Of a stretch of DNA of 64,000 nt, positions 1-64,000 are shown in pieces. The stretch is taken from contig CAZYXG010000004.1 in assembly GCA_964650885.1 (NCBI GenBank), positions 9,723 through 73,722 on the forward strand. Reading direction: 5' to 3'. Positions within the stretch are counted from its first letter, which is position 1, and the number at the start of each line of letters is the position of its first letter. The translations under genes and the position numbers were made by a program. A model generated the notes under the pieces. That model was given only the letters and a program-made list of their open reading frames with translations, searched no databases and was not told where the DNA came from. Source of the stretch: an uncultured Hyphomicrobiales bacterium (lineage in GTDB: Bacteria > Bacteroidota > Ignavibacteria > Kapaibacteriales > UBA2268).

Positions 1-1653
1 CCCAATAACTAATAGTTCTTTGCCTGATATTAATTCTCCATCGGCAAGATTAGTAATTTCGTAGTAGAAAATATAAGCTCCGCTATCCAAATTATCACCT
101 TTGTCATTTCTTCCGTCCCAAAGCAAATTAATTTCCTTGCCTACTGGCTCTGCCAAAGTTATTGTTCTTCTAATAGCAGCAGTCAAATCCAGTATTTGTG
201 CCGTAATTTTTGCCTGCGTAAAGTTAGTATTCATAGTGATTCTACATATCCCATCTTTTGAATTGGATTTAATAAATGGGTTTGGCTCTATACTTATTGT
301 GTTTGCTTTTGTTTCGCTCAGACTTGAATTTGCTTCGCCAGGTGTGTTACCTCGCAAGTTGCTACTTGTGGTCCAGTTAGACTTGAATTTGCTTTCCAAA
401 TTTGGATTAGTTTTCTCCAAACTTTTGTTTTTATTATTCTCACTAAATTTGGAATGCCAATCAATTGCATAAATAAGCGAATCCAAAGTTGTACCATTGG
501 CATCTTTGAGCAGTATCATATCGCCATCGTTAGAGTTTAGCTCCAAATTTTTATTCACAATGATTACTTTGCTCAAGTCTGCCATTCTGCTAAATATAGT
601 TGAATCGCTTGCTACTACGAAATAACTATTCGGAGCAATTGAATGGAGTGTATCTTTTATGTTAATTAAAGCAAGCCCAGATTTTGCACTTACATTTTCG
701 TAATACTGCAAGCCATAAAGAAAAACAGAATCTCCAGTTGGATTCCAAAGTTCGATAAATTCACAAAAGCCAGTTTCTGGGTCGTACATAATTTCGTTAA
801 TTCTGATGTTGCTTTCAGGTGCAGAAATAAAATCTGCAAATAAACTTGTGTCATTCTGTCGATTTTGGTCGCTCTGCAAACTGCAAACATTTTTAATATT
901 AACTGCTCCACTAAAAAGATTGCTAATCTGAATTTTTCCTATGTCAATGATAACACTATCGTCGCTTTGTATTTCTTGGATGCTTCGTGTTAGTTCGAAG
1001 TTTCTGTCTTTAGTAAATCTTTTTTCAAAAACAGTTGTGAGAATAAACGGATTAGTTTTATTTCTTCCAATATTTTTAATTGTTAACTGAACTGTGTCTT
1101 TATTTGATTTTATATTTTCAATCGTTACATCGAACTCTCTTCTTGAAGTGCTATTGAAAGCACAAGGGGTGGCAAAAGAATTCACAATGCACTTTTTCCA
1201 ATTGCTTTTGCTTATTGCTGGCTTTGCATAATCGAATCTTTCGAGAGAAGAAGGAGCTGCTCCCCATTTGAAATCGTAATAAGTAGAATCAATTATTTGA
1301 GAATTTGAATCAAGCAAAAGTATTGCATCTGTTGTATTGTTCAAGCTAGGAATTGTTTTTTGCAATAGCTTTGCAGCCGAGTGTAATGTATAGAAAGTTT
1401 TTAAAGCTGCTGTATCGGAGCAGACAACAAGAAAATCATTTGCGTTAATAGTTATATCGCCAATTTCCTTAACCCCACTTAGGTCTTTTAGCTTTGCTTT
1501 TGTAATTGTAATTGCTGTTTGGCTTGGGTTATAAAGTTCTAACCACTCTGGTTCACCAGAGCGTGGAGCAATCATCAGCTCATTGACAACAATTTGGCTG
1601 TTCAGTTGCAAATTGAGTGTAAACAATATTATTATGCAAACTATAAGATTCAT
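1..1653 (-). CDS. Secreted T9SS-cargo protein with two lamin-tail-like (LTD) domains and a Por/T9SS C-terminal domain; the C-terminus runs off the window edge
   Basis: Own minus-strand translation (absent from the ORF track because there is no in-window stop). Starts MNLIVCIIILFTLNLQLNSQ (signal peptide). Then VVNELMIAPRSGEPEWLELYNPS and INEIMYDPETGFCEFIELWNPTGDSVF (LTD-type motifs). Ends ...EPNPFIKSNSKDGICRITMN...DSGAYIFYYEITNLADGE (CTD-like). The ATG (revcomp of 1651-1653) overlaps the TGA of upstream msrC (ATGA). Confidence 0.6.
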   Translation of the reverse strand, partial: MNLIVCIIILFTLNLQLNSQIVVNELMIAPRSGEPEWLELYNPSQTAITITKAKLKDLSGVKEIGDITINANDFLVVCSDTAALKTFYTLHSAAKLLQKTIPSLNNTTDAILLLDSNSQIIDSTYYDFKWGAAPSSLERFDYAKPAISKSNWKKCIVNSFATPCAFNSTSRREFDVTIENIKSNKDTVQLTIKNIGRNKTNPFILTTVFEKRFTKDRNFELTRSIQEIQSDDSVIIDIGKIQISNLFSGAVNIKNVCSLQSDQNRQNDTSLFADFISAPESNIRINEIMYDPETGFCEFIELWNPTGDSVFLYGLQYYENVSAKSGLALINIKDTLHSIAPNSYFVVASDSTIFSRMADLSKVIIVNKNLELNSNDGDMILLKDANGTTLDSLIYAIDWHSKFSENNKNKSLEKTNPNLESKFKSNWTTSSNLRGNTPGEANSSLSETKANTISIEPNPFIKSNSKDGICRITMNTNFTQAKITAQILDLTAAIRRTITLAEPVGKEINLLWDGRNDKGDNLDSGAYIFYYEITNLADGELISGKELLVIG

Positions 1654-2162
1654 TGCTTTTGGTATATTTTTTCAATAATAGAAAAATCAGTAAGATTTAT
1701 GAATATAGCTAATGCCTTAGTCAAATAATCAGCCGTTTCTTTGTCAAATCTTGACTTAATTGGGCTGTCCAAATCGAATACTCCGTAAAGCATACCATCT
1801 TTAATAAGCGGTAATACCATTTCCGATGCAGAAGCCGAATCGCAAGCTATATGTCCAGGGAAGGAGTGTACATCGTCAACAATTACTATGCTTTTTTCAC
1901 TTGCTGCTTTGCCACAAACTCCTCTCGACAAATCAATTCGCACACAAGCAGTTCTGCCTATGAATGAAGAAAGGATTAATTCCGATCCAGAAAGCAAATA
2001 AAACCCCGCCCAGTTCAAATTGTTCAAGGAGTGGTAAATAAAAGCAGAAAAGTTAGCAGAATTAGCTAAGAAATTTTTTTCATCAGCAAATAAGCTTTCT
2101 ATCATTTTTAGCTTTTCTTCATTGCTAAATTTTGTCAAATCTAACGAGTTGTCTATATCCAT
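1650..2162 (-). CDS. msrC: Free methionine-(R)-sulfoxide reductase, GAF domain (YebR/MsrC family)
   Basis: 170 aa. Motifs NLNWAGFYLL, GRTACVRI, SRGVCGKA and DVHSFPGHIACDSASASEMVLPL match the E. coli YebR/fRMsr signature (INWAGFYLL, ACVRI, GRGVCG, DVHVFDGHIACD..SEIVLPL). Confidence 0.8.
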   Translation of the reverse strand: MDIDNSLDLTKFSNEEKLKMIESLFADEKNFLANSANFSAFIYHSLNNLNWAGFYLLSGSELILSSFIGRTACVRIDLSRGVCGKAASEKSIVIVDDVHSFPGHIACDSASASEMVLPLIKDGMLYGVFDLDSPIKSRFDKETADYLTKALAIFINLTDFSIIEKIYQKQ

Positions 2163-2222
2163 CTATTGTTATCCATTTATTTTTTTGTAAATTAAAAAAA
2201 TTATTTCTAATAATAAATAAAA

Positions 2223-2903
2223 TTGTCAAAATTTATTAAAACTCTAAAGTTCGATTCGGTAATATTTGACTGTATAATAGTGTTAGGTGGAGAGTTTTCA
2301 GAATTTGAGATATTCGACAAATTACCTACAGCCACTATAATTGCGGCCGATTCTGGTTTCCATAATATGATTGGAGCAAACACCAAACCCCACATACTAA
2401 TTGGGGATTTGGATTCACATTCTGATGAAGAATTAGAACAAATGCCACTGGAAATTGAAATAGTGAAAATTGTGGAGCAAGAGACCAATGACTTTGAAAA
2501 AGCTGTGCAACATGCTATTAGACTTGAAAAAAAGAACTTGTTGGTAGTTGGTATGAATGGTGGTTATTTAGAGCATACTCTCAATAATTGGTCAGTTTTT
2601 GCGAAGCTTAGCAAATTAGTAAACTTAGTTTATTTTGAAAAAGACAGATATGCAATAAGCTTGGAAAAGGGTGTGCAATTGAAAACAACAAAAAATGAAA
2701 TAATTTCAATTATTCCTCAACCCAACGCTATACTTTCCACTATTGGTTTGAAATGGGAACTTGATAACTACGCACTTTCTATTGGTGGAAAAGAAGGGGC
2801 AAGAAATGTAGCAATTGGAAATGAAATAACTATAGATGTTCATTTAGGAGAAATCTTGCTTTTTATAGATTCAAAACTTCCATATACGGCAAGCTATAAT
2901 TAA
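2223..2903 (+). CDS. thiN: Thiamine pyrophosphokinase
   Basis: 226 aa. IIAADSGFHNM, ILIGDLDSHS and QETNDFEKAV match the thiamine pyrophosphokinase pattern (ADGGAN, GDFDS, QDTTDFEKAL). Divergent from msrC. Confidence 0.7.
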   Translation: MSKFIKTLKFDSVIFDCIIVLGGEFSEFEIFDKLPTATIIAADSGFHNMIGANTKPHILIGDLDSHSDEELEQMPLEIEIVKIVEQETNDFEKAVQHAIRLEKKNLLVVGMNGGYLEHTLNNWSVFAKLSKLVNLVYFEKDRYAISLEKGVQLKTTKNEIISIIPQPNAILSTIGLKWELDNYALSIGGKEGARNVAIGNEITIDVHLGEILLFIDSKLPYTASYN

Positions 2904-3499
2904 TCAGCTTGTAGTGCAATTTGTAGTAACTTCAAATAACTTGCTCTAGTAATTTCTACTGCACCAAGAAGTTTTGTGTGGTCATTTATAAATTGTGAGT
3001 CCAGCAAAATATATTTGTTAAATTTAAGCACTTCAATCAAATAATAGAAAGCAGATTTAGAAGCACCGCTCACATTGGTGAACATTGATTCTCCAAAGAA
3101 TGCCTTTCCAATACTGACTCCATATAAACCACCTACAATTTCATTATCTTTCCAAGTTTCTATAGAGACACCAAAGCCCATATCGGATAACTCCTTATAA
3201 ACTTGGATGATTTCTTCAGAAATCCAAGTACTTTCTCTAGCGGCACAGGTTCTAATCACAAATTCAAAATCTGCATTTAAAGTGTGGGTATAGCCAAATT
3301 TTTTAGCTTGTTGCCTCACTGAGCGTGGCGGATTAATGTCATAGATTGGAAAAACAGCTCTTGGCTCTGGAGAATACCAATATATTTTCCCATCGTCATC
3401 GTCTGCCATTGGAAAATATCCATTTGAATATGCCTCTAAAATCATATTCGGAGATATTATTTCAATATTTTGAGTGATTTTTTCATTCTTTTCGTTCAT
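2900..3499 (-). CDS. aat: Leucyl/phenylalanyl-tRNA--protein transferase
   Basis: 199 aa. GYFPMADDDDGKIYWYSPEPRAVFPI matches Aat (GIFPWF...WWSPDPRAV). The 3' end overlaps thiN by 4 nt (convergent). Confidence 0.75.
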   Translation of the reverse strand: MNEKNEKITQNIEIISPNMILEAYSNGYFPMADDDDGKIYWYSPEPRAVFPIYDINPPRSVRQQAKKFGYTHTLNADFEFVIRTCAARESTWISEEIIQVYKELSDMGFGVSIETWKDNEIVGGLYGVSIGKAFFGESMFTNVSGASKSAFYYLIEVLKFNKYILLDSQFINDHTKLLGAVEITRASYLKLLQIALQAD

Positions 3500-3591
3500 A
3501 AGATACTAAGTTACTAATTTTCTGATTATTGTGATTGTTATTAAAGATTAAAATCTTTAAATTGTATATATTCTTTATATAAATTCAAGCG

Positions 3592-4005
3592 ATGTACAAA
3601 ATGAAAATGAAAGAAATATTCGAATCTTGCAAAACAATTGCTGTAGTGGGAATGAGTAGAGATTTGAATAAAGCTGCCCACACAGTACCTGGCTATATGA
3701 AAAAAAAGGGCTATACTCTTTATCCCGTAAATCCTTTCACGGAAAGAATTATGGGATTAGATGTTTATAAAAATTTGATGGACATACCTCATCAAATTGA
3801 TATGGTCAATGTATTCCGACCTGCACAAGACTGCTTAGATATTGTGGAAGAAGCTGTGAAACGCAGAAAGGAAAAGGGCGATATTAAGTTGATTTGGCTG
3901 CAATTAGGCATTATCAATAACGATGCTAAAATGCTTGCTGAGGAAAACGGAATTGAATTTATTCAAGATAAATGTATCTATGTGGAACACAAAAACATTA
4001 GCTGA
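3592..4005 (+). CDS. CoA-binding domain protein (YccU-like)
   Basis: 137 aa. IAVVGMSRDLNKAAHTV...GYTLYPVNP...VNVFRP is the CoA_binding_2 pattern. The true start may be the downstream MKMKEIF. Confidence 0.65.
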   Translation: MYKMKMKEIFESCKTIAVVGMSRDLNKAAHTVPGYMKKKGYTLYPVNPFTERIMGLDVYKNLMDIPHQIDMVNVFRPAQDCLDIVEEAVKRRKEKGDIKLIWLQLGIINNDAKMLAEENGIEFIQDKCIYVEHKNIS

Positions 4006-4714
4006 TGTTTTGCATTGCCATTAATTTTTCGGGGTAATCAGTTCCAACAGAGCTTACTCCGAGTTGCAATGCTTTATCCAAATCCTGTTGAGAATTCACT
4101 CCATAGCAAGCGAAAGGCATGCCTATTGATTTAGCATCATCTGCAATTTTAGGAGTGATTTCATTAATGTCATTTACGAATAAATCAAAATCTATATACT
4201 TGGCTACTTCCGAAGGCATAATATTTTTGTCAGGTTCAGCGATATATCCAACAAGTGCATTTGGAGTAGCTTTTTTAATTTCATTTAAAATTTGTGGATA
4301 GAAAGAAACAAAAATTGTGTTTTCAATCATATCTGCATTTATTATTTTTTTCAAAATTATACTTGTAAAAATAGAGCAACTTTCTTTTAACTCCAAAACC
4401 AAATATGATTTCTCTTTTACTAATTCAATAACTTTATCTAAAGTAAGTAGTCCAGATTTTAGTTTCGCAATTGCAGAGAAATTTTCATTTTCAAATTTAA
4501 TCTGACGATTTGATTCAACTAAGAAATCATCGTGGTATGCAATTACTTCGTCTTTGCAGGCAACCAAATCAATTTCGATAGCTTTTATTCCCATTTGAAT
4601 AGCTTTTTCAATCGACACAAGAGAATTCTCCAATTCGATTGAATCGCCAGCTCCAGCTCTATGAGCTACCATAAAGAACTTTGTGCTTCTAGCATATTCT
4701 TTTAATGTCATCAT
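3998..4714 (-). CDS. Glycerophosphodiester phosphodiesterase (GDPD family)
   Basis: 238 aa. FMVAHRAGAG...ENSL...IEIDLVACKDEVIAYHD is the GDPD catalytic HR..ENT...E.D...T.DG..V..HD pattern. It overlaps the 3' end of the CoA-binding gene by 8 nt. Confidence 0.7.
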   Translation of the reverse strand: MMTLKEYARSTKFFMVAHRAGAGDSIELENSLVSIEKAIQMGIKAIEIDLVACKDEVIAYHDDFLVESNRQIKFENENFSAIAKLKSGLLTLDKVIELVKEKSYLVLELKESCSIFTSIILKKIINADMIENTIFVSFYPQILNEIKKATPNALVGYIAEPDKNIMPSEVAKYIDFDLFVNDINEITPKIADDAKSIGMPFACYGVNSQQDLDKALQLGVSSVGTDYPEKLMAMQNIS

Positions 4715-4725
4715 ATTGCGACTAC

Positions 4726-5334
4726 TTAATCTTCTCTTAATTTAACTTCTTCAAATGGAAAACCTAATTTCTTTTTGATGTTTTCAAGTATTTTAGTTTC
4801 TAAAAAGCCATTAGATTTCCAGAAATGCACTTCGCCTGTAACAAAGCTTTCCATTCCGCTAATTTCGCCTTTCACTTCAATATTCACAGATTGGTCTTCG
4901 TTTTCAGTGAGCAACACTTTATATTGCATTCTGCCATTTTCCCAAATACCACCACGAATAACTGGTACTTTTAAGCTATACTTCTTCAAATTTCCAAATG
5001 TTTCTTCTTTGCCTAACGAAAACACACAATAATCTGAAAATACTTTTCCCTTATTGAATCCTTTTTCGTCTTTAAGTACTTTATTGACAGATATTTGGCA
5101 GTTTGTTTCGGTGATTGCTTCGGCTGAAGCTTTCTGCACTAAATCGAAATAATCGAATTGACCTTTGGAATCGGCTAAGTATTCATATTTTTCTTTGAAA
5201 AATTTTAACGATTCATCAATTTTCTTCTCTGCTTCTTCAAATTGAGGTTTATCTTCTTCTTGGGCAAATAAATTAGAGCTTAGCGAAGAAATAGCCAATA
5301 AGAGTAAGAGTAATTTTTTCATTGAGTTATCCAA
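4726..5334 (-). CDS. Hypothetical secreted protein with signal peptide
   Basis: 202 aa. MKKLLLLLLAISSLSSNLFAQ is an SPI-type signal. No recognisable catalytic motif. Lies 11 nt upstream of the GDPD gene and 4 nt downstream of the SBP gene (likely one operon). Confidence 0.45.
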   Translation of the reverse strand: MDNSMKKLLLLLLAISSLSSNLFAQEEDKPQFEEAEKKIDESLKFFKEKYEYLADSKGQFDYFDLVQKASAEAITETNCQISVNKVLKDEKGFNKGKVFSDYCVFSLGKEETFGNLKKYSLKVPVIRGGIWENGRMQYKVLLTENEDQSVNIEVKGEISGMESFVTGEVHFWKSNGFLETKILENIKKKLGFPFEEVKLRED

Positions 5335-5338
5335 TATT

Positions 5339-6157
5339 TTAGTTAATTATTCGCTGCATACGGCGAACTAAATTTAGAAAGAAATCACTATATTTTCTCT
5401 GATTGTCCTTCCCGTAAATGTCAAGGTAAAACAAATTTGTTTTTAATGCAAATGAAATTTCTTTATCTATAGGCAAAATGTTGGTTTCTAAGCCAACTAC
5501 CTTAATCATTTCGCCTTCCATTTTTGAATGTGTTGACTCTAATTGTTTACTTCCTTCAATTTTATATTCAGCACCTCTATTCAAATTTGCAAGTATGTCA
5601 ATCCCATATCTATTTGTAAAGTATTCAAAACCAATGGTTAGCACTATAATCTTTTTACCGTTAGAATTGGGCAAAAGTTTCAAAGATTGTTTGTACAGCA
5701 AATCAAGTTTCTTTGAAAAGTTTTCTGAATTAACTTTTATATCCTCTGCATAATCGGGGAAAACCTTTTGCAAACTATCGGAAAGTTTTGCTGCCACTAA
5801 CTTTACAGAAAGTGGGTCTAACCAAAAATAAGGATTGCTCGATTTTGCTTGTGCAGAATCGTTTGCTCCGAGTGCCTCTTTTTCTAATAATTCTGATGCA
5901 TTGATTTTCACCTTCAGTTTGATATTGCTTGACGCATCGCCTGCGTGTATATAGACACGGGCTGATTCGGATAGATTTTTTGCATTGCCAATTTGTTTTC
6001 CGTCTTTCATTAGTGAGTTAACTCTAATCCTTGTGCCTACAATTTCCTGCAAAATTAGTTCTAATGCTTTATTGGAAGTGCAAATTATGTTTGCTTGTGC
6101 AAGCGAAGCAAATGTGGAAAACAAAAAGCAAATTGATAAAAGTGAAACTTTCTTCAT
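5339..6157 (-). CDS. Metal (Zn/Mn) ABC-transporter substrate-binding protein, ZnuA/TroA-like; no adjacent permease or ATPase
   Basis: 272 aa with signal peptide MKKVSLLSICFLFSTFASLAQA. NPYFWLDPLSVKLVAAKLSDSLQKVFPDYAEDIKVNSENFSKKLDLL matches the ZnuA (H/N)xWLDP...Y.N...F...L core. Confidence 0.55.
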   Translation of the reverse strand: MKKVSLLSICFLFSTFASLAQANIICTSNKALELILQEIVGTRIRVNSLMKDGKQIGNAKNLSESARVYIHAGDASSNIKLKVKINASELLEKEALGANDSAQAKSSNPYFWLDPLSVKLVAAKLSDSLQKVFPDYAEDIKVNSENFSKKLDLLYKQSLKLLPNSNGKKIIVLTIGFEYFTNRYGIDILANLNRGAEYKIEGSKQLESTHSKMEGEMIKVVGLETNILPIDKEISFALKTNLFYLDIYGKDNQRKYSDFFLNLVRRMQRIIN

Positions 6158-6254
6158 TTTTGGTATAATTTATGATAGAATTTTACTGTTTTGTATGTTT
6201 TGTTTATGCAAATTATTACAAAAAAATATATTAATCGCTATCAAAGGTGGGGAA

Positions 6255-9233
6255 ATGAAATCCCATAGAAAATTAATTTTTTCAAATATGAGAAGTAAAA
6301 GCATCGAAATGCTAAAGATTATTGCATTAAGCATTGGTCTTTTTTCTACAATTGGCTTAAATGCACAGACTGTATTTCCTGCAAGTCCAGCAAATTGGCT
6401 ATACCCAAATGGAAATATGCAAGCCACTCGATGGCTGCGATACCCATCGGTTGTGAGCCAAAGTTTAGATTCTTTCAATTTGAAATGGTCTTCTGGTGCA
6501 ATTGCTGGCGATGTGCAGCCACTAATTGGAAACATTATCAATAATGGTAAAGTTTTCGACGATTTCCCCTTTGCTCCAAATGAGATTTCAGCTGTGATAG
6601 GTAATGATATTATTGTGATTGATGGCTCAGGCAAATCATTCATTAAAAAGAAACCAGACGACATTAAATTATTGAAAAATGTTTCAGTTCTTATAGACAC
6701 TTTAAATACTGGCTTCGATGATTTACATGTGAATCCTGTAGTGATGGGTATTGAAACAATTGAAAGCAATTCAGAAGATTCTCTTGCTTTTGCTTATTTG
6801 GCTGGTTTTAACAACTCACTCAACAATACCGTTTACTTAAAACGTATGGCTATAGATATGAGAGCTTATGCTCCAAATATTTATGCAGGTGTGAAGCCAG
6901 TTTATGCAAGAAAAAATGGCGATTCACTTTATATTTACGCAACTATTAATTCATCGAATCCAATTGTAGCAAATGGAGTTTATGAGCCAAACCAAACACC
7001 TTTTATTCGTGGGCTTACTCAATTCAATGCTAGCACAAAATTACCAAACTATCCTTCTTATGATATTGCTGATATTGTAAGCAATAGATTGAATTTTGGA
7101 CCTGAAATTAGTTTGCAGCAGCCATCTATTAGCCAGTTTGGCTCAAAAGGTGGAATTCTATTGCCTACTTACCCAACTACGAGTATGCAGGTTACTATTA
7201 AAAATGAAAACACATTCGAAACAAATAGCGAAGAAAGCTATTCACTTGGCTTCAATATTGGAGTGAACCCAGCAGACCAGTTGTATAATCCTTTTTCTAT
7301 GACACAAATTGCTACTGGCACTCGTCCGCTCACTCGTTCATACTTTGTGAAATTGAGAAATGGTAACAATGCTGAAGATGATTTTGTTTTGGTTAGCGAG
7401 GAATATAAAGGAATTGATGGCTCGGTTGGACAATCGAAATTGCACTTATTCGCAAAAGATGGTTCGCCTATTACTTTGCCAAACGATATTGATTTCCCTC
7501 CTTTTAAAGGAAATAATAATCACCTATGGTCTGTAGCAGTTGGAAATGTGGACGGAAACGCTCCAAATAATTCCAATTTCTATCCTAACAATCAAGGCAA
7601 CGAAATAATCGTAACTCAATCGACAAAAGATTTTGCTTTTCCAAAAAGCAAATTATTTGTGCTGAAATACAATACAAATAGACTTGACAAACCAACTCCG
7701 CCAAATACTATTCTATTCCCATTCGATACAATTTGCACTTCGCAAGTAAATGGCTGGGTGGCGGCTATAAACGATTTGGACAGGAGTGGCGACGGAAAAG
7801 ACGAAATAGTGGTGGTTGATGGCTCTACGCTTCGTGTATTGCGAATGAGAAACTATTCAGATGATAGATTCACTTATGGTTATGTGTTCGATACAGTTTA
7901 CACAAAAGAATTTAACAAAGAATCTATTTCTGCTGCAATGATAGCCGATATGGATGGTGATGGTAGAAACGACATTATCGTAACGACATACAAAGCTACT
8001 TATGTGATTGGAATTCCATTGCAAAACACATTGAAAGTGTTGAGTCCAAGAATAGCTCCTGCTAAAGTGGATTACTGCTTAGGCGACACAGTTGATCTTG
8101 TTTGGAAAAATGTACTTACTTCCACAAGCAAAGTAGATATTTATTTTGCAGAATATGTGCAAATCACAACTCCAGTTAATATGCTTGTGCCTTCTGGAAC
8201 TGTTACTAAAATTAGAAGCGATTTAGATAATAATCTTGACACACTTATAAATAAGATTGTTGTGGATACAACATTGCTTGGTAAGTTTGGAAAATTCATA
8301 GTTGCCAGTCAAGATAACCCTACTCAAATGTTTGACACAACGGCAATGCTTAGTTTCCAAACATTACTGCCTCAGCTTGATTCTTTGCCTTTAGGTAAAT
8401 TACAAGTGGGTAAATTATTGACTTTAAGTGGAACAACAGCTTGCATAGACTCTCTAAAGTTAGAATATAAATCAGATTCCGTATGGCTTGTTATTGCAGA
8501 ATCTATTGTTAATTCAAGCGGACGCTTTATGCTTAGCGGCGATGTGCCTTGCTTGAATATATTTAACTGCGACACTATGGATGTGGATAGCACAATAACA
8601 ACTAGGATAAAAGCATTCAAAAGTGGTTTTAGCCAAAATTCATCAACTTTCCGATTTGGTGTGATTCCAGCGGACTTCCCAATTAAAATAGATTCTGGAT
8701 TGAGTGCATCGCCTGGGCGAGTGATTCGCTGGAATATTTCGGACATTAAATACTCTTGCGATACAGTAGGTTTCTATTTCTCGTTGGACGGCACTAATTA
8801 TGGAAGAATTGAGCAAATAAGAGCCACAAAAGAATACTACGAATGGAATGTGCCTGAGAGTCTGCCTGATACTATTTTATTCAGAGTTTGCTGCGAAAAT
8901 TCTTGTGTACGAACTGATACAATCCTTACAGGTACAAAAGCAAAGTATATCCAAATTGTGGCTCCAAATCCATTTTCGCCAGTCAATGAACAAGTAGAAT
9001 TCATTTATACTGTGCCAGAGGATATTGCTGTTAGCATTAGAATAATTGACGAAAATAATCGAATAGTCGCAGAACCTATTTTGAACCAAATTAGAAGCAG
9101 AGGAATAGTCTATACAGATAGATGGGACGGCACTTTAAGCAATGGTTCGCTTGCTGCAAATGGACATTACTATTTGCGTTTAGAGCTTGCAAACGGAAAA
9201 ATTGAAATATATTCTTTGTTTGTAAGAAAATAA
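6255..9233 (+). CDS. T9SS-sorted secreted protein with FG-GAP/VCBS-type repeats and a C-terminal FlgD-Ig/T9SS sorting domain
   Basis: Track ORF 5985..9233. The first 270 nt overlap the opposite-strand SBP gene and lack a signal peptide. The in-frame ATG at 6255 (MKSHRKL...; alternative 6289 MRSKSIEMLKIIALSIGLFSTIGLNAQ) gives a signal peptide. Repeats DLDRSGDGKDEIVVVDG and DMDGDGRNDIIVTTY are FG-GAP-like. The C-terminus ...APNPFSPVNEQVEFIY...ANGHYYLRLELANGKIEIYSLFVRK is CTD-like. Confidence 0.65.
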   Translation: MKSHRKLIFSNMRSKSIEMLKIIALSIGLFSTIGLNAQTVFPASPANWLYPNGNMQATRWLRYPSVVSQSLDSFNLKWSSGAIAGDVQPLIGNIINNGKVFDDFPFAPNEISAVIGNDIIVIDGSGKSFIKKKPDDIKLLKNVSVLIDTLNTGFDDLHVNPVVMGIETIESNSEDSLAFAYLAGFNNSLNNTVYLKRMAIDMRAYAPNIYAGVKPVYARKNGDSLYIYATINSSNPIVANGVYEPNQTPFIRGLTQFNASTKLPNYPSYDIADIVSNRLNFGPEISLQQPSISQFGSKGGILLPTYPTTSMQVTIKNENTFETNSEESYSLGFNIGVNPADQLYNPFSMTQIATGTRPLTRSYFVKLRNGNNAEDDFVLVSEEYKGIDGSVGQSKLHLFAKDGSPITLPNDIDFPPFKGNNNHLWSVAVGNVDGNAPNNSNFYPNNQGNEIIVTQSTKDFAFPKSKLFVLKYNTNRLDKPTPPNTILFPFDTICTSQVNGWVAAINDLDRSGDGKDEIVVVDGSTLRVLRMRNYSDDRFTYGYVFDTVYTKEFNKESISAAMIADMDGDGRNDIIVTTYKATYVIGIPLQNTLKVLSPRIAPAKVDYCLGDTVDLVWKNVLTSTSKVDIYFAEYVQITTPVNMLVPSGTVTKIRSDLDNNLDTLINKIVVDTTLLGKFGKFIVASQDNPTQMFDTTAMLSFQTLLPQLDSLPLGKLQVGKLLTLSGTTACIDSLKLEYKSDSVWLVIAESIVNSSGRFMLSGDVPCLNIFNCDTMDVDSTITTRIKAFKSGFSQNSSTFRFGVIPADFPIKIDSGLSASPGRVIRWNISDIKYSCDTVGFYFSLDGTNYGRIEQIRATKEYYEWNVPESLPDTILFRVCCENSCVRTDTILTGTKAKYIQIVAPNPFSPVNEQVEFIYTVPEDIAVSIRIIDENNRIVAEPILNQIRSRGIVYTDRWDGTLSNGSLAANGHYYLRLELANGKIEIYSLFVRK

Positions 9234-9253
9234 TTTTTCTTAATTTTGAAACT

Positions 9254-9934
9254 ATGAAAATACTTGTAATTGAAGATGAAAAGAAAGTAGCCAAATTTAT
9301 TAAAATTGGCTTAGAAGAAGAAAGATATTCTGTTGATAATGCTTATGATGGAAAAGAAGGGTTAGATATGGCTCTATCGAACCACTATGACGCTATTCTG
9401 CTGGATATAATGCTACCTGAAATGAGTGGTTATAAAGTTTTGGAAGAGCTTAGAGCTGCCCATAGGAACTTACCTGTTTTACTAATTACTGCACTAAATA
9501 CCACACAAGACAAAGTAAATGGTCTTGATTTGGGTGCAGATGACTATATTTCCAAGCCATTCGTACTCGATGAGCTAACTGCTCGACTTAGAGCAATTTT
9601 AAGACGCACAACCGACACTCACTCTACTAAAATGCAATGTGGCGAATTGATTCTAGATTCGGTCTCACACATAGCTTATAGAAACGAAAGAGAAATTGAA
9701 CTTACTACTAAAGAATATTCGCTGCTTGAATTTTTGATGAGAAACAAAAACAAAATCGTTAGCAGAAGCACTATCACTCAACATGTTTGGCGACAAGATT
9801 ACGACCCAGAATCGAACATTATAGATGTTTATATCAAACGATTGAGAACTAAGATTGATGGAGAAAGTGAGAAAAAACCAATGATTCAATCTATTCGTGG
9901 CGTGGGTTATCGCTTGAAAGAACAAACTTTATAA
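9254..9934 (+). CDS. OmpR/PhoB-family response regulator (CusR/CopR-like); no cognate histidine kinase in the window
   Basis: 226 aa. The receiver has MKILVIEDE...DAILLDIMLPEMSG...ISKPF. The winged helix has ...YIKRLRTKID...IQSIRGVGYRLKE. Starts 20 nt after the upstream T9SS gene stop. Confidence 0.8.
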   Translation: MKILVIEDEKKVAKFIKIGLEEERYSVDNAYDGKEGLDMALSNHYDAILLDIMLPEMSGYKVLEELRAAHRNLPVLLITALNTTQDKVNGLDLGADDYISKPFVLDELTARLRAILRRTTDTHSTKMQCGELILDSVSHIAYRNEREIELTTKEYSLLEFLMRNKNKIVSRSTITQHVWRQDYDPESNIIDVYIKRLRTKIDGESEKKPMIQSIRGVGYRLKEQTL

Positions 9935-10690
9935 CCACTGTTCGCACCAAGCCATTATTATTTTGCCAACTTTGCGAGCTTCTGATTCATTTCGCATCAT
10001 AAGGTGTCCAAAGTTGTTTAGTTGAATTAATGATTTCGGCTCTTGGGCATCTGCAAAAATTTTAAAAGCATTATCCATACTTACTGTTTTATCATCGGGC
10101 GAATGCAAAACTAATAATGGTTTTCCAAGCTCGGCGATATTATGTTCGCCAGAAGTTAGTTCTAAATCTGCAAAAAATTCTTTAGTTAAAGTAAATTCAG
10201 TATCGCCAATAATCACATTAGAAGAGCCAACCAAATCTGCTTCAGCTTTTGTTTTAGCAATTGTTTTTGCTAAATTATTTGGTTTGTAAGGTGCTGCAAT
10301 AACAGCCACTGCTTTCACTTCGGCAAATTCTCTTGCAACTTTCAGCATAGCAGCTCCACCCATTGAGTGACCCACGCAAAAACTTGGAGCAGAATAATTT
10401 GCTTTCAAATATTGGTAAGCTAATCGTATATTAATCAAATTCGTTGTGAAGTTTGTATCTTCAAATTTGCCTTCCGATTCGCCCAAGCCTGGGAAATCGA
10501 AACGAAAAATCCCAACTCCATTATCAGTAAATTCCTTTGACATATTATTCAAATATCGAATATTACGGGGACAAGTGAAACAAGGTGCATATAAGATGAT
10601 ATATTTGGCTTCTCCACTATCGGGCAAATTCAATTCGGCAACTATATTGGAACCGCTATGGCTTAGGAAGTTAATTCTGATTTTCTGCAT
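9929..10690 (-). CDS. Alpha/beta-fold hydrolase (esterase/lipase-like)
   Basis: 253 aa. Nucleophile elbow FCVGHSMGGAAM (GxSxG), then ...HSPDD...NFGHLM. Divergent from osmC; the 3' end overlaps the response regulator by 6 nt. Confidence 0.7.
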   Translation of the reverse strand: MQKIRINFLSHSGSNIVAELNLPDSGEAKYIILYAPCFTCPRNIRYLNNMSKEFTDNGVGIFRFDFPGLGESEGKFEDTNFTTNLINIRLAYQYLKANYSAPSFCVGHSMGGAAMLKVAREFAEVKAVAVIAAPYKPNNLAKTIAKTKAEADLVGSSNVIIGDTEFTLTKEFFADLELTSGEHNIAELGKPLLVLHSPDDKTVSMDNAFKIFADAQEPKSLIQLNNFGHLMMRNESEARKVGKIIMAWCEQWL

Positions 10691-10835
10691 TTTCTGATTT
10701 TAACATTTACTTAACTTGCAGTAAAGACGAAACAGTTGCATTAGTGGTTTGAACGGAATACAATTTTCTCAACTCCAAACGTTTTACAACTAAAAGAAAA
10801 TCATTTTTTTAAATAATTAATCTAAGGCAATTATT

Positions 10836-11270
10836 ATGATTCGCAAAGCTTCCGCAAATTGGAAAGGCACTGGACTAGAAGGTACTGGCTCACTTACATC
10901 GCAAAGTGGCTTGCTAAACGCAACTCCATACTCTACTAAATTACGTTTTGAAAATGAAGACGGTCAAGCTGGTACAAACCCAGAAGAACTAATAGCTGCT
11001 GCCCACGCTGGCTGTTTCAATATGGCTTTGAGCTTCCAATTGACTGGGGCAGGTTTCCCTCCAGCTGATTTGCAAACTAACGCAACATTGACAATGAGCA
11101 CAGATGGCACTAATTTTTCAATTACAAGCATTAATTTGGATTTAGTTGGCGATGTACCAAAAATAGACGAAGCGAAATTCTTGGAATTAGCAAACGTAGC
11201 AAAAGCAAACTGCCCAGTTTCAAAAGCATTAGCATCAATTGAAATCACTCTTAATGCAAAATTGAAATAA
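10836..11270 (+). CDS. OsmC/Ohr-family peroxiredoxin
   Basis: 144 aa. ...GTNPEELIAAAHAGCFNMALS... and ...ANCPVSKAL are the two conserved Cys motifs of OsmC. Confidence 0.8.
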   Translation: MIRKASANWKGTGLEGTGSLTSQSGLLNATPYSTKLRFENEDGQAGTNPEELIAAAHAGCFNMALSFQLTGAGFPPADLQTNATLTMSTDGTNFSITSINLDLVGDVPKIDEAKFLELANVAKANCPVSKALASIEITLNAKLK

Positions 11271-11296
11271 GATAAACTAAATAGCTAAAATCATAA

Positions 11297-11329
11297 GAGT
11301 GGATAGGCAACTACCCACTCTTTTTTTTT
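11297..11329 (+). terminator. Rho-independent terminator after the OsmC gene
   Basis: GAGTGGATAG-GCAA-CTACCCACTC forms a 10-bp stem with one mismatch, followed by a T9 run. Confidence 0.6.
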
Positions 11330-11637
11330 ATGGGGTAGTTAACTTTCGAAATAAAAAATTCCACCAACGTCTAGCCATTTTATGAGATAGGGTGGAGAAT
11401 AGTTATCAATATTGTGAGTGAGTTATTCGCTAAACTTTAGGCTCTTGATGGCAAAGGAATAGATTGCTATGGCGGTGCAGAATTAGTATAATTGAAATAT
11501 GAACTAATTGATTGAATAAACGTGGGACATAATGTCTCACTTTTTTATTTTCACCCTTCTAAACTGATTGTCGTCAGCCAATAAAACATTTGCTTCTAAA
11601 CTATGTCTATAACTTTCGATAAAGTTCAAAGTTTTGA

Positions 11638-13821
11638 GTGTGGCAATTGGAAACAATAATTAAAAGTCAAGTTTATGGAGTAACTGGTATGACTTGTGCC
11701 AGCTGTGCACTCAATGTAGAAAAGGCACTCAAAAGTCAAGCTGGAGTAGAGAATGCAGCAGTAAACGTTACCACAAATTCTGCACTTATTGAATTCAATC
11801 CCGAAATCACAACGCCCAAAGAACTTAAAAATGCAGTTATAGCAGTTGGCTATAATATGTTAATTGAAAATTCCGATGCCAACGATACTGAAAAAAATGA
11901 CTCATTTAAAAAAGTAAAGCAAAATACAATTGGTGCAATTCTTTTGTCCATTCCATTATTTATAATTTCAATGTTCTTTATGGATATGCCTTGGGGCGAT
12001 TGGATAATGCTTCTTTTAGCAACACCAATTGTTTTTTGGTATGGCCGAGGTTATTTTTCAACCGCGATTAAACTGGCTTTGATGCGTACTAGCAATATGG
12101 ATACTTTGGTTGCTCTCAGCACTGGAATATCTTATATCTATAGTTTAGCGAATATGTTTTTCCCAAACTTTTGGCACTCTCGTGGTTTGCATCCACACGT
12201 TTATTTCGAATCAGCTGGCTTAGTAATAACATTTGTTTTAATAGGCAAATATATTGAAGAGAAAGCGAAAAGCTCTTCTTCTTCGGCAATTAGAAAATTA
12301 ATAGGAATGCAGTCGCAATTTGTGAATTTAATAGTCAATGAATTTTCCGTACGCACACATATTTCTGCTATTAAATTAGGCGATTCAATACAAGTAAAAC
12401 CTGGCGAGCGAATTCCAATTGATGGCAAAGTGAAATTTGGTCGCTCTTTTGTGGACGAAAGCTCTATCACAGGTGAGCCAATGGCAGTGGAAAGAAAATC
12501 GGGAGATTATGTATTTGCTGGCACTATCAATCAAAATGGAAGTTTGCGAGTGGTTGCCGATAAAATAGCCGAAGATACATTGCTCGGAAAAATTATAAAG
12601 TCGGTTGAATCGGCACTGATGAGTAAACCTAATATTCAAAAATTGGTTGATAAAATCGCAAGTGTGTTTGTGCCAATAGTTATTCTTCTCTCAGTTATCA
12701 CATTCATAGCGTGGTGGATTTTCGGAGGCAGCAATGGTTTGCAAATGGGAATTATTTCAATGGCGACTGTGCTTGTGATTGCTTGTCCTTGTGCATTGGG
12801 TTTGGCTACTCCCACAGCATTGGTGGTTGGCTTGGGCAAAGCAGCCGATTTGGGAATATTGATTAAAGACGCTAATGTGCTGGAGCAGATTAATAAAATA
12901 GATACTATTATATTCGATAAAACTGGAACTCTAACTTACGGCAAACCAAAAATTACTGAATTTAATTGGCTCAGTGCGACTGAAACAGAATTAAATACAC
13001 AAATACTATTTGCTATGGAACAAGAATCCGAACACCCAATTGCATTAGCCGTGATAGAGTATTTGCAAGAAAGTATTAGCGCTACAATAAAGTTAGATAC
13101 ATTCGAGAATATTTCGGGAAGCGGAATAATAGCAGCAGTAAATAATAATTTATATGCTGTTGGCACAAGGAAATTAATGCAAGAAAAGGGTATTATAATA
13201 TCCGATTTGGATAGCTATATTTACTTTGCAAAGAACAACTTGCTTTTAGCGAAATTCAAAATAGAAGATGAAATAAAGCCAAGCACGAGAGAAGCAATTG
13301 CAAAAATTAAAGCTAAAGGAATAAATGTTGCATTGCTAACAGGTGATAGCGAAATAAATACAAAAACTATATCGGAGCAATCTGGAATTTCAGATTATAG
13401 AGCAAATCAATTGCCAAATGATAAGCTCGAATATATAAAAACTCTTCAAAAAGAAGGTAAAAAAGTAGCAATGGTGGGAGATGGAATTAATGATAGCCAA
13501 GCTTTAGCTCAAGCTGATGTTAGTATTGCAATGGGAAAGGGTTCGGATATTGCGATAGATGTTGCACAGCTAACAATAGTGTCTTCCGATTTACTTTTAA
13601 TCACCACTTCGTTAGATTTGGCAAATATGACTTTAAGTAAAATCAAACAAAATCTGTTTTGGGCTTTTATTTATAATGTGGTGGCTATTCCAATAGCAAT
13701 GGGAATATTCATTCCACATTTTGGATTGCAAATCAATCCAATGATGGCTGGAGCAGCTATGGCATTCAGTTCAATTTCAGTTGTATCGAATAGTTTATTG
13801 ATGAAGTTTAGGAAAATTTAA
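11638..13821 (+). CDS. copA: Copper-translocating P1B-type ATPase
   Basis: 727 aa with a GTG start. HMA domain GMTCASCALNVEKAL, CPC motif ACPCALGLATP, DKTGTLT phosphorylation site, GDGINDSQAL hinge. Confidence 0.85.
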   Translation: MWQLETIIKSQVYGVTGMTCASCALNVEKALKSQAGVENAAVNVTTNSALIEFNPEITTPKELKNAVIAVGYNMLIENSDANDTEKNDSFKKVKQNTIGAILLSIPLFIISMFFMDMPWGDWIMLLLATPIVFWYGRGYFSTAIKLALMRTSNMDTLVALSTGISYIYSLANMFFPNFWHSRGLHPHVYFESAGLVITFVLIGKYIEEKAKSSSSSAIRKLIGMQSQFVNLIVNEFSVRTHISAIKLGDSIQVKPGERIPIDGKVKFGRSFVDESSITGEPMAVERKSGDYVFAGTINQNGSLRVVADKIAEDTLLGKIIKSVESALMSKPNIQKLVDKIASVFVPIVILLSVITFIAWWIFGGSNGLQMGIISMATVLVIACPCALGLATPTALVVGLGKAADLGILIKDANVLEQINKIDTIIFDKTGTLTYGKPKITEFNWLSATETELNTQILFAMEQESEHPIALAVIEYLQESISATIKLDTFENISGSGIIAAVNNNLYAVGTRKLMQEKGIIISDLDSYIYFAKNNLLLAKFKIEDEIKPSTREAIAKIKAKGINVALLTGDSEINTKTISEQSGISDYRANQLPNDKLEYIKTLQKEGKKVAMVGDGINDSQALAQADVSIAMGKGSDIAIDVAQLTIVSSDLLLITTSLDLANMTLSKIKQNLFWAFIYNVVAIPIAMGIFIPHFGLQINPMMAGAAMAFSSISVVSNSLLMKFRKI

Positions 13822-13833
13822 ATTTTTTATAAA

Positions 13834-14187
13834 TTACTTATCCTGACCAAATTGCAGGATATAGCCACTGTTATCGAAAATAGAAAATTCCTTTACGTTT
13901 TTTTCGCTAGTTTCTAATTCGCTAGCCAAATCAACATTATCTTTAATGGTATCGTAAAATTCGTCCAAATTCTCAACTTTGAAATAAAGCGAACCAGTGA
14001 ACATTTCAAATGGTGCTTCGGAATTGGGCAAAGCAAACATAATGTCCACATCTTCTTTGCTAATTGTAGCCCAACCGTTTTCAATGTTGCGCTCTTTGCA
14101 TTGGAAACCGAGATGATTTGTATAGAATTCTATACTTTCCTCGATATCTCCCGTCCAGAGCATGGGAGTTACACTTTTAAATTTCAT
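13834..14187 (-). CDS. VOC-family (glyoxalase/bleomycin-resistance fold) protein
   Basis: 117 aa. ...MLWTGDIEESIEFYTNHLGF... is the typical VOC beta-alpha-beta-beta-beta start. Convergent with copA (12-nt gap). Confidence 0.6.
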   Translation of the reverse strand: MKFKSVTPMLWTGDIEESIEFYTNHLGFQCKERNIENGWATISKEDVDIMFALPNSEAPFEMFTGSLYFKVENLDEFYDTIKDNVDLASELETSEKNVKEFSIFDNSGYILQFGQDK

Positions 14188-14380
14188 TGCACTGCACTTC
14201 CTTATTCTACTTTGTTAAAGTGAATTTTGTGATGTATTGTTTAGTTCCGTAATGCAAACTAACAAAGTAAATTCCATTTTGCAAATTAAAGTTGCTTGTG
14301 TTAAGCTCAAAAGAGTGATTTTCTTGTTAATGTAATCGCTTTTTGGTTTATTTTAAAGATTATTTGGACTTTTAACTCTT

Positions 14381-17300
14381 CTATTTCACTATCTGCAATG
14401 ACCCGCTATATTTATCTGTGTTAGTCTTCACTTCCAATAAATATGTGCCAGCAGCAATATTTGTTATATCGAACACTAGCTGATAGCTGCCTTTGTTCAA
14501 ATCTATCTTGTCTAATGGGAATACCGCACCCAATGTAGAAATTAAATTAACTTCCACTTGCCCTGTCGTAATCAATGTTATCTTCACATTCAGTTCGTTT
14601 TCGGCTGGTACTGGGTAATATTCAAATTGATTTTTCGGGAAGTCATAATTATAAGCAAGTATCAACCCGCAGCGATTACTTCCAGTCAATCGGGCATCTT
14701 CGGAAAGCCCTATAATTGGAATCACTGAAGTTCGACAAAGGAAATCATAAATTAATGAATCTGTGTAAGTATAATTATTCTTGATTTTTGATTGCAATGG
14801 ATTGAAACAAACCAAAAGCGAACGATTTGAATTTGCTGGTATAATAAATGGTAATTGTGAATTTGGCAAACTAAAGAAGAGTCCATTTTTTAATCGTAAA
14901 TTTCCCAAATTAATTGCTGAGTTACCTTCGTTTATAATAGTAATACTATCGCAAACACTTCTGCCAGTCAATGTAGAATCAAAGTTAAATTTATCTTGAT
15001 AGCCAGAGCCACTCGAAGAAACAGAGAATTTAATTACGCTGCTGAAAATAGTATCTTTCAGCTCAATTGAATTATTGACTAAATCATTTACTTTAATATG
15101 CACACTCGCATCTTTGTTTTTCACTCTTTGATAGTATTTAACCACCAAGCTATCTGGCAAAAAGTATGTAACTTCCACAACTGTATTGTTTGAATCAATT
15201 GTAATTAAATCTTTAATACCTGTATTTAATTTTCCAATATCGCGAACGGTGAAAAATTTTTCTAGCCCGCAAGTGTCTTTATTATTTGAAACCAAATCAG
15301 GGCTTTCTGTATCTTTGCCAACGTAATAATTTATTGCCACTACGCTTCTTTTGCCGCAATCAATATTGCCATTATTTTGGAAATTAACCAATATAGTGTC
15401 TGTTATTGTAGTATCGCCCAGCAATCCTGCATCGAAACAAACATCTACCGAGATTTTCTGTTTAGGTGCTAAAGTGATTGGACTGCTCAAGCCATTAATT
15501 GTAATAGTATGATTTTTGTTATTAGATTCCAAATTTATTGTTTGTGGGAAGAAACCATAGTTTTCTAACTCAAATTTCTTGCAAATTGTTTTAGTTTGTA
15601 AAATTGAATCATTAAAAAGTAATAACTTAGTTTCAAATTTTGAAAGACCAACCGTTAAGCCAGGCAAATCGAAATATTTCTTTCTTGAATAGCCAATGGT
15701 GTCAGTAGCGTTTAGCTCGAATGAACCATCTTGGTAAATGTCGGTAAGCTGTCCAGAGAAATTTATTATTTTATCGCCTATTCCACTGTAATCTGTTATC
15801 ACTGTGCAATTAACTTGTTTAGTTTGTTCCACATCTAATTTATATATTCCACCGTCAAATTCTAAAGTATCTGCAATAACGCCATTAAGTTTGAAACACT
15901 CTTTTGTGGTGAAATATTTTGGTGGATTATGGTCAATATTTTTAGTGGACATACCGCCTATGTATCCATAGGAGTTTACATCGCCAAAACCGTAAACATA
16001 AATACCAATCTCTTCGCTTGCTAACACATCGTGCGTGCCATCGCTAACTCTAGCTATGTAATAAGAGTATCCACTTTGCTTCACTGGTTGGAAAAAAGAA
16101 GGTGATACAGCTACTCCATCTATAGAAACTGTGTTTAAAGCTGTATTTGGTGCTAAAATAGTCAAATATTGTTTTGTATATGCATTTTGCTCACCTCCAA
16201 AACTCTGGTCTTGTTGTGTTGCTTGTATATTCACACAGCGATAAATCCTACTGAATTGCTCTTTGGGTGGGATAATCAACATGAATGGATCGCCTTCAGT
16301 CAAAGTATTCTGACCACTATTTGGGTCTTGAGAAGATTGTTTATATAACGCAACCATCATTGGTGCAGTAGATTCTATATGAAATATCTCATTCAGTGGA
16401 GCCTCATAAAATTCACCTCTATTCAGAGTTACTTTTTGGACTCCATTCAGATCAATCACAGTGCTATCTTCAGAAACAATTACTCTAAAGACATCATAAG
16501 CTTTCCAGTTGTTTAAAAGAGTAGGAAAAGGAATAAGAAAAGCATTTCTTCCCCAAAGATTGGTTGGAATAAGCTGCTCAATTAATATATCTCTCGAAGG
16601 ATTAGAGTTTGCTAATTCAAAAGGTATATTTGCTCTTTGTTGTCCTGTTATTACAGCAATATTCTTTGTAGATTTAATCTCGCTACCAGTCAAATCAGCC
16701 TTTGATCCATAATTACCTATTTCGGCTTGCATTAAATAACTATCACCTTGATTTAAAGTAATTGTTTTTGGAGCTGAGCCAAAGTTGTATGAGCTTACTT
16801 TTGGTGTGATTGTTACTTCGGTGTTATTTTCCACAGCAAGGATTGCAAATTGAGAAGGCGTGAATGATACACCCTGTGTTGAGAATGTATCGTTTGGATA
16901 GGACATTACCAAATATTCTTTCCCTAACCCTGATGTAGGGAATGAAAGAAAAGCATCGCAGGACAAAGATGCTTTTGAATAAGCATAAACAGATATGTCG
17001 GAAGTAGCAGTTACTTTGAAATATTGTGGTGCTATTTTTCCAGTTTGCGAAGTAAAGGGGTCATTGCTCGAACCACTATTCAAATAATTTTTAAAACCTC
17101 TCAACTCATAATTATGGTATTTAACACCAGTTTTATAGACTTGTTTTGGGTTTGTTATATTAATTGTTCTGCGAGTAATATTGCGATTGACATCTCTCAT
17201 TTCTACTTCCACAGTAGTGGGAACTTCTGCAGAAAAAAATATAATTATCGAATCAAGATTTGTTTGATTTTGCCCAGTGTTATGAAAATTTGGCGGGAAA

Positions 17301-17410
17301 GTGAGCCAAAATTCTCTTCCTCTTGTGTCAATTGTTTGCCCAAAAATCTCTGAAGCGAATAATACTGATATTATCAGCAAAAATAAATTTATATTTCTAA
17401 GATATTTCAT
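14381..17410 (-). CDS. T9SS-sorted surface protein with IgGFc-binding-type N-terminal domain
   Basis: 1009 aa. Signal peptide MKYLRNINLFLLIISVLFASEIFGQ. GREFWLTFPPNFHNTG is IgGFc_binding N-domain-like. The C-terminus YPVPAENELNVKITL...AAGTYLLEVKTNTDKYSGSLQIVK is a CTD. Confidence 0.6.
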   Translation of the reverse strand: MKYLRNINLFLLIISVLFASEIFGQTIDTRGREFWLTFPPNFHNTGQNQTNLDSIIIFFSAEVPTTVEVEMRDVNRNITRRTINITNPKQVYKTGVKYHNYELRGFKNYLNSGSSNDPFTSQTGKIAPQYFKVTATSDISVYAYSKASLSCDAFLSFPTSGLGKEYLVMSYPNDTFSTQGVSFTPSQFAILAVENNTEVTITPKVSSYNFGSAPKTITLNQGDSYLMQAEIGNYGSKADLTGSEIKSTKNIAVITGQQRANIPFELANSNPSRDILIEQLIPTNLWGRNAFLIPFPTLLNNWKAYDVFRVIVSEDSTVIDLNGVQKVTLNRGEFYEAPLNEIFHIESTAPMMVALYKQSSQDPNSGQNTLTEGDPFMLIIPPKEQFSRIYRCVNIQATQQDQSFGGEQNAYTKQYLTILAPNTALNTVSIDGVAVSPSFFQPVKQSGYSYYIARVSDGTHDVLASEEIGIYVYGFGDVNSYGYIGGMSTKNIDHNPPKYFTTKECFKLNGVIADTLEFDGGIYKLDVEQTKQVNCTVITDYSGIGDKIINFSGQLTDIYQDGSFELNATDTIGYSRKKYFDLPGLTVGLSKFETKLLLFNDSILQTKTICKKFELENYGFFPQTINLESNNKNHTITINGLSSPITLAPKQKISVDVCFDAGLLGDTTITDTILVNFQNNGNIDCGKRSVVAINYYVGKDTESPDLVSNNKDTCGLEKFFTVRDIGKLNTGIKDLITIDSNNTVVEVTYFLPDSLVVKYYQRVKNKDASVHIKVNDLVNNSIELKDTIFSSVIKFSVSSSGSGYQDKFNFDSTLTGRSVCDSITIINEGNSAINLGNLRLKNGLFFSLPNSQLPFIIPANSNRSLLVCFNPLQSKIKNNYTYTDSLIYDFLCRTSVIPIIGLSEDARLTGSNRCGLILAYNYDFPKNQFEYYPVPAENELNVKITLITTGQVEVNLISTLGAVFPLDKIDLNKGSYQLVFDITNIAAGTYLLEVKTNTDKYSGSLQIVK

Positions 17411-17511
17411 AGTTGTCTCACGAAATTAGTTGTAAATAACAACGTTTAATAATACAATTTAACTTTTTAGTTTAAATTGTAAGCAAAAAAAACACTATTC
17501 TAAAAAAATAA

Positions 17512-18048
17512 ATGCGAAAACTTTTATATCAAGAACTTATTGAAGTTAGGAAAACAGAAGAAGAAGCAAAAATTCTTCCCAAGCATCCAATTTCTCTTAT
17601 ACTCCACAACATTAGAAGCAGCTATAATGTTGGCTCTATTTTCAGAACAGCAGACTCTGCAAATATTCAAGAAATTATTCTTTGCGGCTATACTCCCACT
17701 CCGCCAAGACCCGAAATAGACAAAACTGCTCTTGGTGCTACTTCCACTGTATCTTGGCAATATATCCAATCAACAGCCGATGCAATTGTTATGCAAAAAG
17801 CTAAGGGAGAAACAGTTTTTGCCTTGGAACTAACAACAAATAGTATTAACTACGATGAAATTCCAAAATCTGCTTTCCCAATTACAATTGTTTTGGGCAA
17901 TGAAATTAGCGGTGTAGATGATGATTTGCTTGAATTGTGTGATTTTGCAATTGAAATTCCAATGTATGGAATCAAACATTCATTAAATGTGGCGGTTGCC
18001 ACTGGAATTGCAATCTATGAAGCTACTCAAATCTACTTGTCTAAATAA
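17512..18048 (+). CDS. SpoU/TrmH-family RNA 2'-O-methyltransferase
   Basis: 178 aa. RSSYNVGSIFRTADS...LGNEISGVDDDLLELCDFAIEIPMYGIKHSLNVAVATGIAIYE are the SpoU methylase motifs. Confidence 0.7.
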   Translation: MRKLLYQELIEVRKTEEEAKILPKHPISLILHNIRSSYNVGSIFRTADSANIQEIILCGYTPTPPRPEIDKTALGATSTVSWQYIQSTADAIVMQKAKGETVFALELTTNSINYDEIPKSAFPITIVLGNEISGVDDDLLELCDFAIEIPMYGIKHSLNVAVATGIAIYEATQIYLSK

Positions 18049-18050
18049 AG

Positions 18051-18110
18051 AACGTTTTTCTAAATCTTGTTAATGTCTATAGCTATTAACACTTAAAAAA
18101 GAAAAACGTT
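18051..18110. terminator. Nested inverted repeat between convergent SpoU-MTase and ybaK genes; possible bidirectional terminator
   Basis: Outer arms AACGTTTTTC (18051-18060) and GAAAAACGTT (18101-18110) are a perfect 10 bp. Inner arms TGTTAAT (18068-18074) and ATTAACA (18085-18091) give 7 bp. The flanking T-tract is weak. Confidence 0.35.
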
Positions 18111-18136
18111 ACACCTTATCATGAAATTAGTTTAAA

Positions 18137-18622
18137 TTAATTGATTGCTACAGTAATAGGCGTGGCATTCAAATGTGGGATTATATCACTGGTTTTAACT
18201 TTGATTATGAATCCACGCTTGCCACCATTGATATAAATGTATTCAATCATGGCAATTTCTGCTTCAAAGTATATATTCATTTGCTTCAATATCCCAAAAG
18301 GTGAAGTGCCACCAAATTCATAACCAGTAGATTTTTTAGCAATTTCAGCATCGCAAAGTGAGCAGCTTCTTGCCCCAATTTGTCTTGCAAATTCCTTTAG
18401 TGAAATTTCTTTATCCCCTGTCATTAGCACAATAGCAAGTTTGTCTTCATCGGTAGCCACTACTATTGTTTTCACCACGAGGTGTTCGTCCACATTTAGA
18501 ATCTTGGCAGTTTGGGAAGTGCCGCCTTTTTCTTCGTAATCGTAAATGTATGGTTCAAACTCAATTTTCTTAGACTTAAGCTCTCTGATGGCTTGAGTCA
18601 TTGGGAATGTTAATTTGCTCAT
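18137..18622 (-). CDS. ybaK: Cys-tRNA(Pro)/Cys-tRNA(Cys) deacylase YbaK
   Basis: 161 aa. ...KTIVVATDEDKLAIVLMTGDKEISLKEFARQIGARSCSLCDAEIAKKSTGYEFGGTSPFG... matches the YbaK/ProX deacylase pattern (KTLV...TGY..GG.SP.G). Confidence 0.7.
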   Translation of the reverse strand: MSKLTFPMTQAIRELKSKKIEFEPYIYDYEEKGGTSQTAKILNVDEHLVVKTIVVATDEDKLAIVLMTGDKEISLKEFARQIGARSCSLCDAEIAKKSTGYEFGGTSPFGILKQMNIYFEAEIAMIEYIYINGGKRGFIIKVKTSDIIPHLNATPITVAIN

Positions 18623-19458
18623 TGTTGTTTTGGCTTGAAATTTACATTTGTATTTATTTTCAAATAATCTTTTGTACTAGAAAGCGATGTGCTAAATAGC
18701 TCAATTCCTAGAGGAATAAATTCTAATCTCGACTCACCAAATTGCTTTGCAGGCATTGGGAAATATATTTCCGATTGCGAAGCCATTGGCAATTCCAAGG
18801 GTTTAATAATCTCAGCCACATCGAGCGGAACCTCTTTATAAAAAGGAACGGACCACTCAAGTAATTTTATTGAGATTTTTGTTTTCAGCATTACATTCTT
18901 TTTTTCTGGCGCTAAGTAAACTTTTCCATTTACAGTTTTTGTTTCAAAGTTGAATTGGTCGTTTAAATAAATAATCACTTCAGGTTCGGCACTCACTGGC
19001 ACAGCCAAGTATTTGCCACTGACTCTCACTTTGCCTTTACCTTCCAGTTCCAATAAACCAATTATTTTGTTATTGTCGTTGCTTTCCATTCGCACCTTCT
19101 TCAAATTCAAATCCATCATCCCATTGTCTATACTTACATAGTTCTTATAGCTAATGCCAAATGTAGATTTGCTTTCAGAATAAATCTCATTTGTTTGCAG
19201 AAAGTTCATTTTCACATCGTTTGTGCTGGAATTTGCAAACTTGTCCATCATGTTATTGATAACAGAAGTTTTAATCAAAACAGAAACATCTTCATTCTGT
19301 TTTTTGTTGCCAATTTTCAAAGCTAATTGTCTTTTAAGCTCCACATATTGAATAGTAAATTTATCAATGTTTTGTTTGGATTCTTCCACTTTTGGCAACT
19401 CTAATCCGCCGCAGCTTGCCAAAGTACTTAGCAGTGCTAAATAAAATAATTTTCTCAT
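18619..19458 (-). CDS. Hypothetical lipoprotein
   Basis: 279 aa. MRKLFYLALLSTLASCGG is a lipobox. The stop overlaps the ybaK start (4-nt overlap). The start shares an ATGA overlap with the upstream lipoprotein gene. Confidence 0.5.
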   Translation of the reverse strand: MRKLFYLALLSTLASCGGLELPKVEESKQNIDKFTIQYVELKRQLALKIGNKKQNEDVSVLIKTSVINNMMDKFANSSTNDVKMNFLQTNEIYSESKSTFGISYKNYVSIDNGMMDLNLKKVRMESNDNNKIIGLLELEGKGKVRVSGKYLAVPVSAEPEVIIYLNDQFNFETKTVNGKVYLAPEKKNVMLKTKISIKLLEWSVPFYKEVPLDVAEIIKPLELPMASQSEIYFPMPAKQFGESRLEFIPLGIELFSTSLSSTKDYLKINTNVNFKPKQQ

Positions 19459-20249
19459 TATCTCACCTCCACTTTAGTTAAGTTCAAACCTACTTGCACA
19501 ACATCTTCAAAAATTGAAATATCCGTTACATTTATTGTGTAATCAACTTTCTTTTCTAAGCTTTCTATATCCATATTGATTTTATCACGAACACTCATTT
19601 TGCTAGATTGCAAAATATATTCTTTCTTTATGTTCACTGGGAATTTGAAGGGAGGATAGCTTGTGCTCATACTCCCCAGATTTTTCTGCACCATTCTTTC
19701 TATCAAATCTTCAGTGGTAGAGAGCAATCCTCCAGCTTTTGCTATTGGTGTGATATTGAAAGGCTCTAACTGCAATAGCAGTTCTTCGTTTTTAAACTCA
19801 AAGCCAATTATACAATCCATTAGTAAATCTACATTTACGTTGTATTTCTCATTGTATGCCAATATAGAGAAAGTCATCAAAGCAGAGCCATAGTTGAGCT
19901 CTGTTTTCATATTCTTAATCACATAGCTTGTAACATTATCTATCCAGCCAGTGCTATTGATGTACTGTCTTCCAATTTTATCTAACATTGCCTTGTTCAA
20001 GCTGAGCTGAATTTCTGGCTTCACGGGGCTTGTGTTGTTTAGCTTTGTTTCCAATTCCTTCGCTTTTTGGTAACGTAATTCACTAATTTTGGCTTCTCTA
20101 TATTTGGAAAATTCTTCTTGATTGAAGTCTGCTCCAGCCATTTGTCTGCCAATCACACATCCACTAAGCGATATTGCTATGCTAAAGCCACAAAGTGCTT
20201 TAATTATGTTCATTTTATTTAACTTTATTGAATTAAGTAACGATTTCAT
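19458..20249 (-). CDS. Hypothetical lipoprotein
   Basis: 263 aa. ...IIKALCGFSIAISLSGC is a lipobox. First gene of a lipoprotein-lipoprotein-ybaK operon; divergent from the patatin-Omp85 gene. Confidence 0.5.
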   Translation of the reverse strand: MKSLLNSIKLNKMNIIKALCGFSIAISLSGCVIGRQMAGADFNQEEFSKYREAKISELRYQKAKELETKLNNTSPVKPEIQLSLNKAMLDKIGRQYINSTGWIDNVTSYVIKNMKTELNYGSALMTFSILAYNEKYNVNVDLLMDCIIGFEFKNEELLLQLEPFNITPIAKAGGLLSTTEDLIERMVQKNLGSMSTSYPPFKFPVNIKKEYILQSSKMSVRDKINMDIESLEKKVDYTINVTDISIFEDVVQVGLNLTKVEVR

Positions 20250-20324
20250 TGCTAAGTTTTCAAGTTTATAGATATTTTTGTAGTATTAACGAGTGTAATT
20301 TTCTAAAGTTTTAAATAATTCTCA

Positions 20325-23000
20325 TTGTTACCAATTACAAAAATATCTACAAAAGTTTTATTATTGTGCTTACTTCTTGCATTTAGCAAGAATAATCTCC
20401 TTTCCAATAATTCTAACGACACAATTAAAATAACTGAAGAAGATGTATATCCCAATATTTCATTGGTGCTTAGCGGCGGTGGTGCTAGGGGATTGACACA
20501 AATTGGAGTGATTGAAGAAATGGAAAGCAATGGACTTTTCCCAAAATCAGTGATAGGCACAAGCATTGGTGCAATTATTGGAGGGATTTATTCCACTGGC
20601 TATAGCCCTAAGGAGCTTGACTCTATTGCCAATTTCACTAATTGGAATGAACTTTTCTCACTCACTAATGAGATGGATAGAAATGATTTATTCATAGATC
20701 AAAAGAAAATTAACGACAGAAGCATTTTCAATTTGCGGTTCAACGGATTGACCTTTGAAGTCCCTAAAGCAGTTAGTGGCGGTGGGAAGTTCAATGAATT
20801 TTTGCAAACACTTTTTTGGAATGCTCCCTATCAATGCAATAGCGATTTCAATAAACTAAAGTACCCATATAGAGCAATTGCTACAGACTTAGTTTCGGGG
20901 CAATCAATCAATTTGCAAAGAGGGGATTTAATCACTTCTATAAAAGCAAGTGCTACTGTGCCACTGCGGTATCTGCCAGTGCTAGTTGATACTATGGTGT
21001 TAGTTGATGGCGGTATTTTGTGCAACATCCCTATAGAACACGCAAAAGAATTCAAACCAGATATGATTATTGCTGTCAATTCCTCTTCGCCACTTTTTAT
21101 AAAAGACGAATTGGAAACTCCTTGGAATATAGCGGACCAAACTATTTCTATTTTAATTAAAAAAATGGCAGCTAAAGATGCAGAGAAAGCTGATATTTTA
21201 ATCACTCCTGAAATAGGAAATTGGAAAAATACTGATTACTCAAATCCAAGCTTGCTAATTGATAGAGGTAGGACTTCGTTTAATATCTATAAAAGCAACA
21301 TACTTAATAAGTTCGATTCAATTTATAAATCAAATATACTTTCCAAATTAAAATTAAAATTTGGAGAAAGAAATTTGAATTTCATTATTAATAAGAAAAA
21401 TTACTACTACCCAGCCGATATGCAGCAAATAGCCAATTTGATAGCAGAAGATGATTATTTCAAACGCTATGGCTTAGTACAATTTGTCTATAATCAAGGT
21501 AGTAACTGCTATAATTTCGATTACCCAAATAATTATATAAACGATATTAATATCAATTTTATAGAAACAAAGAATGACGACAAATCGTTTGAAATACTAA
21601 ATCAAATAAGAAATACGGTAAACACCAAATATGACAATTATATTCTTACTAATAAAATTAAAAAAGAAATTATAGAAGCTATTCTGAAAATATGCAGAGC
21701 AAATTCATACTCGTTCGCAAGTGTTAGCAAATTCCAATTCTCTAGCGATGGAAGTATTGATATAGAAATTGACAAAGGTATTATTACCAAAATTAATGTA
21801 TTGGGCAATAAACAAACAAAAGAATTTCTAATACTAAGAGAGCTTAGTTTTCAAGTAGGCGAGCCAGCAAATGCAATTAAATTAAACGAACTTTATGATA
21901 ATTTAATTGCTACCGAATATTTCAATTATGTTTTTATTGATGTTAAAAAAGTTGATGATTCGGGCTTAGAGCTGAATGTGAATGTTGACGAAAAAGGCAC
22001 TAATAATTTGCGAGTTAGTGCGAAGATAGATAACCAACGCTACACTCAAGGCAATGCAGAATTTGTGAGCAACAACTTTTTAGACAGAGGAGCTAGAACC
22101 ACTCTGCGTATGGCTGGTGGGCAACGCAACTTTCTAACATCTCTAACTTTGGGCAACCCAAGAATACTTACTACTAATCTCGCTTTCGAATTCAATCTCT
22201 TTTATAAAAAAAGAGATATATTCCTATTTAATTTCAAAAATGGATTACCTTTCAATGAATTTGAAAGATTGAAAACTGGCGGCGAAACAGAAGAAAAAAC
22301 TGGTGCTAACTTTAGCTTTGGTTCACAACTGAACAGACTTGGCAATGTCTCAATTGGTGTTCGCCACGAATTTCAAAGAATCTATAATAGTGATGCTAAT
22401 ATCATTCCAAAATTTATTAATTTCACTAATCTAAAATTAGGAACTGAAATTGATACAAAAGATAATAGCGATTTTGCTACAAAAGGAGTTATGTTTCAGC
22501 TTGCATTTCAATCTAGTTTAAATCCAAAATCGGAAGTAAGTTTTTCTAAATTCGATTTAAACTACGAAAACTATTTTTCAATTGGTTCACTCGTTATGAA
22601 GCCATCTCTTTTGCTTGGCTTTGCCGATAAAACATTGCCACGAAGTGAATTCTACACAATGGGTGGTATAAGAAATTTCTTTGGTATGAACGAAGACGAA
22701 GAGCGAGGCCGACAAATATTTGCTGGCTCACTTGAATTTAGATACAAAATGCCATTTAAAATAATATTTGATTCCTATCTTTCATTCCGCTACGATTTAG
22801 GCAAATCTTGGGTAGATCCCGAATCAATTAAGTTTGAAACATTAAAACACGGAATTGGAGCAATCCTTTCGCTCGATACACCATTAGGCCCAGCCAAATT
22901 TGCATTAGGAAAATCTTTCTATTTTATATCGGACCCAAATAGTGTGGTGCAAGGTCCTCTCTACGGCTATTTCTCGCTTGGAGTGGACTTCGGGTATTAA
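20325..23000 (+). CDS. Patatin-like phospholipase fused to a POTRA/Omp85 (bacterial surface antigen) beta-barrel (PlpD-like, type Vd secretion)
   Basis: 891 aa with an apparent TTG start. Signal peptide MLPITKISTKVLLLCLLLAFS. Patatin motifs LVLSGGGARGLTQIGV, GTSIGAIIGG and ...VDGGIL. The C-terminal roughly 350 aa are beta-barrel-like, ending ...GYFSLGVDFGY. Confidence 0.75.
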   Translation: MLPITKISTKVLLLCLLLAFSKNNLLSNNSNDTIKITEEDVYPNISLVLSGGGARGLTQIGVIEEMESNGLFPKSVIGTSIGAIIGGIYSTGYSPKELDSIANFTNWNELFSLTNEMDRNDLFIDQKKINDRSIFNLRFNGLTFEVPKAVSGGGKFNEFLQTLFWNAPYQCNSDFNKLKYPYRAIATDLVSGQSINLQRGDLITSIKASATVPLRYLPVLVDTMVLVDGGILCNIPIEHAKEFKPDMIIAVNSSSPLFIKDELETPWNIADQTISILIKKMAAKDAEKADILITPEIGNWKNTDYSNPSLLIDRGRTSFNIYKSNILNKFDSIYKSNILSKLKLKFGERNLNFIINKKNYYYPADMQQIANLIAEDDYFKRYGLVQFVYNQGSNCYNFDYPNNYINDININFIETKNDDKSFEILNQIRNTVNTKYDNYILTNKIKKEIIEAILKICRANSYSFASVSKFQFSSDGSIDIEIDKGIITKINVLGNKQTKEFLILRELSFQVGEPANAIKLNELYDNLIATEYFNYVFIDVKKVDDSGLELNVNVDEKGTNNLRVSAKIDNQRYTQGNAEFVSNNFLDRGARTTLRMAGGQRNFLTSLTLGNPRILTTNLAFEFNLFYKKRDIFLFNFKNGLPFNEFERLKTGGETEEKTGANFSFGSQLNRLGNVSIGVRHEFQRIYNSDANIIPKFINFTNLKLGTEIDTKDNSDFATKGVMFQLAFQSSLNPKSEVSFSKFDLNYENYFSIGSLVMKPSLLLGFADKTLPRSEFYTMGGIRNFFGMNEDEERGRQIFAGSLEFRYKMPFKIIFDSYLSFRYDLGKSWVDPESIKFETLKHGIGAILSLDTPLGPAKFALGKSFYFISDPNSVVQGPLYGYFSLGVDFGY

Positions 23001-23551
23001 TGTTTATTTAAGTTTTCAATTGCATCGTGGTGGATAGCATTCATATAAATTTCTGGAGCAACTATATTGCAGCTTTTGAAATGCAACTTCACTCCCGACT
23101 CAGCAAACATAGCTTTCGTGCGTTCGTGTTGATCCACCCATTTTCCATTTGTGTTAGCATCATAGAATTCCTGACCATTCTTATGAATAATCACTTCCGA
23201 AATACCAGTTTGGATAATCCCTCTAGCACAATCGGTGCAAGGGAGCCAAGGGACATAGATTTTGCACCCTTTCAAAATAGTGCCTCTGCGAGCAGCATTA
23301 TAAATAGCGTTGCGTTCCGCATGTTCAAGCCAAAAGTATTTTTCGCCATTCTCTCTGGAAAGTCGAATTTCAGATTCATCAACTTCCACCCCTCGGGGCA
23401 GAGAATTATATCCAGTAGCTACAAGTACATTGTCGGCATCGGCAATTATAGAACCCATGTGAGTATGTGGATCTTTGCTTCGCATACCAACCAAATAGCA
23501 CATAGTGATATAAAGCTGATCCCAATCGGGTCTTAACATTTGATTAGACAT
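22997..23551 (-). CDS. dCMP/cytidine deaminase-family zinc enzyme (ComEB/dCMP deaminase-like)
   Basis: 184 aa. ...HAERNAI... and ...VPWLPCTDCARGIIQTGI are the H(A/C)E...PCxxC zinc motifs. The 3' end overlaps the patatin gene by 4 nt. Confidence 0.75.
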   Translation of the reverse strand: MSNQMLRPDWDQLYITMCYLVGMRSKDPHTHMGSIIADADNVLVATGYNSLPRGVEVDESEIRLSRENGEKYFWLEHAERNAIYNAARRGTILKGCKIYVPWLPCTDCARGIIQTGISEVIIHKNGQEFYDANTNGKWVDQHERTKAMFAESGVKLHFKSCNIVAPEIYMNAIHHDAIENLNKH

Positions 23552-23804
23552 TCACAACCTTGCTAAAAACTAAAAAAGCAATTTAGCTAATTGGGAAATG
23601 AAATCAAAAATTAATTATGAGTTAAGAGTGATGATTTTATAATTCCTTTTGTTAAGGATTACAGACTTTTCTGGCAAGGCAAAAAAAATTATTAATGCAC
23701 AGTTAATTGAAACAGATTGTTGAACTAAATCAAATTAGAATAAGTTTGCAAAGAATTCTCTTTTTTCATTAAGTTTGTATTGGTAATCACTACTAATTTA
23801 GAAA

Positions 23805-24707
23805 ATGTCTATACGCCATTGGATTAATGCGACTCGTCCTAAAACTTTGCCTGCCAGTATTGTGCCGGTGGTTTTGGGTATAGCGGCTGCATATCACGAT
23901 GGGGGACATGACTTTAGCAAAATCAATATCCTTACTGCTTTGCTTACTTTGCTTTGCGGTCTTGGAATCCAAATTCTCACAAACTTTGTAAATGAAATCT
24001 ACGACTTCAAAAAAGGCGTGGATACTGATGAACGCAAAGGACCAGTCCGAGCTGTTGCCAAAGGCTTAATTTCTGTGCAGCAAATGACTAGAGCTTCTAT
24101 TTTTGTTGCCGCAATCACATTTATAATGGGGATATATCTTGTAGCCACGAGCGGTTACTATATTCTAATTGTTGGTATTGTGTCGCTGTTTTTGGCTTAT
24201 GGCTATACAGCAGGGCCAGCACCTCTTTCATATTTAGGTATTGGCGATTTATTTGTGTTGGTCTTTTTCGGTATTGTGGCAGTAAATGGCACATACTATA
24301 TCCAGACTAATACTTTCTCCTATCAAGTGTTTTGGATGAGCTTGCCAATTGGCTTTTTTGCCACTAACATATTGGGTGTCAACAATATACGTGATGTGAG
24401 AACCGACAAAGTAGCTAAAAAAATTACTCTCCCTGTTAGAATTGGTGTTAAAAATGCAATCATACTTTATGTGCTGCTAACGGCTGCTGCATACTTTATG
24501 GGAATATTTATTGTGTTTTCAATGCGTGATTATGTATTCGCTTTACCACTTCTAACCATTCCCCTTGGCATCAAGTTATGCTACGATATTTTCAGAAAAC
24601 GAGATGAAGAACTAAACTTAGTGCTGGCAGGAACTGCTAAGTTATCCTTATTCTATGGCATCCTGCTTTCACTGAGTTTAGTAATCAAAACCCAATTAAG
24701 GATTTAG
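23805..24707 (+). CDS. menA: 1,4-dihydroxy-2-naphthoate octaprenyltransferase (UbiA family)
   Basis: 300 aa. RHWINATRPKTLPASIVPVVLGIAAAY, ...NEIYDFKKGVDTDER... and ...YLGIGDLFVLVFFG...NNIRDVRTD align motif-by-motif with E. coli MenA. Confidence 0.75.
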   Translation: MSIRHWINATRPKTLPASIVPVVLGIAAAYHDGGHDFSKINILTALLTLLCGLGIQILTNFVNEIYDFKKGVDTDERKGPVRAVAKGLISVQQMTRASIFVAAITFIMGIYLVATSGYYILIVGIVSLFLAYGYTAGPAPLSYLGIGDLFVLVFFGIVAVNGTYYIQTNTFSYQVFWMSLPIGFFATNILGVNNIRDVRTDKVAKKITLPVRIGVKNAIILYVLLTAAAYFMGIFIVFSMRDYVFALPLLTIPLGIKLCYDIFRKRDEELNLVLAGTAKLSLFYGILLSLSLVIKTQLRI

Positions 24708-24711
24708 CAAA

Positions 24712-25887
24712 ATGACTAAAGCACAAGACTCGCAAAGAATGGGTCAATTCTTTGTGATAACATTAATCACATTAACCTCTGCTTTGGGTATTGCTTCAAT
24801 ACCACCTGCGTTTCCAACAATCGCACAGCACTTCAATTTACCAATTGAAAAAATTGGAATTTTAATGGGAGTTTTCACTCTCCCTGGCATAATCCTAACT
24901 CCAATATTTGGCTTTTTAGCTGATAAATATTCTCGAAAAGTAATTCTAATTCCATCGCTTTTAATTTTTGCAATAGCTGGTATTGCAGTTGCTTCAGCAA
25001 CTACATTCCAAGAGCTAATTATATTCCGTTTGCTGCAAGGTATTGGAGTCTCTCCGCTCGGTGCATTGAATATCTCGCTAATTGGCGATGTGTTCGAGCC
25101 GAACGAACGAAGCAAATATACTGGTCTCAATGGAATGGTGCTATCTCTTGGTACTGCTTTTTTCCCATTGATTGGGGGCTATCTCTCGCTAATTAGCTGG
25201 AACACACCATTTTATTTGGCTGGCTTTGGATTTCTAGTTTTAGCATTGTATTATATCTATTTCCGCAATACTCCAGCCAATCCTACAAATATAAACTTAA
25301 AGCAAATAGGCGAAAGTTTTAAAGACAAAGTGTTTTCAAAAATAATAATTTTCAATATGCTTTCTTACTTTTTGCTAATTGGAGTTCTGTTTACATATAT
25401 CCCTTTCTTATTGAAAAATAGTTTTGGTTTGCAATCAAACCAGATTGGAATTTACTTATTTGTGCTTTCAATTTCTGCTGCAATTAGTGCCAGCTTTCTT
25501 CATTTGCTCATTCGCAAAATAGGGGAAAGCGGCATTGTTAAATTGCAGTTTCTAATCTTTGCAATCACTCTTTTTGTTATTCCATTTTTGAATCAAACCC
25601 TTCTGTTTATTCCAGTTATTGCATTTGGTTTCGCCTTCGGGGTAAATTTGCCAAATATGCAATTTTGGGTGCTAAATATTACACCACAAGAAAAGCGTGC
25701 TTCAATAGTGGCTGTGCATAGGTCAATTTCCCAAATAGGTCAAACAATCGGCCCAATACTTATGGGATTGCTAATGAGCAAATTTCTTTTGAAAGATCAA
25801 ATTAAAGTAGTCTTTCATACTGGTGCATTCATAGCTTTGGGAGCTTTTGCTTTATCGCTATTATTATTAAGAAAAGAAAAATTTTAA
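24712..25887 (+). CDS. MFS transporter
   Basis: 391 aa with 12 predicted TM helices. ...GFLADKYSRKVIL... is the MFS motif A region. Starts 4 nt after menA. Confidence 0.7.
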   Translation: MTKAQDSQRMGQFFVITLITLTSALGIASIPPAFPTIAQHFNLPIEKIGILMGVFTLPGIILTPIFGFLADKYSRKVILIPSLLIFAIAGIAVASATTFQELIIFRLLQGIGVSPLGALNISLIGDVFEPNERSKYTGLNGMVLSLGTAFFPLIGGYLSLISWNTPFYLAGFGFLVLALYYIYFRNTPANPTNINLKQIGESFKDKVFSKIIIFNMLSYFLLIGVLFTYIPFLLKNSFGLQSNQIGIYLFVLSISAAISASFLHLLIRKIGESGIVKLQFLIFAITLFVIPFLNQTLLFIPVIAFGFAFGVNLPNMQFWVLNITPQEKRASIVAVHRSISQIGQTIGPILMGLLMSKFLLKDQIKVVFHTGAFIALGAFALSLLLLRKEKF

Positions 25888-25914
25888 CAACTAATAATTT
25901 TTTAAGGTTAAACT

Positions 25915-28404
25915 ATGACGAACCAATTAAATAATTTGAAACTCTTTGTAATGTTGACTTTGCTGATGGCTACTCTTAGCTTGAGTGCGGGACATTATAA
26001 AGGGCGATTGCTGGAAACAACCACAAATGATGTGCAACCGAAAGTAACAGTAATGCTAAAAGAACTTAGTTTGAAAATGATTACCGACCAAAATGGCGAA
26101 TTCGTTTTCCGCAGACTTGAAGCAGGCACTTACACTTTGCAATTCAAAGGGATAAGCATTGCTGAAAAAGAAGTGAAAATCAAAGTGGAAAATAATGATG
26201 ATGTCGATAATGTACATGTCATACCAATTACTTTCAGAGATGTGAGAGCAAACGAAGTAGATGTTTATAGCTCGAATAGACGTTTGCAAAAAATTACTGA
26301 AGCTCCATCGGCTATTTCTGTGGTAAGTGGTAAAGCTTTGGAGCAAGCTACTTCACACGGGCAATTATCGAAAACTTTGGAGCATATACAAGGTATAGAT
26401 GTAGTACAGTCGGGAATGAATGACTTTAATATAAACACTCGTGGTTTCAATAATTCAATCAATCGCCGTGTGTTAGTGCTTGTGGATGGTAGAGATCCAT
26501 CTACACCATTGTTGAATTTAATGGAATGGAATTCACTCCAAACTAACTTAGCAGATATTAGCAAAATAGAAGTTGTTCGTGGACCTGGCTCTGCTCTTTA
26601 TGGAATGAACGCATATAATGGTGTAATAAATATTACTACGAATGCACCGAAAGATGTTTTGGGAACAAGAGTTTCTGTAACTGGTGGCGATTATAATACT
26701 TTACGTGCTGACGCCAGACACGCTGGAAAAATTACTGATGATTTGCTTTTCAAAGTGAATGTGGGTGGCTCTTCGCAACGTCAATCTTGGATTGGCTCAA
26801 GAGATCTTTCTGGTGGTGGCTCACTTGAATATACAGGACTTTTGCAAGATGTGAAAGGCAACAGACCTGGAGTTGGAAATATTCAAAATATTGATTCAAT
26901 GATAAACCAACATAAAACTGCACAAAGTATTTTTGGAACAGCTCGCTTAGATTATACGTTAAACGAGAACGCAACTATTTTGGCAGAGATTGGTTATTCA
27001 AGATATAAAAATGAATACTTTGTGAACCAAACTGGACGTATTTTAATTCCAGATGTAGAAAAGCCATTTGCAAGAGTTGCTTATAATTCCAAAAACTGGA
27101 ACATTCAAGCCCACTGGAGTAAGCGTAACACGCCAATGCCACAAGTCGTTATGAATGCAGCGGCTACAAGTGGCGAGAAATCGGATATTGCTACAGTAGA
27201 TGCACAATGGAATGAATCGTATTTGCAAGACCAATTGAAAGTTGTGGCAGGAGTTAGCCATGAATACCAACATATTATAACAGCTGCAGCTGGTTCATCT
27301 CCACTTTTGAACCCAGATAATTTACATAATAATTTCACTGGTGTTTATGGACAGTTTGAATATAGTATTCTGAAAAATTTGCAATTAGTGGGAGCTACTC
27401 GATTCGATAGATCTACCTTGTTTGCAAATCAGTTTTCACCAAAAGCTGCGTTAGTTTGGGCACCTATTGATGACCAAACTTTCCGATTCACTGTGAACCG
27501 TTCATTTTTGCGACCAAGCTATTCTGATTATCAACGACGCTCTCCCGCAGGGCCGCCAGCGAATTATTCGGCAATAGACAATGCTATCGCTCAGCTATAT
27601 GGAATAGATACTCTTGGCTTGCGTAGTTTGAGCCAATGGAATTTAGGAAATAAAAATATTGGAGTGGAAAGTTCAGTTAGCTATGAAATTGGATATAAGG
27701 GTGTGATAACAGATGAATTTTACATAACAGCAGACGTATATTATAATCGTCGTTCAAACTTTATTTCCAATCCATTGGGTGGATTAGTACCTCAACTTTA
27801 TACTCCAGTTAGATATAAAAATGCAGATGGAACCGAAAATGTAGAAGCCAATAAAGCATTGCAAGATTCTTTAACTAAAGTAGTAACTAACCCTCTTTTA
27901 AATCCTTACGACAGACTTTCAATTGATCCAGTAACTGGCAAAGCTTCTTTAATAGTAGCCCCAAAAAATATTGGTATGGTGGACGAGTACGGAGTTGAAA
28001 TTGGAGTGAATTACTACTTGAATAGCAACTTATTTTTTACTGCTAATTACACTCATTTGGGATTTGAGGTTACAGAAAATACAGTAGCAACAAATAAAAT
28101 ATTGCCTAACTCAAGCCCGAATAAAGTGAACTTTGGAATAGAATACGATGAGAAAAAAGGTTCATTACCATTCAATGTGAATTTGAATGTACGTGGAGTG
28201 CAGGGCTTCAAATGGATAGCAGGTTTCTTTGAAGGAAACGTTCCAGAATATTGGGTAGTGAATTTATCTGCTGGCGTTAGTTTAACAAAAGAAATGAAAC
28301 TTGGAGTGAATGTATTCAACTTATTAGATAGAAGACATTACCAAATATTTGGTGGTACATATTTGCAGCGTGTGGCTACAGCGAGCTTAGCTTACACATT
28401 CTAA
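25915..28404 (+). CDS. TonB-dependent outer-membrane receptor with N-terminal carboxypeptidase-regulatory-like domain
   Basis: 829 aa. The plug has ...EVVRGPGSALYGMNAYNGVINITT. Long beta-barrel; C-terminal ...ASLAYTF ends in an aromatic residue. Confidence 0.8.
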   Translation: MTNQLNNLKLFVMLTLLMATLSLSAGHYKGRLLETTTNDVQPKVTVMLKELSLKMITDQNGEFVFRRLEAGTYTLQFKGISIAEKEVKIKVENNDDVDNVHVIPITFRDVRANEVDVYSSNRRLQKITEAPSAISVVSGKALEQATSHGQLSKTLEHIQGIDVVQSGMNDFNINTRGFNNSINRRVLVLVDGRDPSTPLLNLMEWNSLQTNLADISKIEVVRGPGSALYGMNAYNGVINITTNAPKDVLGTRVSVTGGDYNTLRADARHAGKITDDLLFKVNVGGSSQRQSWIGSRDLSGGGSLEYTGLLQDVKGNRPGVGNIQNIDSMINQHKTAQSIFGTARLDYTLNENATILAEIGYSRYKNEYFVNQTGRILIPDVEKPFARVAYNSKNWNIQAHWSKRNTPMPQVVMNAAATSGEKSDIATVDAQWNESYLQDQLKVVAGVSHEYQHIITAAAGSSPLLNPDNLHNNFTGVYGQFEYSILKNLQLVGATRFDRSTLFANQFSPKAALVWAPIDDQTFRFTVNRSFLRPSYSDYQRRSPAGPPANYSAIDNAIAQLYGIDTLGLRSLSQWNLGNKNIGVESSVSYEIGYKGVITDEFYITADVYYNRRSNFISNPLGGLVPQLYTPVRYKNADGTENVEANKALQDSLTKVVTNPLLNPYDRLSIDPVTGKASLIVAPKNIGMVDEYGVEIGVNYYLNSNLFFTANYTHLGFEVTENTVATNKILPNSSPNKVNFGIEYDEKKGSLPFNVNLNVRGVQGFKWIAGFFEGNVPEYWVVNLSAGVSLTKEMKLGVNVFNLLDRRHYQIFGGTYLQRVATASLAYTF

Positions 28405-28450
28405 AAAGAGTTGCTTTTTGCCCTATGAAAGTACGAAGAAATTCAAAAAA

Positions 28451-28487
28451 AGAGCCGATGATATTAAATGTTCATCGGCTCTTTTTG
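28451..28487 (+). terminator. Rho-independent terminator after the TonB-dependent receptor gene
   Basis: Perfect 11-bp stem AGAGCCGATGA / TCATCGGCTCT with a 10-nt loop, followed by TTTTT. Confidence 0.65.
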
Positions 28488-28642
28488 ATTATATCTATCT
28501 CACTTTCGTATTTGAGAGCTCCGTGGTCTCCTAAGTTGGATTCCTTGTCTTTCTTCACTTACAAGTGGATTTCAAATTTAAAAAAAAGTATGAAATAAAT
28601 CTAACTAAACCCAAAACATTGTTTTGAAATAAACAAAAAAAA

Positions 28643-28665
28643 CCCAAAAACAAATTGCTTTTGGG
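28643..28665 (-). terminator. Hairpin plus T-run downstream (minus strand) of tRNA-Phe
   Basis: CCCAAAA / TTTTGGG form a 7-bp stem. On the minus strand it is followed by a T8 run (plus-strand aaaaaaaa at 28635-28642). Confidence 0.4.
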
Positions 28666-28683
28666 CTTTAATATTCTAATCTG

Positions 28684-28756
28684 TGGTCGAAGAGGGATTT
28701 GAACCCCCGACACAAGGATTTTCAGTCCTTTGCTCTACCAACTGAGCTATTCGACC
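28684..28756 (-). tRNA. tRNA-Phe (anticodon GAA)
   Basis: The revcomp GGTCGAATAGCTCAGTTGGTAGAGCAAAGGACTGAAAATCCTTGTGTCGGGGGTTCAAATCCCTCTTCGACCA folds as a cloverleaf. Acceptor GGTCGAA/TTCGACC, D stem GCTC/GAGC, anticodon stem AAGGA/TCCTT with loop CTGAAAA (GAA), T arm GGGGG-TTCAAAT-CCCTC. CCA is not encoded. Confidence 0.85.
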
Positions 28757-28820
28757 AGCTCTTTCAAAAAAGAATACAAAAATATGACTTTTCCACAAAC
28801 TATGCAAGTACTTTTTGAAT

Positions 28821-29513
28821 TTAGTCTAAATTATTTTGAATTTCGGTTTTCAATTGTTCTATCAATAATGACTGTTCTAGTTTGTTCAATTCCCTTGGCA
28901 GACTTATAGGTTTTGAGATTATAACATCTATTGTTCCTGCATTGAATTTGAATTTGCCAACTGGAAGAATTTCATTAGTATTTCTAAGTGTAACGGGTAG
29001 CAAGTCTTTGCCAGCTTTAAAAGCTACAACGAATGCTCCTCTTTTGAATTCACCCAAAACTCCATCTATGCTTCGAGTTCCCTCTGGAAAAATGATGATT
29101 GTTGCTCCATTGTTTAGCTCTGCAACCGCTAAGTTAATTGATTCCATACTTTTTCTTGGGTCAGTTCTTTCAACCCCGATGAAAGGTGATATTTTCAAGC
29201 ATTGCCCAAATATTGGAATTTTTTCAAGCTCTTTTTTGTAGATAATTCGCACGTCTTTTTTGAAAATAGAAAGCAAAATTGGAATGTCCACCAAAGAACT
29301 ATGGTTAGATATAATCACAATGTTCTTTTCTAATGGAATATTTTCAGCACCAGTTATGTTTACTTTCACTCCAGCCACTAAAAGTAGCATTTTGCTCCAT
29401 GAATAAGCAAAGATGCTGAATACTCTTTTACCCATAAAAATCATTGCCAATGTAACTGAAAAGCTATAAAGGAATGTGGTAAAGAGCATTAACGCCACTT
29501 TTATAAAAAACAT
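28821..29513 (-). CDS. plsC: 1-acyl-sn-glycerol-3-phosphate acyltransferase
   Basis: 230 aa. NHSSLVDIPIL is the HX4D motif. ...IIIFPEGTRS... is the acyltransferase block III. N-terminal TM segment. Confidence 0.75.
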   Translation of the reverse strand: MFFIKVALMLFTTFLYSFSVTLAMIFMGKRVFSIFAYSWSKMLLLVAGVKVNITGAENIPLEKNIVIISNHSSLVDIPILLSIFKKDVRIIYKKELEKIPIFGQCLKISPFIGVERTDPRKSMESINLAVAELNNGATIIIFPEGTRSIDGVLGEFKRGAFVVAFKAGKDLLPVTLRNTNEILPVGKFKFNAGTIDVIISKPISLPRELNKLEQSLLIEQLKTEIQNNLD

Positions 29514-29786
29514 CTGATATCTATGTGATTTTTAGCAAAAACAAATCTAACAAATTACTTCCATAAGTTCAATAATTTAACGATAAATTTGATTTGGATT
29601 GGCAATAAATTTAGCCTAAAACCGTTGTAATTGCTTGTAATTAAGCAAACTAATTACGAAGAATATTTTCAAAACTTACATATAAGTCTTTGGAATATAT
29701 AAAAATATCCCTTTGAATTCTGAAAATTTTTAGTTAAATTTGTAAAATGTGCATATTTAAAAACCAAACTAAACTCAAAACATAAT

Positions 29787-31268
29787 ATGGCTAAAGCATT
29801 AAACGTTCTTTTTCTATCTAGCGAAGTATATCCATTTTCAAAAGAATCAGCTTTAGGCGATGTTTCTTTTTCTTTGCCTTTGGCATTGAGAGAGCTTGGC
29901 AATGATATTAGAGTAATGGTTCCAAAATATGGCAACATTTCTGAAAGAAAAAATAAAATTCACGAAATCAACCGTCTTCGCAATGTCCCAATTCAAGTGG
30001 GCGATGTGGAAGAACTTGCAACTATAAAATCTTCTGCTTTTAATAACCCTAGAAGTAAAGTACAAGCATACATCACAACGAATCACACTTATTTCGATTC
30101 TCGAAAAGGCATCTATCACGATCCTGAAACTTGGGAATTTTATAAAGATAACGCTCAAAGATTTATTTTCTTCTGCAAAAGCGTGGTAGAAACTTGCAAT
30201 TTGCTTGGCTGGTATCCCGATATTCTTCATTGCAACGACTGGCAAACTGCATTAGTGCCTTTGTTTGCGCGTGTGATGTATCCTAAGCAATTCAAAAAAA
30301 CTAAAATTGTTATGACTGTCCATAATTTTGAGAGACAAGGTATATTCCCTCTTTCTTTGCTGAAGCAAATTGGTTTGGATGATGAAGTTGCTTTGGCAGC
30401 ATTAACTCACAAAAAACAAACTAATTTCTTGAAAGCTGGCTTAGTCTATGCCGATTATATAACTACTGTGAGTGAAACATACGCAAAAGACATTATCAAA
30501 GATAAAACTACTTTGAATGGCTTGGAAACAATCATTAAAGAAAAAGGCGATAACTTTAAAGGAATCTTAAATAAAGTAGATCCATTTGTTTGGAATGCTG
30601 AAAAAGATAACCAAATTAAAGCTAAATACGAAGGCGATTACTACGAATATAAATACCACAATAAAGTAGCTCTAATCAATAAGTTTGGTTTGGAATACGA
30701 ACCATCTACTCCGTTAATAGCAATGGTAAGCTCGTTAAAAGCTGGAAAAGGTATCAATTTATTGATAGAAAAAGCTGACGAAATTTTCCAAGAAGATTTG
30801 CAATTTGTCCTTTTGGGGCAAGGCGAAAATGAAATTAAAGAGCAATTAACTAAAATCTCTGAGAAATACCCAACTAAATTCAAATGTATTTTCGATTTCA
30901 ACGATGATTTAGCACATTTGACTGAAGCAGGTAGCGATATATATTTGGTTATACCAGAATATGAGCCAGCTGCTTTAAACTTTATGTATGCTATGACTTA
31001 TGGCTCTGTGCCATTGGTTTTTCCTAGCGGTGGACTAACGGAAGTTGTGGAAGAATTCAATACCGAATCGGAAGAAGGGAATTGCATCATAATGAAAGAA
31101 CACACGGGTGGTGCTTTTATGGAAGCTTTAAGACAAGCGTCTAATTTATACAAAAACAGAGATAAATGGGAAGTGCTTGCTAGAAATGGAATGACTGGCG
31201 AATACAAATGGGGTGCTTCAGCAGTGGCATACTTCGATATTTATAAAAAAATTACACGTGAAGTGTAA
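29787..31268 (+). CDS. glgA: Glycogen/starch synthase-like GT5 glycosyltransferase
   Basis: 493 aa. Aligns along its length with E. coli GlgA: HCNDWQTALVPLF, TVHNFERQG, FLKAGLVYADYITTVSETYA, EYEPAALNFMYAMTYGSVPLVFPSGGLTEVV. The N-terminal KTGGL box reads KESAL. Confidence 0.75.
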   Translation: MAKALNVLFLSSEVYPFSKESALGDVSFSLPLALRELGNDIRVMVPKYGNISERKNKIHEINRLRNVPIQVGDVEELATIKSSAFNNPRSKVQAYITTNHTYFDSRKGIYHDPETWEFYKDNAQRFIFFCKSVVETCNLLGWYPDILHCNDWQTALVPLFARVMYPKQFKKTKIVMTVHNFERQGIFPLSLLKQIGLDDEVALAALTHKKQTNFLKAGLVYADYITTVSETYAKDIIKDKTTLNGLETIIKEKGDNFKGILNKVDPFVWNAEKDNQIKAKYEGDYYEYKYHNKVALINKFGLEYEPSTPLIAMVSSLKAGKGINLLIEKADEIFQEDLQFVLLGQGENEIKEQLTKISEKYPTKFKCIFDFNDDLAHLTEAGSDIYLVIPEYEPAALNFMYAMTYGSVPLVFPSGGLTEVVEEFNTESEEGNCIIMKEHTGGAFMEALRQASNLYKNRDKWEVLARNGMTGEYKWGASAVAYFDIYKKITREV

Positions 31269-31339
31269 CTTTTCGCAATTGTAAACGATTTAAACATTTC
31301 AGGGGCAGCTCTGAAATGTTTTTTTTTGAATAATTAACT

Positions 31340-32572
31340 ATGACTATAAAAAATTATATTTTCATTTTCATTGCCTTCATTGGCGTATTGTTCCTTGGTG
31401 CTTGCAACGATTTGCCAACCAACATTGGCTATCCGCTTGATACATTATACTTGGAAGCAATTAGTTCTTCGACTTTACCTTTAGTTTCTTCGACTAAAAC
31501 ATACTATAACAGACTTGATGGCAATTGGCCAAATCCAATTATGTTGGTAGGGAAAGCAAAAGATGTGGAATCATATTCATTTCTAAGATTTGGAACAACA
31601 AAAATAGATACTTTCCAATATGTTCAAGAAAGTGAAATAATATCTTCCAAACTTAGACTTTACCCTAACAGATATTCATTTGGCGATTCACTTACTACTG
31701 GTGCTGCCGATTTTGGACTGTATGAAACTATTAAAGCTATGGGCGATAGCACTACTTTCGATACTATAATTGCTAAAGGTGGAATCTCTGCTTACTTTAA
31801 CCCAACAGAACTTGGTAGTTTCACAGGCAAAATAGATTTAAAAGATACTATTCCGCCAATAATTATTGAGCTAAACAGCCAAAAGATAATTAAAAAGTGG
31901 CTGGATATGGCAAAGGATGTTACTTCGGCTGAAGCACTATATAAAAATGGAATTACTCTTGCTCCAAGAAGCAATAGCAAAGTTATCAATAGATTTGCTT
32001 CTAATTTCGATTCCAGCCGTTTTGAAGTTGTTTTCAATAATTCAAAAAAAGGCAGAATAGATACTATCCATATTTCATTGCAAACAGTATCGAATTATTC
32101 TAATACGACAATTGATTTGAACGACAGTTCTATGTATTTGCAGTATGGCGTTTCGCTTAGGGGATTGCTTTCCTTTGATTTGAGTATGATTCCAAAATAT
32201 GCTTCAGTAATTAGTTCAGAGCTTGAAATCACTTTCGATAGCACTCGCTCATACTATGCAAACTATGGAACTGATACAACTTTTTCTGCTGGTGATTTTA
32301 CAAATATATACATTAAAAAACCAATCACTCCTTATTTGGCACTGAGAAAAGCAGGTACTGATAAATATATATTTCCAAGTATTACATCGGCAATTGAGCG
32401 ATGGGTACGAAAAGATGGTAAGGGGACAATTCAACTTATACCTCAAAGAAACACCTCGGCTGCAACAGAATATATTTACTTAGACCGTAGTGTGTTTTTT
32501 GGGCAAGATGCAAAAGATATTGATAAAAGACCAAAGTTAAAAGTAATTTATTCCAGAAGACCAAAAAATTAA
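31340..32572 (+). CDS. Hypothetical lipoprotein
   Basis: 410 aa. ...IFIFIAFIGVLFLGAC is a lipobox. No assignable domain. Confidence 0.5.
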   Translation: MTIKNYIFIFIAFIGVLFLGACNDLPTNIGYPLDTLYLEAISSSTLPLVSSTKTYYNRLDGNWPNPIMLVGKAKDVESYSFLRFGTTKIDTFQYVQESEIISSKLRLYPNRYSFGDSLTTGAADFGLYETIKAMGDSTTFDTIIAKGGISAYFNPTELGSFTGKIDLKDTIPPIIIELNSQKIIKKWLDMAKDVTSAEALYKNGITLAPRSNSKVINRFASNFDSSRFEVVFNNSKKGRIDTIHISLQTVSNYSNTTIDLNDSSMYLQYGVSLRGLLSFDLSMIPKYASVISSELEITFDSTRSYYANYGTDTTFSAGDFTNIYIKKPITPYLALRKAGTDKYIFPSITSAIERWVRKDGKGTIQLIPQRNTSAATEYIYLDRSVFFGQDAKDIDKRPKLKVIYSRRPKN

Positions 32573-32576
32573 TCAA

Positions 32577-33800
32577 ATGAAAGTTAAAATTTTAATTTTA
32601 AGTATAATATTAATCTCATCTTTGGCTTTTGCTGAAGGTGGTTCGAATTACTCTATATTTGGACTTGGTGATATGCGTCAGTCGGCTTCTGCTCCGTATA
32701 ACGGAATGGGTGGTGCTGCTGTGGCTGTACCATTCGATAATTCTATTAATTTGTTCAATCCAGCTATGTGGAGTTTTACTACAACTACTCGATTCCAAAT
32801 TGGTTATAATCAGAATCAAACTATTTCTTCCGATGGATTGAGAAGCAACTATCAGACTAATGGCAAATTTGATGGTGCTCAAATATTGTTTGCTCTCGAT
32901 ACGGCAAATGGAATAGCATTGAGCTTCGGACTTAATTCCAACGCCACTCAGAACTACAACGTTTCCACTACACTTAGCAATTATATTGAAGGAATCGCTG
33001 CCAATGGGAAGAGTTTCTATCAGGGCTCGGGAGGGCTTACTAATTTTTATATTGGTGCATCTACTAAAATATTAAAATATTTTTCATTAGGGGCATATTA
33101 TAAAACTTATGTTGGAAAGGCTGAAGATAAATCCAAATCTATTTTCTATGAGAATTATGCATATACTACTGAAACTGTATTCCAAAATTCATATACGGGT
33201 CAAGCAGCTCGTCTTGGACTTGGCTTTAATTATGAAGATTTGACATTGGGTGCTTTCTATGAAACTGCAGCCAGTATGAATGCCGATGTTTCCACTATTT
33301 ATCAATCAGTAATAAATTTGGATACCACCTTCACAAGTAACTATAAATTTACTATACCATCTAGTATTGGGTTTGGAGCTTCTTATAAAACTGGAAAGTT
33401 TTTATTTGCAGCCGATTACAAAGCTCAGGATTTCACAGCTTTCGATTTCAGAAAACGTGATATAGTAGAATATGTTCCTTCGCAAAATTTCAGCTTAGGA
33501 GTTGCTAGGTTTGGTAGTAAATTAACTTCAGCCGATTACTTCGATAGAATAACATATAAGTTTGGCTTGGGCTATAATACTCTTTATTACAAAGTAAATG
33601 GTCAGAATGTATCAGAAATATTTGGTACTTACGGAATGCAATTCCCGTTGCCAGGCACAGGACTTGTTGATGCAGCAATTGCTGGTGGTCAGAGAGGCAG
33701 CTTAGACAATGGCTTGATTAGAGAGATTTTCTTCCGAATGAACTTTTCGCTAAGCATTGGCGAAAGCTGGTTCCATCCGTTCCGCAGAGAATACGAATAA
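32577..33800 (+). CDS. Putative outer-membrane beta-barrel protein
   Basis: 407 aa. Signal peptide MKVKILILSIILISSLAFA. Alternating amphipathic beta-strand pattern, rich in Y/G/N/T, ending ...SWFHPFRREYE. Starts 4 nt after the lipoprotein gene. Confidence 0.5.
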   Translation: MKVKILILSIILISSLAFAEGGSNYSIFGLGDMRQSASAPYNGMGGAAVAVPFDNSINLFNPAMWSFTTTTRFQIGYNQNQTISSDGLRSNYQTNGKFDGAQILFALDTANGIALSFGLNSNATQNYNVSTTLSNYIEGIAANGKSFYQGSGGLTNFYIGASTKILKYFSLGAYYKTYVGKAEDKSKSIFYENYAYTTETVFQNSYTGQAARLGLGFNYEDLTLGAFYETAASMNADVSTIYQSVINLDTTFTSNYKFTIPSSIGFGASYKTGKFLFAADYKAQDFTAFDFRKRDIVEYVPSQNFSLGVARFGSKLTSADYFDRITYKFGLGYNTLYYKVNGQNVSEIFGTYGMQFPLPGTGLVDAAIAGGQRGSLDNGLIREIFFRMNFSLSIGESWFHPFRREYE

Positions 33801-33857
33801 CATTACAAATCAAATTTAGTTCGTCTTTCTTATAAAATCAAAACAAAAAAAAAGAAA

Positions 33858-34421
33858 ATGAAAGATAAAAATACATTCTATCCAATAATTCGCTCCACAA
33901 CTGTTGTGGGAGTGATTAAAAATGGCAAAGCTGCTCTTGGTGCCGATGGACAAGTTAGCTTTGGCAACACAGTAATGAAGCATAGCACAAAAAAAGTACG
34001 TAAACTATACCAAGATAAAATTTTGGTCGGTTTTGCTGGTGCTACAGCCGATGCTTTCACTTTGCTGCAACGCTTTGAAGAAAAGTTAGATTCAAACCGT
34101 GGTAATCTATATAGAGCTTCAATAGAGCTTGCTAAAGATTGGCGTACGGATAGATACTTGCGTAAGCTTGAAGCAATGATGATTACAATGAGTGCAAACC
34201 AAATGCTATTAATTAGTGGAACAGGCGATGTGATAGAGCCAGACGATAATGTAATCGCTATCGGTTCTGGTGGTTCATTTGCCCTTTCGGCTGCTCGAGC
34301 ACTCGATAAACATACTGATTTATCGGCTGTTGAAATAGTACGTGAATCTTTGAATATAGCTGCCGATATATGTATTTATACAAATAATAATTTGACAATT
34401 GAAGAATTGACACAAGAATAA
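33858..34421 (+). CDS. hslV: ATP-dependent protease subunit HslV, with a 14-aa N-terminal extension ahead of the catalytic Thr
   Basis: 187 aa. After [13 protein letters not shown] comes [38 protein letters not shown]...[12 protein letters not shown]...[13 protein letters not shown]..., near-colinear with E. coli HslV (TTIVSVRRNG...). Confidence 0.9.
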
Positions 34422-34428
34422 TTAGAAA

Positions 34429-35853
34429 ATGGAAATGGATAATAACTTACTTAATTCAAATGAAGAAGAAGCTCCGAAACAAACTCATTTGGAAAAACAA
34501 AAACAGTTAACGCCACACCAAATTGTGAGCGAGCTGGATAAATATGTTATAGGGCAAGATGCTGCTAAAAAATCTGTGGCAATAGCTCTAAGAAACAGAT
34601 GGAGAAGACAACAAGTATCGGGCGATTTGAAGAACGAAATAATTCCGAATAATATAATAATGATTGGGCCAACTGGGGTTGGTAAAACAGAAATAGCTCG
34701 ACGATTAGCCAAATTGGCTGGAGCTCCATTTGTGAAAGTGGAAGCTACAAAATTCACAGAAGTTGGCTATGTGGGCCGTGATGTAGAATCAATGATTCGT
34801 GATTTGGTCGAAAAATCTGTAGCAATGGTTAAAGATGAGCAATTTATTATTAAAAAAGCAGAAGCTGTAAAAAATACTGAAAATAGATTATTAGATATTC
34901 TAATACCACCTGTGAAAAAAGGACCATCGTTCGATACTGATACAGATGTAGATTTAGAAGAAAACGCTCAGACTCGTGAGAAATTCAGAATTATGCTGCA
35001 AAAAGGTATGCTGGACGATAGAATAATTGAGCTTGAAATTACTTCCGAAAGCAACTCAAGTATGCAAATATTGGGACCAATTGGCTTCGACGAAATGGGA
35101 ATGAACATTCAAGATTTGCTTGGAAATATTGCTCCTAAAAAGAAAAAGAAACGCAAAATGAAAGTGGCTGATGCCAGAGTGATACTTGAAAAAGAAGAAG
35201 CTGAAAAGTTACTCGATATGGATGCGATAATAAAAGAAGCTTTGAATATAGTTCAAAATTCTGGTATAGTTTTCATAGACGAGATAGATAAAATAGCATC
35301 GAGAGGTGGAGCAAGCAATAGCGGGCCAGAAGTGAGCCGAGAGGGAGTGCAAAGAGATTTACTGCCAATAGTAGAAGGATCATCGGTAAATACTAAGTAT
35401 GGAACTGTACACACAGACCACATTTTATTTATAGCATCTGGAGCATTCCACGTATCGAAACCATCGGATTTGATACCAGAGTTGCAAGGGCGATTCCCAA
35501 TTAGAGTGGAGCTAAGCAGTTTGACAGAAAGTGACTTTGTGAAAATTCTAACTGTACCTGAAAATGCTCTTATAAAACAATACCACGCACTGATGCAAAC
35601 AGAAGGAATAGAGTTAGAATTTACTTCGGATGCAATAGAAGAAATTGCGAAAATAGCAACCTATGTGAACGACGAAGTAACCAATATTGGAGCTCGCCGT
35701 TTGCACACAATTTTATCTACATTGCTGGACGATATTTTATTCAACGCACCAGACAATATAGAAGAAAAATCAATAAAAATAAATGCTGAAAAAGTGAAAG
35801 AAAGCTTAAATAGCATTGCCCAAAACTCCGACCTCAGCAAATTTATTTTGTAA
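34429..35853 (+). CDS. hslU: ATP-dependent protease ATPase subunit HslU
   Basis: 474 aa. ...[33 protein letters not shown]... Walker [44 protein letters not shown]. ...FIDEIDKIA... Carries about 23 extra N-terminal residues relative to E. coli. Confidence 0.9.
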
Positions 35854-35877
35854 TCAAAAAATGAATAACAAAACTAT

Positions 35878-35912
35878 CCTTCCGAAGGTTTAGAGCCTTC
35901 TGAAGGTTTTTT
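35878..35912 (+). terminator. Rho-independent terminator after hslU
   Basis: CCTTCCGAAGG-TTTAGAG-CCTTCTGAAGG forms an 11-bp stem with one central mismatch, followed by TTTTTT. Confidence 0.6.
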
Positions 35913-36302
35913 AAAGTTTAGCAATAACTTTTTCTTTATCATACAGTATATAAAATCAATTTGCTAATCGCAGAGAATGGAGTTGTATTTACAATAATTC
36001 ATCGGCATGCGAGCAAAAAAGAATGTACTATAACACTGCTGGCAGGACTTAAAAACTATTTGTACGACCACGGAACTATTACGAATTAGAAATTACGAAT
36101 GAAAAAATTTAATTGGCATTTCGTAAATTGAATTTTGTGTTTGAATAAGTTTCGTTTGGCAGACAAGCAAACCAGCCCTCGTTTCCCTTATAATTTTAGT
36201 ATGGAATGTTTTTTTAGAAATCATCTTCGGAGCTTTGGGTTTTGTGTGGGTTTGCTTCTCTTAACATAATGCTGCTTTGTAGCAATAAGAATTATTAACT
36301 CA

Positions 36303-36977
36303 TCATTCAAAATCTATACATTTTTGGGTATGTAATTTCCAATTATCTATTTCTAGTGCCACTAAGTTGCCTAATTCTTTGTTGGAATTGATGAAAACGC
36401 AGCCGCCATCTAGTAAAATACGGTCTTCGTTAAGTGAATTGTATATTCTTTCAAGTGTGCTTGGGGTGTGACCTACTAAAATTCTTCTGTTGCCAATTTT
36501 TGATTTGTCAAATGTGGCATTGCGAATCCAAGGCATTGATTCAAATTCTTCTAGTGGATTTTCAGCATCGAAGTTTAGCCCACCATGAACTAATATAAAT
36601 TCATCTGTTTCGTAAAGGAATGGCAAATTTGTGATGAAGTCTATATATTTGTCTTTAATATTTGCAGGATGTTCTACTTCAAAGCTATTTAATGTAGCTT
36701 GACCTCCACTTCGCATCCAACCTTGGAATTTGAGAGGAGAGAAAATTGAGCCAAGTAGCATAATTTCGTGGTTGCCCATAATTGGCTTTACATTGAAGCC
36801 CATGGATTTCATTTTTAGCAATAATTTCAATACTTTTTTTGTATGTGGCCCTCGATCAATAAAATCGCCCAATAGGTATATAGTGTCTTCGGTGGATACA
36901 GCTAAAACTTCAAAAAGTAATTTTTTGAAAGTTAGGTAGCAGCCGTGTATGTCGCCTATGGCAAAAGTTCGTCCCAT
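36303..36977 (-). CDS. PPP-family metallophosphoesterase (Ser/Thr phosphatase or ApaH-like)
   Basis: 224 aa. GDIHGCYLTFKKLL, GDFIDRGPH and GNHE are the phosphoesterase motifs I-III. Confidence 0.7.
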   Translation of the reverse strand: MGRTFAIGDIHGCYLTFKKLLFEVLAVSTEDTIYLLGDFIDRGPHTKKVLKLLLKMKSMGFNVKPIMGNHEIMLLGSIFSPLKFQGWMRSGGQATLNSFEVEHPANIKDKYIDFITNLPFLYETDEFILVHGGLNFDAENPLEEFESMPWIRNATFDKSKIGNRRILVGHTPSTLERIYNSLNEDRILLDGGCVFINSNKELGNLVALEIDNWKLHTQKCIDFE

Positions 36978-37090
36978 AAGTCACGAAATTAATAAAAATT
37001 AAAGACATTAATTGAACTATTAGTTAAGTTTGATTTATATTTCCTAAATAAGTATCATTTTGGTTTTATCTTTTCTCAATCAAATTTCGT

Positions 37091-37133
37091 AATTTAGTAT
37101 TCTTTGAATTTAATTAAAACTGAATACTAAAAT
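37091..37133. promoter_or_regulatory. Perfect 10-12 bp inverted repeat with a 19-nt spacer, immediately upstream of gatB
   Basis: TTTAGTATTC (37093-37102) pairs with GAATACTAAA (37122-37131) perfectly; it extends to 11/12. Ends 11 nt before the gatB ATG. Lies in the divergent promoter region shared with the phosphoesterase gene. Confidence 0.3.
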
Positions 37134-37143
37134 CAATTCAATA

Positions 37144-38595
37144 ATGACTGACAAATACGAAGCGGTAATCGGGCTGGAAGTCCATGCTCAACTTCTCACA
37201 AAATCTAAAGCATTTTGCTCTTGTCCCAATCGCTATGGGGATATTCCAAACACACTTGTTTGTCCAATTTGTTTGGGCCATCCTGGCACTTTGCCTGTGC
37301 TTAATGAGGCATTGGTGGAAGGAATTGTGAAAATGGGTTTGGCTACGAACTGCCATATTAGAGAGATTTCTGGTTTTGCTAGAAAAAACTACTTTTATCA
37401 AGATTTGCCAAAGGGCTACCAAATAACTCAATTCGATGACCCAATCTGCTATGATGGCTTTGTGGAAATTGAAGAAGAAGATGGCACATATAAAAAAATT
37501 GGCGTTACTAGAATCCATATGGAAGAGGACACTGGAAAATCGAATCATGATTTGGATATTGATACTCTAGTGGATTTGAATAGAGCTGGTGTGCCATTGA
37601 TAGAAATTGTGAGCGAACCAGATATACGCAATGCCGAAGAAGCATATAAGTATTTATCGCAAATTAAAAACATTGTACTTTATTTGGGAATCTGCACGGG
37701 CAATATGGAAGAGGGGGCTTTGCGTTGCGATGCAAACGTGTCTGTCCGATTGATAGGTGCTAAAGAATTCGGAACTAAAGCAGAAGTTAAGAATATGAAT
37801 AGTTTCCGCAATGTGGAAAAAGCTATTGAATATGAAATAAAAAGACAAATTGAATTAATTGAATCTGGTGGCAAAGTAGCACAGGAAACTCGCCAGTGGG
37901 ATGCTGGAAGTGGCACTACTAAATCTATGCGATCGAAAGAATCGTCTCACGATTACCGCTATTTCCCTGAGCCAGATTTGCTTAAAGTACAAATCACAAA
38001 CGACACTAAAGAAACTTTGTTTAATGATTTGCCTGAATTGCCTTTGGCAAGAAAGCAACGCTTTATGAAGCATTTCGGTTTGACAAGAAGAGATGCGGGA
38101 ATATTGACAGAGGATAAAAACACTGCTGAATTTTTCGAGAATTGCTGTGAATTAATCACTGACAAAACTGAAAAGAGATTTAAAGTTGTGAATAACTGGA
38201 TTCAAACAGAGGTGCTTAGAATTAAAGCTGAGCGTAAAGTTGAATTTAGTGAATTGGACATATCTCCAAATATTATTGCTGAACTTGCTGATTTGCAAGA
38301 TGAAGGTTTGATTTCAAATAAAATAGCGAAAGATATATTTCCTGAATGTGTGGAAGGTAAACTTTCGCCCAAAAAACTTGTGGAAGAGCGTGGCTTAAAG
38401 CAAAATAGTGACTCTTCGCAACTGGACAGAATTGTGAAGCAAATAATTGAAGCGAACCCAGATAATGTGGCTAAGTTCAAAGCTGGTCAGTTCCGTTTGG
38501 AGGGTTTCTTTGTGGGACAAGTAATGAAAGAAACAAAGGGATCTGCAAATCCTGGTCTTGTGGCAGAACTTGTAAAAAAATATTTAGAAAGTTAG
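37144..38595 (+). CDS. gatB: Asp-tRNA(Asn)/Glu-tRNA(Gln) amidotransferase subunit B
   Basis: 483 aa. MTDKYEAVIGLEVHAQLLTKSKAFCSCPN...VCPICLGHPGTLPVLN is the diagnostic GatB N-terminus. The C-terminal YqeY-like domain is present. Confidence 0.9.
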   Translation: MTDKYEAVIGLEVHAQLLTKSKAFCSCPNRYGDIPNTLVCPICLGHPGTLPVLNEALVEGIVKMGLATNCHIREISGFARKNYFYQDLPKGYQITQFDDPICYDGFVEIEEEDGTYKKIGVTRIHMEEDTGKSNHDLDIDTLVDLNRAGVPLIEIVSEPDIRNAEEAYKYLSQIKNIVLYLGICTGNMEEGALRCDANVSVRLIGAKEFGTKAEVKNMNSFRNVEKAIEYEIKRQIELIESGGKVAQETRQWDAGSGTTKSMRSKESSHDYRYFPEPDLLKVQITNDTKETLFNDLPELPLARKQRFMKHFGLTRRDAGILTEDKNTAEFFENCCELITDKTEKRFKVVNNWIQTEVLRIKAERKVEFSELDISPNIIAELADLQDEGLISNKIAKDIFPECVEGKLSPKKLVEERGLKQNSDSSQLDRIVKQIIEANPDNVAKFKAGQFRLEGFFVGQVMKETKGSANPGLVAELVKKYLES

Positions 38596-38735
38596 GGTAT
38601 GTTGGAACATCTTAACGGAAGATTAACCGAGAGATAGTTAAATTGCGTTTTGAAATGAATACATTTCTCAAAACTTGTTTGAAATTGAAGAAAATTGAAA
38701 ATAAAAATTAAGTTATAAATAAATGGAGCACACAG

Positions 38736-41000
38736 ATGGCAAAAGCTATATCTACTAAAGCGAAAGCAAGTACAAAAGCGGTGGCTACAAATGGTTCAGC
38801 TAAAAATGGTGCATTGGCAAAAAGCAATGGAACTGCTAAAAATGCAGTACCTGCTAGCAAGCCTGTGGCTGTTGCAAAAGCTACTACACCAAATGCTAAG
38901 AAAACAGTATCAGGAAAGTCTTTCAAAACTGTGAAAATGAATTATGGTGGAAAGGAAGTTACTGTAGATCTTACTTCTGAATACAATATGAAAGGTTTTT
39001 CTAAAGAAACTATTAAAAATTGGTATAAACTTGAACATTTAGGCAGACGCTTAGATGATAAAGCTGCCTTATATTTGAAAATGGCTAAGGGTTGGAGCTA
39101 CCATGCACCGTTTGCTGGACATGATGGTATTCAATTAGCATTAGGTCAAGTATTCCGCCCAAGTAAAGATTTCTTATTCCCTTATTATCGGGACTTTTTA
39201 ACCTCGCTTTCTGCTGGATTAACTCCAGAAGAAATCATCTTGAATGGTTTATCTAAAGATACAGACGTAGCTGGTGGTGGCCGACACATGAGTAACCACT
39301 TTGCCAAACCATCTATTAATGTACAGAATGTTTCTTCATGCACAGGGAATCATTCTCAGCATGCTGCAGGACTTGCTCGTGCGGTTAAGAAATATAAAGG
39401 CGATGAAGTTGTGTATTATTCGGGTGGAGAATCTGCTTGTGCTGAGGGTTATTTCTATGAAGCAATTGCTGCATCGGATTTAGATAAATCACCAGTAATC
39501 TATGTAATTCAAAACAACAAGTTTGGTATATCAGTTCCTTTGGAGCAGGTATCATCAAATTTGAATGTATCTGATAACTTTATTGGGTTCAAAAATTTAA
39601 AAATAATTCAATGCGATGGTAAAGATCCTTTTGACTCATTTAGAGCACTGGAAGAAGCTATCAAATATTGCAAGTCTGGCAAAGGCCCTGCTATGATCCA
39701 TGCTGAATGCGATAGAATTGGTTCTCACTCAAATTCAGATAAGCAAGATAACTATCGCATAGATGAAGAATTGCAAGCAGTTTATCGCAGAGATCCGTTG
39801 CTTCAGTTCCGTTATCACGTTTTGAACAATAAGATAATGACTGAAAAAGAGATTCTTGAAGTTGAAGAAGAAAACAAGCAAGCTATCTTTGAAGCTGCCG
39901 ATAAAGCAGAAGCTGCACCAAAAGCAGATGGAAACTCTTGGAGAGAATTTATATTCCCAGATCCTTATGTAACTAAGGAACAAAATACAGAAGTAGCGAT
40001 TGATCCCAATGCTCCAAAATTAACTTTCTTAGAAGGTATTAACTATGCCTTGAAACAAGAATTCAGACGTAATCCGAACACATTTATGTGGGGACAAGAC
40101 ATCGGTAAAGGTGGAGTGTTCAACGTAGTGAAAGGAATGCCACAAGAATTCGGTAAAGATAGAGTATTCAATGCAGCTATTGCAGAAGATATGATTGTTG
40201 GTACTGCAAATGGTTTCACACGTTATAGAGACGACATTAGAGTAGTAATTGAAGGTGCTGAATTTGCTGATTATTTCTGGCCAGCTATGGAGCAATATAT
40301 TGAGTTAGCTCATGAATACTGGAGAACACGTGGACAAAATACACCAAACGTAACGCTTAGATTAGCTTCTGGTGGTTATATACAAGGTGGATTATACCAC
40401 TCTCAAAACTTAGAAGCAACTTTAGCAACAGTTCCAGGTGTACGAATAGTGCAGCCAGCTTTCGCAGACGATGCAATCGGACTTATGAGAAACTGTGTCC
40501 GTTCTAAAGGACCTTCAATGTTCTTAGAGCCGAAATACCTTTATAACTTCAAAGCTGCGATGTCGCCAACGCCTCCAGATGACTTCATAATCCCTTTTGG
40601 TAAAGCAAAAGTACGCAGAAAAGGAGATGATATTACAATAGTAACTTATGGCACTGGTGTGCATTTAAGCATATTTGCTGCAGAAGAGTTAGAGAAAGAA
40701 GGCGTGAGCGTAGAAATTATAGATTTGCGTTCAATCATTCCTTGGGACAAAGAAACAGTCCTAGAAGCCGTAAAACGCACTGGCAGATGTATCGTAGTTC
40801 ATGAAGACAGAGTAACAGCTGGCTTTGGTGGAGAAATTTCATCGACTATAAATCAGTTTGCATTTAATTATTTAGATGCACCAGTTTTAAGAGTTGGTTC
40901 GAAAGATTGCCACGTAGGATTCGCAAAAGAATATGAAACAGCAGTTTTATTGAATGTGAAAGATGTAAAAGAGGCAGTCTTGGCAACAATGAAATTCTGA
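38736..41000 (+). CDS. 2-oxoacid (pyruvate/branched-chain) dehydrogenase E1 component, fused alpha+beta subunits, with a 67-aa K/A-rich N-terminal tail
   Basis: 754 aa. Alpha TPP motif ...YYSGGESACAEGYFYEAIAASDLDKSPVIYVIQNNKFGISVP. Beta transketolase-like GQDIGKGGVFNVVKGMPQEFGKDRVFNAAIAEDMIVGTANG. N-terminus MAKAISTKAKASTKAVATNGSAKNGALAKSNG... GGAG sits 8 nt upstream of the ATG. Confidence 0.8.
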   Translation: MAKAISTKAKASTKAVATNGSAKNGALAKSNGTAKNAVPASKPVAVAKATTPNAKKTVSGKSFKTVKMNYGGKEVTVDLTSEYNMKGFSKETIKNWYKLEHLGRRLDDKAALYLKMAKGWSYHAPFAGHDGIQLALGQVFRPSKDFLFPYYRDFLTSLSAGLTPEEIILNGLSKDTDVAGGGRHMSNHFAKPSINVQNVSSCTGNHSQHAAGLARAVKKYKGDEVVYYSGGESACAEGYFYEAIAASDLDKSPVIYVIQNNKFGISVPLEQVSSNLNVSDNFIGFKNLKIIQCDGKDPFDSFRALEEAIKYCKSGKGPAMIHAECDRIGSHSNSDKQDNYRIDEELQAVYRRDPLLQFRYHVLNNKIMTEKEILEVEEENKQAIFEAADKAEAAPKADGNSWREFIFPDPYVTKEQNTEVAIDPNAPKLTFLEGINYALKQEFRRNPNTFMWGQDIGKGGVFNVVKGMPQEFGKDRVFNAAIAEDMIVGTANGFTRYRDDIRVVIEGAEFADYFWPAMEQYIELAHEYWRTRGQNTPNVTLRLASGGYIQGGLYHSQNLEATLATVPGVRIVQPAFADDAIGLMRNCVRSKGPSMFLEPKYLYNFKAAMSPTPPDDFIIPFGKAKVRRKGDDITIVTYGTGVHLSIFAAEELEKEGVSVEIIDLRSIIPWDKETVLEAVKRTGRCIVVHEDRVTAGFGGEISSTINQFAFNYLDAPVLRVGSKDCHVGFAKEYETAVLLNVKDVKEAVLATMKF

Positions 41001-41146
41001 GAAAAAGTGTGCAATTGACTTGACAGAAAAGTGTAAGGTGTAAGAAAAATCTTACAGAAAAGTACCGAGAAAAAAAGTGTGAAGCAAACCTGACACTTTT
41101 TGCACATTTTGGCAAAAAACATATAAAATCACTAAAAAAAGTGAAA
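41001..41146. repeat. Cluster of short AAAAGTGT-type repeats (4 direct, 1 inverted) plus duplicated CTTGACAGAAAAGT / CTTACAGAAAAGT in the E1-TPR intergenic region
   Basis: GAAAAAGTGT (41001), ACAGAAAAGTGTAAGGTGTAAG (41024), ACAGAAAAGTACC (41053), GAAAAAAAGTGTGAAG (41069), inverted ACACTTTTT (41091) and AAAAAAAGTGAAAAT (41135). Seen directly in the sequence. Confidence 0.4.
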
Positions 41147-41150
41147 ATAA

Positions 41151-41194
41151 TCAAATCCCGAGTAGTAAAAAGTTGCTATTTCGGGATTTTGATT
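41151..41194 (+). terminator. Hairpin (possible weak terminator or attenuator) downstream of the E1 gene
   Basis: TCAAATCCCGA ... TCGGGATTTTGA form a roughly 10-bp stem with an 18-nt loop, then TTGATTATATTTTT. Confidence 0.3.
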
Positions 41195-41288
41195 ATATTT
41201 TTGAATGTCTTGGAATCTCATATTCCCAAGAATTCCTATTAGTGTTAAGTAAGAATGTTTAATTTACAACAAAATCAACGACTTAGAG

Positions 41289-42002
41289 ATGAGTGATAAA
41301 GAAATATTGAGAGAAGAAGAAATAGAAGAAATTGAAGGCGGAGAAGAAACTACGTCTGGAAGTGGCTTCCAAATGGGTAAAACCCTGTTATACACAATCA
41401 TTGCGGTTGTTTTGGTGGTAGCTGGAGTAGGTGGATACTATTTCTATAAATCAGGTGTGAAGAAAGATAGCATAGAGTCAACTAAAGCATTGACAAGAAT
41501 TATTCCTTTATACCAACAAAATCAGTTTGAAAAAGCTTTAATGGGCGATAACTCAATATTGATTGATAACAAACCACTAATGGGTTTGGTAGCAATTGCT
41601 GATAAATTTAAAAACGAAGTAGGCAAGCAAGCAGCAGTATATGCGGCAAACTCATTTATGTTTACAAACAAAATGAATGATGCTGAGAAATACTTCAAAA
41701 TGGCAGCCGAAGCTGAAGACAAACTAATTAAAGTAGCAGCATATTCTGGCTGGGCACAATGCCAAGAATTGCAAGGCAAATTTGCTGAAGCGGCTGATAA
41801 CTATTCTAAAGCAGCAGATATGAGTGAAACAGATAATTTCAAAGTTAAAAATATGCTTTTTGCAGGGCTATGCTTTGAGAAAGCAAATAATAAAGATAAA
41901 GCAGTTCAAAACTTTAAAGATGTGATTGGCACAAACAGAGTTTCTGAGTACGCAAGAGTTGCTAAAGGACGCTTAGCGTTGCTTGGCATAATTATTGATT
42001 AG
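41289..42002 (+). CDS. Membrane-anchored TPR-like protein (YfgM-like architecture)
   Basis: 237 aa. Acidic N-terminus MSDKEILREEEIEEIEGGEE, one TM helix LLYTIIAVVLVVAGVGGYYFY, then an alpha-helical TPR-like periplasmic domain. Same topology and size as E. coli YfgM. Confidence 0.55.
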   Translation: MSDKEILREEEIEEIEGGEETTSGSGFQMGKTLLYTIIAVVLVVAGVGGYYFYKSGVKKDSIESTKALTRIIPLYQQNQFEKALMGDNSILIDNKPLMGLVAIADKFKNEVGKQAAVYAANSFMFTNKMNDAEKYFKMAAEAEDKLIKVAAYSGWAQCQELQGKFAEAADNYSKAADMSETDNFKVKNMLFAGLCFEKANNKDKAVQNFKDVIGTNRVSEYARVAKGRLALLGIIID

Positions 42003-42144
42003 TACAATCTGTTGAAAGACATTGAAAATCAATAAAATGGCTAAAATCAGGATGATTGAAGCCAAGAATAATAAAAAAATAAATATGAAAATGAGAAATA
42101 ATAGTAATTTTTTAAAAAATAAAATTTTGTTCATCGGAGGTATT

Positions 42145-45100
42145 ATGCAACGATTTTATCGTTTGTTTTTATTGGCTATGATAGCTTTACTGGCAGTAAA
42201 TGTCGGTTTGGCTCAGAAGCCAATTGTGTACGTTTCGGGGAAACTCACCCCAAATAATGTAAGGACTTTCCAAAAGGATTCCCTTTACATTATTAATAAT
42301 GAGTATGTAGTAGGAGGAACTCTACTAATAGAGCCAGGTACGGAAGTTCAATTCTATCCAAATGGTAGATTGATTGACTCTACTGGTGGTCGTATCATCG
42401 CTGATGGTGATGCAAGTGCTGTTTATACACCTCAACCAAACAATGGTGGGTTAGACATGGATCCTATTGCAGGAGCAAGTCCGTTGAATCCATTAAATTG
42501 GTCTGGTTATGCAGACTTGAACTACTTTACTTACTCTAGTGGAACTGCTACAAACAGAAACACTATTAAAGTAAACACTGTTCGCGATTTGACTGTCCAC
42601 TCTACTAAAGAGAACATAGTATATAATGTCGTTATCGACAAGTCAACTAGAAGATTAAAGAATTTAACTCCAGGTTATGTTCTTGGTATTAATGAAGAAA
42701 TCATTCCTTTTGAAAAAGCAATGATGTTGCAAATTTCAAGAATGGTTAACGATCCAAATTCAGATGCCTTATTGAACAACAGACCTTGGAAAAGAATTAA
42801 AACTACAACTCAAACAACTGATATCGTAGATATTACTTCTGGACAAATTAAATTTAATGGACAAAACACAAATAACATTTCTCGTGAATGGGGACACATT
42901 GTAATCCTTCCAGGTGCAAGAGCTGCTTTCTTTAGAAATTGTAAATTTGAAGGTTTCAAAAAAGATACTACTGTAGATAGACTTCCTTATTATAATGTTA
43001 ATCAAGGTGGCGCTGGTGAAGTTGCTGCTTGGAGATCTGTAAACGAAAAATTAAAACAATTATCGAATGGTTCAGGTGGAGCGATTACATCGTTTTCTTC
43101 TAGAACTTGGTTGTTGAATGTAGAATTTAACAACAATAGAGCTTTCCGCCGTGGTGGTGCATTGCAATTATTGCAAGCTCCTAATGGTTTTCCAGGTTCA
43201 TTCGCAACTTTGAATGACTTGGTAGCTTCTGTTGGTGAATACGATTTAAATAAAAATCCAAATATTACTGATAAAGATGGATTGGCTTCTCAAATTTTAG
43301 CTAAACCAGAAGTAATAATACCTAGATTAAGTATGTTGGATGAAGCAGCTGGTACTACACCATTTGCAGTTGCTGCCTTAGAAACTAATGATAGAGATAG
43401 ACAAAACTGGGATGATGCTCGTTTGGCATTATACTTAGGTAGAATTAGAAATGTGAAATTTACTAACAACAAAGCTCAATTGAATAATGTTGGTATGGTT
43501 TCAGTTGGTATTCCACCTGTAACTCAAGTAACAGACATTTTGACTACTCCTGCTGCATTCCCAACTAACTACGGTAGTACTGTAGCTGGTGGTGCTTTGT
43601 ATATTTCAGGTAATGGAGAAATTCCTGGTACGTACGATGAAGCAAACTTAAATGAAACTGCAAACAGAATGATTGAAGTTGGTTTGGGTATTAATAATTC
43701 AATTAATATTTCAACAGGAACATTAACATTCCCTAATGCTGACTCATTTACTGCAACAAACAACGAAGCTAAAAACTATCAAAGTAATCCTTCTTCGCCA
43801 GGTGCGAATGGTGGAGCTATCTATGCTGGTGCTTACACTTCTTTAATAGTTGCTGGTAACTTTACTTCTAATAAAGCACAAGCTCCTTTTATGCAAAGTG
43901 ACGCTTTAAGTGTTGGTGCTGATAGATATGCTCGTGGTGGTGCGATTTTCGCTACTAACACACAAGCTAGATTGCAAGTAGTTGGTGGTAAATCAAGAGA
44001 TTTGATTAGCAACGCAACTTTATTTACACGTAACGAAGCTGCATCTGGTGGTGCAATTTATGTTTCTGGTAACTCTTCAACATACTCATCTCCAATCATT
44101 GGTGGTGCTGATAATACATTAGAAAGAAGAGATGTTGGATACAATATTCAATTTGATAACAATAAAGCATTAGTTTACGGTGGTGCAATTTACACATTGA
44201 GAAATATGTATGTAAATGGTGCTGGTGGAGCTACTCCAATTGAATTAATCGGTTATGATGATTTCAACAGAACTCGTTTTGTGAATAACACAGCTGGTTA
44301 TTCTGGTGGTGCGATTAGTATCAATATTCCTAATAACTCTATTTTACGTTCTTTCAATAGAAATATTGAATTCGTAAGAGCTTACTTTGGTAATAATACT
44401 GTAGGTAATGCAGTAAATAATACTAACGTAGCTGAAATTAGAGGTGGTGGTGCTGTTTATAATTTAAATGGTAACGTTGGCTTAATTAAAGGTACTGAAT
44501 TTAATGGTAATATCGTTTATAACTCAAACGGTGGTGCATTAACAACTGTTCACCCAGAACAATCACAAAGAAGATTTGTAATATCTGATTTGGATGTTGT
44601 AACTTATGAACCAGCTGCTGACGAAAACAACGTATTCTCAACAGACTTAATTCCTTCTTTTTATACAACTGCTGACGCTATATTTACAAAAGCACCTGGT
44701 GCTCCTTATCCAGCTGATGTAAGAATGATGACTAGATTTATTGGTAACAAAGCTTTAACTCCTGATGCAACTATATTAGCTGCTCAATCTGGTTCTGGTG
44801 TTACTCAAGTTGGATCTGGTACTTTAAAAACAACTGAACAATTGAAAGGGATGTTCTGGATTAACGAAACAACTGGTTATGCAGTTGGTGGAAACGGAAC
44901 AGTAATTAAATTTACAAACGGTGGTGACGAATGGAACTATGTTTCAACTGGCTCTACTGCAAACTTGAATGATGTATTCTTTACTAGTTCTAACGTTGGT
45001 TATATCGTTGGTAATCAAGGTACATTATTGAAAACAACTAATGGTGGTACTACTTGGTCTGCTATTAATGTTGATGTATTGACAGGTGGTTCTCCAGTTG

Positions 45101-48100
45101 TTAATACTTCTAACTTTACAAGCATTTCATTTGTTGGTTCTAACTCAGGTTATGTTACAACAAATAATGGTTATGTAATTAGAACTTCAGATGCTTTTGT
45201 ATCTAATTTCAATACAAATATTGATAACAATGGTATTCAAGCTAGCCCTCTGAATAATATTTACACTTCTGGTGTAGATAACTATACTGCAGTTGGTGAA
45301 GTTAAAACTATCTTGAAAAGAGATTTAGGATTCCCTTCTTTCACTTTCCAAGTTTCTCCAGTAAATGCTGTATTTAATACAGTATGGTACACTTCTTCTA
45401 CAAGAGGTTATATTGGTGGTACTAACGGTACTATCTTGAAAACTATCAATGGTGGTATAGACTGGAATCAAACAATCAACCCTGCAACTGGTACTATCGG
45501 TGCATTGACATTCGTATCTCCTTCTAAAGGATTTGCTGTTAATGGTTCTGGAAAAGTATTAACTACAGTTGATGCTGGTGATACATGGACAGAAATAACA
45601 GGTAACACAAACTTAAACGCATTGTATGATTTATCATTCCCAACGCCATCAATTGGTTTTGCAGTTGGTAATGCAGGTACATTGCTGAAATCAACTGATG
45701 CTGGCGCTACTTGGAAATCTGTTGGTCCAAATGATCAAAGTGTAGTTGATGTAGTAAGAAAACACAAAGGTACTGATTTGCCAGAAAATGGTATCGGTCT
45801 TGGTGGTGCAATTTACTTATTAGATAAAGCAAACATTGCAAGAATTGGTCGTAGAGATTCAATTCAGTTCAACCGTGTAAGAATGCAAAATAACGAATCT
45901 TATACAGGTTCTGTTATTTATTCTGATAACTACGATTTGAAATTGATTTTAAATAGAACATTGATTATTGGAAACAAAGCTAACTCTAAAGTTGGTGTAA
46001 CTCAAAATGTAATCACTGGTCCAATCGAAAGAGACAACACTGGTAGAGTAATTGCGAACAAAGCATCTTCAGATTTAGTACCTGCTACTATTTATGGTGA
46101 GATTCAAGGTCCATTGCCAAGTGCAAGTTTCTCTGTTGCAGCAAACTCAATTTATAACAATGATGCAAAATTCTTAATTAGATTACCAGATGCACCTAAT
46201 ACTAAAGGTGTATTGGCTGGAACATTGGGTCTTGGACTTGGTGGTACAGATACATTGCGTGGTAACTATTGGGGTCAAACTGAAGCTAACGTAATTTTGG
46301 AAATTCAAAATATCGTACTTGGTGCAGCGAAAACAACTCAAGAAACATTCTTTGTGGAAGGTAATGGTACTACAGTAATGAAATTTATTCCTACTGCTAC
46401 TACTAACTTAACTGAACAAGGTCCTTTTGAGTCAATTTCAAGATATGCTTACACTCCAATTCCATCTATGAATAATGTGAACAATGAAGATTTAGCAGCT
46501 GCTAATACTATTCCAGAAAACTTATTGCTTTCTGGTAAAGTATATGACATTTATGACAAAGGTACAGATGTTAAAACTGCTGATTATTCAAAACGCAGAA
46601 TGTCTCCAATTGAAGATTTCGCTGTTGGTATTGCACCAATTTCAAGAACTTATGCAGTAGCGAATACTCCTTCAAATGGTAAACACGTAAAAAGATACAT
46701 TCGTGATCCATTTGCAACTGAAGCATTATCATCTGGTACATTGACTAACCCTTGGTTAGCTTCTATGCAAGATGAATTTAGAAATGATGCAAATGGTAAT
46801 AGTTACCAACCATTAGGTATGCCTTTATTCTTAGAATCTAGAGTAAACTATGATGGTCTAATTGAAAATAGCAACCACGATCCATTGATGTTGAATGAAG
46901 CAGTTTACTTTGTAATCAACCAGACTTCTGGTGATTTAATTAGAGTAAACATGAGACAATTAAGTGAAGATGCACCAGGAAGAGAATTATTAAGAGCTAG
47001 AGTTGATTTAGTTCCAGATTCAACAATTTCTCCTGCAACTCCACTTGAAAGATACAATAGAGCATCTATAAGAAGAAGCGGTGAAGGAATTGCAAACTAT
47101 GGTATCGGAAGTGATATCTTGAACGCACTTTATAGAAACGCTGATAGAGAAGATAAAGCTGTTTTAGTTGGTAGAAAATATGATGCAAACATCACTGATT
47201 TTGCAAACGACGCATCTATATTCTCTAACAGACCAAGTATTACTGGTAAAGCAACTTATTTTGCTGGCGAGAGATACAGAGCATTGCCAGTTTGTGTTGG
47301 CGATAAAATTCAAATTTTATCAAGAACTGCACTTTGGAATCAAGGTATAGCAGCTGCAGATGCTGGTTCAATTACTTTTACAATTAGTAACTCAACTATG
47401 CCTCCAAGATTTACTGGAAACATTATTAGCTTGCAAAAAGATACAATTGTTAAAATTGTTCCTTCTGAATTGCAAAGCAAACGTCTTTTAGGTATTCCTG
47501 ATACTATTAGAATGGTTGAACTTTTGAATAAAAAATTCATCACAGAAGATAGATCTTACCCTAGAGTAAGAGGTACTTATAGCTCAACTACAACATTGCC
47601 AGAAAATGGTCGTGGTACTGACTCAATTTTGACTGTAACAGCTACTGATACAAACAAATTCTATGACCCACGTTCATTCTTTGCACCTGACAAATTCCCA
47701 AGATTAACTTATACTTGGAATGTTGACCCAACTTCTGGTTTGGCTAGATGGATGCAAGCAGATACAATTAAAGTAACAAATGTAGGAACTCCAAATGCGA
47801 ATAGCCAAAACCCAAGAGACTTGGCGTTAGGTTATATCAAATTTAGAGGTCAAGCAATTAATCCTTATGTTGTTCCTGGTGGTGAAGATGTAACTGTAAC
47901 TGCTGCTAACTATCCACCATCTTTCAGATTGTTGGATACGTTAAAATCTTATGGCGTTACTGACCAAAATATTTTAGATTACTCTGTAAATATTTATGGT
48001 AAATACTTCCATGCTCCAGTTTATGATAACATCAATGCAAGATACTTGCAACAAGATACAATCAACAGTGGTAAAAACTTTACAGTTTCTCACACATACA

Positions 48101-50331
48101 AAATGTTTGTAGTAGATAGTTTGCCAAGAATTTTTGAAAATGACGAACCTGAATCTGCTGTAACTAGAACTAAATCAGATGGCACATTGTTAGATACAAT
48201 AGTTCACTATGTACCTTCAGTTTATACTTGTGATTTGACTCAAGACGGTAGATTGAAAGCTAATTTGACTGATAAATTAAGATTCCAAATTGACATTAAC
48301 TCTGATGATGAATTAGAAGATAATGCTGCAATTGCAAAAGGTTGGGATTTCAAATATGGTCAATCAGCTTATGCATTCTTAAATAAAGTAAGAAATGGTG
48401 GCGATATCAACAATCCAGTTGATATTGTATTGGATACTACTTTTATTTGGGATAATGATTCACAAACTTACACTGCTGTATTGAATCAATCTAAACCAGG
48501 TTGGTTAGATGATAAATACATGTACAGATATGCTGATGAAACAACTCAAGATCAATTTGTTCAAGACTTTACTGCTAAAGGTCAAATCAACATACGTATT
48601 CCACGTGCTCAAGCTTTGACTTTGTTAACTCCAGTAAATGTTCAGAACAATGCTTTGAATACAGACACATCAATGACAATCATTTTGAATGATGGTCACG
48701 GTGGAAAAACTCAGAAGAAATACAATGTATTTGTGAACGTAGCTCCACAAATCTTGACTAATTCATTGGCGAATGCTAAAGAAGACTTTGATTATAACCC
48801 ACAATTGTTAGATTCTAACGTTAACGGTACTCGTATGATTAGAGTATTTGATGCAAACTTTGGACAAGCAAGAACATTCGAATTGATTTACAAAGCTTAT
48901 TCAAGCAACACTATTTCTAAAGACCCTTGCTACATTGAAGCTGGTGTTTGGGATGTTACTAACTTGAAAACAACACCAGAATGGTTGAAAATTAACCCAA
49001 TTACTGGTTTGTTATATGGTAAACCTGGAATCAAAGATGCACCAAAAACTGAATCAGTTACTGTATTAGTTACTGATGCTGAAGGATTGACAGATTTAAG
49101 AACTTACCAATTAGTAGTAGAAAAAACTGATCACAATCCAAACTTATCAGCTGCTCCTAATGTAAATTGTATTGATGGTACTAAATCTTACTTAGATACT
49201 TTAGTAGTATCTGATAGAGACTTAATTAGAGATGCTTCTGCAAATCCAAATGAAGAAAACTTAACTTTAACAGTTATTTCTCCATCTGGATTAACATTAG
49301 AACCTTCTACAGTTAAAGGACCTTTGTCTGATTCAACAATTAAAGTTGTAATCAAATCAACTGGTACTGGTTTCAATCCAGCTCGTGATAACGATGGTAA
49401 AATAACAGTAAGAATAGAAGTAACTGATGGTGCGGGTAACAAGAGTACTTTAATATACAGATTGAAAGTTAGCGAAGCTACTAGATTTGTAAGTAATGTG
49501 AAAGTAACTAACTCAATCGGTGGAACTCAAATACTTGAATGGGGTACAGCAGATAGAAACGTATCTACAGGTGATAATACTGATGGTGCTGCAATAGGTA
49601 AATTAGATTCTAACTATTGTGAGTATGAATTAGCTCCTTATCCTCCAACAGACGTATTTGATGCTAGATGGACAATACCAACAATCAATGGTGTGGTTAG
49701 ATCTATTTATCCTTCTTCTGTAAACAAAAACCAAATCTACATTGCACAATTACAACCTGGTGATGTAACTGGTAGCGGTAGTGGTAACTATCCATTGACT
49801 ATATCTTGGGATATGACAAGTGTTCCAGATAAATCTGACGCAGCTAAAAATCCTACTAGTTCTTCTTGGGCTATTAGAGATGCCTTATCTAACGGTAACT
49901 TGTTCAGTATTAACATGAACACAGGTGACGGTAGATTTGTAAATGGTTTCGAAGGTAAGAAAAATGGTAACCAATACGAATTGACTGTAAATAATACTTC
50001 AACTAAAGCTTTCGTTATCTTCCAAGATTGGAATAGCGATGTGGCAACTGACTACAATCCTGCATTTACAAACAAAATTAGCACAGTTTCTCCAAATCCT
50101 GTTGTAAACCAAGCTAATATTGAATTTGAACTTGCAAACTCTAATAATGTTTCTATTGAAATAGTAGATATGTTGGGTAACGTAGTTGCAACTGTAGCAA
50201 ATGGTTTCTACACTCCAGGTCAATACAAAATAGTATGGACTGGCGCAGAAAACATGGCTTCTGGTGCATACGTGGTAAGAATGAACGCAGGAACTGTAAC
50301 TGATACTTATTCAGTAACCATAGTTAAATAA
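42145..50331 (+). CDS. Giant (2728 aa) T9SS-sorted adhesin-like surface protein: Pmp-type beta-helix repeats + Ycf48/BNR beta-propeller + Ig/cadherin-like (He_PIG-type) domains + CTD
   Basis: Track ORF 42022..50331. The ATG at 42145 is preferred: GGAGG at 42136-42140 and signal peptide MQRFYRLFLLAMIALLAVNVGLAQ. Repeated GGAIY/GGALY...F(T/D)NN blocks lie at about 43085..44560. BNR/Asp-box motifs TTNGGTTWSAIN, TINGGIDWNQT, TTVDAGDTWTEIT and KSTDAGATWKSV lie at about 44850..45730. NVAPQILTNSLANAKEDFDYNP and ITGLLYGKPGIKDAPKTESVTVLVTDAEGLTD lie at about 48700..49480. The C-terminus ...SPNPVVNQANIEFELANSNNVSIEIVDMLGNVVATV...SGAYVVRMNAGTVTDTYSVTIVK is a CTD. Confidence 0.75.
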   Translation: MQRFYRLFLLAMIALLAVNVGLAQKPIVYVSGKLTPNNVRTFQKDSLYIINNEYVVGGTLLIEPGTEVQFYPNGRLIDSTGGRIIADGDASAVYTPQPNNGGLDMDPIAGASPLNPLNWSGYADLNYFTYSSGTATNRNTIKVNTVRDLTVHSTKENIVYNVVIDKSTRRLKNLTPGYVLGINEEIIPFEKAMMLQISRMVNDPNSDALLNNRPWKRIKTTTQTTDIVDITSGQIKFNGQNTNNISREWGHIVILPGARAAFFRNCKFEGFKKDTTVDRLPYYNVNQGGAGEVAAWRSVNEKLKQLSNGSGGAITSFSSRTWLLNVEFNNNRAFRRGGALQLLQAPNGFPGSFATLNDLVASVGEYDLNKNPNITDKDGLASQILAKPEVIIPRLSMLDEAAGTTPFAVAALETNDRDRQNWDDARLALYLGRIRNVKFTNNKAQLNNVGMVSVGIPPVTQVTDILTTPAAFPTNYGSTVAGGALYISGNGEIPGTYDEANLNETANRMIEVGLGINNSINISTGTLTFPNADSFTATNNEAKNYQSNPSSPGANGGAIYAGAYTSLIVAGNFTSNKAQAPFMQSDALSVGADRYARGGAIFATNTQARLQVVGGKSRDLISNATLFTRNEAASGGAIYVSGNSSTYSSPIIGGADNTLERRDVGYNIQFDNNKALVYGGAIYTLRNMYVNGAGGATPIELIGYDDFNRTRFVNNTAGYSGGAISINIPNNSILRSFNRNIEFVRAYFGNNTVGNAVNNTNVAEIRGGGAVYNLNGNVGLIKGTEFNGNIVYNSNGGALTTVHPEQSQRRFVISDLDVVTYEPAADENNVFSTDLIPSFYTTADAIFTKAPGAPYPADVRMMTRFIGNKALTPDATILAAQSGSGVTQVGSGTLKTTEQLKGMFWINETTGYAVGGNGTVIKFTNGGDEWNYVSTGSTANLNDVFFTSSNVGYIVGNQGTLLKTTNGGTTWSAINVDVLTGGSPVVNTSNFTSISFVGSNSGYVTTNNGYVIRTSDAFVSNFNTNIDNNGIQASPLNNIYTSGVDNYTAVGEVKTILKRDLGFPSFTFQVSPVNAVFNTVWYTSSTRGYIGGTNGTILKTINGGIDWNQTINPATGTIGALTFVSPSKGFAVNGSGKVLTTVDAGDTWTEITGNTNLNALYDLSFPTPSIGFAVGNAGTLLKSTDAGATWKSVGPNDQSVVDVVRKHKGTDLPENGIGLGGAIYLLDKANIARIGRRDSIQFNRVRMQNNESYTGSVIYSDNYDLKLILNRTLIIGNKANSKVGVTQNVITGPIERDNTGRVIANKASSDLVPATIYGEIQGPLPSASFSVAANSIYNNDAKFLIRLPDAPNTKGVLAGTLGLGLGGTDTLRGNYWGQTEANVILEIQNIVLGAAKTTQETFFVEGNGTTVMKFIPTATTNLTEQGPFESISRYAYTPIPSMNNVNNEDLAAANTIPENLLLSGKVYDIYDKGTDVKTADYSKRRMSPIEDFAVGIAPISRTYAVANTPSNGKHVKRYIRDPFATEALSSGTLTNPWLASMQDEFRNDANGNSYQPLGMPLFLESRVNYDGLIENSNHDPLMLNEAVYFVINQTSGDLIRVNMRQLSEDAPGRELLRARVDLVPDSTISPATPLERYNRASIRRSGEGIANYGIGSDILNALYRNADREDKAVLVGRKYDANITDFANDASIFSNRPSITGKATYFAGERYRALPVCVGDKIQILSRTALWNQGIAAADAGSITFTISNSTMPPRFTGNIISLQKDTIVKIVPSELQSKRLLGIPDTIRMVELLNKKFITEDRSYPRVRGTYSSTTTLPENGRGTDSILTVTATDTNKFYDPRSFFAPDKFPRLTYTWNVDPTSGLARWMQADTIKVTNVGTPNANSQNPRDLALGYIKFRGQAINPYVVPGGEDVTVTAANYPPSFRLLDTLKSYGVTDQNILDYSVNIYGKYFHAPVYDNINARYLQQDTINSGKNFTVSHTYKMFVVDSLPRIFENDEPESAVTRTKSDGTLLDTIVHYVPSVYTCDLTQDGRLKANLTDKLRFQIDINSDDELEDNAAIAKGWDFKYGQSAYAFLNKVRNGGDINNPVDIVLDTTFIWDNDSQTYTAVLNQSKPGWLDDKYMYRYADETTQDQFVQDFTAKGQINIRIPRAQALTLLTPVNVQNNALNTDTSMTIILNDGHGGKTQKKYNVFVNVAPQILTNSLANAKEDFDYNPQLLDSNVNGTRMIRVFDANFGQARTFELIYKAYSSNTISKDPCYIEAGVWDVTNLKTTPEWLKINPITGLLYGKPGIKDAPKTESVTVLVTDAEGLTDLRTYQLVVEKTDHNPNLSAAPNVNCIDGTKSYLDTLVVSDRDLIRDASANPNEENLTLTVISPSGLTLEPSTVKGPLSDSTIKVVIKSTGTGFNPARDNDGKITVRIEVTDGAGNKSTLIYRLKVSEATRFVSNVKVTNSIGGTQILEWGTADRNVSTGDNTDGAAIGKLDSNYCEYELAPYPPTDVFDARWTIPTINGVVRSIYPSSVNKNQIYIAQLQPGDVTGSGSGNYPLTISWDMTSVPDKSDAAKNPTSSSWAIRDALSNGNLFSINMNTGDGRFVNGFEGKKNGNQYELTVNNTSTKAFVIFQDWNSDVATDYNPAFTNKISTVSPNPVVNQANIEFELANSNNVSIEIVDMLGNVVATVANGFYTPGQYKIVWTGAENMASGAYVVRMNAGTVTDTYSVTIVK

Positions 50332-50426
50332 TAAAATATTGTGTAAGCCCTTTTCTAAAGTAGAAAAGGGCATATACAATAAAAATAAAAATCTTGGAAA
50401 TGAAAAATAATAACGGAGTTAATAAA

Positions 50427-52343
50427 ATGAGAAAAAAAATCTACGGAGCTTTGGGAGCCCTTGCGCTTTCATTAACTATGCTCGTGCAGACTTCTACTGC
50501 TCAAATCTACGGTGAATTTGAAACCGTGAAAGTAGTACAAGAAAATTATACCCCTATTATAGGTGGTACAGTACATGCATCAACTGAATTCAAATCAGGC
50601 GATTTAGGAATCGGCGGCGTGACTGATAAAGATGATGGATATAAAAAAATAACATTGCCATTTACATTTGAATTTAATGGCGATAACTATGATGAAGTTT
50701 GGGTTAATGTTAATGGATATGTTCAGTTTTTGAAACCTGGCGTACTTCCTTTATCTTTACCTCAAAAATTAGGTACTCGTTTGTTTACATTTGACAACAG
50801 TAGTGTTGCCTATAATGTTGTTGCTCCTTTCTGGGGTGATCACTTTTATAGAGATGGAGGTGATATATCAAGTTCATTTACACCATCTTCAATAATTACA
50901 CAAGCTTTACCAAGCCTAAGTTCTGCTACAGTATTTACTATTGAGTGGAAAGACTTACAAGTAAATAGAGATATAACAAATTTAGCTAATACAAACTTGC
51001 AATCTTCTATTGCAAATTTTCAAGTTAAATTCTACAAATCTACTATTTCAAGTACAAAACAAGGCGATATCGAATTTTGCTATGGTTTAGTTGGTAATAA
51101 TCCTAGACTACCTTCTTCTACTACAATCACAGATGTAATTACAAGAAATGCATCTATTGGAGTGAAAGGCGATGTTGGTGATTTTATTAATGCATTGCAC
51201 AACGATGTTTTTGGAACACCTGCTTTGGCAAAGTCTTCAACAATCTTGACAACTGGATGGCAACCATCTGGCGGATCTAACAGAAGATTACGTTACATAG
51301 CTAAAAGAAACTTTAATGTTGCTGAATTCTGGGGTGATGGAGATGCTGACTTCTCTAAAGCTGAAGGAAGACCACACGCTGCTTTCTTTAATGTACAAAA
51401 CAGATATGTAACTATCAATGATGTTCGTGTAATCTTAAGAAGCGTTGCAAGAAGAATTCCATTAGACAGTATTAGAAGAAGAGCTGCATTCCACGCAGAC
51501 GTTACTCACAATGGCCGTTTCTACTATAATGGTGGTGTAAGAACTTCTATTCCAAATAGAGATTTGAACTATGATGAGAATTTACCAGCTGGTATTTCTT
51601 CTGAAAAAGTTGTTTATTACCAAGCAAATGAATTTGATGCAGCAATTATTTTAAATTATTTGTCTGCTAAATTACCTTCATTACCTTGGAGATACGACAC
51701 AGTTCCTTTATATGGAAAAGAAAAATTCGATGGTGCTTATGCTAACAGCATTAAATTAGGAACTTCAGTTAAAGATAATGGTATTGTAAGATTACCAATC
51801 TCTTTAAACGGTAGAATTAATGGTGCTTTAGGCGTTAAATTCAATGTGAATGGCGAAATCGTTAATGTTGTTGGAAACGGCGATAATAAATTAGCTTTTG
51901 ATTTTGATGGCAACACAGTTGTTATAGCTGGTGCTGGTGAATTCGCTGCTAACGAAGAAATTGCTTACCTTGATGTGAGAACTACTTCAAATGAAATTAA
52001 ATTGACTGATATAAATTTCAACGATAACCAAGTTGGCGAAATTTCAACTTTAGAATCATTGGAAGACAATGGCGCTAACTTAATGAATACTCCAAATCCA
52101 TTTAACACTACAACAGATATTAAGTTTGATGTTGCTGTTTCTGGAAACTATGCTTTAGCTATCTATGATGTTTATGGTAAACTTGTAAAAGAATTATCTA
52201 ACAATTTCTTGAATGCTGGAAAGTTTTCATTTAATTGGGATGGAACTACTCTTACTAATGAATCTGCTCAATCAGGTATGTACGTTGCTAAATTAACTTC
52301 TGGCAATAATACTTACACTGTTAAAATGGTTCTTACTAAGTAA
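50427..52343 (+). CDS. Hypothetical T9SS-sorted secreted protein
   Basis: Track ORF from 50394. Start ATG at 50427 (MRKKIYGALGALALSLTMLVQTSTAQ, with GGAG 9 nt upstream) or at 50394. The C-terminus NTPNPFNTTTDIKFDVAVSGNYALAIYDVYGKLVKEL...SGMYVAKLTSGNNTYTVKMVLTK is a CTD. Confidence 0.6.
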   Translation: MRKKIYGALGALALSLTMLVQTSTAQIYGEFETVKVVQENYTPIIGGTVHASTEFKSGDLGIGGVTDKDDGYKKITLPFTFEFNGDNYDEVWVNVNGYVQFLKPGVLPLSLPQKLGTRLFTFDNSSVAYNVVAPFWGDHFYRDGGDISSSFTPSSIITQALPSLSSATVFTIEWKDLQVNRDITNLANTNLQSSIANFQVKFYKSTISSTKQGDIEFCYGLVGNNPRLPSSTTITDVITRNASIGVKGDVGDFINALHNDVFGTPALAKSSTILTTGWQPSGGSNRRLRYIAKRNFNVAEFWGDGDADFSKAEGRPHAAFFNVQNRYVTINDVRVILRSVARRIPLDSIRRRAAFHADVTHNGRFYYNGGVRTSIPNRDLNYDENLPAGISSEKVVYYQANEFDAAIILNYLSAKLPSLPWRYDTVPLYGKEKFDGAYANSIKLGTSVKDNGIVRLPISLNGRINGALGVKFNVNGEIVNVVGNGDNKLAFDFDGNTVVIAGAGEFAANEEIAYLDVRTTSNEIKLTDINFNDNQVGEISTLESLEDNGANLMNTPNPFNTTTDIKFDVAVSGNYALAIYDVYGKLVKELSNNFLNAGKFSFNWDGTTLTNESAQSGMYVAKLTSGNNTYTVKMVLTK

Positions 52344-52344
52344 T

Positions 52345-53475
52345 TTGGAAAAGATATTGAAAATATGGCTACTTTTAATTGCTATCTTTGCGATAAGTAG
52401 CCATAATTCAATTGCTCAACCAAAGTTTCAGATTGTTCTGAAAAACAATAACGGTACCTTAGACTTATGTGGCAATAGTTTTAGAAAGGAAGTTCTATTA
52501 ACTGTTAACCTTGGATTAATTGAATCAAAAGATTCTCTTTTGGGATTTAATTTCAAGATAAAGTATGACACAAATAAAGTAAAATTTAATACTTATTTGA
52601 AAAGTAATACTTTGAGTGCGTTCTTTAATTTTGCTGATGGTAGAGTGTCAAGGACTGAACAAGGACTTTTTGCAAGCGGTGGACAAATCAATGATTTGTT
52701 TGTACCAATTGTTGGGAATAAGCCTCTTGTAGCTTTTGCTGGTGAATATATTGCTGATTGTAATGATTCAACTATAATTGAAGTCGAATATTTTGAGTTC
52801 AATGATGAGTTTACGAAAAAATTAGATATAGATACACCTTATGTTAGCCTGAAAGTACTTGGCGAAATTGAAAAAAAACCAGAAAGAAAAATGGTAGTCA
52901 ATTTCACAAAAGACACAATCGTAATTTATGCGGATAGTCTTTATGAGGAATCTTTCGAATTAACTTCAATGGCAAATAGTAAATCAGAGAATGTTACAGT
53001 AACTTTTACTAAAGATTCTGATAAAATTAGAATCACAGATTTAGTTGCCCAAGATAGCTCTGCTAAAGTAACTGTCTTTTTGAATGACTTTGCATTAACA
53101 CTTGCTGAAATTAATAATCAGCAAACTGGTATCACTAAAAAGTTTAAAATGAAGTTGAAATCTGAACTAGATGAAGATTTCGTTACTAAGATTTATACTA
53201 AAAGTGAAATCAATGTTAACTGCACTTGCATTACTGAGATATTTGAAGATAGCGTAACTGTTATAGTTAAAAAGAAACAAATAAATTCTGTCGTTGAAGA
53301 TAGAAACTATTACGAAAACTTGAAAAAAATTGACGTTTACAACTACTTAGGTCAAAGAGTGAAAGAAGTAAATAGTTTAATAGAATTAAACAAAATGCCA
53401 AACGGTATATATTTACTTGAAATAATATCTGAAGACAATACTAAAAGGTTACAAAAATTGATAATAAACAATTAA
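52345..53475 (+). CDS. T9SS-sorted protein with cohesin-like N-terminal domain
   Basis: 376 aa. Signal peptide MEKILKIWLLLIAIFAISSHNSIAQ. ...KEVLLTVNLGLIESKDSLLGFNFKIKYDTNKVKFN resembles the cohesin core (F.F.I.YD.N.L). The short CTD is ...DVYNYLGQRVKEV...PNGIYLLEIISEDNTKRLQKLIINN. Starts 2 nt after the upstream gene. Confidence 0.5.
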   Translation: MEKILKIWLLLIAIFAISSHNSIAQPKFQIVLKNNNGTLDLCGNSFRKEVLLTVNLGLIESKDSLLGFNFKIKYDTNKVKFNTYLKSNTLSAFFNFADGRVSRTEQGLFASGGQINDLFVPIVGNKPLVAFAGEYIADCNDSTIIEVEYFEFNDEFTKKLDIDTPYVSLKVLGEIEKKPERKMVVNFTKDTIVIYADSLYEESFELTSMANSKSENVTVTFTKDSDKIRITDLVAQDSSAKVTVFLNDFALTLAEINNQQTGITKKFKMKLKSELDEDFVTKIYTKSEINVNCTCITEIFEDSVTVIVKKKQINSVVEDRNYYENLKKIDVYNYLGQRVKEVNSLIELNKMPNGIYLLEIISEDNTKRLQKLIINN

Positions 53476-53507
53476 TTAATTTTTAAATATTTAAATGGAG
53501 TCCTAAT

Positions 53508-56500
53508 ATGAAGGATTTTTTAACAAAAATGAAAAGCGGTAAGTTTATGCTTGCGTTTATGCTATTAATGGCATTAACAATTGCATCTACAGACTTATAC
53601 AGCTTAGCTTATGGCGGAAAACCACAAAAGCCACGTCTTAGTTTGACTGGAGCGGCTGATGGTTTTAACTCTGATTGGTACCCTGATGGTAAAATTTGGT
53701 TGCCAATATCTGCAAATGGTACAAGAGAATTCTTAATGCCAGTATTTCTTGATAATAGATACGATACAAGAATTGTAAGAAGAACTACTCCACCATTGCC
53801 AGATACTATCTACTACGTAGTAGATCCTATCAAAAGTTTTAGATTTAAAATTATGTACGATAGCGCTGCTGTAAGAGTTGTCGGTGTACAAGCTACAAAT
53901 CCAGACAATGCTCCTGTAGATTTGTCTGAACAACCATTAGCTAATAGTTTCAATATTTCATGGAGCGATTCAGCTGATGTGAAATACATGTACTATGTTA
54001 GAGATGGAAGTTTAACTAATCCAAATTATACAGGGCCTACAAGTGCTGATGCACTTAGAGGTAGATCAGTAACTATTACTGGTGCTTCAGATAAAGCTTT
54101 GGCAAGTACTTATAATAGCCCGAACAATCCTGATCAAGGAGTTAACTATAAAGTTTTGGTTTATGTTAAATTTAGAATCGTACCAAAATCAGACGCTGAT
54201 TTGACTACTTCTAGATTAACTCCAGTATATATTTCACCAGATGAAATAATGTACAATAACTGGAATGCTGCGAAAGATCCAATTTTACCTTACTATAGAG
54301 AAAATGCTAATTCTGCTGCCCAGTGGGCTTCAGATTATACTGGTGAGACATATTCACCTGCTAATTATTTTGGTCAAAAAACTTTAGCAAACGTTTATGT
54401 AGATCAAACAAGAGCTTTGGCTGGTATTAACAATACTTCTGAAAGAGAAAATAACTTACAATTGCCTCCAAGTCCTTGGGGTAGTTTATGGGTTAGATTT
54501 TTCTCAACTCCATCTTTATTTGCATTTAAATCAAACAGATCTATTGATCCTCCAAGAGCTATTTCTAAATTAAGTAAAACTGTTAACGGTCAAGTTGTAG
54601 AAGATCCATCTAATTGGGAAATTATTACTCCTATTACTGTTGATAACAACCCAAGTAACCCAAGTGTTGGCACTAGAGAAATGGAAATCTTTTTGGAAGG
54701 AAGCGGAACAAGAGCTACTGACGTAACTATTGAATCTGATTCTCCTTGGTTGCTTTTCTCAAGCAAAACTGGTGCTGCTTATAAATCAAGTCCATCTATG
54801 TCTTCACCTACAAGAAGTGGTTACATTAACTGGTTGGATAATGGTATTTTGGGCAAAAATGGTTTAGCTACTCCTACAGTATTAGGTGGCGATGCACCAG
54901 AAGAATTAATTTCTGCTATCAATATCCTATGCGATCCAAGTAAATTGACTTTAGGAAATGGAGAGAAAGAAGGTATCCATGTAGGTTACTTGACTTTCAG
55001 ATCTAACTTTGCTAACATTTCTCCTACTAGAGTGAAAGTTACTTTTATTTACTTTAAATCTCCACAAGAGGGTATTAGAGCTGGTGCAGCTCCTGGTATC
55101 AAAATCAAAATGAGAAACTCTAAACCAGTTACTCCTGATACTACATCTTTGATTTTTGGAACAGGCCCTAGAGCTACTAGAGGTGTTGATACGCTTTATG
55201 GTGAATATGCTAAAGAATTCTGTAGCTTCTGCCCAAGTGCTAGCCCAAGAGTTTTTGGTGCTGCTTTCTTCCCTTATAGAATGAAACCTGCTGATTCATT
55301 GGCTACAGCTAAATTTGGTTTTGGTGATTTTTCTAAAAATGACGAAAAACCATATTCTGCTTCTAGAGATATTAGAAGTGTAGATGATTCAACTGAATCA
55401 ATTACTTACTTAGTGAATTTCTTTGCTAATGGCGATGCGAATTACCCTGTAACATTGGAATGGGATTTGAGAGATTTCCCTGATGGTGCAAGTTTGTTTT
55501 TGAAAGATAACTTGAATGGTGGTGGTTTCCCTGCAGTAGATATGAGAAATACTACTGTAACAGGTCAATATACTCGTTCTTTCGTAATTCAAGATCCAAA
55601 AATTACTTCTTACTTGATTGAATATACATTGCCAACAGTAATTGATTACGTTGATGATAACAAATTGCCAATCATTAAAACTGGTTGGAACATGCTTTCT
55701 ATGCCTGTTAAACCAACTAATACTCAATACCGTAATATTTACAGAAATGCTATTGCAAAACCATACAACTATGCACTTGGTAACTATCAAGAAAATGATG
55801 TGCTTACAGCTGGTGTTGGTTATTTTGTGAAATATGGTGTTACTATTGATAGTAAATTCTCTGGTTCTGTGATTACTGAAATCTCTCCAGCTGTTGGAAA
55901 TACTGTAAAAGTATGGCCTGGCGATGCTGGAAAAGGTGGATGGAATTCAGTTGGTGGTTTATCTTTCCCAACTTCAATAACAAATATTGATTTTGAAAAA
56001 TTTGGAACTGTTGCTTTACCAGACAAAAACTATACATTGAAATTTGGTGTTTGGACTTACAAAACTAGCAATGGTTATTTTGAAGTTTCTGAAATCAAAC
56101 CAGGTTTGGGTTACTTCATTAAAGTTGATAAAGATGGTTACTATAAATTGACTAACCCTAATATTAAAATGGGTGTCAATATGTTGACTAATGGTAAAGA
56201 AGCAATTTACAATGCTTCTACTGCTATCAATGTTGTTGATAACGCAAACAGCAAATCTGTTGTTTACTTATCAAACAATACTGAGTTAGAAGTAGAAAAC
56301 TTTGAAATGCCTCCAGCTCCTTCAACTAATATGTTTGATGTACGTTTTGCTACTACAAATACTAACTTAGTAAACAATGATAATGCAGTTATCAGCATGC
56401 AAGGTGTTACTTACCCTGTATCTATATCTGCTAAAAATGCTAACTCTAACTTGTCATTTGTTGATGCAGTTACTGGTGAAGTATTTGGTAACATTTTGAA

Positions 56501-56834
56501 AGGTTCAGAGAAAAACATTGAAATTAAATCTAGTTCAAGTGCAGTTAGAGTTATAGCTACTGAAAGCAATGATGAAGCATCATCTTTCGTTAATTATCCT
56601 AACCCAGTAACTAACAATACTAATTTCAACTACAGTGTAGCTAACAATACCAACGTAACAATTGAAATCTACAATCAAGTAGGTTCAGTAGTTGCAACTG
56701 TTGTTAATGAATTCCAAAAAGCTGGAAATCACACAGTATCATTTGACGCAAGCAACTTGCCAAGTGGTTCTTATGTTGTGAAATTCAACTCTAATGGTAC
56801 TACTGCTACTCGTACAATTTCTATCGTTAAGTAA
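53508..56834 (+). CDS. Hypothetical large (1108 aa) T9SS-sorted secreted protein
   Basis: Signal peptide/TM MKSGKFMLAFMLLMALTIASTDLYSLA. No assignable catalytic motif. The C-terminus YPNPVTNNTNFNYSVANNTNVTIEIYNQVGSVVATV...SGSYVVKFNSNGTTATRTISIVK is a CTD. Confidence 0.6.
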   Translation: MKDFLTKMKSGKFMLAFMLLMALTIASTDLYSLAYGGKPQKPRLSLTGAADGFNSDWYPDGKIWLPISANGTREFLMPVFLDNRYDTRIVRRTTPPLPDTIYYVVDPIKSFRFKIMYDSAAVRVVGVQATNPDNAPVDLSEQPLANSFNISWSDSADVKYMYYVRDGSLTNPNYTGPTSADALRGRSVTITGASDKALASTYNSPNNPDQGVNYKVLVYVKFRIVPKSDADLTTSRLTPVYISPDEIMYNNWNAAKDPILPYYRENANSAAQWASDYTGETYSPANYFGQKTLANVYVDQTRALAGINNTSERENNLQLPPSPWGSLWVRFFSTPSLFAFKSNRSIDPPRAISKLSKTVNGQVVEDPSNWEIITPITVDNNPSNPSVGTREMEIFLEGSGTRATDVTIESDSPWLLFSSKTGAAYKSSPSMSSPTRSGYINWLDNGILGKNGLATPTVLGGDAPEELISAINILCDPSKLTLGNGEKEGIHVGYLTFRSNFANISPTRVKVTFIYFKSPQEGIRAGAAPGIKIKMRNSKPVTPDTTSLIFGTGPRATRGVDTLYGEYAKEFCSFCPSASPRVFGAAFFPYRMKPADSLATAKFGFGDFSKNDEKPYSASRDIRSVDDSTESITYLVNFFANGDANYPVTLEWDLRDFPDGASLFLKDNLNGGGFPAVDMRNTTVTGQYTRSFVIQDPKITSYLIEYTLPTVIDYVDDNKLPIIKTGWNMLSMPVKPTNTQYRNIYRNAIAKPYNYALGNYQENDVLTAGVGYFVKYGVTIDSKFSGSVITEISPAVGNTVKVWPGDAGKGGWNSVGGLSFPTSITNIDFEKFGTVALPDKNYTLKFGVWTYKTSNGYFEVSEIKPGLGYFIKVDKDGYYKLTNPNIKMGVNMLTNGKEAIYNASTAINVVDNANSKSVVYLSNNTELEVENFEMPPAPSTNMFDVRFATTNTNLVNNDNAVISMQGVTYPVSISAKNANSNLSFVDAVTGEVFGNILKGSEKNIEIKSSSSAVRVIATESNDEASSFVNYPNPVTNNTNFNYSVANNTNVTIEIYNQVGSVVATVVNEFQKAGNHTVSFDASNLPSGSYVVKFNSNGTTATRTISIVK

Positions 56835-56920
56835 TTCACTTAACTTAGAGATACAATTCTATAAATGGGTAACATTATTGCAATGTTACCCATTTTATTT
56901 TTTTAGATGGAAATAATGAA

Positions 56921-57664
56921 ATGAAAAAATATTTTCTCTTATTAATGTGCTTATTTGCAACTAAACTTGTTGCTTCTGAAGATATTGAAATTAAGTTAAA
57001 AATTACTAACGAAGAAAATTCAAATTATACTCTTACCCTTGGGGTGAGCGATACTTTGACAGATAATTATGATGAGGGTAGTAATTTAGAAAGAGATATG
57101 CCTGATTTTCCACCTTCAGAAGGTATATTGCCATATTTTAAAATATATGCTGAATCGCAAAAAGTTGATATATATTCGCAAGCCGATATAAAAAAATTAG
57201 AAAAAGATAGTTTAAGTTTTACTAAAAAATATAAATTAGTTATTTTAGGAAACAGTCTTTCCGATTATACATTGGAATGGTTCTTAAGTCCAAAGTATAT
57301 TAGGTCTGCTAAAATATTAGATGAGTTTGGCGGAAATGTATTAAATATAGATATGCTTAAGCAATCAACTGTAAAAGTTAATAGATTTTTGAAAGATATA
57401 ACTATTGAAGTTGTGTATTTGAATCCAACTATGGATTTGCCAATTGAAGATAAATTAAATTTGAAGTTTTATCCTAACCCTAGTAAAGATATGATAAGTT
57501 TCTCACAAAATGTAACAAAATGGGAAATATTTGATTTGTTGGGTAATAAGATAATTTCTGGCAGCGAAAAAGAAATTGATTTAAGAAATTTCGCTAATGC
57601 TTGTTATTTGATTAAATTGCATTCAAAAGAAGGTACCAAGTACCAAAACTTGATAAAAGAATAA
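56921..57664 (+). CDS. Hypothetical small T9SS-sorted secreted protein
   Basis: 247 aa. Signal peptide MKKYFLLLMCLFATKLVASE. The C-terminus LKFYPNPSKDMISFSQNVTKWEIFDLLGNKIISGSEKEIDLRNFANACYLIKL is CTD-like. Confidence 0.55.
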   Translation: MKKYFLLLMCLFATKLVASEDIEIKLKITNEENSNYTLTLGVSDTLTDNYDEGSNLERDMPDFPPSEGILPYFKIYAESQKVDIYSQADIKKLEKDSLSFTKKYKLVILGNSLSDYTLEWFLSPKYIRSAKILDEFGGNVLNIDMLKQSTVKVNRFLKDITIEVVYLNPTMDLPIEDKLNLKFYPNPSKDMISFSQNVTKWEIFDLLGNKIISGSEKEIDLRNFANACYLIKLHSKEGTKYQNLIKE

Positions 57665-57672
57665 TAACCTTT

Positions 57673-58701
57673 ATGGAAAAAGAAGAAAAAAAGAAAGTAG
57701 AAAGTGAAACTGGGCAGCAAAAACCTAGAAAACCTCGCTTTGCAAACAATAGAAATAATTTCTCTAGCGATACTGCTATTTCTGTGGTAATACCTTTGCT
57801 AAATGAGGAGGAATCGCTAAAAGAACTTTCTCAAATGCTAGAAGTAGTATTGGAAAAAGAAGTAGGCAAAAAGTATGAAGTACTTTTTATTGACGATGGC
57901 TCTACTGACAAATCATTCGATGTGATTAAAGAAATACACGCTAAAAACTCAAACTTTAAAGTAATCAGATTCAGACGTAATTATGGTAAATCAGCTGCTT
58001 TAGCAATTGGTTTCGATAAAGCTCGTGGAAAAGTAGTCATAACAATGGATGCCGATTTGCAAGACGATCCCAATGAAATACCTAATTTAATGGCTAAAAT
58101 TAAGGAAGGTTACGACTTGGTCTCTGGTTGGAAAAAAACAAGACACGATCCAATTGGTAAAACTTTACCAAGTAAGTTTTTCAATTTCGTCACTTCAAAA
58201 GTTTCTGGAATTAAGCTTCACGATTTTAATTGTGGATTGAAAGCATACAAAAGAGAAGTTACTAAGTCTCTAAAAGTTTATGGCGAAATGCACAGGTACT
58301 TGCCAGCATTAGCTCATATTGATGGATTCAAAGTAACCGAGATTCCTGTATTGCATCATCCCAGACTTTATGGCAAATCAAAATTTGGTGCATCAAGATT
58401 TGTGAAGGGCTTTTTAGATTTAACAACTGTAGTCTTCACAACTAAATACTTGAAAAGACCATTGCACTTTTTTGGAACAATAGGTGTCTTATTTATGCTG
58501 ATTGGATTCATTATTGACTTATATTTAAGCTATATTTGGCTATATAAAAATGAGTCTTTGAGCAACCGACCATTGGTACTTTTTGGTGTTGCGTTGATTA
58601 TTGTTGGCGTTCAGTTCTTCTCTACTGGTCTTTTGGGCGAATTGCTTGTTAAGAATAGTAACATTAAAGAAAATTACTCAATTAAAGAGCAAATATTTTA
58701 A
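57673..58701 (+). CDS. GT2 polyprenyl-phosphate glycosyltransferase (ArnC/GtrB/DPM1-like) with C-terminal TM helices
   Basis: 342 aa. ISVVIPLLNEEESL, FIDDGSTDKS and ...ITMDADLQDDP are the GT2 DXD motifs. Two C-terminal TM helices. A 35-aa charged N-terminal extension. Starts 9 nt after the upstream gene. Confidence 0.75.
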   Translation: MEKEEKKKVESETGQQKPRKPRFANNRNNFSSDTAISVVIPLLNEEESLKELSQMLEVVLEKEVGKKYEVLFIDDGSTDKSFDVIKEIHAKNSNFKVIRFRRNYGKSAALAIGFDKARGKVVITMDADLQDDPNEIPNLMAKIKEGYDLVSGWKKTRHDPIGKTLPSKFFNFVTSKVSGIKLHDFNCGLKAYKREVTKSLKVYGEMHRYLPALAHIDGFKVTEIPVLHHPRLYGKSKFGASRFVKGFLDLTTVVFTTKYLKRPLHFFGTIGVLFMLIGFIIDLYLSYIWLYKNESLSNRPLVLFGVALIIVGVQFFSTGLLGELLVKNSNIKENYSIKEQIF

Positions 58702-58703
58702 AA

Positions 58704-59510
58704 ATGAAAATGAAATTAATAAAATACATAATAAATATTCTTACTGTATTAATGCTTGTGGTAACGCTTAAAGCTGAAGATTCTATACCTAAAGCTAAGT
58801 ATAGTTCACAGTTAGATCCGAAGAAAATATTCCCTTATAACTACACTTTGGGAATTGGAATTTCTACTGTGAAAATACTAAATCCAAACCCAAATTCTAG
58901 ATCTATGAATCCTTTGGTGCATAGAGATGGCTATATTGGTGGAAGTTTTAAAGGAGCTATGCCTGGAATAGATTTAAGAGCTACTTTCCAATTAGATGAA
59001 GATGGTTTATGGAGAATGCCTGTGGGTTTGGATATGACTTTTTACAGTGCTAGAGAAAGATTACCTATCACTACGAGATTGACAGACAGATTCGAAAATA
59101 ATGCAAATATTTACGCTCCATATATTGGGCTTAATTATACTGTTTTGCAAATTCCAAAAGCGAGAGCTTCTTTCTATTTTGGTTTGGAAGCTAGAGCTTC
59201 TATTATAGATGGCCCCGCATTCAGATTTATTAGAACTTACGATTTGATTCCAGAGCAAAGTTTTGATATTACAGAACACAACAAAGAAAATACTGTGCGA
59301 CTTGGTGGCTTGGTGAAATTCGGACTTGAAGGCGAATTAGTTGATAACTATATGATAAATAGTAGCGTGGGCTATGGAGTATTGAATACATTCTTGCGAG
59401 ATAATGCCAGAGGCGAACTTTTGACTCCAAGGAAAGACTTTGAAACAAGAGAGTCTTACTTACAAGGTATCTTCTTTACGGTAATGCTTCAATACAGATT
59501 CAATAAGTAA
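58704..59510 (+). CDS. Putative outer-membrane beta-barrel protein
   Basis: 268 aa. Signal peptide MKMKLIKYIINILTVLMLVVTLKA. Alternating amphipathic strands, ending ...FFTVMLQYRFNK. Starts 3 nt after the GT2 gene. Confidence 0.5.
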   Translation: MKMKLIKYIINILTVLMLVVTLKAEDSIPKAKYSSQLDPKKIFPYNYTLGIGISTVKILNPNPNSRSMNPLVHRDGYIGGSFKGAMPGIDLRATFQLDEDGLWRMPVGLDMTFYSARERLPITTRLTDRFENNANIYAPYIGLNYTVLQIPKARASFYFGLEARASIIDGPAFRFIRTYDLIPEQSFDITEHNKENTVRLGGLVKFGLEGELVDNYMINSSVGYGVLNTFLRDNARGELLTPRKDFETRESYLQGIFFTVMLQYRFNK

Positions 59511-59518
59511 TTTCTAAT

Positions 59519-60628
59519 TTGTTCATCGCAATTAATAATCAAATGTCTTCTAAATCACTATTTTATCATTCGGACTGTTTTCATTTTAAAGGGGATTTGC
59601 CTTGCAAACCTCATAAAGAATTTGATGTGCATTGTTCGGATTGTAGCTATTATAAAAAAGAAGAAGGCAAAATACTGATTATAAAGCTTGGTGCTTTGGG
59701 CGATGTAATTCGTACAACTCCTCTGCTTGAAAAATTAAGAAAAGAATACCCTAAACATTCAATTTGGTGGGTAACTTACTCGCCTGATATTCTTCCATCG
59801 GATGCAATTGATAAAATATTCAAATTGAACTTTGAAAGCTATTTACAGCTTAAAAACACCGAATTCGATATAATCTATAGCTTGGACAAAGATATTCCAG
59901 CTTGCAGCTTAGCAAAAGAATTAAACGCAAAGCAAAAGTTCGGCTTCACTTTGGAAAATGGGAAAGCTGCTCCTATAAATGAACTTGCTCAACACAAATT
60001 CAATACTGGGCTTTTTGATGATGTCAATAAAGCGAACACTAAATCTTATGTGGAAGAGATATATGAAATTTGTGGTTTCAAATTTAATGGCGAAGAATAT
60101 GTGCTTGATGTTACTTCTGATAAAGCATGGGATTTGCAAGGCAGTCAAGGAAAGAAAATAATTGGTTTGAATACTGGATGTGGCGATAGATGGGTTTCTC
60201 GACTTTGGGCAGATGAAAATTGGATTGCTCTAATCAAATTACTCCAAGCGAATAACTATTATCCATTGCTTTTGGGCGGTGCGGCAGAAGAAGAAAAAAA
60301 TAAATACTTTGCCGAAGTTACTGGAGCTCACTATGCTGGGAATTTCAGCTTGAAAGATTTCATTTCGCTTATGAACCAATGTGAATTAGTAGTAACAGCT
60401 GTAACTATGGGTATGCACATTGCCATGGGTTTGAAGAAAAAACTTGTGCTTATGAATAATATATTCAATAAGCATGAATTTGAGCTTTATGGCAGAGGTG
60501 AAATAATAGAGCCACTAAAGCAATGTCATTGCTATTTTGCTGCTAGTTGCAAACATACAGAATATAGTTGTATGGAACATTTGCCAGTTGAATTAATATT
60601 TAATTCAATCGAAAAACAAACTAAATAA
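59519..60628 (+). CDS. GT9-family glycosyltransferase (LPS heptosyltransferase-like) with Cys-rich N- and C-terminal extensions
   Basis: 369 aa. The GT9 core has KILIIKLGALGDVIRTTPLL and ...LLGGAAEEE... N-terminus: SDCFHFKGDLPCKPHKEFDVHCSDCSYY. C-terminus: LKQCHCYFAASCKHTEYSCMEH. Confidence 0.65.
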   Translation: MFIAINNQMSSKSLFYHSDCFHFKGDLPCKPHKEFDVHCSDCSYYKKEEGKILIIKLGALGDVIRTTPLLEKLRKEYPKHSIWWVTYSPDILPSDAIDKIFKLNFESYLQLKNTEFDIIYSLDKDIPACSLAKELNAKQKFGFTLENGKAAPINELAQHKFNTGLFDDVNKANTKSYVEEIYEICGFKFNGEEYVLDVTSDKAWDLQGSQGKKIIGLNTGCGDRWVSRLWADENWIALIKLLQANNYYPLLLGGAAEEEKNKYFAEVTGAHYAGNFSLKDFISLMNQCELVVTAVTMGMHIAMGLKKKLVLMNNIFNKHEFELYGRGEIIEPLKQCHCYFAASCKHTEYSCMEHLPVELIFNSIEKQTK

Positions 60629-60660
60629 GATTCGCTTAATTGTTTCTTTAAAAATGAAAA

Positions 60661-61674
60661 GTGGGACAACAGAAAAATATATTTTTAGCAAATAAGAAAA
60701 TCTGTGTGGTTCGCACCGATAAAATTGGCGATATGATTTTGACATTGCCACTTGTAAGAGTAATTAAATTAAACTTCCCCGAAAAAGAAACTATATTAAT
60801 AGCTCAGAAAATTAATAAGCCAATCATTGAAAATAATCCCTTTATAGATAAAATTTATTATATAGATGATTACAAAAATATAGATGATATATTTAAAGAA
60901 GCAGAAATAAAAGTAGCATTTTTTCCAAGACCAAACTTTTCAGAAATTTTTTCAGCTTTCAAATCTGGTGTTTCTCTTAGAATTGGAATTACTTCACGTT
61001 GGTATAGCTTTTTGTTTAATTTCAAAGTTAAGCACCATAGAAGTAAGGGCGAGAAAAATGAAGCTGAATACAACGTAGAAATGCTAAATAATTTATTTGA
61101 AACAAACTATGAAACTATTCTATGTGATATAAATGTTGTGCCTGCAACATTACAAAGTTTGGAAGTAAAGTTGAATCAGAAAAGAATTAATTTAGATGCT
61201 GATTTCGTTATATTCCATCCAGGTTCTGGTGGTTCTTCTCTTGATTGGTCAACAGATAATTTTGCAGAATTGGCAAGTATGTTAACTCATGAAGGCAAAA
61301 CAATAGTTTGCACTGGCGATAAAAATGACAAAATACTTTGCAGTAGAATTGAAGCAGAAGCACCAAACATAAAAAATGTTTCTGGATTATTGAATCTGGA
61401 AGAAACTATTGCCCTGATAAGCAAAGCAAAGGGTTTGATAGCAAATTCCACAGGCATAATACATATTGCGGCTGCCCTAGGAGTGTCAGTTTTGGGTTTA
61501 TACCCAAACAAGCCACAGTTGAGTGCAAACAGATGGGGCCCTTGGACAAAGAATAGAAGGATTGTTAGACCTCCTCAAAGCAATGATTTACAAAAAAATG
61601 ATGATATGAGTTTGATTAGTGTTGATAAGGTTTACAGAGAATTAATACAATTGCTTAATGGGAAATTTAATTAA
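60661..61674 (+). CDS. GT9-family glycosyltransferase (LPS heptosyltransferase-like)
   Basis: 337 aa with a GTG start. KKICVVRTDKIGDMILTLPLVRVIK is the GT9 N-terminal motif. ...FHPGSGGSSLDW... and ...IANSTGIIHIAAALGVSVLGLY... follow. Confidence 0.65.
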   Translation: MGQQKNIFLANKKICVVRTDKIGDMILTLPLVRVIKLNFPEKETILIAQKINKPIIENNPFIDKIYYIDDYKNIDDIFKEAEIKVAFFPRPNFSEIFSAFKSGVSLRIGITSRWYSFLFNFKVKHHRSKGEKNEAEYNVEMLNNLFETNYETILCDINVVPATLQSLEVKLNQKRINLDADFVIFHPGSGGSSLDWSTDNFAELASMLTHEGKTIVCTGDKNDKILCSRIEAEAPNIKNVSGLLNLEETIALISKAKGLIANSTGIIHIAAALGVSVLGLYPNKPQLSANRWGPWTKNRRIVRPPQSNDLQKNDDMSLISVDKVYRELIQLLNGKFN

Positions 61675-62653
61675 ATACTTATTTATTAGTTTAACTTTAT
61701 TGCTGCTTTCGAGTTGTTTAGATGACCCGATTCGTAGCGATAACAAAGAAAAATCTATTTATAGTGCTAAATTGATAAATGGTAAGGTGTGGGTTTGTGG
61801 CAATGAAGGGCTAACTGCACAAAGCCAAGATGGAATTAATTTTATTAAAAGCCCAAGCAATACAAATACATATTTAGATATTGCTGGCTTTGGTACAAAT
61901 CTTTGGCGTTGTGGTGCCAATGGACGTATTGAATATTCGTCAAATAACGGAAGTTCATGGGAAACACAAAATACTGGAACAATTAAATACATTAAATCAA
62001 TTCAATTTTTAGATGATAATATTGGATATGCTGTGGGTCAGAAAGGACTTTTAATCAGCACAACAGATGGTGGCAAAACTTGGCTAAATAAAAGTTTTTC
62101 AGAAACTTATGATTTGAATAAGATTAAATTTTTGAATAATAATTTTGGAATTATCTCGGCGTGGAATAGAAATGGTGCAGTTGCAACAATCTATGTTACA
62201 AAAAATGCTGGATTAACTTTCGATACAATATACCCAGGTGCAAATAATTATTTTTCTGATATATTTATAGCTAGCGAGAAAGAATTTTATTTGGCTGCGG
62301 CAAAAGAAATATATAGAACAAAAGATAGTGGACAAAGCTTTGGCGTAATCACAGATTTGCCAGTAGTAAATAGTGATGAACTTGATAGCCCAAGCACAAT
62401 TGAATCAATTCAAGTAATTGGCAACGATATGTATTTTGCTGGATACTTTGGGCATAACTTAGGTAGAATTTATAAATTAGATATGACAAATAATAGCACT
62501 ACACTTTTATATAATGGCGATAAATTAATTAGCTGCTCGGCACTTATAGTACAAAATCAAAATTTGATTTCATACGGTGGCTATGGCTATAAAGTGCTAT
62601 ATAAAAACATTAACGATGCTCAAGCAGTTTGGAATTTAAAGGCAATAGAATGA
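61658..62653 (+). CDS. BNR/Ycf48-like beta-propeller lipoprotein
   Basis: 331 aa. Lipobox ...LTLLLLSSC. Asp-box-like SSNNGSSWETQNTG, TTDGGKTWLNKS, TKNAGLTFDT and TKDSGQSFG. Overlaps the GT9 gene by 17 nt. Its stop overlaps the rlmN start (ATGA). Confidence 0.6.
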   Translation: MGNLIKYLFISLTLLLLSSCLDDPIRSDNKEKSIYSAKLINGKVWVCGNEGLTAQSQDGINFIKSPSNTNTYLDIAGFGTNLWRCGANGRIEYSSNNGSSWETQNTGTIKYIKSIQFLDDNIGYAVGQKGLLISTTDGGKTWLNKSFSETYDLNKIKFLNNNFGIISAWNRNGAVATIYVTKNAGLTFDTIYPGANNYFSDIFIASEKEFYLAAAKEIYRTKDSGQSFGVITDLPVVNSDELDSPSTIESIQVIGNDMYFAGYFGHNLGRIYKLDMTNNSTTLLYNGDKLISCSALIVQNQNLISYGGYGYKVLYKNINDAQAVWNLKAIE

Positions 62654-63804
62654 ACGATGGAACAATAAATAATTTTTCGAATGACATTATTGAATTGCCG
62701 ATTGTAGCAAAACAATATAATATCTATGGTGTTACTTTAAAAAAACTACAAACGCTTTGCGTATCGCTTGGAATGGAAAGCTATAGAGCTGCCCAGATTT
62801 TTAATGCGTTATACAAACAAAAAGTATCAAGCTTCAGTGAAATCAAACAAATCAAAAAAGAAAATCAAGAAAAGTTAGCCGAGAAATTTACTTTTGAAGT
62901 ATTTAATTCAGTTAAAAAGCAAATTTCTATTGATGGTTCTGTGAAATATTTATTTAAGCTATTCGATGGCAAATCAATCGAATCAGTCTATATGCCTTGG
63001 CTAAGCGATGATTCTAGTATTTTAGAACGCACCACGCTTTGTATTTCATCTCAAGTGGGTTGTGCTGTAGATTGTACTTTTTGTGCCACTGGCAAGCTCG
63101 GATTCACTAGAAATTTAGATACTGGCGAAATTATTAGTCAAATAATGTTTATTGAAAAAGACTTAAACATTAAACTTACTAACATAGTTTTTATGGGAAT
63201 GGGCGAACCACTACTTAATTATAAAAACGTGGTGGACTCTATAGATATTATGACTGACGAAAACTCTGGGCTGCTGAATAGAAAGAAAATCACAGTCTCA
63301 ACTTCGGGAATAGTGCCGAAAATATCGCAACTTTCAAAAATTGATAAACCAGTGAAATTAGCAATTTCCCTGCACGCTACCACTAATGGGGTGCGAGATA
63401 AAATAGTTCCGCTCAATAAGAAAATGAATATTGATGATATTATGGAAGCTGTGGAAGATTACTACCGAACCACAGGACTTGCTATTACTTATGAATATAT
63501 CCCATTTAAAGATTTGAACGATACAGAAGCCGATGCAAAACGATTAGCAAAAATTTGCAAAAGAGTTCCTTCGAGAGTGAATTTAATACCATTCAATGAT
63601 ATTAGCTTCACTGCTCCAACTGGTGTGGCTGCAGAGCTTAGACCATCCTCAGCAGAAAAAGTGATTGAATTTGCAGAACAAATTAGAAAATTTGGCGGAG
63701 TAGCAATTGTGCGAGATACATTCGGCAGAGATATAGATGCCGCTTGCGGACAGTTGGCTTTATCGGAAAAAGTAAACGACAAAATAATGGATTTGAAACT
63801 ATGA
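62650..63804 (+). CDS. rlmN: 23S rRNA (adenine2503-C2)-methyltransferase, radical SAM
   Basis: Track ORF from 62629. The ATG at 62650 gives an ATGA overlap with the upstream stop. CISSQVGCAVDCTFCATGKLGFTRNL is the radical-SAM CX3CX2C. ...VFMGMGEPLLN... and ...TFGRDIDAACGQLA are colinear with E. coli RlmN. Confidence 0.85.
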   Translation: MNDGTINNFSNDIIELPIVAKQYNIYGVTLKKLQTLCVSLGMESYRAAQIFNALYKQKVSSFSEIKQIKKENQEKLAEKFTFEVFNSVKKQISIDGSVKYLFKLFDGKSIESVYMPWLSDDSSILERTTLCISSQVGCAVDCTFCATGKLGFTRNLDTGEIISQIMFIEKDLNIKLTNIVFMGMGEPLLNYKNVVDSIDIMTDENSGLLNRKKITVSTSGIVPKISQLSKIDKPVKLAISLHATTNGVRDKIVPLNKKMNIDDIMEAVEDYYRTTGLAITYEYIPFKDLNDTEADAKRLAKICKRVPSRVNLIPFNDISFTAPTGVAAELRPSSAEKVIEFAEQIRKFGGVAIVRDTFGRDIDAACGQLALSEKVNDKIMDLKL

Positions 63805-64000
63805 AATTGATTTATCTATTTTTAATATTATTGGCGTATGGCACAGCTTCGGCTACTGTTTCTCTTAAATACATTACTCCTAGCGACACATTATATTATA
63901 TTCGATTGAACACTGGCGATGAGCTAATCGGCACTGTGAAGGAATTAGTAAGTTCGCAAGAAGAAAGCGATGGTATTAAATTTAAAACAGAAATTGGAAC
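63801..64000 (+). CDS. Secreted hypothetical protein, N-terminal fragment (runs off the window)
   Basis: Own translation: MKLIYLFLILLAYGTASATVSLKYITPSDTLYYIRLNTGDELIG... (signal peptide). The ATG at 63801 overlaps the rlmN stop (ATGA). Not in the ORF track because there is no in-window stop. Confidence 0.4.
   Translation, partial: MKLIYLFLILLAYGTASATVSLKYITPSDTLYYIRLNTGDELIGTVKELVSSQEESDGIKFKTEIG

Follow-up and report, generated by a model that had tools for sequence, protein, structure and literature searches.

A conserved array of T9SS cargo genes in the Kapabacteria-type lineage points to a probable multi-protein surface structure

Analysis of a 64-kb stretch of DNA (the window) points, on balance, to a lineage-wide surface structure of the Kapabacteria type that is composed of several non-enzymatic proteins and exported by the T9SS. 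It would be encoded by five consecutive plus-strand genes, g1–g5, and their span from 42145 to 57664, given in a preliminary description, was confirmed (Table 1). Because the five predicted products are surface-anchored proteins that are not enzymes and are kept in a conserved order, they are probably parts of one surface structure. The intergenic gaps were recomputed as 95, 1, 32, and 86 nt, in place of the earlier range of 2 to 95 nt. The length of 649 aa that had been assigned to g2 fits a TTG start at 50394, but the start at 50427, which gives 638 aa, is the one conserved in orthologues. The start of g1 is also conserved (ATG at 42145, with GGAGG just upstream).

Table 1. Genes, domains, and RNA structures of the conserved block, with positions in the window
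Feature	Position	Strand	Description
TPR protein	41289–42002	+	Pfam TPR_1, TPR_12, TPR_2; acidic N-terminus; directly upstream of g1
g1	42145–50331	+	2728 aa, giant T9SS cargo
Pmp-repeat parallel β-helix	42322–44754	+	g1 residues ∼60–870; GGA[ILV]/FxxN motifs; Chlam_PMP
Ycf48/BNR-like β-propeller	44824–45744	+	g1 residues ∼894–1200; PSII_BNR E 1e-20
Shared module in g1	49486–50079	+	residues 2448–2645, directly before CTD
GC-rich stem-loop, g1–g2 spacer	50337–50381	+	ΔG −25.1 kcal/mol, z −8.2; followed by A-rich stretch, no U-tract
g2	50427–52343	+	638 aa, T9SS cargo
g3	52345–53475	+	376 aa, T9SS cargo; 372 aa if start is TTG at 52357
g4	53508–56834	+	1108 aa, T9SS cargo
Shared module in g4	55083–55643	+	residues 526–712
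Terminator-like hairpin and U-tract, g4–g5 spacer	56863–56905	+	14-bp stem, ΔG −16.4
g5	56921–57664	+	247 aa, T9SS cargo
GT2 glycosyltransferase, polyprenyl-phosphate type	57673–58701	+	Glycos_transf_2 E 2.5e-32
Small outer-membrane β-barrel-like protein	58704–59510	+	signal peptide; window copy without family match
GT9 heptosyltransferase-like glycosyltransferase	59519–60628	+	Glyco_transf_9; last conserved gene of block

All five proteins are, as judged from their sequences, T9SS type A cargo. Each carries at its extreme C-terminus a domain of ∼70–80 aa that scores above the cut-off of the sorting-domain model TIGR04183 (26.7, 36.4, 24.8, 40.1, and 32.3 bits for g1–g5, respectively, with a cut-off of 23), in agreement with the original claim that every member of the array ends in a T9SS C-terminal domain (CTD). 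The corresponding Pfam model, PF18962, was above its gathering score in four of the five, with g3 at 23.5 versus 27; at the family level, this model matched 41 of 53 g3 orthologues, and a g3 family profile aligned with the solved CTDs of RemZ, NucA, and RemA (E 9e-8 to 1e-6). The type B model TIGR04131 gave, among the five proteins, a sub-threshold hit to g2 alone (E 0.036, 14 bits versus a cut-off of 35). Hydrophobic N-terminal segments were detected in g1, g3, and g4, and the N-termini of g2 and g5 appear signal-like by eye. No catalytic family was found in g1–g5 by Pfam, NCBIfam, PDB profile, or fold searches, which bears out the earlier observation that recognisable catalytic motifs are missing from g2, g4, and g5. 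The scanned ORFs of the window contained no T9SS core components. A further T9SS cargo gene lies on the minus strand at 14381–17410, and such genes are common in the genome.

Relatives of the locus were identified by scanning with g4, relatives of which were found in 140 species genomes; the best 80 of these 140 were taken for locus comparison (80 different assemblies with one locus each, mostly labelled Kapabacteria or Ignavibacteria). The loci were compared as 25-kb pieces, 64 of which were testable for gene order. The order g1-g2-g3-g4 was kept in 63 of these 64 loci, and g5 followed g4 in 59 and was missing in 5. That this gene order recurs in all but one of the 64 loci makes the array more than a chance arrangement, and synteny in related genomes, the lack of which had been named beforehand as grounds to refute the proposal, is strongly conserved. 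Protein lengths are also tightly conserved. The lineage itself is labelled Kapabacteria or Kapaibacterium, a non-Bacteroidia group of Bacteroidota, in line with the lineage proposed in the preliminary description.

The five-gene array is real, but the conserved block is larger than described and also includes a TPR gene upstream and GT2, barrel, and GT9 genes downstream. The TPR gene was present upstream of g1 in all four loci with enough upstream DNA (L039, L070, L072, and L085); its product has one transmembrane segment (hydrophobic residues 26–54) and weakly resembles the TPR part of PorW/SprE in NCBIfam (24.8 bits, cut-off 250). A terminator-like hairpin is located ahead of this gene, at 41156–41186. 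On the other side, GT2 is found no more than 1.5 kb from g4 in 55 of 64 loci, and the barrel and GT9 genes are syntenic in 56 and 45 loci, respectively. The best NCBIfam matches of GT2 are ArnC-like and PgfS-like, both under the cut-off, and its hydrophobic segments (residues 262–326) are predicted C-terminal transmembrane helices; GT9 matches the heptosyltransferase I, II, and III models, also under their cut-offs. Orthologues of the barrel protein match OMP_b-brl (9 of 51) and OMP_b-brl_2 (7 of 51), all weakly. Beyond these weak, generic OMP_b-brl matches the neighbouring barrel family gave none, and no PorP/SprF match was found. The GT2-barrel-GT9 set is downstream in 55 of 64 loci and absent there in 9, so its linkage to the array is frequent and not obligatory.

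Conserved linkage of this kind could also arise if g1–g5 were co-regulated, independent surface proteins that stay linked just because they are regulated in common or because genomes of this lineage rearrange slowly, and that do not assemble with one another. This alternative, which we consider unlikely, is consistent with the abundance of T9SS cargo genes in the genome (the gene at 14381–17410 being an example) and with the partly conserved order of flanking housekeeping genes, as an E1 dehydrogenase gene is found upstream both in the window and in locus L070. However, order, strand, spacing, and lengths hold down to 32% g4 identity, whereas the flanks past GT9 differ; in addition, three of the proteins have in common a module that is hardly seen outside these families, and the positions of intergenic RNA structures are conserved (see below).

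The largest protein, g1, is composed, from the N-terminus, of a putative signal peptide, a Pmp-type β-helix, a Ycf48-like propeller insert, a second β-helix stretch, an unassigned region, Ig domains, the shared module, and the CTD. Its orthologues are 44–59% identical over the full length (∼2700 aa), so it is better conserved than g3 or g5. The β-helix is recognised by its signature repeats, as g1 contains 11 GGA[ILV] motifs (0.3 ± 0.55 expected) and 24 FxxN motifs (9.8 ± 2.9 expected), and by a Chlam_PMP match in all 11 g1 orthologues (best E 1.5e-15). No autotransporter family matched g1, and its C-terminus is a T9SS CTD, not an autotransporter β-barrel. The propeller, for which the g1 family profile aligned with solved Ycf48 structures (E 2e-27), is an optional insertion that is missing in 4 of 11 full-length orthologues; this BNR/Ycf48-type domain also weakly resembled a glycosylhydrolase family model. 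Between the second β-helix stretch and the Ig domains, which are He_PIG/cadherin-like and lead into the shared module, lies a highly conserved central region of ∼800 aa without an assigned fold, which may hide an enzymatic or other activity.

The g2 protein comprises a NIDO-like N-terminal domain (PF06119 matched in 15 of 59 orthologues, best E 1.9e-6), a conserved Asp-rich segment (WGDGDVD...VTxNDARxIMRS...DVNHNGR), a β-sandwich, and the CTD. In variants of ∼930 aa, the NIDO-like domain is duplicated in tandem, which accounts for the added length, and the idea that the g1 propeller had moved into these long g2 variants was rejected. g3 is a fast-evolving all-β protein (orthologues 18–32% identical) with four invariant cysteines (C42, C139, C293, and C295) and a weakly cohesin-like N-terminal domain. 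The preliminary description had called g3 cohesin-like, which stands to the extent that the Cohesin model gave weak signals in 6 of 53 family members, but the best E was just 0.0015 and the gathering score was never reached. An AF2 prediction for g3 from five sequences was of low confidence (pLDDT 47.8).

The g4 protein is a chain of β-sandwich domains that includes the shared module and a domain with the nine-stranded β-sandwich fold of cohesins, and g5 consists of the shared module and the CTD. The module was recognised by hhalign comparisons of the g5 family with the g1 family (probability 98%, E 1.2e-13; the alignment extends into the CTD) and with the g4 family (probability 96%, E 1.5e-9), and it has no Pfam or NCBIfam match. 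Among 1.84 billion representatives, 285 carry it, nearly all of them g1-, g4-, or g5-like. Ten carriers of odd length were scanned; nine match the T9SS CTD or the overlapping FlgD_ig model, one matches cadherin/Ig models alone, and none of the ten matches an enzyme family. Paralogy among the 'cohesin-like' portions of these proteins and of g2 and g3 was considered for g2, g3, and g4 and rejected, as the hhalign overlap is the CTD alone.

The cohesin fold raises the question of whether the locus encodes a cellulosome-like scaffold, in which cohesin-like modules of g3 and g4 would capture dockerin-bearing enzymes that are encoded elsewhere, forming a T9SS-anchored polymer-degrading complex. We regard this as improbable. 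Beyond the fold in g4 and the weak cohesin signals in g3, the idea could draw on the glycosylhydrolase-model match of the g1 propeller and on the Asp-rich WGDGD...DVNHNGR segment of g2, which by eye resembles a calcium-binding site. However, a 26-sequence profile of that segment found no PDB, Dockerin, or EF-hand Pfam match at E up to 10, and a dockerin or EF-hand there was accordingly rejected. Cohesin (PF00963) did not match the g4 family at E up to 1, PDB profile searches with the g3 and g4 families returned no cohesin at E up to 10, and none of the cluster proteins reached the Pfam Cohesin gathering score. The cohesin fold is, moreover, a common β-sandwich that is also found outside cellulosomes, and the block contains no CAZyme. 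As searches of all five protein families detected no dockerin, a cohesin–dockerin mechanism is unproven.

Two spacers of the array contain conserved RNA structures. In 65 of 67 loci, g1 is followed by a strong hairpin, which in almost every case begins no more than ∼15 nt past the g1 stop; its median stability is −20.6 kcal/mol versus −5.4 in shuffles, and 97% of loci versus 0% of shuffles reach −14 kcal/mol or lower. A Rho-independent terminator consists of a GC-rich hairpin with an immediate U-tract; the post-g1 hairpin does not fit this definition because the U-tract is absent in most loci, and the structure after g4 does fit it. After g4, 81% of 75 loci versus 1.3% of shuffles have a hairpin that reaches −12 kcal/mol or lower and has four or more T behind it. 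The median start is 21 nt past the stop, and the 81-nt spacer that contains the hairpin in the window has a z of −4.2. That this hairpin is a generic repeat was rejected, as the motif is present once in the window. The single transcription unit proposed initially is thus too simple, given a conserved U-tract terminator after g4 and a conserved hairpin without U-tract after g1. A sigma-70 promoter scan was uninformative because shuffles gave more sites than the window, and an Rfam scan of the window returned nothing beyond one tRNA.

If g1–g5 do form one surface structure, each protein would cross the inner membrane via Sec and the outer membrane via the T9SS. In Porphyromonas, the CTD of type A cargo is cleaved off and the C-terminus is joined to an outer-membrane glycolipid; by analogy, the CTDs of g1–g5 may be removed and the new C-termini tied to such a glycolipid. 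g1 would form a long projecting fibre with its Ig-like domains and shared module near the membrane and the Pmp-type β-helix as the distal binding end, whether or not the propeller is present. g2, g3, and g4 would serve as accessory or connector subunits, docking via cohesin-like and other β-sandwich domains, and g5 could be a small partner close to the membrane. The post-g1 stem-loop would probably set g1 expression unequal to that of g2–g4, either because it stabilises the g1 message at the 3′ end or because it causes partial termination, by analogy with pilus operons. The post-g4 terminator would set apart a second unit, g5-GT2-barrel-GT9, which may provide the glycolipid anchor or alter it. 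As a whole, the structure would most likely serve in adhesion or as a surface coat. That the proteins belong instead to the envelope or T9SS machinery, as lineage-specific counterparts of PorU/PorZ (a CTD-bearing attachment complex) or as an LPS-linked envelope module with the adjacent glycosyltransferases and barrel, deserves little credence, and neither a gingipain-type C25 peptidase domain (PorU) nor sequence homology to PorZ was found in the cluster proteins.

A bolder version of the proposal is possible but doubtful. The TPR-to-GT9 block could represent an as yet unseen, class-defining surface organelle of Kapabacteria, in which a giant β-helix fibre is held in a complex of fixed stoichiometry by cohesin-like connectors and the new membrane-proximal module of three subunits. 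The T9SS would attach this complex to a dedicated glycolipid made by the GT2-barrel-GT9 genes, and the intra-operon RNA hairpin would set subunit ratios.

The cluster had been considered uncharacterised, and we found no paper on it in the full-text literature searched on Kapabacteria/Ignavibacteria T9SS, gliding, or metaproteomics, or on Pmp repeats with T9SS; the titles and abstract openings of the literature on T9SS with cohesin and dockerin likewise contained nothing on it. To our knowledge, work on T9SS cargo has dealt almost exclusively with Bacteroidia and Flavobacteriia, and in most cases with individual enzymes or adhesins. In the present locus, four to five cargo proteins form a fixed set that is retained throughout an entire uncultured class-level lineage, one that occurs widely in sediments, springs, and reactors. 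Current annotation of the families does not go beyond the labels 'T9SS type A sorting domain-containing protein' and 'hypothetical protein'. The locus offers as handles a domain without Pfam/NCBIfam match, cohesin-like modules outside a cellulosome context, and conserved intra-operon RNA structures. Should the proteins assemble, they would provide a model for T9SS-built multi-subunit surface structures as well as a candidate marker and surface antigen of Kapabacteria; if they do not, they are still a well-defined family set.

Several known systems share individual features with the cluster. Cohesins of cellulosomal and non-cellulosomal scaffoldins (PF00963; 1ohz, 2vn5, 2xdh, and 5nrk) differ in that the cluster modules are below the Pfam gathering score, come without a detected dockerin partner or enzymes, and use a different secretion route. 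Chlamydial Pmps are adhesins and type V autotransporters with a C-terminal β-barrel (PMC11166332, PMC10715098). In g1, the N-terminal third shows the same GGA[ILV] and FxxN signature repeats of a Pmp-type parallel β-helix, but the protein terminates with a T9SS CTD, is far longer, and contains a propeller insert and Ig-like domains. The SprB/RemA gliding adhesin loci of Flavobacterium (sprCDBF) also combine, on one strand, a giant T9SS-secreted surface protein with smaller accessory proteins. The CTD of SprB, however, is of type B, and a PorP/SprF-family barrel is encoded next to it, whereas the CTDs of the cluster are all of type A and neither a PorP/SprF match nor SprB repeats were detected. 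In pilus operons such as papBA, intercistronic stem-loops set subunit ratios; the post-g1 hairpin is similarly strong, lacks a U-tract, and is located directly after the presumed major structural gene and ahead of accessory genes, its putative function being deduced from conserved position and stability. Among surface-anchored T9SS type A cargo are the S-layer proteins TfsA and TfsB of Tannerella forsythia and the gingipain/adhesin complexes of Porphyromonas. The cluster has no detected sequence relationship with them outside the CTD, and it differs further in its four to five different subunits in fixed order, its Pfam-unmatched module in three of these subunits, and its Kapabacteria lineage. 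Like these systems, it consists of large, non-enzymatic or adhesin-like proteins with a putative Sec signal peptide and a type A CTD, encoded side by side, with presumed attachment to an outer-membrane glycolipid and glycosyltransferase genes adjoining.

Among the five consecutive plus-strand genes of the array (g1–g5), all of which are present as given in the preliminary description, the assignment of a T9SS C-terminal sorting domain (CTD) to every product was borne out. All five proteins score above the 23-bit cut-off of TIGR04183, the model for the T9SS type A sorting domain (26.7, 36.4, 24.8, 40.1 and 32.3 bits for g1 to g5), and the matches are all C-terminal. The gathering score of PF18962 was passed by four of the five, with g3 slightly under; at the family level, PF18962 matched 41 of 53 g3 orthologues, and the g3 family profile matched the CTDs of RemZ, NucA and RemA among solved structures. 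The start of g1 has GGAGG just upstream and is kept in orthologues. The predicted signal-peptide ends of g1, g2 and g3 read LAQK, TAQI and IAQP, so the mature proteins would begin with Gln; Gln as the first mature residue is the Bacteroidetes 'Q-rule' (PMC5837995), a pattern missing from g4 and g5.

Coordinates of the gene array, its hairpins and other features of the window
Feature	Position	Strand	Description
g1	42145-50331	+	2728 aa
Post-g1 hairpin	50337-50381		g1–g2 spacer
g2	50427-52343	+	638 aa; 649 aa if upstream TTG start
g3	52345-53475	+	376 aa
g4	53508-56834	+	1108 aa
g4–g5 hairpin and U-tract	56863-56905		14-bp stem; 86-nt spacer
g5	56921-57664	+	247 aa
FG-GAP-like ORF	5985-9233	+	1082 aa
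T9SS cargo outside array	14381-17410	-	1009 aa
DNRLRE-domain protein, then BamG-family match	31340-33800	+	410 aa (DNRLRE)
Stand-alone propeller	61658-62653	+	331 aa; Ycf48/BNR-like

Homologues of the array are syntenic; the scattering that the preliminary description named as a refutation was not seen. A search with g4 gave ∼25 full-length relatives with identity down to 35%, and when one genome per species was scanned, 140 genomes had a g4 relative. Of these 140, the top 80 are from 80 different assemblies, labelled mostly Kapaibacterium, Kapabacteria and Ignavibacteria; in the NCBI taxonomy Kapaibacterium belongs to Bacteroidota, outside Bacteroidia. When the window proteins were mapped to all loci by phmmer, the order g1-g2-g3-g4 on a single strand was found in 63 of the 64 loci with enough DNA, the single exception having a g3-sized gap, and a g5 family profile placed g5 after g4 in all but five of the 64. 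Orthologue lengths stay within narrow ranges: 610–733 aa for g2 (with four variants of ∼930 aa), 360–421 aa for g3 and 248–289 aa for g5. In the closest non-identical relative (L001, 13324-14493), g4 is followed by an unrelated 346–389-aa ORF and two HSP20 genes; the g5-GT2-barrel-GT9 unit is therefore separable from g1–g4.

Orthologues of g1 align over the full length with 44–59% identity. The excess of GGA[ILV] motifs in g1 (11 versus 0.3 expected), together with a Chlam_PMP match in 11 of 11 orthologues tested, indicates a Pmp-type parallel β-helix in roughly the first 870 residues. Residues 894–1200 form a Ycf48-like propeller (E 2e-27 for the profile against solved Ycf48 structures), which is an optional insert, as it is missing in 4 of the 11 orthologues. 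The best-conserved stretches (residues 1300–1400, 1451–1500 and 1551–1600) have no family match, and ahead of the C-terminal module and CTD lie He_PIG and cadherin-like Ig domains. The stand-alone propeller, of the same type as the insert, lies directly after the second GT9 gene and is outside the conserved block in other loci.

The N-terminus of g2 is NIDO-like (15 of 59 orthologues, best E 1.9e-6), and its Asp-rich segment is strikingly conserved. In the ∼930-aa variants (L060, L061, L062, L065) this N-terminal domain is duplicated in tandem, residues ∼65–291 of the g2 query being matched twice. The N-terminal domain of g5 is homologous to g4 residues 526–710 (hhalign 96%, E 1.5e-9) and to g1 from residue ∼2448 (98%, E 1.2e-13), where the alignment extends into the CTD. 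Searched with a profile, this shared module turned up in only 285 of 1.84 billion representatives, nearly all of which resemble g1, g4 or g5 in length and in where the module sits. Nine of ten odd-length carriers match the T9SS CTD or FlgD_ig, a model that overlaps it, and some of the nine also have Ig-like or lectin-like domains; the tenth matches cadherin- and Ig-type models only; no enzyme family was found in these ten. In agreement with the earlier claim that the 649-, 1108- and 247-aa proteins lack recognisable catalytic motifs, no search detected a catalytic family in g1–g5.

The proposal of one transcription unit did not hold: a hairpin follows g1, a terminator-like hairpin with U-tract follows g4, and the five genes are thus not one simple unit. 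At −12 kcal/mol or stronger and followed by at least four T, a hairpin occurs after g4 in 81% of 75 loci versus 1.3% of shuffles, starting at a median of 21 nt past the g4 stop. Across loci L001–L085 its stem is partly similar in sequence (ATGGGCAACA... or AAGGGCAGCAG...) despite g4 proteins only 32–50% identical, a similarity not usually seen in terminators; the window has a single copy of the motif. The post-g1 hairpin (−25.1 kcal/mol, z −8.2) is stronger than the g4–g5 hairpin and has A-rich sequence after it. Of 67 loci, 65 have a comparable GC-rich hairpin directly 3′ of the g1 stop (median −20.6 versus −5.4 kcal/mol in shuffles; 97% versus 0% at −14 kcal/mol or lower), conserved in position and stability but not in sequence, and usually without a U-tract. 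The g2–g3 (1 nt) and g3–g4 (32 nt) spacers are unstructured. The layout is (TPR?)-g1 / g2-g3-g4 // g5-GT2-barrel-GT9. By analogy with pilus operons, the post-g1 stem-loop would most plausibly set expression of g1 relative to g2–g4, perhaps through mRNA stabilisation or attenuation.

Of 64 loci, 55 have a GT2 gene no more than 1.5 kb from g4, adjacency to glycosyltransferases being missing in nine; this gene is usually followed by one for a 241–275-aa protein and then by GT9. The GT2 is similar to polyprenyl-phosphate sugar transferases (ArnC-like and PgfS-like, both under cut-offs) and has hydrophobic C-terminal segments; the 268-aa protein encoded after it in the window carries a signal peptide, and its orthologues weakly match outer-membrane barrel models; the GT9 genes are heptosyltransferase-like. 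Porphyromonas anchors its type A cargo on an LPS-type glycolipid, and by this analogy a link between the cargo and glycolipid genes is plausible. Upstream of g1, a TPR protein with one membrane segment, similar to PorW/SprE at the TPR level only, is encoded in all four loci with enough upstream DNA. Elsewhere in the window, the T9SS cargo outside the array combines an IgGFc_binding domain (E 1e-58) with a type A CTD, and the BamG-family (β-barrel assembly machinery) match, at 219 bits, is just under the cut-off of 250. The FG-GAP-like ORF has a single repeat match and nothing in NCBIfam; this gene call is uncertain, as its 5′ end overlaps two minus-strand ORFs.

There is firm support for the conservation, for the new module and for the RNA features, and we infer the function. 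The best-supported reading, which we favour by a modest degree, is a surface assembly made up of several non-enzymatic proteins, present throughout the lineage and exported and anchored by the T9SS; g1 would serve as its main fibre or adhesin, with g2–g5 as accessory subunits. Alternatively, the genes could encode co-regulated but independent cargo. A cellulosome-like scaffold would fit the cohesin fold that is present, but dockerin was looked for in the five protein families and not found. A role in envelope or T9SS machinery is disfavoured by the lack of a C25 peptidase or other machine domain. Full-text literature searches aimed at the cluster returned no paper on it, and titles and abstract openings of the literature on T9SS with cohesin and dockerin held nothing on it. 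The few g4 relatives with source names (e.g. Candidatus Kapabacteria, Bacteroidota) carry no annotation beyond 'T9SS type A sorting domain-containing protein' or 'hypothetical protein'.

Follow-up and report, generated by a model that had tools for sequence, protein, structure and literature searches.

A giant conserved protein of Kapabacteria-like bacteria with a beta-propeller nested in a predicted Pmp-type beta-helix and a T9SS sorting domain

The 2728-residue protein described here, encoded in a 64-kb stretch of DNA from an uncultured bacterium (the whole stretch is called the window below), is an orthologue passed on by vertical inheritance; its architecture is fixed and it is under purifying selection throughout. 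Its family belongs to the Kapabacteria/Ignavibacteria-like branch of Bacteroidota, where it occurs in hundreds of uncultured genomes. We lean towards viewing the giant protein as a structural glycoprotein that is exported by the T9SS, tethered to the outer membrane and central to a surface assembly specific to the lineage; the family is uncharacterised, and this function is putative. Kapabacteria/Ignavibacteria-like bacteria occur widely in sediments, aquifers, bioreactors and mats, but are essentially uncultured. To our knowledge, nothing is known about their cell surface, and the giant protein is a strong candidate for its main architecture. Literature searches on the surface or T9SS of Ignavibacteria/Kapabacteria and on Ycf48 together with T9SS yielded no description of the family.

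Results

The features of the giant gene and its neighbourhood are collected in Table 1. An earlier sequence-only reading of this DNA had described a 2728-residue ORF with a signal peptide and a GGAGG motif at 5-nt spacing. The ORF is intact and the GGAGG is present, at the slightly shorter distance listed. A mechanical ORF call would start at TTG 42022, an extension that contains AT-rich, low-complexity sequence only, while homologues start at the position equivalent to the ATG, with the consensus MxRLxRLSLL. The predicted signal peptide, read from the sequence as MQRFYRLFLLAMIALLAVNVGLA followed by QKP, has a cleavage site that is conserved among relatives (A23 in 36 of 38, Q24 in 31 of 38).

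Table 1. Features of the giant gene and the surrounding gene block (positions in the window)
Feature	Residues	Position	Strand	Basis or remark
237-aa upstream protein, acidic N-terminus, one TM helix, TPR (YfgM/TPR_21-like)		41289..42002	+	Pfam TPR_1/TPR_12
Shine-Dalgarno GGAGG		42136..42140	+	4 nt 5' of ATG 42145, read from sequence
Giant gene ORF		42145..50331	+	ATG 42145, stop 50329-50331; 2728 codons, no internal stops
Sec signal peptide	1-23	42145..42213	+	predicted cleavage between GLA and Q
N-terminal conserved cap and predicted Pmp-type beta-helix, first part	24-895	42214..44829	+	Chlam_PMP, motifs, AF2
Nested 7-bladed Ycf48-like beta-propeller	896-1201	44830..45747	+	fold, sequence, indel in relatives
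Predicted beta-helix, second part	1202-1390	45748..46314	+	GLGGAIY, FNRVRMQNN, then LRGNYWG
Highly conserved segment	1391-1494	46315..46626	+	includes YDxYDKGTDxKTADYSKRRMSPIEDFAVG
Family-specific core	1495-2170	46627..48654	+	array of beta-sandwich and alpha/beta domains
About three Ig-like (cadherin-like/He_PIG) domains	2171-2441	48655..49467	+	weak Pfam, orthologue matches
Pre-CTD beta-sandwich module	2442-2648	49468..50088	+	common to 1108-aa neighbour C3
T9SS type-A sorting domain (CTD) and stop	2649-2728	50089..50331	+	PF18962, TIGR04183
C1, T9SS-tagged		50394-52343	+	CTD match; 80/83 loci
C2, T9SS-tagged		52345-53475	+	CTD match; 71/83 loci
C3, T9SS-tagged, 1108 aa		53508-56834	+	CTD match; 77/83 loci
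Terminator-like hairpin		56863-56895		
C4, T9SS-tagged		56921-57664	+	CTD match; 44/83 loci, least constant
Polyprenyl-phosphate GT2 (ArnC/PgfS/AglJ-like)		57673-58701	+	63/83 loci
U268, 268-aa protein, possible OM beta-barrel		58704-59510	+	62/83 loci
GT9 heptosyltransferase-like gene		59519-60628	+	56/83 loci

The giant protein has more than 120 homologues that align with it over the whole length (42-62% identity, 100% coverage), and dN/dS against a relative of 89% identity is 0.13 overall (0.05-0.20 by region). The unusual length of the gene is all that speaks for an assembly or annotation artefact fusing separate genes, and a frameshift joining genes had been named as what would undo the sequence-only reading. 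Collinear full-length relatives in independent JGI, NCBI, ENA and Logan assemblies, an identical copy of the gene on a separate JGI contig and purifying selection in every region of the protein for practical purposes rule this out. In a one-genome-per-species collection, 282 relatives were confirmed; the 80 loci kept from their top 80 assemblies come from 80 different assemblies with one locus each, and the named members are without exception uncultured MAGs. Domain order is fixed as solenoid, nested propeller, solenoid, core, Ig-like domains, pre-CTD sandwich and CTD. Precomputed Pfam annotations of 120 homologues comprise only Pmp-repeat, PSII_BNR, Sortilin-Vps10, He_PIG and CTD-type families and PF25852.

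Sequence motifs and the strand pattern of the model predict a Pmp-type beta-helix for residues 24-895, which also include the conserved N-terminal cap, and 1202-1390. Its first part holds 10 GGA[ILV] motifs alternating with FxxN, along with some helical inserts. Over the whole protein, where about eight such repeats had been noticed before, we count 11 GGA[ILV] motifs (0.95 expected from shuffles) and 24 FxxN motifs (10.1 expected), and Pfam Chlam_PMP (PF02415) reaches 31.6 bits (cut-off 20.6). The AF2 model of residues 223-1416 has a pLDDT of 80 and places about 41 short strands over residues 435-872. The second part, with 59-69% identity among relatives, reaches moderate model quality only when the upstream rungs are included. 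A PDB sequence search with residues 223-895 returned nothing useful, and since propeller matches filled both lists of structural matches, no named structure appears for the beta-helix among the matches listed.

The domain between the two parts is a Ycf48-like propeller, as indicated by a Pfam PSII_BNR match (1e-20), a PDB match to Ycf48 (8e-16 for the single sequence, 3.6e-30 for the family profile) and Foldseek, by which the propeller of the AF2 model matches Ycf48 (5ojp) with a TM of 0.77 at 23-25% identity. A "4+-bladed BNR/Asp-box propeller" had been proposed from sequence, a claim to be dropped should structure prediction give no propeller; the AF2 model does contain one and corrects the blade count to seven, with the canonical Asp box kept in four blades only. 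Its score with the Ycf48 equivalog NF010237 is 73.3 bits and does not reach the cut-off of 326. The propeller is thus a member of the Ycf48-like fold superfamily and not a Ycf48 orthologue. It is the least conserved part of the giant protein (21-37% identity), and its invariant residues are Gly, Trp and Thr only. Likeness to the separate lipoprotein at 61658..62653 holds as a distant superfamily relation (27-37% identity over 60-127 residues, at the level of blade repeats only); a closer relation does not, and a recent duplication between the two was rejected.

Some family members have no propeller. In these variants the alignment gap spans exactly residues 896-1201 and the flanks abut directly, the indel lying between the rungs '...TRFxGN..GSGTTQ' and 'LPENGxGLGGAIY'. 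The propeller is cleanly absent in about 19 family lineages, and in an unrooted NJ tree a single branch divides 11 representatives lacking it from all others. Only the nested absences, of which there are at least four, are clear losses, while the direction of the main gain or loss cannot be fixed because the family has no outgroup and the tree is unrooted. Inserted as a self-contained unit between two rungs of the beta-helix, the propeller is dispensable within the family and is not a tandem module.

Conservation peaks in the central region of the protein. Identity is highest of all 50-residue blocks in block 1451-1500 (72%). The surrounding segment, residues 1391-1494, has a pLDDT below 50 over much of its length in both models and found no match in PDB and Pfam searches. 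Its invariant residues include D1468, D1471, K1472, K1477, D1480, E1490 and D1491. As the best-conserved 100-150 residues (ca. 1347-1494) have no usable model, a catalytic or binding site is conceivable there. Residues 1495-2200 are confidently modelled as beta-sandwich and alpha/beta domains, and the best PDB match for the sandwich domains of this model is an S-layer protein; a PDB sequence search with residues 1391-2170 gave nothing useful. Asp, Glu, Arg, Lys and Tyr are invariant at many positions of the core, and residues 1400-2170 contain no invariant His. Among 1.84 billion representatives, no other protein family contains the 1000 residues 1201-2200; one apparent outside match to the core (P0175) was set aside as a tandem-repeat protein of low complexity. 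The "about 900 aa" previously described as having no recognisable fold are part of this block. That description does not stand, as the stretch overlaps the best-conserved residues 1201-1600 and is mostly covered by confident domain models.

Late Ig modules of the He_PIG/cadherin type, also proposed earlier, are probable. He_PIG exceeds its cut-off of 24 bits at the equivalent position in two orthologues (P0007, 29.5 bits; P0028, 28.8 bits), and in the giant protein itself Cadherin_5 stays sub-threshold (E 0.06, 13.6 bits, cut-off 26.5). The pre-CTD module that follows has a dN/dS of 0.05, and BLASTP aligns residues 2494-2728 with residues 932-1108 of C3 (29% identity, E 4e-14). The C-terminal CTD of the sequence-only reading is borne out, with PF18962 (28.4 bits, cut-off 27) and TIGR04183 (26.7 bits, cut-off 23) both above curated cut-offs at residues ca. 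2648-2722. Searched against the PDB, the whole-family profile matched only Ycf48 and other propellers in the propeller region and FlgD-Ig in the CTD. The giant protein combines a type-A CTD with an N-terminal signal peptide, as is characteristic of T9SS type-A cargo. Within the 64-kb window six ORFs bear CTDs, consistent with an organism that uses a T9SS; no T9SS core genes were seen there.

The giant gene is embedded in a conserved block with the order TPR-giant-C1-C2-C3-(C4)-GT2-U268-GT9, which holds at as many as 80 of the 83 loci, the most divergent propeller-less members included; about 80 genomes share this gene order. The TM-TPR gene, whose orthologues match TPR_21, is directly upstream of the giant gene in 79 of the 83 loci, and the lower counts for the envelope-glycan genes GT2, U268 and GT9 mostly reflect contig ends. 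The loci always lie in a housekeeping-like context of GatB and an E1 dehydrogenase, and the core of the giant protein is better conserved than many neighbouring genes. PDB searches, run with C1 and C3, gave no relatives, and Pfam/NCBIfam searches with the block neighbours gave CTDs only. U268 showed no Pfam match at E <= 5, no NCBIfam match at E <= 0.1 and no PorP/SprF-like model match.

Sequons for O-glycosylation, D(S/T)(A/I/L/V/M/T) as defined in PMC8550257, are enriched in 38 of 38 members (19.4 observed, 10.1 expected), a count to be read with the caveat that this consensus is Bacteroidota-type and may not be the one Kapabacteria use. Sequons are retained at 70% of homologue positions compared with 14-29% for control motifs, and their +1 Ser/Thr is retained at 0.76 compared with 0.44 (p = 9e-5). 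Such sites lie, among others, at residues 45, 78, 1238, 1369, 1971 and 2097. Codon usage is a weak hint at shared, possibly high, expression of the giant gene, C1 and C3, which combine the lowest GC3 in the window (0.20-0.21) with above-median use of C-ending NNY codons.

Discussion

In the reading towards which we lean, the giant protein would cross the inner membrane by Sec, be cleaved between A and Q and have a predicted mature mass of ca. 285 kDa. It may then be O-glycosylated at the conserved D(S/T)(A/I/L/V/M/T) sequons and exported by the T9SS, with removal of the CTD and tethering of the new C-terminus to an outer-membrane glycolipid, as is known for T9SS cargo (PMC7468200). Since the protein would be tethered by its C-terminus, the Ig-like and sandwich domains presumably act as a membrane-proximal stalk, from which core and beta-helix would point outward. 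By analogy with the subdomains on autotransporter passenger stems, the propeller could be an accessory head for binding that sits laterally on the beta-helix. Most likely, the giant protein and the co-conserved T9SS cargo would together build a lineage-specific coat (S-layer-like) or fibre. Because the protein is kept almost unchanged, with the same neighbours, in hundreds of genomes, it resembles a core component of the envelope more than a variable adhesin. A more specific version is tentative and, in our view, rather doubtful, namely that the syntenic block encodes a previously undescribed, lineage-defining multi-protein coat or fibre with a core module found nowhere else and the propeller as an exchangeable head.

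A cell-surface role, already suggested by the sequence-only reading, is the best reading of the giant protein, and the alternatives differ in what it would do there. Adhesins are typically built from such parts as Pmp-type repeats, Ig-like domains and a propeller, and the variable propeller, gained or lost within the family, would suit a strain-variable mosaic adhesin whose modules are shuffled and diversified for changing substrates or hosts. We consider this unlikely given an architecture that is fixed over more than 120 homologues, the absence of any region with dN/dS above 0.20, a single locus per top-80 assembly in housekeeping-like synteny and a core that outranks many neighbouring genes in conservation. 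The mosaic, adhesin/S-layer-like protein of the sequence-only reading, if understood as a shuffled, fast-evolving adhesin, likewise fails against the fixed architecture, the low overall dN/dS and the syntenic gene block. A surface-anchored polysaccharide-active enzyme, with its catalytic site on a lyase- or hydrolase-like beta-helix or on the core and with propeller and Ig-like domains binding carbohydrate, is improbable. Beta-helices and BNR/Asp-box propellers are known in CAZymes, the invariant residues of the core and the very conserved, unmodelled acidic segment 1451-1500 would be compatible with such a function, and there is a weak NCBIfam match to the glycosylhydrolase F510_1955 (26.8 bits, cut-off 175). 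However, no CAZyme, lyase or Beta_helix/NosD Pfam family was matched at E <= 1, the annotations of the 120 homologues are confined to the families listed above, the core has no invariant His and the propeller is dispensable.

PorZ, which joins a propeller to a CTD, remains at the cell surface and acts on the anchor glycolipid. A PorZ-like component of the envelope or T9SS attachment machinery, rather than a cargo, would explain both the conservation of the giant protein and its linkage to the GT2 and GT9 genes. Yet this is very improbable: the giant protein exceeds PorZ in size about 3.6-fold, about 19 lineages lack the propeller, its PorZ-like feature, the match to PorZ concerns an Ig-like domain only and none of the T9SS component models showed sequence similarity to the protein.

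If the S-layer reading of the giant protein is true, T9SS-built surface layers would extend beyond Tannerella. Should the protein merely be a large adhesin, the practical value lies in a corrected annotation, as the database name 'YCF48-related protein' is misleading. The giant protein is also a clear natural example of a whole beta-propeller inserted in, and repeatedly excised from, a predicted beta-solenoid, and about 1000 of its residues form a block without relatives outside the family.

Several known systems share individual features with the giant protein. With Ycf48/HCF136 (PDB 2xbg, 5ojp, 8am5) it has the seven-bladed propeller in common, at the similarity given above. Ycf48 is a stand-alone lipoprotein, whereas the giant's propeller is a dispensable insertion in a 2728-residue protein whose host lineage is not known to be phototrophic. 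The chlamydial Pmp proteins (PF02415), type V autotransporter adhesins, resemble it in their GGA(I/L/V) and FxxN repeats and their predicted beta-helical surface passenger. In contrast, the giant protein uses a T9SS type-A CTD, matches no autotransporter family at E <= 1 (Pfam/NCBIfam), is two to three times larger and carries the nested propeller and a long non-Pmp C-terminal half; its repeats are Pmp-like, yet it does not belong to the Pmp autotransporters. Autotransporter passengers with a beta-helix stem (SPATE/Hbp-type) use a solenoid scaffold that bears a functional globular domain on a loop. This design principle is common to both, the inserted domain of the giant protein being a whole 300-residue propeller, although the secretion systems differ and there is no sequence relationship. 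SprB and RemA, gliding adhesins of Flavobacteriia, are likewise giant T9SS-dependent cell-surface proteins. SprB has a type-B CTD, works with a cognate PorP/SprF-like protein and has a highly repetitive sequence, whereas the giant protein has a type-A CTD, no TIGR04131 match and a non-repetitive, strongly conserved sequence.

The S-layer proteins of Tannerella are T9SS cargo (PMC4175972). TfsA and TfsB of Tannerella forsythia are encoded by adjacent genes as large type-A cargo, consist mostly of Ig-like domains, are O-glycosylated and form a surface coat (PMC4175972, PMC8550257). By description, the giant protein resembles them in its adjacent CTD genes, its arrays of Ig-like sandwiches and its enriched, conserved sequons; CTD, adjacent partner CTD genes and sequons are necessary, though not sufficient, for assignment to this T9SS-S-layer type. 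At 285 kDa it is larger than typical S-layer subunits and more than twice as large as TfsA and TfsB, from which it further differs by its predicted beta-helix, its propeller and its four partner proteins.

Results and discussion

The gene for the giant protein is a single open frame of 2728 codons without interruption; it begins with ATG 42145, ends with the stop codon 50329-50331 and is preceded by a Shine-Dalgarno motif (GGAGG, 42136-42140) 4 nt 5' of the ATG. An alternative start from a mechanical ORF call, TTG 42022, was rejected because the extra part is AT-rich low-complexity sequence and relatives start at the ATG-equivalent position. The N-terminus, MQRFYRLFLLAMIALLAVNVGLA before QKP, reads as a standard signal peptide of the Sec type, with Ala23 present in 36/38 and Gln24 in 31/38 relatives. 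Gln24 after the cleavage site is consistent with the Bacteroidetes 'Q-rule', under which a comparably high Q-value has been reported for Ignavibacterium album (PMC5837995). [quoted passage not shown]

When 5.8 billion proteins were searched through a word index, more than 120 relatives were found, each of 2650-2900 aa with 100% query coverage and 42-62% identity; the closest were one at 89% identity and one identical copy on a separate contig. Sources were metagenome-assembled genomes labelled Ignavibacteria, Kapabacteria/Kapaibacterium or Chlorobi/Chlorobiota. Further, a one-genome-per-species scan confirmed 282 relatives, from which 80 loci in 80 separate assemblies were kept. Nei-Gojobori dN/dS against the 89% relative was 0.13 over the whole length and 0.05-0.20 per region, and every part of the protein is therefore under purifying selection, which excludes a fusion artefact. 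The sequence-only reading had described a mosaic; the full-coverage relatives and dN/dS show instead that the gene is genuine and its product a conserved orthologue. No publication describing the family was found in the literature, and databases already hold it under automated names including 'YCF48-related protein' and 'T9SS type A sorting domain-containing protein'.

Gene block of the giant protein and further features (window positions; loci, number with the gene)
Position	Feature	Size	Loci
14381-17410 (-)	T9SS cargo gene: IgGFc_binding domain (1e-58), type-A CTD	1009 aa	
20325-23000	Patatin-like phospholipase domain and POTRA repeat (only Pfam matches)	891 aa	
31340-33800	Adjacent ORFs, no Pfam family at E <= 0.001; flanked by glycogen/starch synthase gene and hslV/hslU-like genes	410 + 407 aa	
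41289-42002	TM + TPR protein (YfgM/TPR_21-like in orthologues), directly upstream of giant		79/83
42145-50331 (+)	Giant protein	2728 aa	
50394-52343	C1, T9SS-CTD protein	~650 aa (649 here)	80/83
52345-53475	C2, T9SS-CTD protein	~375 aa (376 here)	71/83
53508-56834	C3, T9SS-CTD protein	~1100 aa (1108 here)	77/83
56863-56895	Terminator-like hairpin		
56921-57664	C4, T9SS-CTD protein	~250 aa (247 here)	44/83
57673-58701	Polyprenyl-phosphate GT2, ArnC/PgfS/AglJ type		63/83
58704-59510	Protein between GT2 and GT9 genes	268 aa	62/83
59519-60628	GT9 heptosyltransferase-like gene		56/83
61658-62653	Stand-alone Ycf48-like/BNR propeller lipoprotein, lipobox LLSSC, >10 kb downstream of giant and past the flanks compared between genomes		

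The giant gene always lies within one and the same gene block (table), where counts below 83 mostly reflect contig ends. Even the most divergent homologues, which lack the propeller (36-39% identity), retain the TPR, C1 and C2 neighbours. Upstream there are often GatB and an E1 dehydrogenase, a housekeeping-like neighbourhood. The TM-anchored TPR protein may be a dedicated periplasmic chaperone. No Pfam family besides the CTD was found in C1-C4, and a PDB search with C1 and C3 returned no relative; residues ~85-150 of C1 (VWVNVNGYVQF ... VVAPFWGDHFY) recall the signature of a NIDO (nidogen-like) domain. Just 3' of C3, the strong hairpin (14-bp stem, then a T-run) suggests a transcript boundary within the block. 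The 268-aa protein carries a signal peptide, ends in ...QYRFNK and resembles a small outer-membrane beta-barrel; it had no match in Pfam (E <= 5) or NCBIfam (E <= 0.1). Within the window, GC3 is lowest in the giant gene, C1 and C3 (0.20-0.21 vs 0.24-0.37 for genes outside the cluster); their use of C-ending NNY codons nonetheless exceeds that of the median gene, a common signature which may reflect high expression.

Curated models confirmed the Pmp-type, BNR and CTD calls made from sequence: besides the two CTD models, Chlam_PMP matched with 31.6 bits (cut-off 20.6) and PSII_BNR with 1e-20. GGA[ILV] occurs 11 times (0.95 expected) in alternation with FxxN; canonical Asp boxes number four. Across the 38 aligned sequences, conservation is lowest in the propeller (aa 896-1201; 21-37% identity), and exactly residues ~896-1201 are missing from five aligned relatives, where '...RMLTRFxGN...GSGTTQxG' joins 'DVxRxH...LPENGxGLGGAIY...FNRVRMQNN...GAAIYS' directly. 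Because both flanks of this junction are Pmp-type rungs, the propeller sits between two solenoid turns, nested inside the beta-helix.

AlphaFold2 was run on aa 223-1416 with an alignment of 43 sequences; the model (pLDDT 80, pTM 0.72) shows ~41 short strands and few helices at aa 435-872, a compact propeller at aa 900-1183 and, at aa 1223-1346, strand triplets once more. The post-propeller rungs reach pLDDT ~70-90 when modelled with the upstream rungs and 30-57 without them, which fits a single continuous solenoid. Foldseek matched the propeller to Ycf48 structures (E 3.5e-16, TM 0.77, 23-25% identity) and also to seven-bladed designer propellers, and it therefore has seven blades rather than the "4+" first counted. 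Since propellers occupied both lists, with no named beta-helix structure among the matches listed, the beta-helix rests on motifs and the modelled strand pattern. Only Gly, Trp and Thr residues are invariant in the propeller, and there is thus no conserved binding patch. The lipoprotein downstream, noted earlier for its resemblance, is likewise Ycf48-like/BNR and proved only distantly related.

Among 145 family sequences of at least 1950 aa, the propeller is present in 126 and absent in 19. In a neighbour-joining tree of the core, the family-specific central part, a single branch sets apart 11 propeller-less representatives, which form a basal grade upon midpoint rooting; as the tree has no outgroup, the main event may be either one gain or one loss. 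At least four more propeller-less lineages are nested within propeller-bearing ones and are clean secondary excisions. Whichever direction the main event took, the propeller is an accessory module.

Conservation is highest at aa 1201-1400 and 1451-1500 (59-72% identity, 38 sequences). About 900 residues here had been thought to lack a recognisable fold; no PDB match to aa 1200-2200 was indeed found by sequence or profile search, but the stretch overlaps the best-conserved blocks and is mostly modelled from ~aa 1495. From there on, pLDDT in a model of aa 1195-2200 is mostly 80-95, and the chain folds confidently into beta-sandwich and alpha/beta domains. Residues ~1347-1494, which include the highly conserved YDxYDKGTDxKTADYSKRRMSPIEDFAVG, modelled poorly in both runs. 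A full HMMER pass with aa 1201-2200 over 1.84 billion cluster representatives gave no more than 79 matches, practically all to the family or to fragments of its members, so that this 1000-residue block is specific to the family; the single outside match, a low-complexity repeat protein, was discarded. In the C-terminal quarter, approximately three Ig-like domains are followed by a pre-CTD sandwich, common to C3 (29% identity, E 4e-14), and the CTD. The proposed cadherin/He_PIG modules are sub-threshold in the giant protein itself (E 0.06) and above cut-off at the same position in orthologues.

The Bacteroidota O-glycosylation sequon D(S/T)(A/I/L/V/M/T) (PMC8550257) occurs 17 times (10.8 +/- 3.0 expected) and averages 19.4 vs 10.1 expected over 38 family members, exceeding expectation in 38/38. 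Sequons, for example at aa 45, 78, 1238, 1369, 1971 and 2097, persist in an average of 70% of homologues vs 14-29% for E/N/G-(S/T)-(A/I/L/V/M/T) controls, and retention of their +1 Ser/Thr is 0.76 vs 0.44 for other Ser/Thr (p = 9e-5). This indirect signal is consistent with a conserved surface glycoprotein.

Export signals, a fixed architecture, purifying selection and synteny are thus established for the giant protein, which we consider somewhat likelier than not to be a structural glycoprotein tethered at the cell surface and central to a conserved assembly of several surface proteins. By established T9SS biology (PMC10202324, PMC7468200), the protein would, after Sec export, fold and be O-glycosylated in the periplasm, be translocated by the T9SS, lose its CTD and become tethered by its C-terminus to a glycolipid of the outer membrane. 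Such tethering would place the Ig-like and sandwich domains beside the membrane, with core, beta-helix and propeller facing outwards. The beta-helix would then be a scaffold bearing a variable propeller head, and the conserved core the likeliest place of constant protein-protein contacts, plausibly with C1-C4. That the protein is instead a variable adhesin seems unlikely; a role as a surface enzyme is more doubtful still, and one as a PorZ-like machinery component is improbable. An artefact, against which purifying selection in every part speaks, is practically negligible.

In conclusion, the giant protein would be anchored at the cell surface through the T9SS. Its nested propeller is unusual, its core is exclusive to the family, and its operon-like block is conserved across the lineage; the protein would gain in interest if the block encodes the surface layer of this uncultured lineage. 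It carries Pmp-like repeats but, having no beta-barrel, is not a Pmp autotransporter. Its propeller has a Ycf48-like fold, but the protein scores 73 bits where the Ycf48 equivalog requires 326, and it is not a stand-alone lipoprotein. By analogy, its closest functional counterpart would be the S-layer of Tannerella, whose TfsA and TfsB proteins depend on the T9SS, have adjacent genes, contain many Ig-like domains and carry O-glycans (PMC4175972).

Follow-up and report, generated by a model that had tools for sequence, protein, structure and literature searches.

In Porphyromonas gingivalis, the GT9 glycosyltransferase Rfa (PGN_1255, lipid A-core) is needed for A-LPS, the LPS that T9SS cargo is bound to, and surface attachment of CTD proteins depends on this LPS-building GT9 and on GT2 enzymes (GtfC/D/F), in a pathway that also includes WaaL and Wbp/Vim (PMC6590471, PMC7323717). 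The Rfa requirement is documented by a further source (PMC8003790). This published precedent supports the parallel with cargo anchoring drawn in the original prediction for the locus described here, in which genes for both enzyme types adjoin an array of T9SS cargo genes. The A-LPS genes of P. gingivalis, in contrast, are scattered and lie outside the cargo operon, whereas the present locus lacks Wbp, Vim, WaaL and Wzy genes and its unit has a small CTD protein and a small barrel of its own.

Other points of reference are the ArnC/ArnT, GtrB/GtrC and CsbB/YfhO systems, including three-component periplasmic glycosylation by a GtrB-like GT2 and YfhO (PMC5836110, PMC7389260), and the LPS core heptosyltransferases WaaC/WaaF/WaaQ (GT9), which are the best structural matches of the Cys-rich GT9 of this locus (Cys-GT9) and have its GT-B fold and GD catalytic motif. 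The BAHT autotransporter heptosyltransferases (TibC, AAH) resemble Cys-GT9 in their GT9-like fold, their Cys4 metal finger and a gene position near a beta-helical surface adhesin (PMC4358343).

The window analyzed is a stretch of 64,000 nucleotides. We consider it about an even chance (roughly 0.5) that the flagged part is a composite, in which a conserved small CTD-GT2-barrel-Cys-GT9 unit is joined to lineage-specific neighbors (GT9b, a BNR lipoprotein and rlmN), and that the LPS form made by the GT2/Cys-GT9 pair serves the T9SS cargo. Of the original interpretation, the cargo linkage of the GT2-barrel-Cys-GT9 trio and the A-LPS precedent are retained, while the five-gene module, its dedication to cargo, the missing ArnT and the identity proposed for the barrel are not.

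Gene order and the terminator behind the cargo array

All features lie on the plus strand. The conserved block opens with a 237-aa TPR protein (positions 41289 to 42002; TPR Pfam matches), followed by a giant T9SS protein of 2769 aa (42022 to 50331) with Chlam_PMP repeats, two Ycf48/BNR propeller regions and a type-A CTD. Three further T9SS CTD proteins complete the large-cargo array, with 649 aa (50394 to 52343; Por_Secre_tail and FlgD_ig matches), 376 aa (52345 to 53475; TIGR04183 at 24.8 bits, cut-off 23) and 1108 aa (53508 to 56834; CTD E of 9e-11). With the small CTD protein of 247 aa that comes next (56921 to 57664; CTD E of 6e-9), five genes upstream of GT2 encode type-A T9SS CTDs.

Between the 1108-aa and 247-aa genes lies an intrinsic terminator or attenuator hairpin (56863 to 56895), a feature absent from the original prediction. 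It is canonical, with a 14-bp stem and a U-run, and folds with an MFE of −20 kcal/mol (z of −4.5), a stability reached by none of 200 shuffles. The spacer at the equivalent place also folds strongly in nearly all array loci, with values of about −17 to −53 kcal/mol. Since the terminator is upstream of the 247-aa gene, the glycosyltransferase unit probably begins with this gene. The terminator argues against strict co-transcription of array and unit, and the unit is probably not simply fused to the transcript of the array, onto whose end the original prediction had placed the module.

Reading of the sequence confirmed the five predicted open reading frames, with rlmN next. These are GT2 (57673 to 58701), an outer-membrane beta-barrel of 268 aa with a signal peptide (58704 to 59510), Cys-GT9 of 361 aa (59543 to 60628), a second, conventional GT9 of 337 aa with a GTG start (GT9b; 60661 to 61674) and a Ycf48/BNR-type beta-propeller lipoprotein of 331 aa (61658 to 62653); rlmN encodes a housekeeping rRNA/tRNA methyltransferase (62650 to 63804). 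For Cys-GT9, the gene callers and the homologue alignment favor the ATG at 59543, 32 nt after the barrel gene, over the alternative TTG at 59519, which leaves 8 nt. The overlaps originally given, 17 nt between GT9b and the BNR lipoprotein and ATGA at 62650 between the latter and rlmN, are exact, whereas the gaps were one base too high: 8 nt between the 247-aa gene and GT2 (given as 9), 2 nt between GT2 and the barrel (given as 3) and 32 nt between Cys-GT9 and GT9b (given as 33).

Conservation of the locus among relatives

The survey covered 80 species-level genomes and revealed a conserved order of TPR protein, four large T9SS proteins, intrinsic terminator, small CTD protein, GT2, barrel and Cys-GT9. 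Of the 42 loci with GT2 and barrel, 29 have the array in front of the trio, and array-linked loci include records labelled Kapaibacterium, Ignavibacteria/Ignavibacteriota, Chlorobiota and Chloroherpeton. Of 54 survey loci with sufficient flanking sequence, 29 have the 1108-aa cargo gene adjacent, and a CTD open reading frame of 206 to 282 aa lies directly 5' of GT2 in 37 of 55, every array locus included. The giant protein shows 31 to 47% tblastn identity in 29 array-carrying survey loci, and homologues of 2394 to 2769 aa occupy the equivalent position in L007, L008, L009, L011 and L012. The 649-aa and 376-aa proteins keep their positions across the survey at identities of 33 to 41% and 23 to 34%, respectively, and in L094 and L096, too, the giant cargo gene is directly preceded by a TPR gene of 237 to 245 aa.

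Relatives at 45 to 60% identity have the same gene order with other genes downstream, and 17 unrelated families occur after Cys-GT9 in 32 array loci. The arrangement with GT9b, the BNR lipoprotein and rlmN behind Cys-GT9 is found in none of the 80 surveyed species and is limited to the window's own clade. The synteny therefore holds for the trio behind the array and fails for the rest, so that the five genes do not form one module. The last two of them, GT9b and the BNR lipoprotein, are, like rlmN, lineage-specific neighbors recently placed by rearrangement, and rlmN (TIGR00048, 347 bits, cut-off 290) is not part of the system; in L094 and L096 it flanks the array from the opposite side, paired with a 298-aa gene. 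GT9b matches PF01075 above the gathering score (85 bits) and WaaF 1psw at an E of 3e-11, and is 28% identical to Cys-GT9 over only 54 aa. Its neighbors in L094 and L096 are YkuD and a KdsB-like gene; in L095 it again adjoins YkuD, there on a contig that is unlinked. The BNR lipoprotein (PSII_BNR, Ycf48-like, E of 1e-9; lipobox LSSC) was found in the window clade and otherwise only in L013, a relative known before the survey; its BNR repeats recur in the giant cargo protein (37% over 60 aa).

It is possible, with the odds against it, that GT2, Cys-GT9 and GT9b build a general LPS core, that their place behind the array is an order inherited in one clade, and that the barrel is an unrelated small outer-membrane protein. 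In the Cys-GT9 tree, the loci with the array group essentially into a single large clade, which indicates few independent events. Since GT2 and Cys-GT9 are also found without cargo, the adjacency could be inherited synteny. Moreover, 13 of the 42 loci have the trio without the array, the trio stands alone behind divergent genes in L017, L024 and L046, and the terminator parts the two units. Inherited order sits less easily with a scrambled downstream side next to eight upstream genes that remain ordered in the same loci at cargo identities of only 31 to 47%. The small CTD gene also remains before GT2 where the array is gone (L013 and the array-less L033), PorV and a sigma-70 gene precede the trio in L069, and array adjacency was observed only in barrel-carrying loci, with 0 of 11 where the barrel is absent (Fisher p = 5e-5, uncorrected for kinship between genomes).

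The GT2 and Cys-GT9 enzymes

GT2 matches PF00535 (E of 2.5e-32 in a profile search) and, over its full length, the ArnC structure 9hwj (E of 7e-53, residues 35 to 325), and it also aligns with GtrB 5ekp (full length, E of 1e-32) and DPMS (E of 1e-20). It has two C-terminal TM helices. Judged from these matches, it is a polyprenyl-phosphate glycosyltransferase of the ArnC/GtrB/DPMS type, in agreement with the original assignment, although it falls below the ArnC equivalog cut-off (198 versus 529 bits). Unlike the classical systems, which work without a GT9, GT2 here is always paired with one; it adjoins Cys-GT9 in 59 of 72 survey loci, with a GT2 identity of 55 to 70%. The scanned proteins of the window include neither a GT-C enzyme nor a GtrA-like flippase. 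In loci lacking the barrel, however, the orthologous pair is followed directly by YfhO (L074, L092) or PMT_2 (L090), which are the kind of partner that had been called a missing ArnT. The partner in this organism is thus probably encoded elsewhere in the genome, and the earlier view of the pathway as incomplete or novel is weakened.

Cys-GT9 matches PF01075 above the gathering score (42 bits) and misses all GT9 equivalog cut-offs. Its AF2 model (pLDDT of 94) retrieves with Foldseek 3tov (8e-16), WaaC (1e-13), WaaF (5e-13) and TibC (6e-9). Unlike WaaC/WaaF/WaaQ, it carries an extra N-terminal segment of about 40 residues and a C-terminal segment with four conserved cysteines each (C12/C21/C31/C34 and C328/C330/C336/C343). 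All eight are invariant in a 17-sequence alignment; among 57 sequences this holds for six, and C12 and C21 reach at least 90% conservation. Conservation is unusually high, at 53 to 63% identity across survey loci with records from several Bacteroidota lineages.

The family is represented in at least 576 species genomes, among them array-less Flavobacteriales, Chitinophagales and Sphingobacteriales MAGs, a distribution that speaks against the proposed dedication to cargo. In the array-less Flavobacteriales MAGs Cys-GT9 adjoins LptF/G and GT4 genes, with the order LptF/G, Cys-GT9, GT4, GT4 in Crocinitomicaceae. A core-LPS context, which the original prediction had named as telling against its reading, is in part what these genomes display, and the conservation, spread and neighbors of Cys-GT9 also favor a general LPS core. 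Since GT2 and Cys-GT9 occur without cargo across Bacteroidota, they are general envelope-glycan enzymes that most likely act on LPS.

Direct glycosylation of the cargo is improbable. GT2 would then supply a lipid-linked sugar to secreted proteins through a periplasmic GT-C of the PMT_2/YfhO type, as in Pgf or PMT systems, and/or the giant beta-helical protein would be a cytoplasmic target of Cys-GT9, as autotransporters are of TibC/AAH. In favor of this, GT2 reaches 165 bits against PgfS, an enzyme that acts on surface adhesins (bioRxiv 10.1101/2022.10.10.511621), and the giant protein has Chlam_PMP beta-helix repeats; the PMT_2-family gene after the pair in L090, the TibC structural match and the near-C-terminal Cys4 cluster, which recalls the TibC iron finger (PMC4358343), point the same way. 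However, LPS-type GT9 structures (E of about 1e-16 to 1e-13) match Cys-GT9 far better than TibC does, and the family profile does not recover TibC from the PDB at E ≤ 10. Cys-GT9 has no detectable sequence kinship with BAHT enzymes, differs from TibC in cysteine spacing and position, lacks its N-terminal beta-barrel domain, and occurs adhesin-free in many genomes, beside LptF/G in array-less ones.

On the reading that we favor, in which the enzyme pair makes an LPS form, Cys-GT9 would be a cytoplasmic GT-B enzyme that transfers a sugar from a nucleotide sugar to a lipid A-Kdo/core acceptor. GT2 would produce a polyprenyl-phosphate sugar at the inner membrane, and after flipping this sugar may be passed in the periplasm to LPS or another envelope acceptor by the GT-C (YfhO/PMT_2 type) encoded elsewhere.

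The barrel and the proposed link to cargo

The barrel, adjacent in 55 of 72 survey loci, has no Pfam or NCBIfam match. Its AF2 model is an 8-stranded outer-membrane barrel, and its family comprises 167 clusters that have no Pfam model. It represents a new family of such barrels. OmpW, NspA, OmpA and designed barrels match the model at equal Z, which indicates a generic fold match. Identity to OmpW, NspA, the OmpA N-domain and PagL is only 7 to 13%, and the barrel differs from these in its loop motifs, RGELLT (in a predicted surface loop) and NPNSRSMNPLV, and in its fixed position between GT2 and Cys-GT9.

We find it highly improbable that the barrel is a lipid A- or LPS-modifying enzyme, a PagL, PagP or LpxR analogue completing LPS remodeling with the two transferases. 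Beyond the generic fold, the HMM check gave no Pfam match at E ≤ 0.01 to PagL, PagP, LpxR or OmpW, the candidates first named. Among 66 distinct family members no His or Ser is at least 90% conserved, and no PagL/PagP-like catalytic residues were found. The conserved residues include several charged ones (K194, R199, R236 and E250), and in OmpA and other non-enzymatic 8-stranded barrels conserved charges are found inside the barrel. As pure inference, the barrel would present its conserved loops on the outer face of the outer membrane, as an anchor, dock or LPS-interacting partner for surface assembly and not as a lipid A hydrolase.

In the Ignavibacteria/Kapaibacteria/Chlorobiota lineages, the enzyme pair would have acquired the barrel and stayed beside the cargo array. 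By analogy with P. gingivalis, a functional coupling of the trio to cargo anchoring is plausible. The most likely reason for the linkage would be that the LPS form made by the enzyme pair provides the anchor or the matrix for the T9SS surface proteins, as with A-LPS in Porphyromonas.

Organization of the genes downstream of the T9SS cargo array

The original prediction had grouped five genes at the end of the array into one glycan module. All five were recovered at the predicted positions in a six-frame ORF list: a GT2 glycosyltransferase (57673-58701), a secreted protein of 268 aa (the barrel, 58704-59510), a cysteine-rich GT9 enzyme (Cys-GT9, from 59519 or 59543 to 60628), a second GT9 enzyme (GT9b, 60661-61674), and a BNR lipoprotein (61658-62653), with rlmN next. 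Gene calls on identical metagenome contigs and the alignment of homologues back the ATG at 59543 as the start of Cys-GT9. Read from the sequence, the junctions from the array side of GT2 to GT9b have gaps of 8, 2, 8 (or 32), and 32 nt, followed by a 17-nt overlap between GT9b and the lipoprotein and an ATGA overlap between the lipoprotein and rlmN; the predicted spacings were right within one base. Family scans also bore out the family labels, with PF00535 for GT2, PF01075 for both GT9 enzymes, a Ycf48/BNR propeller for the lipoprotein, and rlmN above its equivalog cutoff.

The five proteins encoded upstream, four large ones of the array and a small one of 247 aa, carry type-A T9SS C-terminal domains (CTDs) as defined by TIGR04183/PF18962, and all pass TIGR04183 (26.6, 36.4, 24.8, 40.1, and 32.3 bits versus a cutoff of 23). 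In the large cargo proteins, NCBIfam and Pfam models matched only the CTD and BNR and PMP repeats. The giant cargo protein (42022-50331, residues ~950 to 1240) and the BNR lipoprotein are 37% identical over 60 aa, and only BNR/Ycf48-like propeller repeats are common to the two. A gene for a TPR protein of 237 aa (41289-42002), with weak matches to PorW/SprE and to the TPRs of SycD-type chaperones, lies 19 nt upstream of the giant gene. Two related loci (L094 and L096) also have this TPR gene (237 to 245 aa) ahead of the giant gene, and it is part of the conserved block. Elsewhere in the window are genes for a T9SS CTD protein of 1009 aa, unlinked to the array, with an IgGFc_binding domain (14381-17410, minus strand), an 891-aa protein with patatin-like phospholipase and POTRA domains (20325-23000), and two adjacent ORFs of ~410 aa without Pfam match, 3' of a glycogen/starch synthase gene (31340-32572 and 32577-33800).

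Between the genes for the 1108-aa cargo protein and the 247-aa CTD protein lies a canonical intrinsic terminator (56863-56895) that was absent from the original prediction. It consists of a perfect 14-bp stem followed by a U-run and is strongly stabilized (z = −4.5), with 0 of 200 shuffles as stable. Nearly all array-bearing loci (within L007 to L088) have a strongly folding spacer at this place (approximately −17 to −53 kcal/mol), in agreement with the terminator of the window. The strong folding suggests that the array is expressed differently from the glycosyltransferase unit that follows it.

Conservation and boundaries of the block

The contigs of the uncultured source organism recur in JGI, ENA, and Logan metagenome assemblies, and the closest named relatives of the window are Kapaibacteria and Ignavibacteria MAGs. 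Record titles assign many MAGs with a locus of the Ignavibacteria/Kapaibacteria type to Hyphomicrobiales, Desulfobulbaceae, Chloroflexota, or Patescibacteria (L015, L021, L022, L023, L030, L031, L054, and others); mislabelling or mis-binning of the contigs is probable.

The gene order of the window recurs in two relatives with a barrel only 45 to 53% identical (L007 and L008), in a Kapaibacterium contig (L011), and in an Ignavibacteriae genome (L012). The order kept is a giant CTD protein, proteins of ~630, ~380, and ~1080 aa, a CTD protein of ~250 aa, GT2, a barrel of ~250 aa, and Cys-GT9. The gene 3' of Cys-GT9 varies among these four, being a PIF1 helicase, a 104-aa ORF, an NAD synthase, or a tRNA methyltransferase. 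Only in the clade of the window and in L013, a relative found before the survey, is this place taken by GT9b, the BNR lipoprotein, and rlmN.

The survey took one genome per species and was anchored on Cys-GT9, a gene present in at least 576 genomes. All window proteins were searched against the best 80 of these loci, to which the following counts refer. GT2 lies directly upstream of Cys-GT9 in 59 of the 72 loci with enough flank, and the barrel lies between the two in 55 of 72. The cargo array was found upstream in 29 of 54 loci overall, in 29 of the 42 with GT2 and barrel, and in none of the 11 without the barrel. A CTD ORF of 206 to 282 aa stands immediately 5' of GT2 in 37 of 55 loci, including every array locus; it is also found without the array in L033 of the survey and in L013. 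An HMM iterated from the small CTD protein drew in all CTD proteins and was used only with size and position filters. GT9b, the BNR lipoprotein, or rlmN was adjacent to Cys-GT9 in 0 of 80 loci. The proposed coupling of glycosylation genes to the cargo array therefore stands as conserved gene order for the trio of GT2, barrel, and Cys-GT9, from which a functional link may be inferred, and fails for GT9b and the lipoprotein.

The trio also occurs without the array. In three relatives (L017, L024, and L046) it lies behind divergently oriented genes, which indicates that the three genes form a unit by themselves; in L049, the trio is separated from the divergent genes by an ORF of only 97 aa. In L069, the trio is preceded by PorV and a sigma-70 gene, and upstream ORFs of matching sizes are present in L072 and L082, with the sigma-70 gene confirmed in L072. 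FtsH and a small CTD protein precede the trio in L033. The divergent neighbors in L017 (2598-7086) and L024 (3097-6591, minus strand) combine several GT2 domains with TPR repeats in very large proteins, and a second GT2 gene lies there as well, another glycan-related context for the trio.

The main alternative is an inherited position behind the array for what would be housekeeping LPS genes. As a control for slow rearrangement, the gene just 3' of Cys-GT9 was clustered in 32 array-bearing loci. It belongs to 17 unrelated families, the largest with seven members, and the eight genes 5' of Cys-GT9 keep their order although cargo identity is only 31 to 47%. This places the end of the conserved block at Cys-GT9, short of the proposed five-gene boundary. 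The scrambled flank makes an inherited position less likely, as do the small CTD protein that accompanies the trio, the PorV neighbor, and the fact that the array is adjacent only where the barrel is present. In a neighbor-joining tree of Cys-GT9, one large clade consists of loci that nearly all have the array, GT2, and the barrel; trio-only loci form separate clades, and a barrel-less clade comprises MAGs of Flavobacteriales, Chitinophagales, and Sphingobacteriales. This pattern indicates that the linkage to the array is old and maintained, yet reflects few independent events. A literature search found no published account of this gene cluster in Ignavibacteria, Kapabacteria, or Chloroherpeton.

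The genes behind the array have a composite structure. GT9b is a widespread, conventional GT9 (WaaF, E of 3e-11), only remotely related to Cys-GT9; with 28% identity over 54 aa, a recent duplication that gave rise to the two was ruled out. In L094 and L096, GT9b is found at the opposite end of the same array, where it has YkuD and a KdsB-like cytidylyltransferase next to it and adjoins rlmN and a 298-aa gene, and in L095 it is beside YkuD on a contig other than the Cys-GT9 contig of that genome. These positions indicate that the arrangement in the window is a lineage-specific rearrangement of an older neighborhood. rlmN (62650-63804) is followed by a gene for 296 to 298 aa without family match (15098-15994 of L001, past the end of the window), and this pair is kept in L013, L094, and L096 despite its differing position relative to the array.

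Properties of GT2, Cys-GT9, and the barrel

The GT-A catalytic domain of GT2 (PF00535) scored 112.6 bits against a gathering cutoff of 23.3. Residues 35 to 325 align with residues 9 to 295 of the solved ArnC (9hwj; E of 7e-53), GtrB (5ekp; 1e-32) and DPMS (1e-20) also align with GT2 along its full length, and the translation shows two C-terminal hydrophobic helices (~265 to 290 and ~300 to 325). From these sequence and structure alignments, GT2 is predicted to be a polyprenyl-phosphate sugar synthase. It is not an ArnC equivalog (NF007986, 198 bits versus a cutoff of 529), it is far under the equivalog cutoff of PgfS (165 bits), and no arnA, arnB, arnD, or arnT gene is found near it.

The pathway had been called incomplete or novel for want of an ArnT-like transferase, and indeed three family scans found no GT-C enzyme among the 31 window proteins scanned. 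In relatives, such an enzyme follows the orthologous GT2/Cys-GT9 pair: directly, as a YfhO-type GT-C enzyme, in L074 and L092 (55 to 58% identity), and after a methyltransferase, as a PMT_2 (ArnT/PMT-type) enzyme, in L090. L017 also has YfhO, at a distance of ~3 kb, and in L096 YfhO adjoins rlmN. GtrB-like GT2 enzymes are known to act together with a flippase and a GT-C enzyme such as YfhO in the extracytoplasmic glycosylation of envelope polymers (PMC5836110, PMC7389260). With these partners and this three-component mechanism, the “missing ArnT” is most simply explained as encoded elsewhere in the genome.

Cys-GT9 (361 aa) matches PF01075 with 42.4 bits (gathering cutoff of 22) and is 53 to 63% identical over the survey loci, the best 80 of at least 576. 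Its N-terminal GD motif is retained and aligns with the one at the start of WaaC; the N terminus is a cysteine-rich segment of ~40 residues. The cysteines form two clusters, C12-x8-C21-x9-C31-x2-C34 and C328-x-C330-x5-C336-x6-C343, which are putative structural metal sites. All eight are invariant in an alignment of 17 sequences; in one of 57 sequences, conservation stays complete for six and is 90% or more for C12 and C21. Foldseek with the AF2 model (pLDDT of 94), a GT-B fold, placed LPS-type GT9 structures closest, namely 3tov (8e-16), WaaC (1e-13), and WaaF (5e-13), with TibC more distant (6e-9). Neither GT9 enzyme reached the NCBIfam equivalogs of WaaC, WaaF, and WaaQ (at most 53 bits for Cys-GT9 and 81 bits for GT9b, versus cutoffs of 134 to 569). 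The LptF/G and GT4 neighbors of Cys-GT9 and the KdsB-like neighbor of GT9b may, as genomic context, speak for an ADP-heptose donor and a Kdo/heptose acceptor. Assignment of Cys-GT9 to the BAHT (TibC/AAH) protein heptosyltransferases was rejected: the family profile has no TibC match at E of ≤10, LPS-type GT9 structures match better, and the C-terminal C-x-C-x5-C-x6-C cluster differs in spacing and position from the iron finger of TibC (Cys339/342/358/370; PMC4358343).

The AF2 model of the barrel (pLDDT of 78) shows a signal peptide and eight main transmembrane strands, and no Pfam or NCBIfam model was matched. A profile search of 1.84 billion proteins gave 167 clusters (50% identity), with an E of ≤1e-10 for 156, versus only 11 matches in a word-based search, a strong undercount. 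The conserved residues include K194, R199, N228, and E250 and an RGELLT motif, which is predicted to lie in a surface loop. It had been suggested that the barrel could be an LPS-modifying enzyme. No family HMM for PagL, PagP, LpxR, or OmpW matched it, and no His or Ser reaches 90% conservation in the family, which speaks against a PagL- or PagP-type hydrolase.

A possible link between LPS and T9SS surface display

In Porphyromonas gingivalis, T9SS cargo is attached to A-LPS, whose biosynthesis gene list places the GT9 enzyme Rfa (PGN_1255), which acts on the lipid A-core, alongside several GT2 enzymes (PMC6590471, PMC7323717). This system is the literature precedent for the linkage of trio and array. 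Cys-GT9 would act on the lipid A-core, GT2 would feed a periplasmic GT-C step, and the barrel may serve surface assembly; the linkage would mean that the T9SS surface proteins require the LPS form made by these enzymes. Contrary to the original proposal, the enzymes are not dedicated to the cargo. Crocinitomicaceae-type loci have Cys-GT9 between an LptF/G permease gene and two consecutive GT4 genes, a core-LPS context, and GT2/Cys-GT9 pairs without a barrel occur elsewhere.

A bolder reading, to which we give roughly one chance in five, is that the small CTD protein, GT2, the barrel, and Cys-GT9 are an unrecognized anchoring module for a giant multiprotein T9SS surface structure in Ignavibacteria, Kapaibacteria, and Chlorobiota. 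The metal-binding GT9 and the lipid-linked-sugar synthase would build a special glycolipid, and the barrel would be the outer membrane receptor or anchor, replacing functions that Porphyromonas spreads over its A-LPS genes. The barrel occupies the position of the GT-C enzyme of relatives, which would allow a final transfer step at the outer membrane.

LPS or glycan genes that serve T9SS surface display are a known theme, and the variant seen here includes two uncharacterized protein families, the GT9 subfamily with eight conserved cysteines and the small outer membrane barrel. The former is large (at least 576 species genomes), and neither it nor the barrel family, with its 167 clusters, has a curated model or a characterized member. 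To our knowledge, the anchoring of T9SS cargo outside Porphyromonas is largely unexplained. The locus offers a compact, conserved candidate gene set, comprising a predicted polyprenyl-phosphate sugar synthase, a new barrel family, and the eight-cysteine GT9 subfamily, that is physically tied to a surface-protein array across many environmental lineages. Should the functional link prove false, the module boundaries are still corrected and the “missing ArnT” is largely explained; should it prove true, the tie between LPS core chemistry and T9SS surface display would reach far past the oral pathogens.
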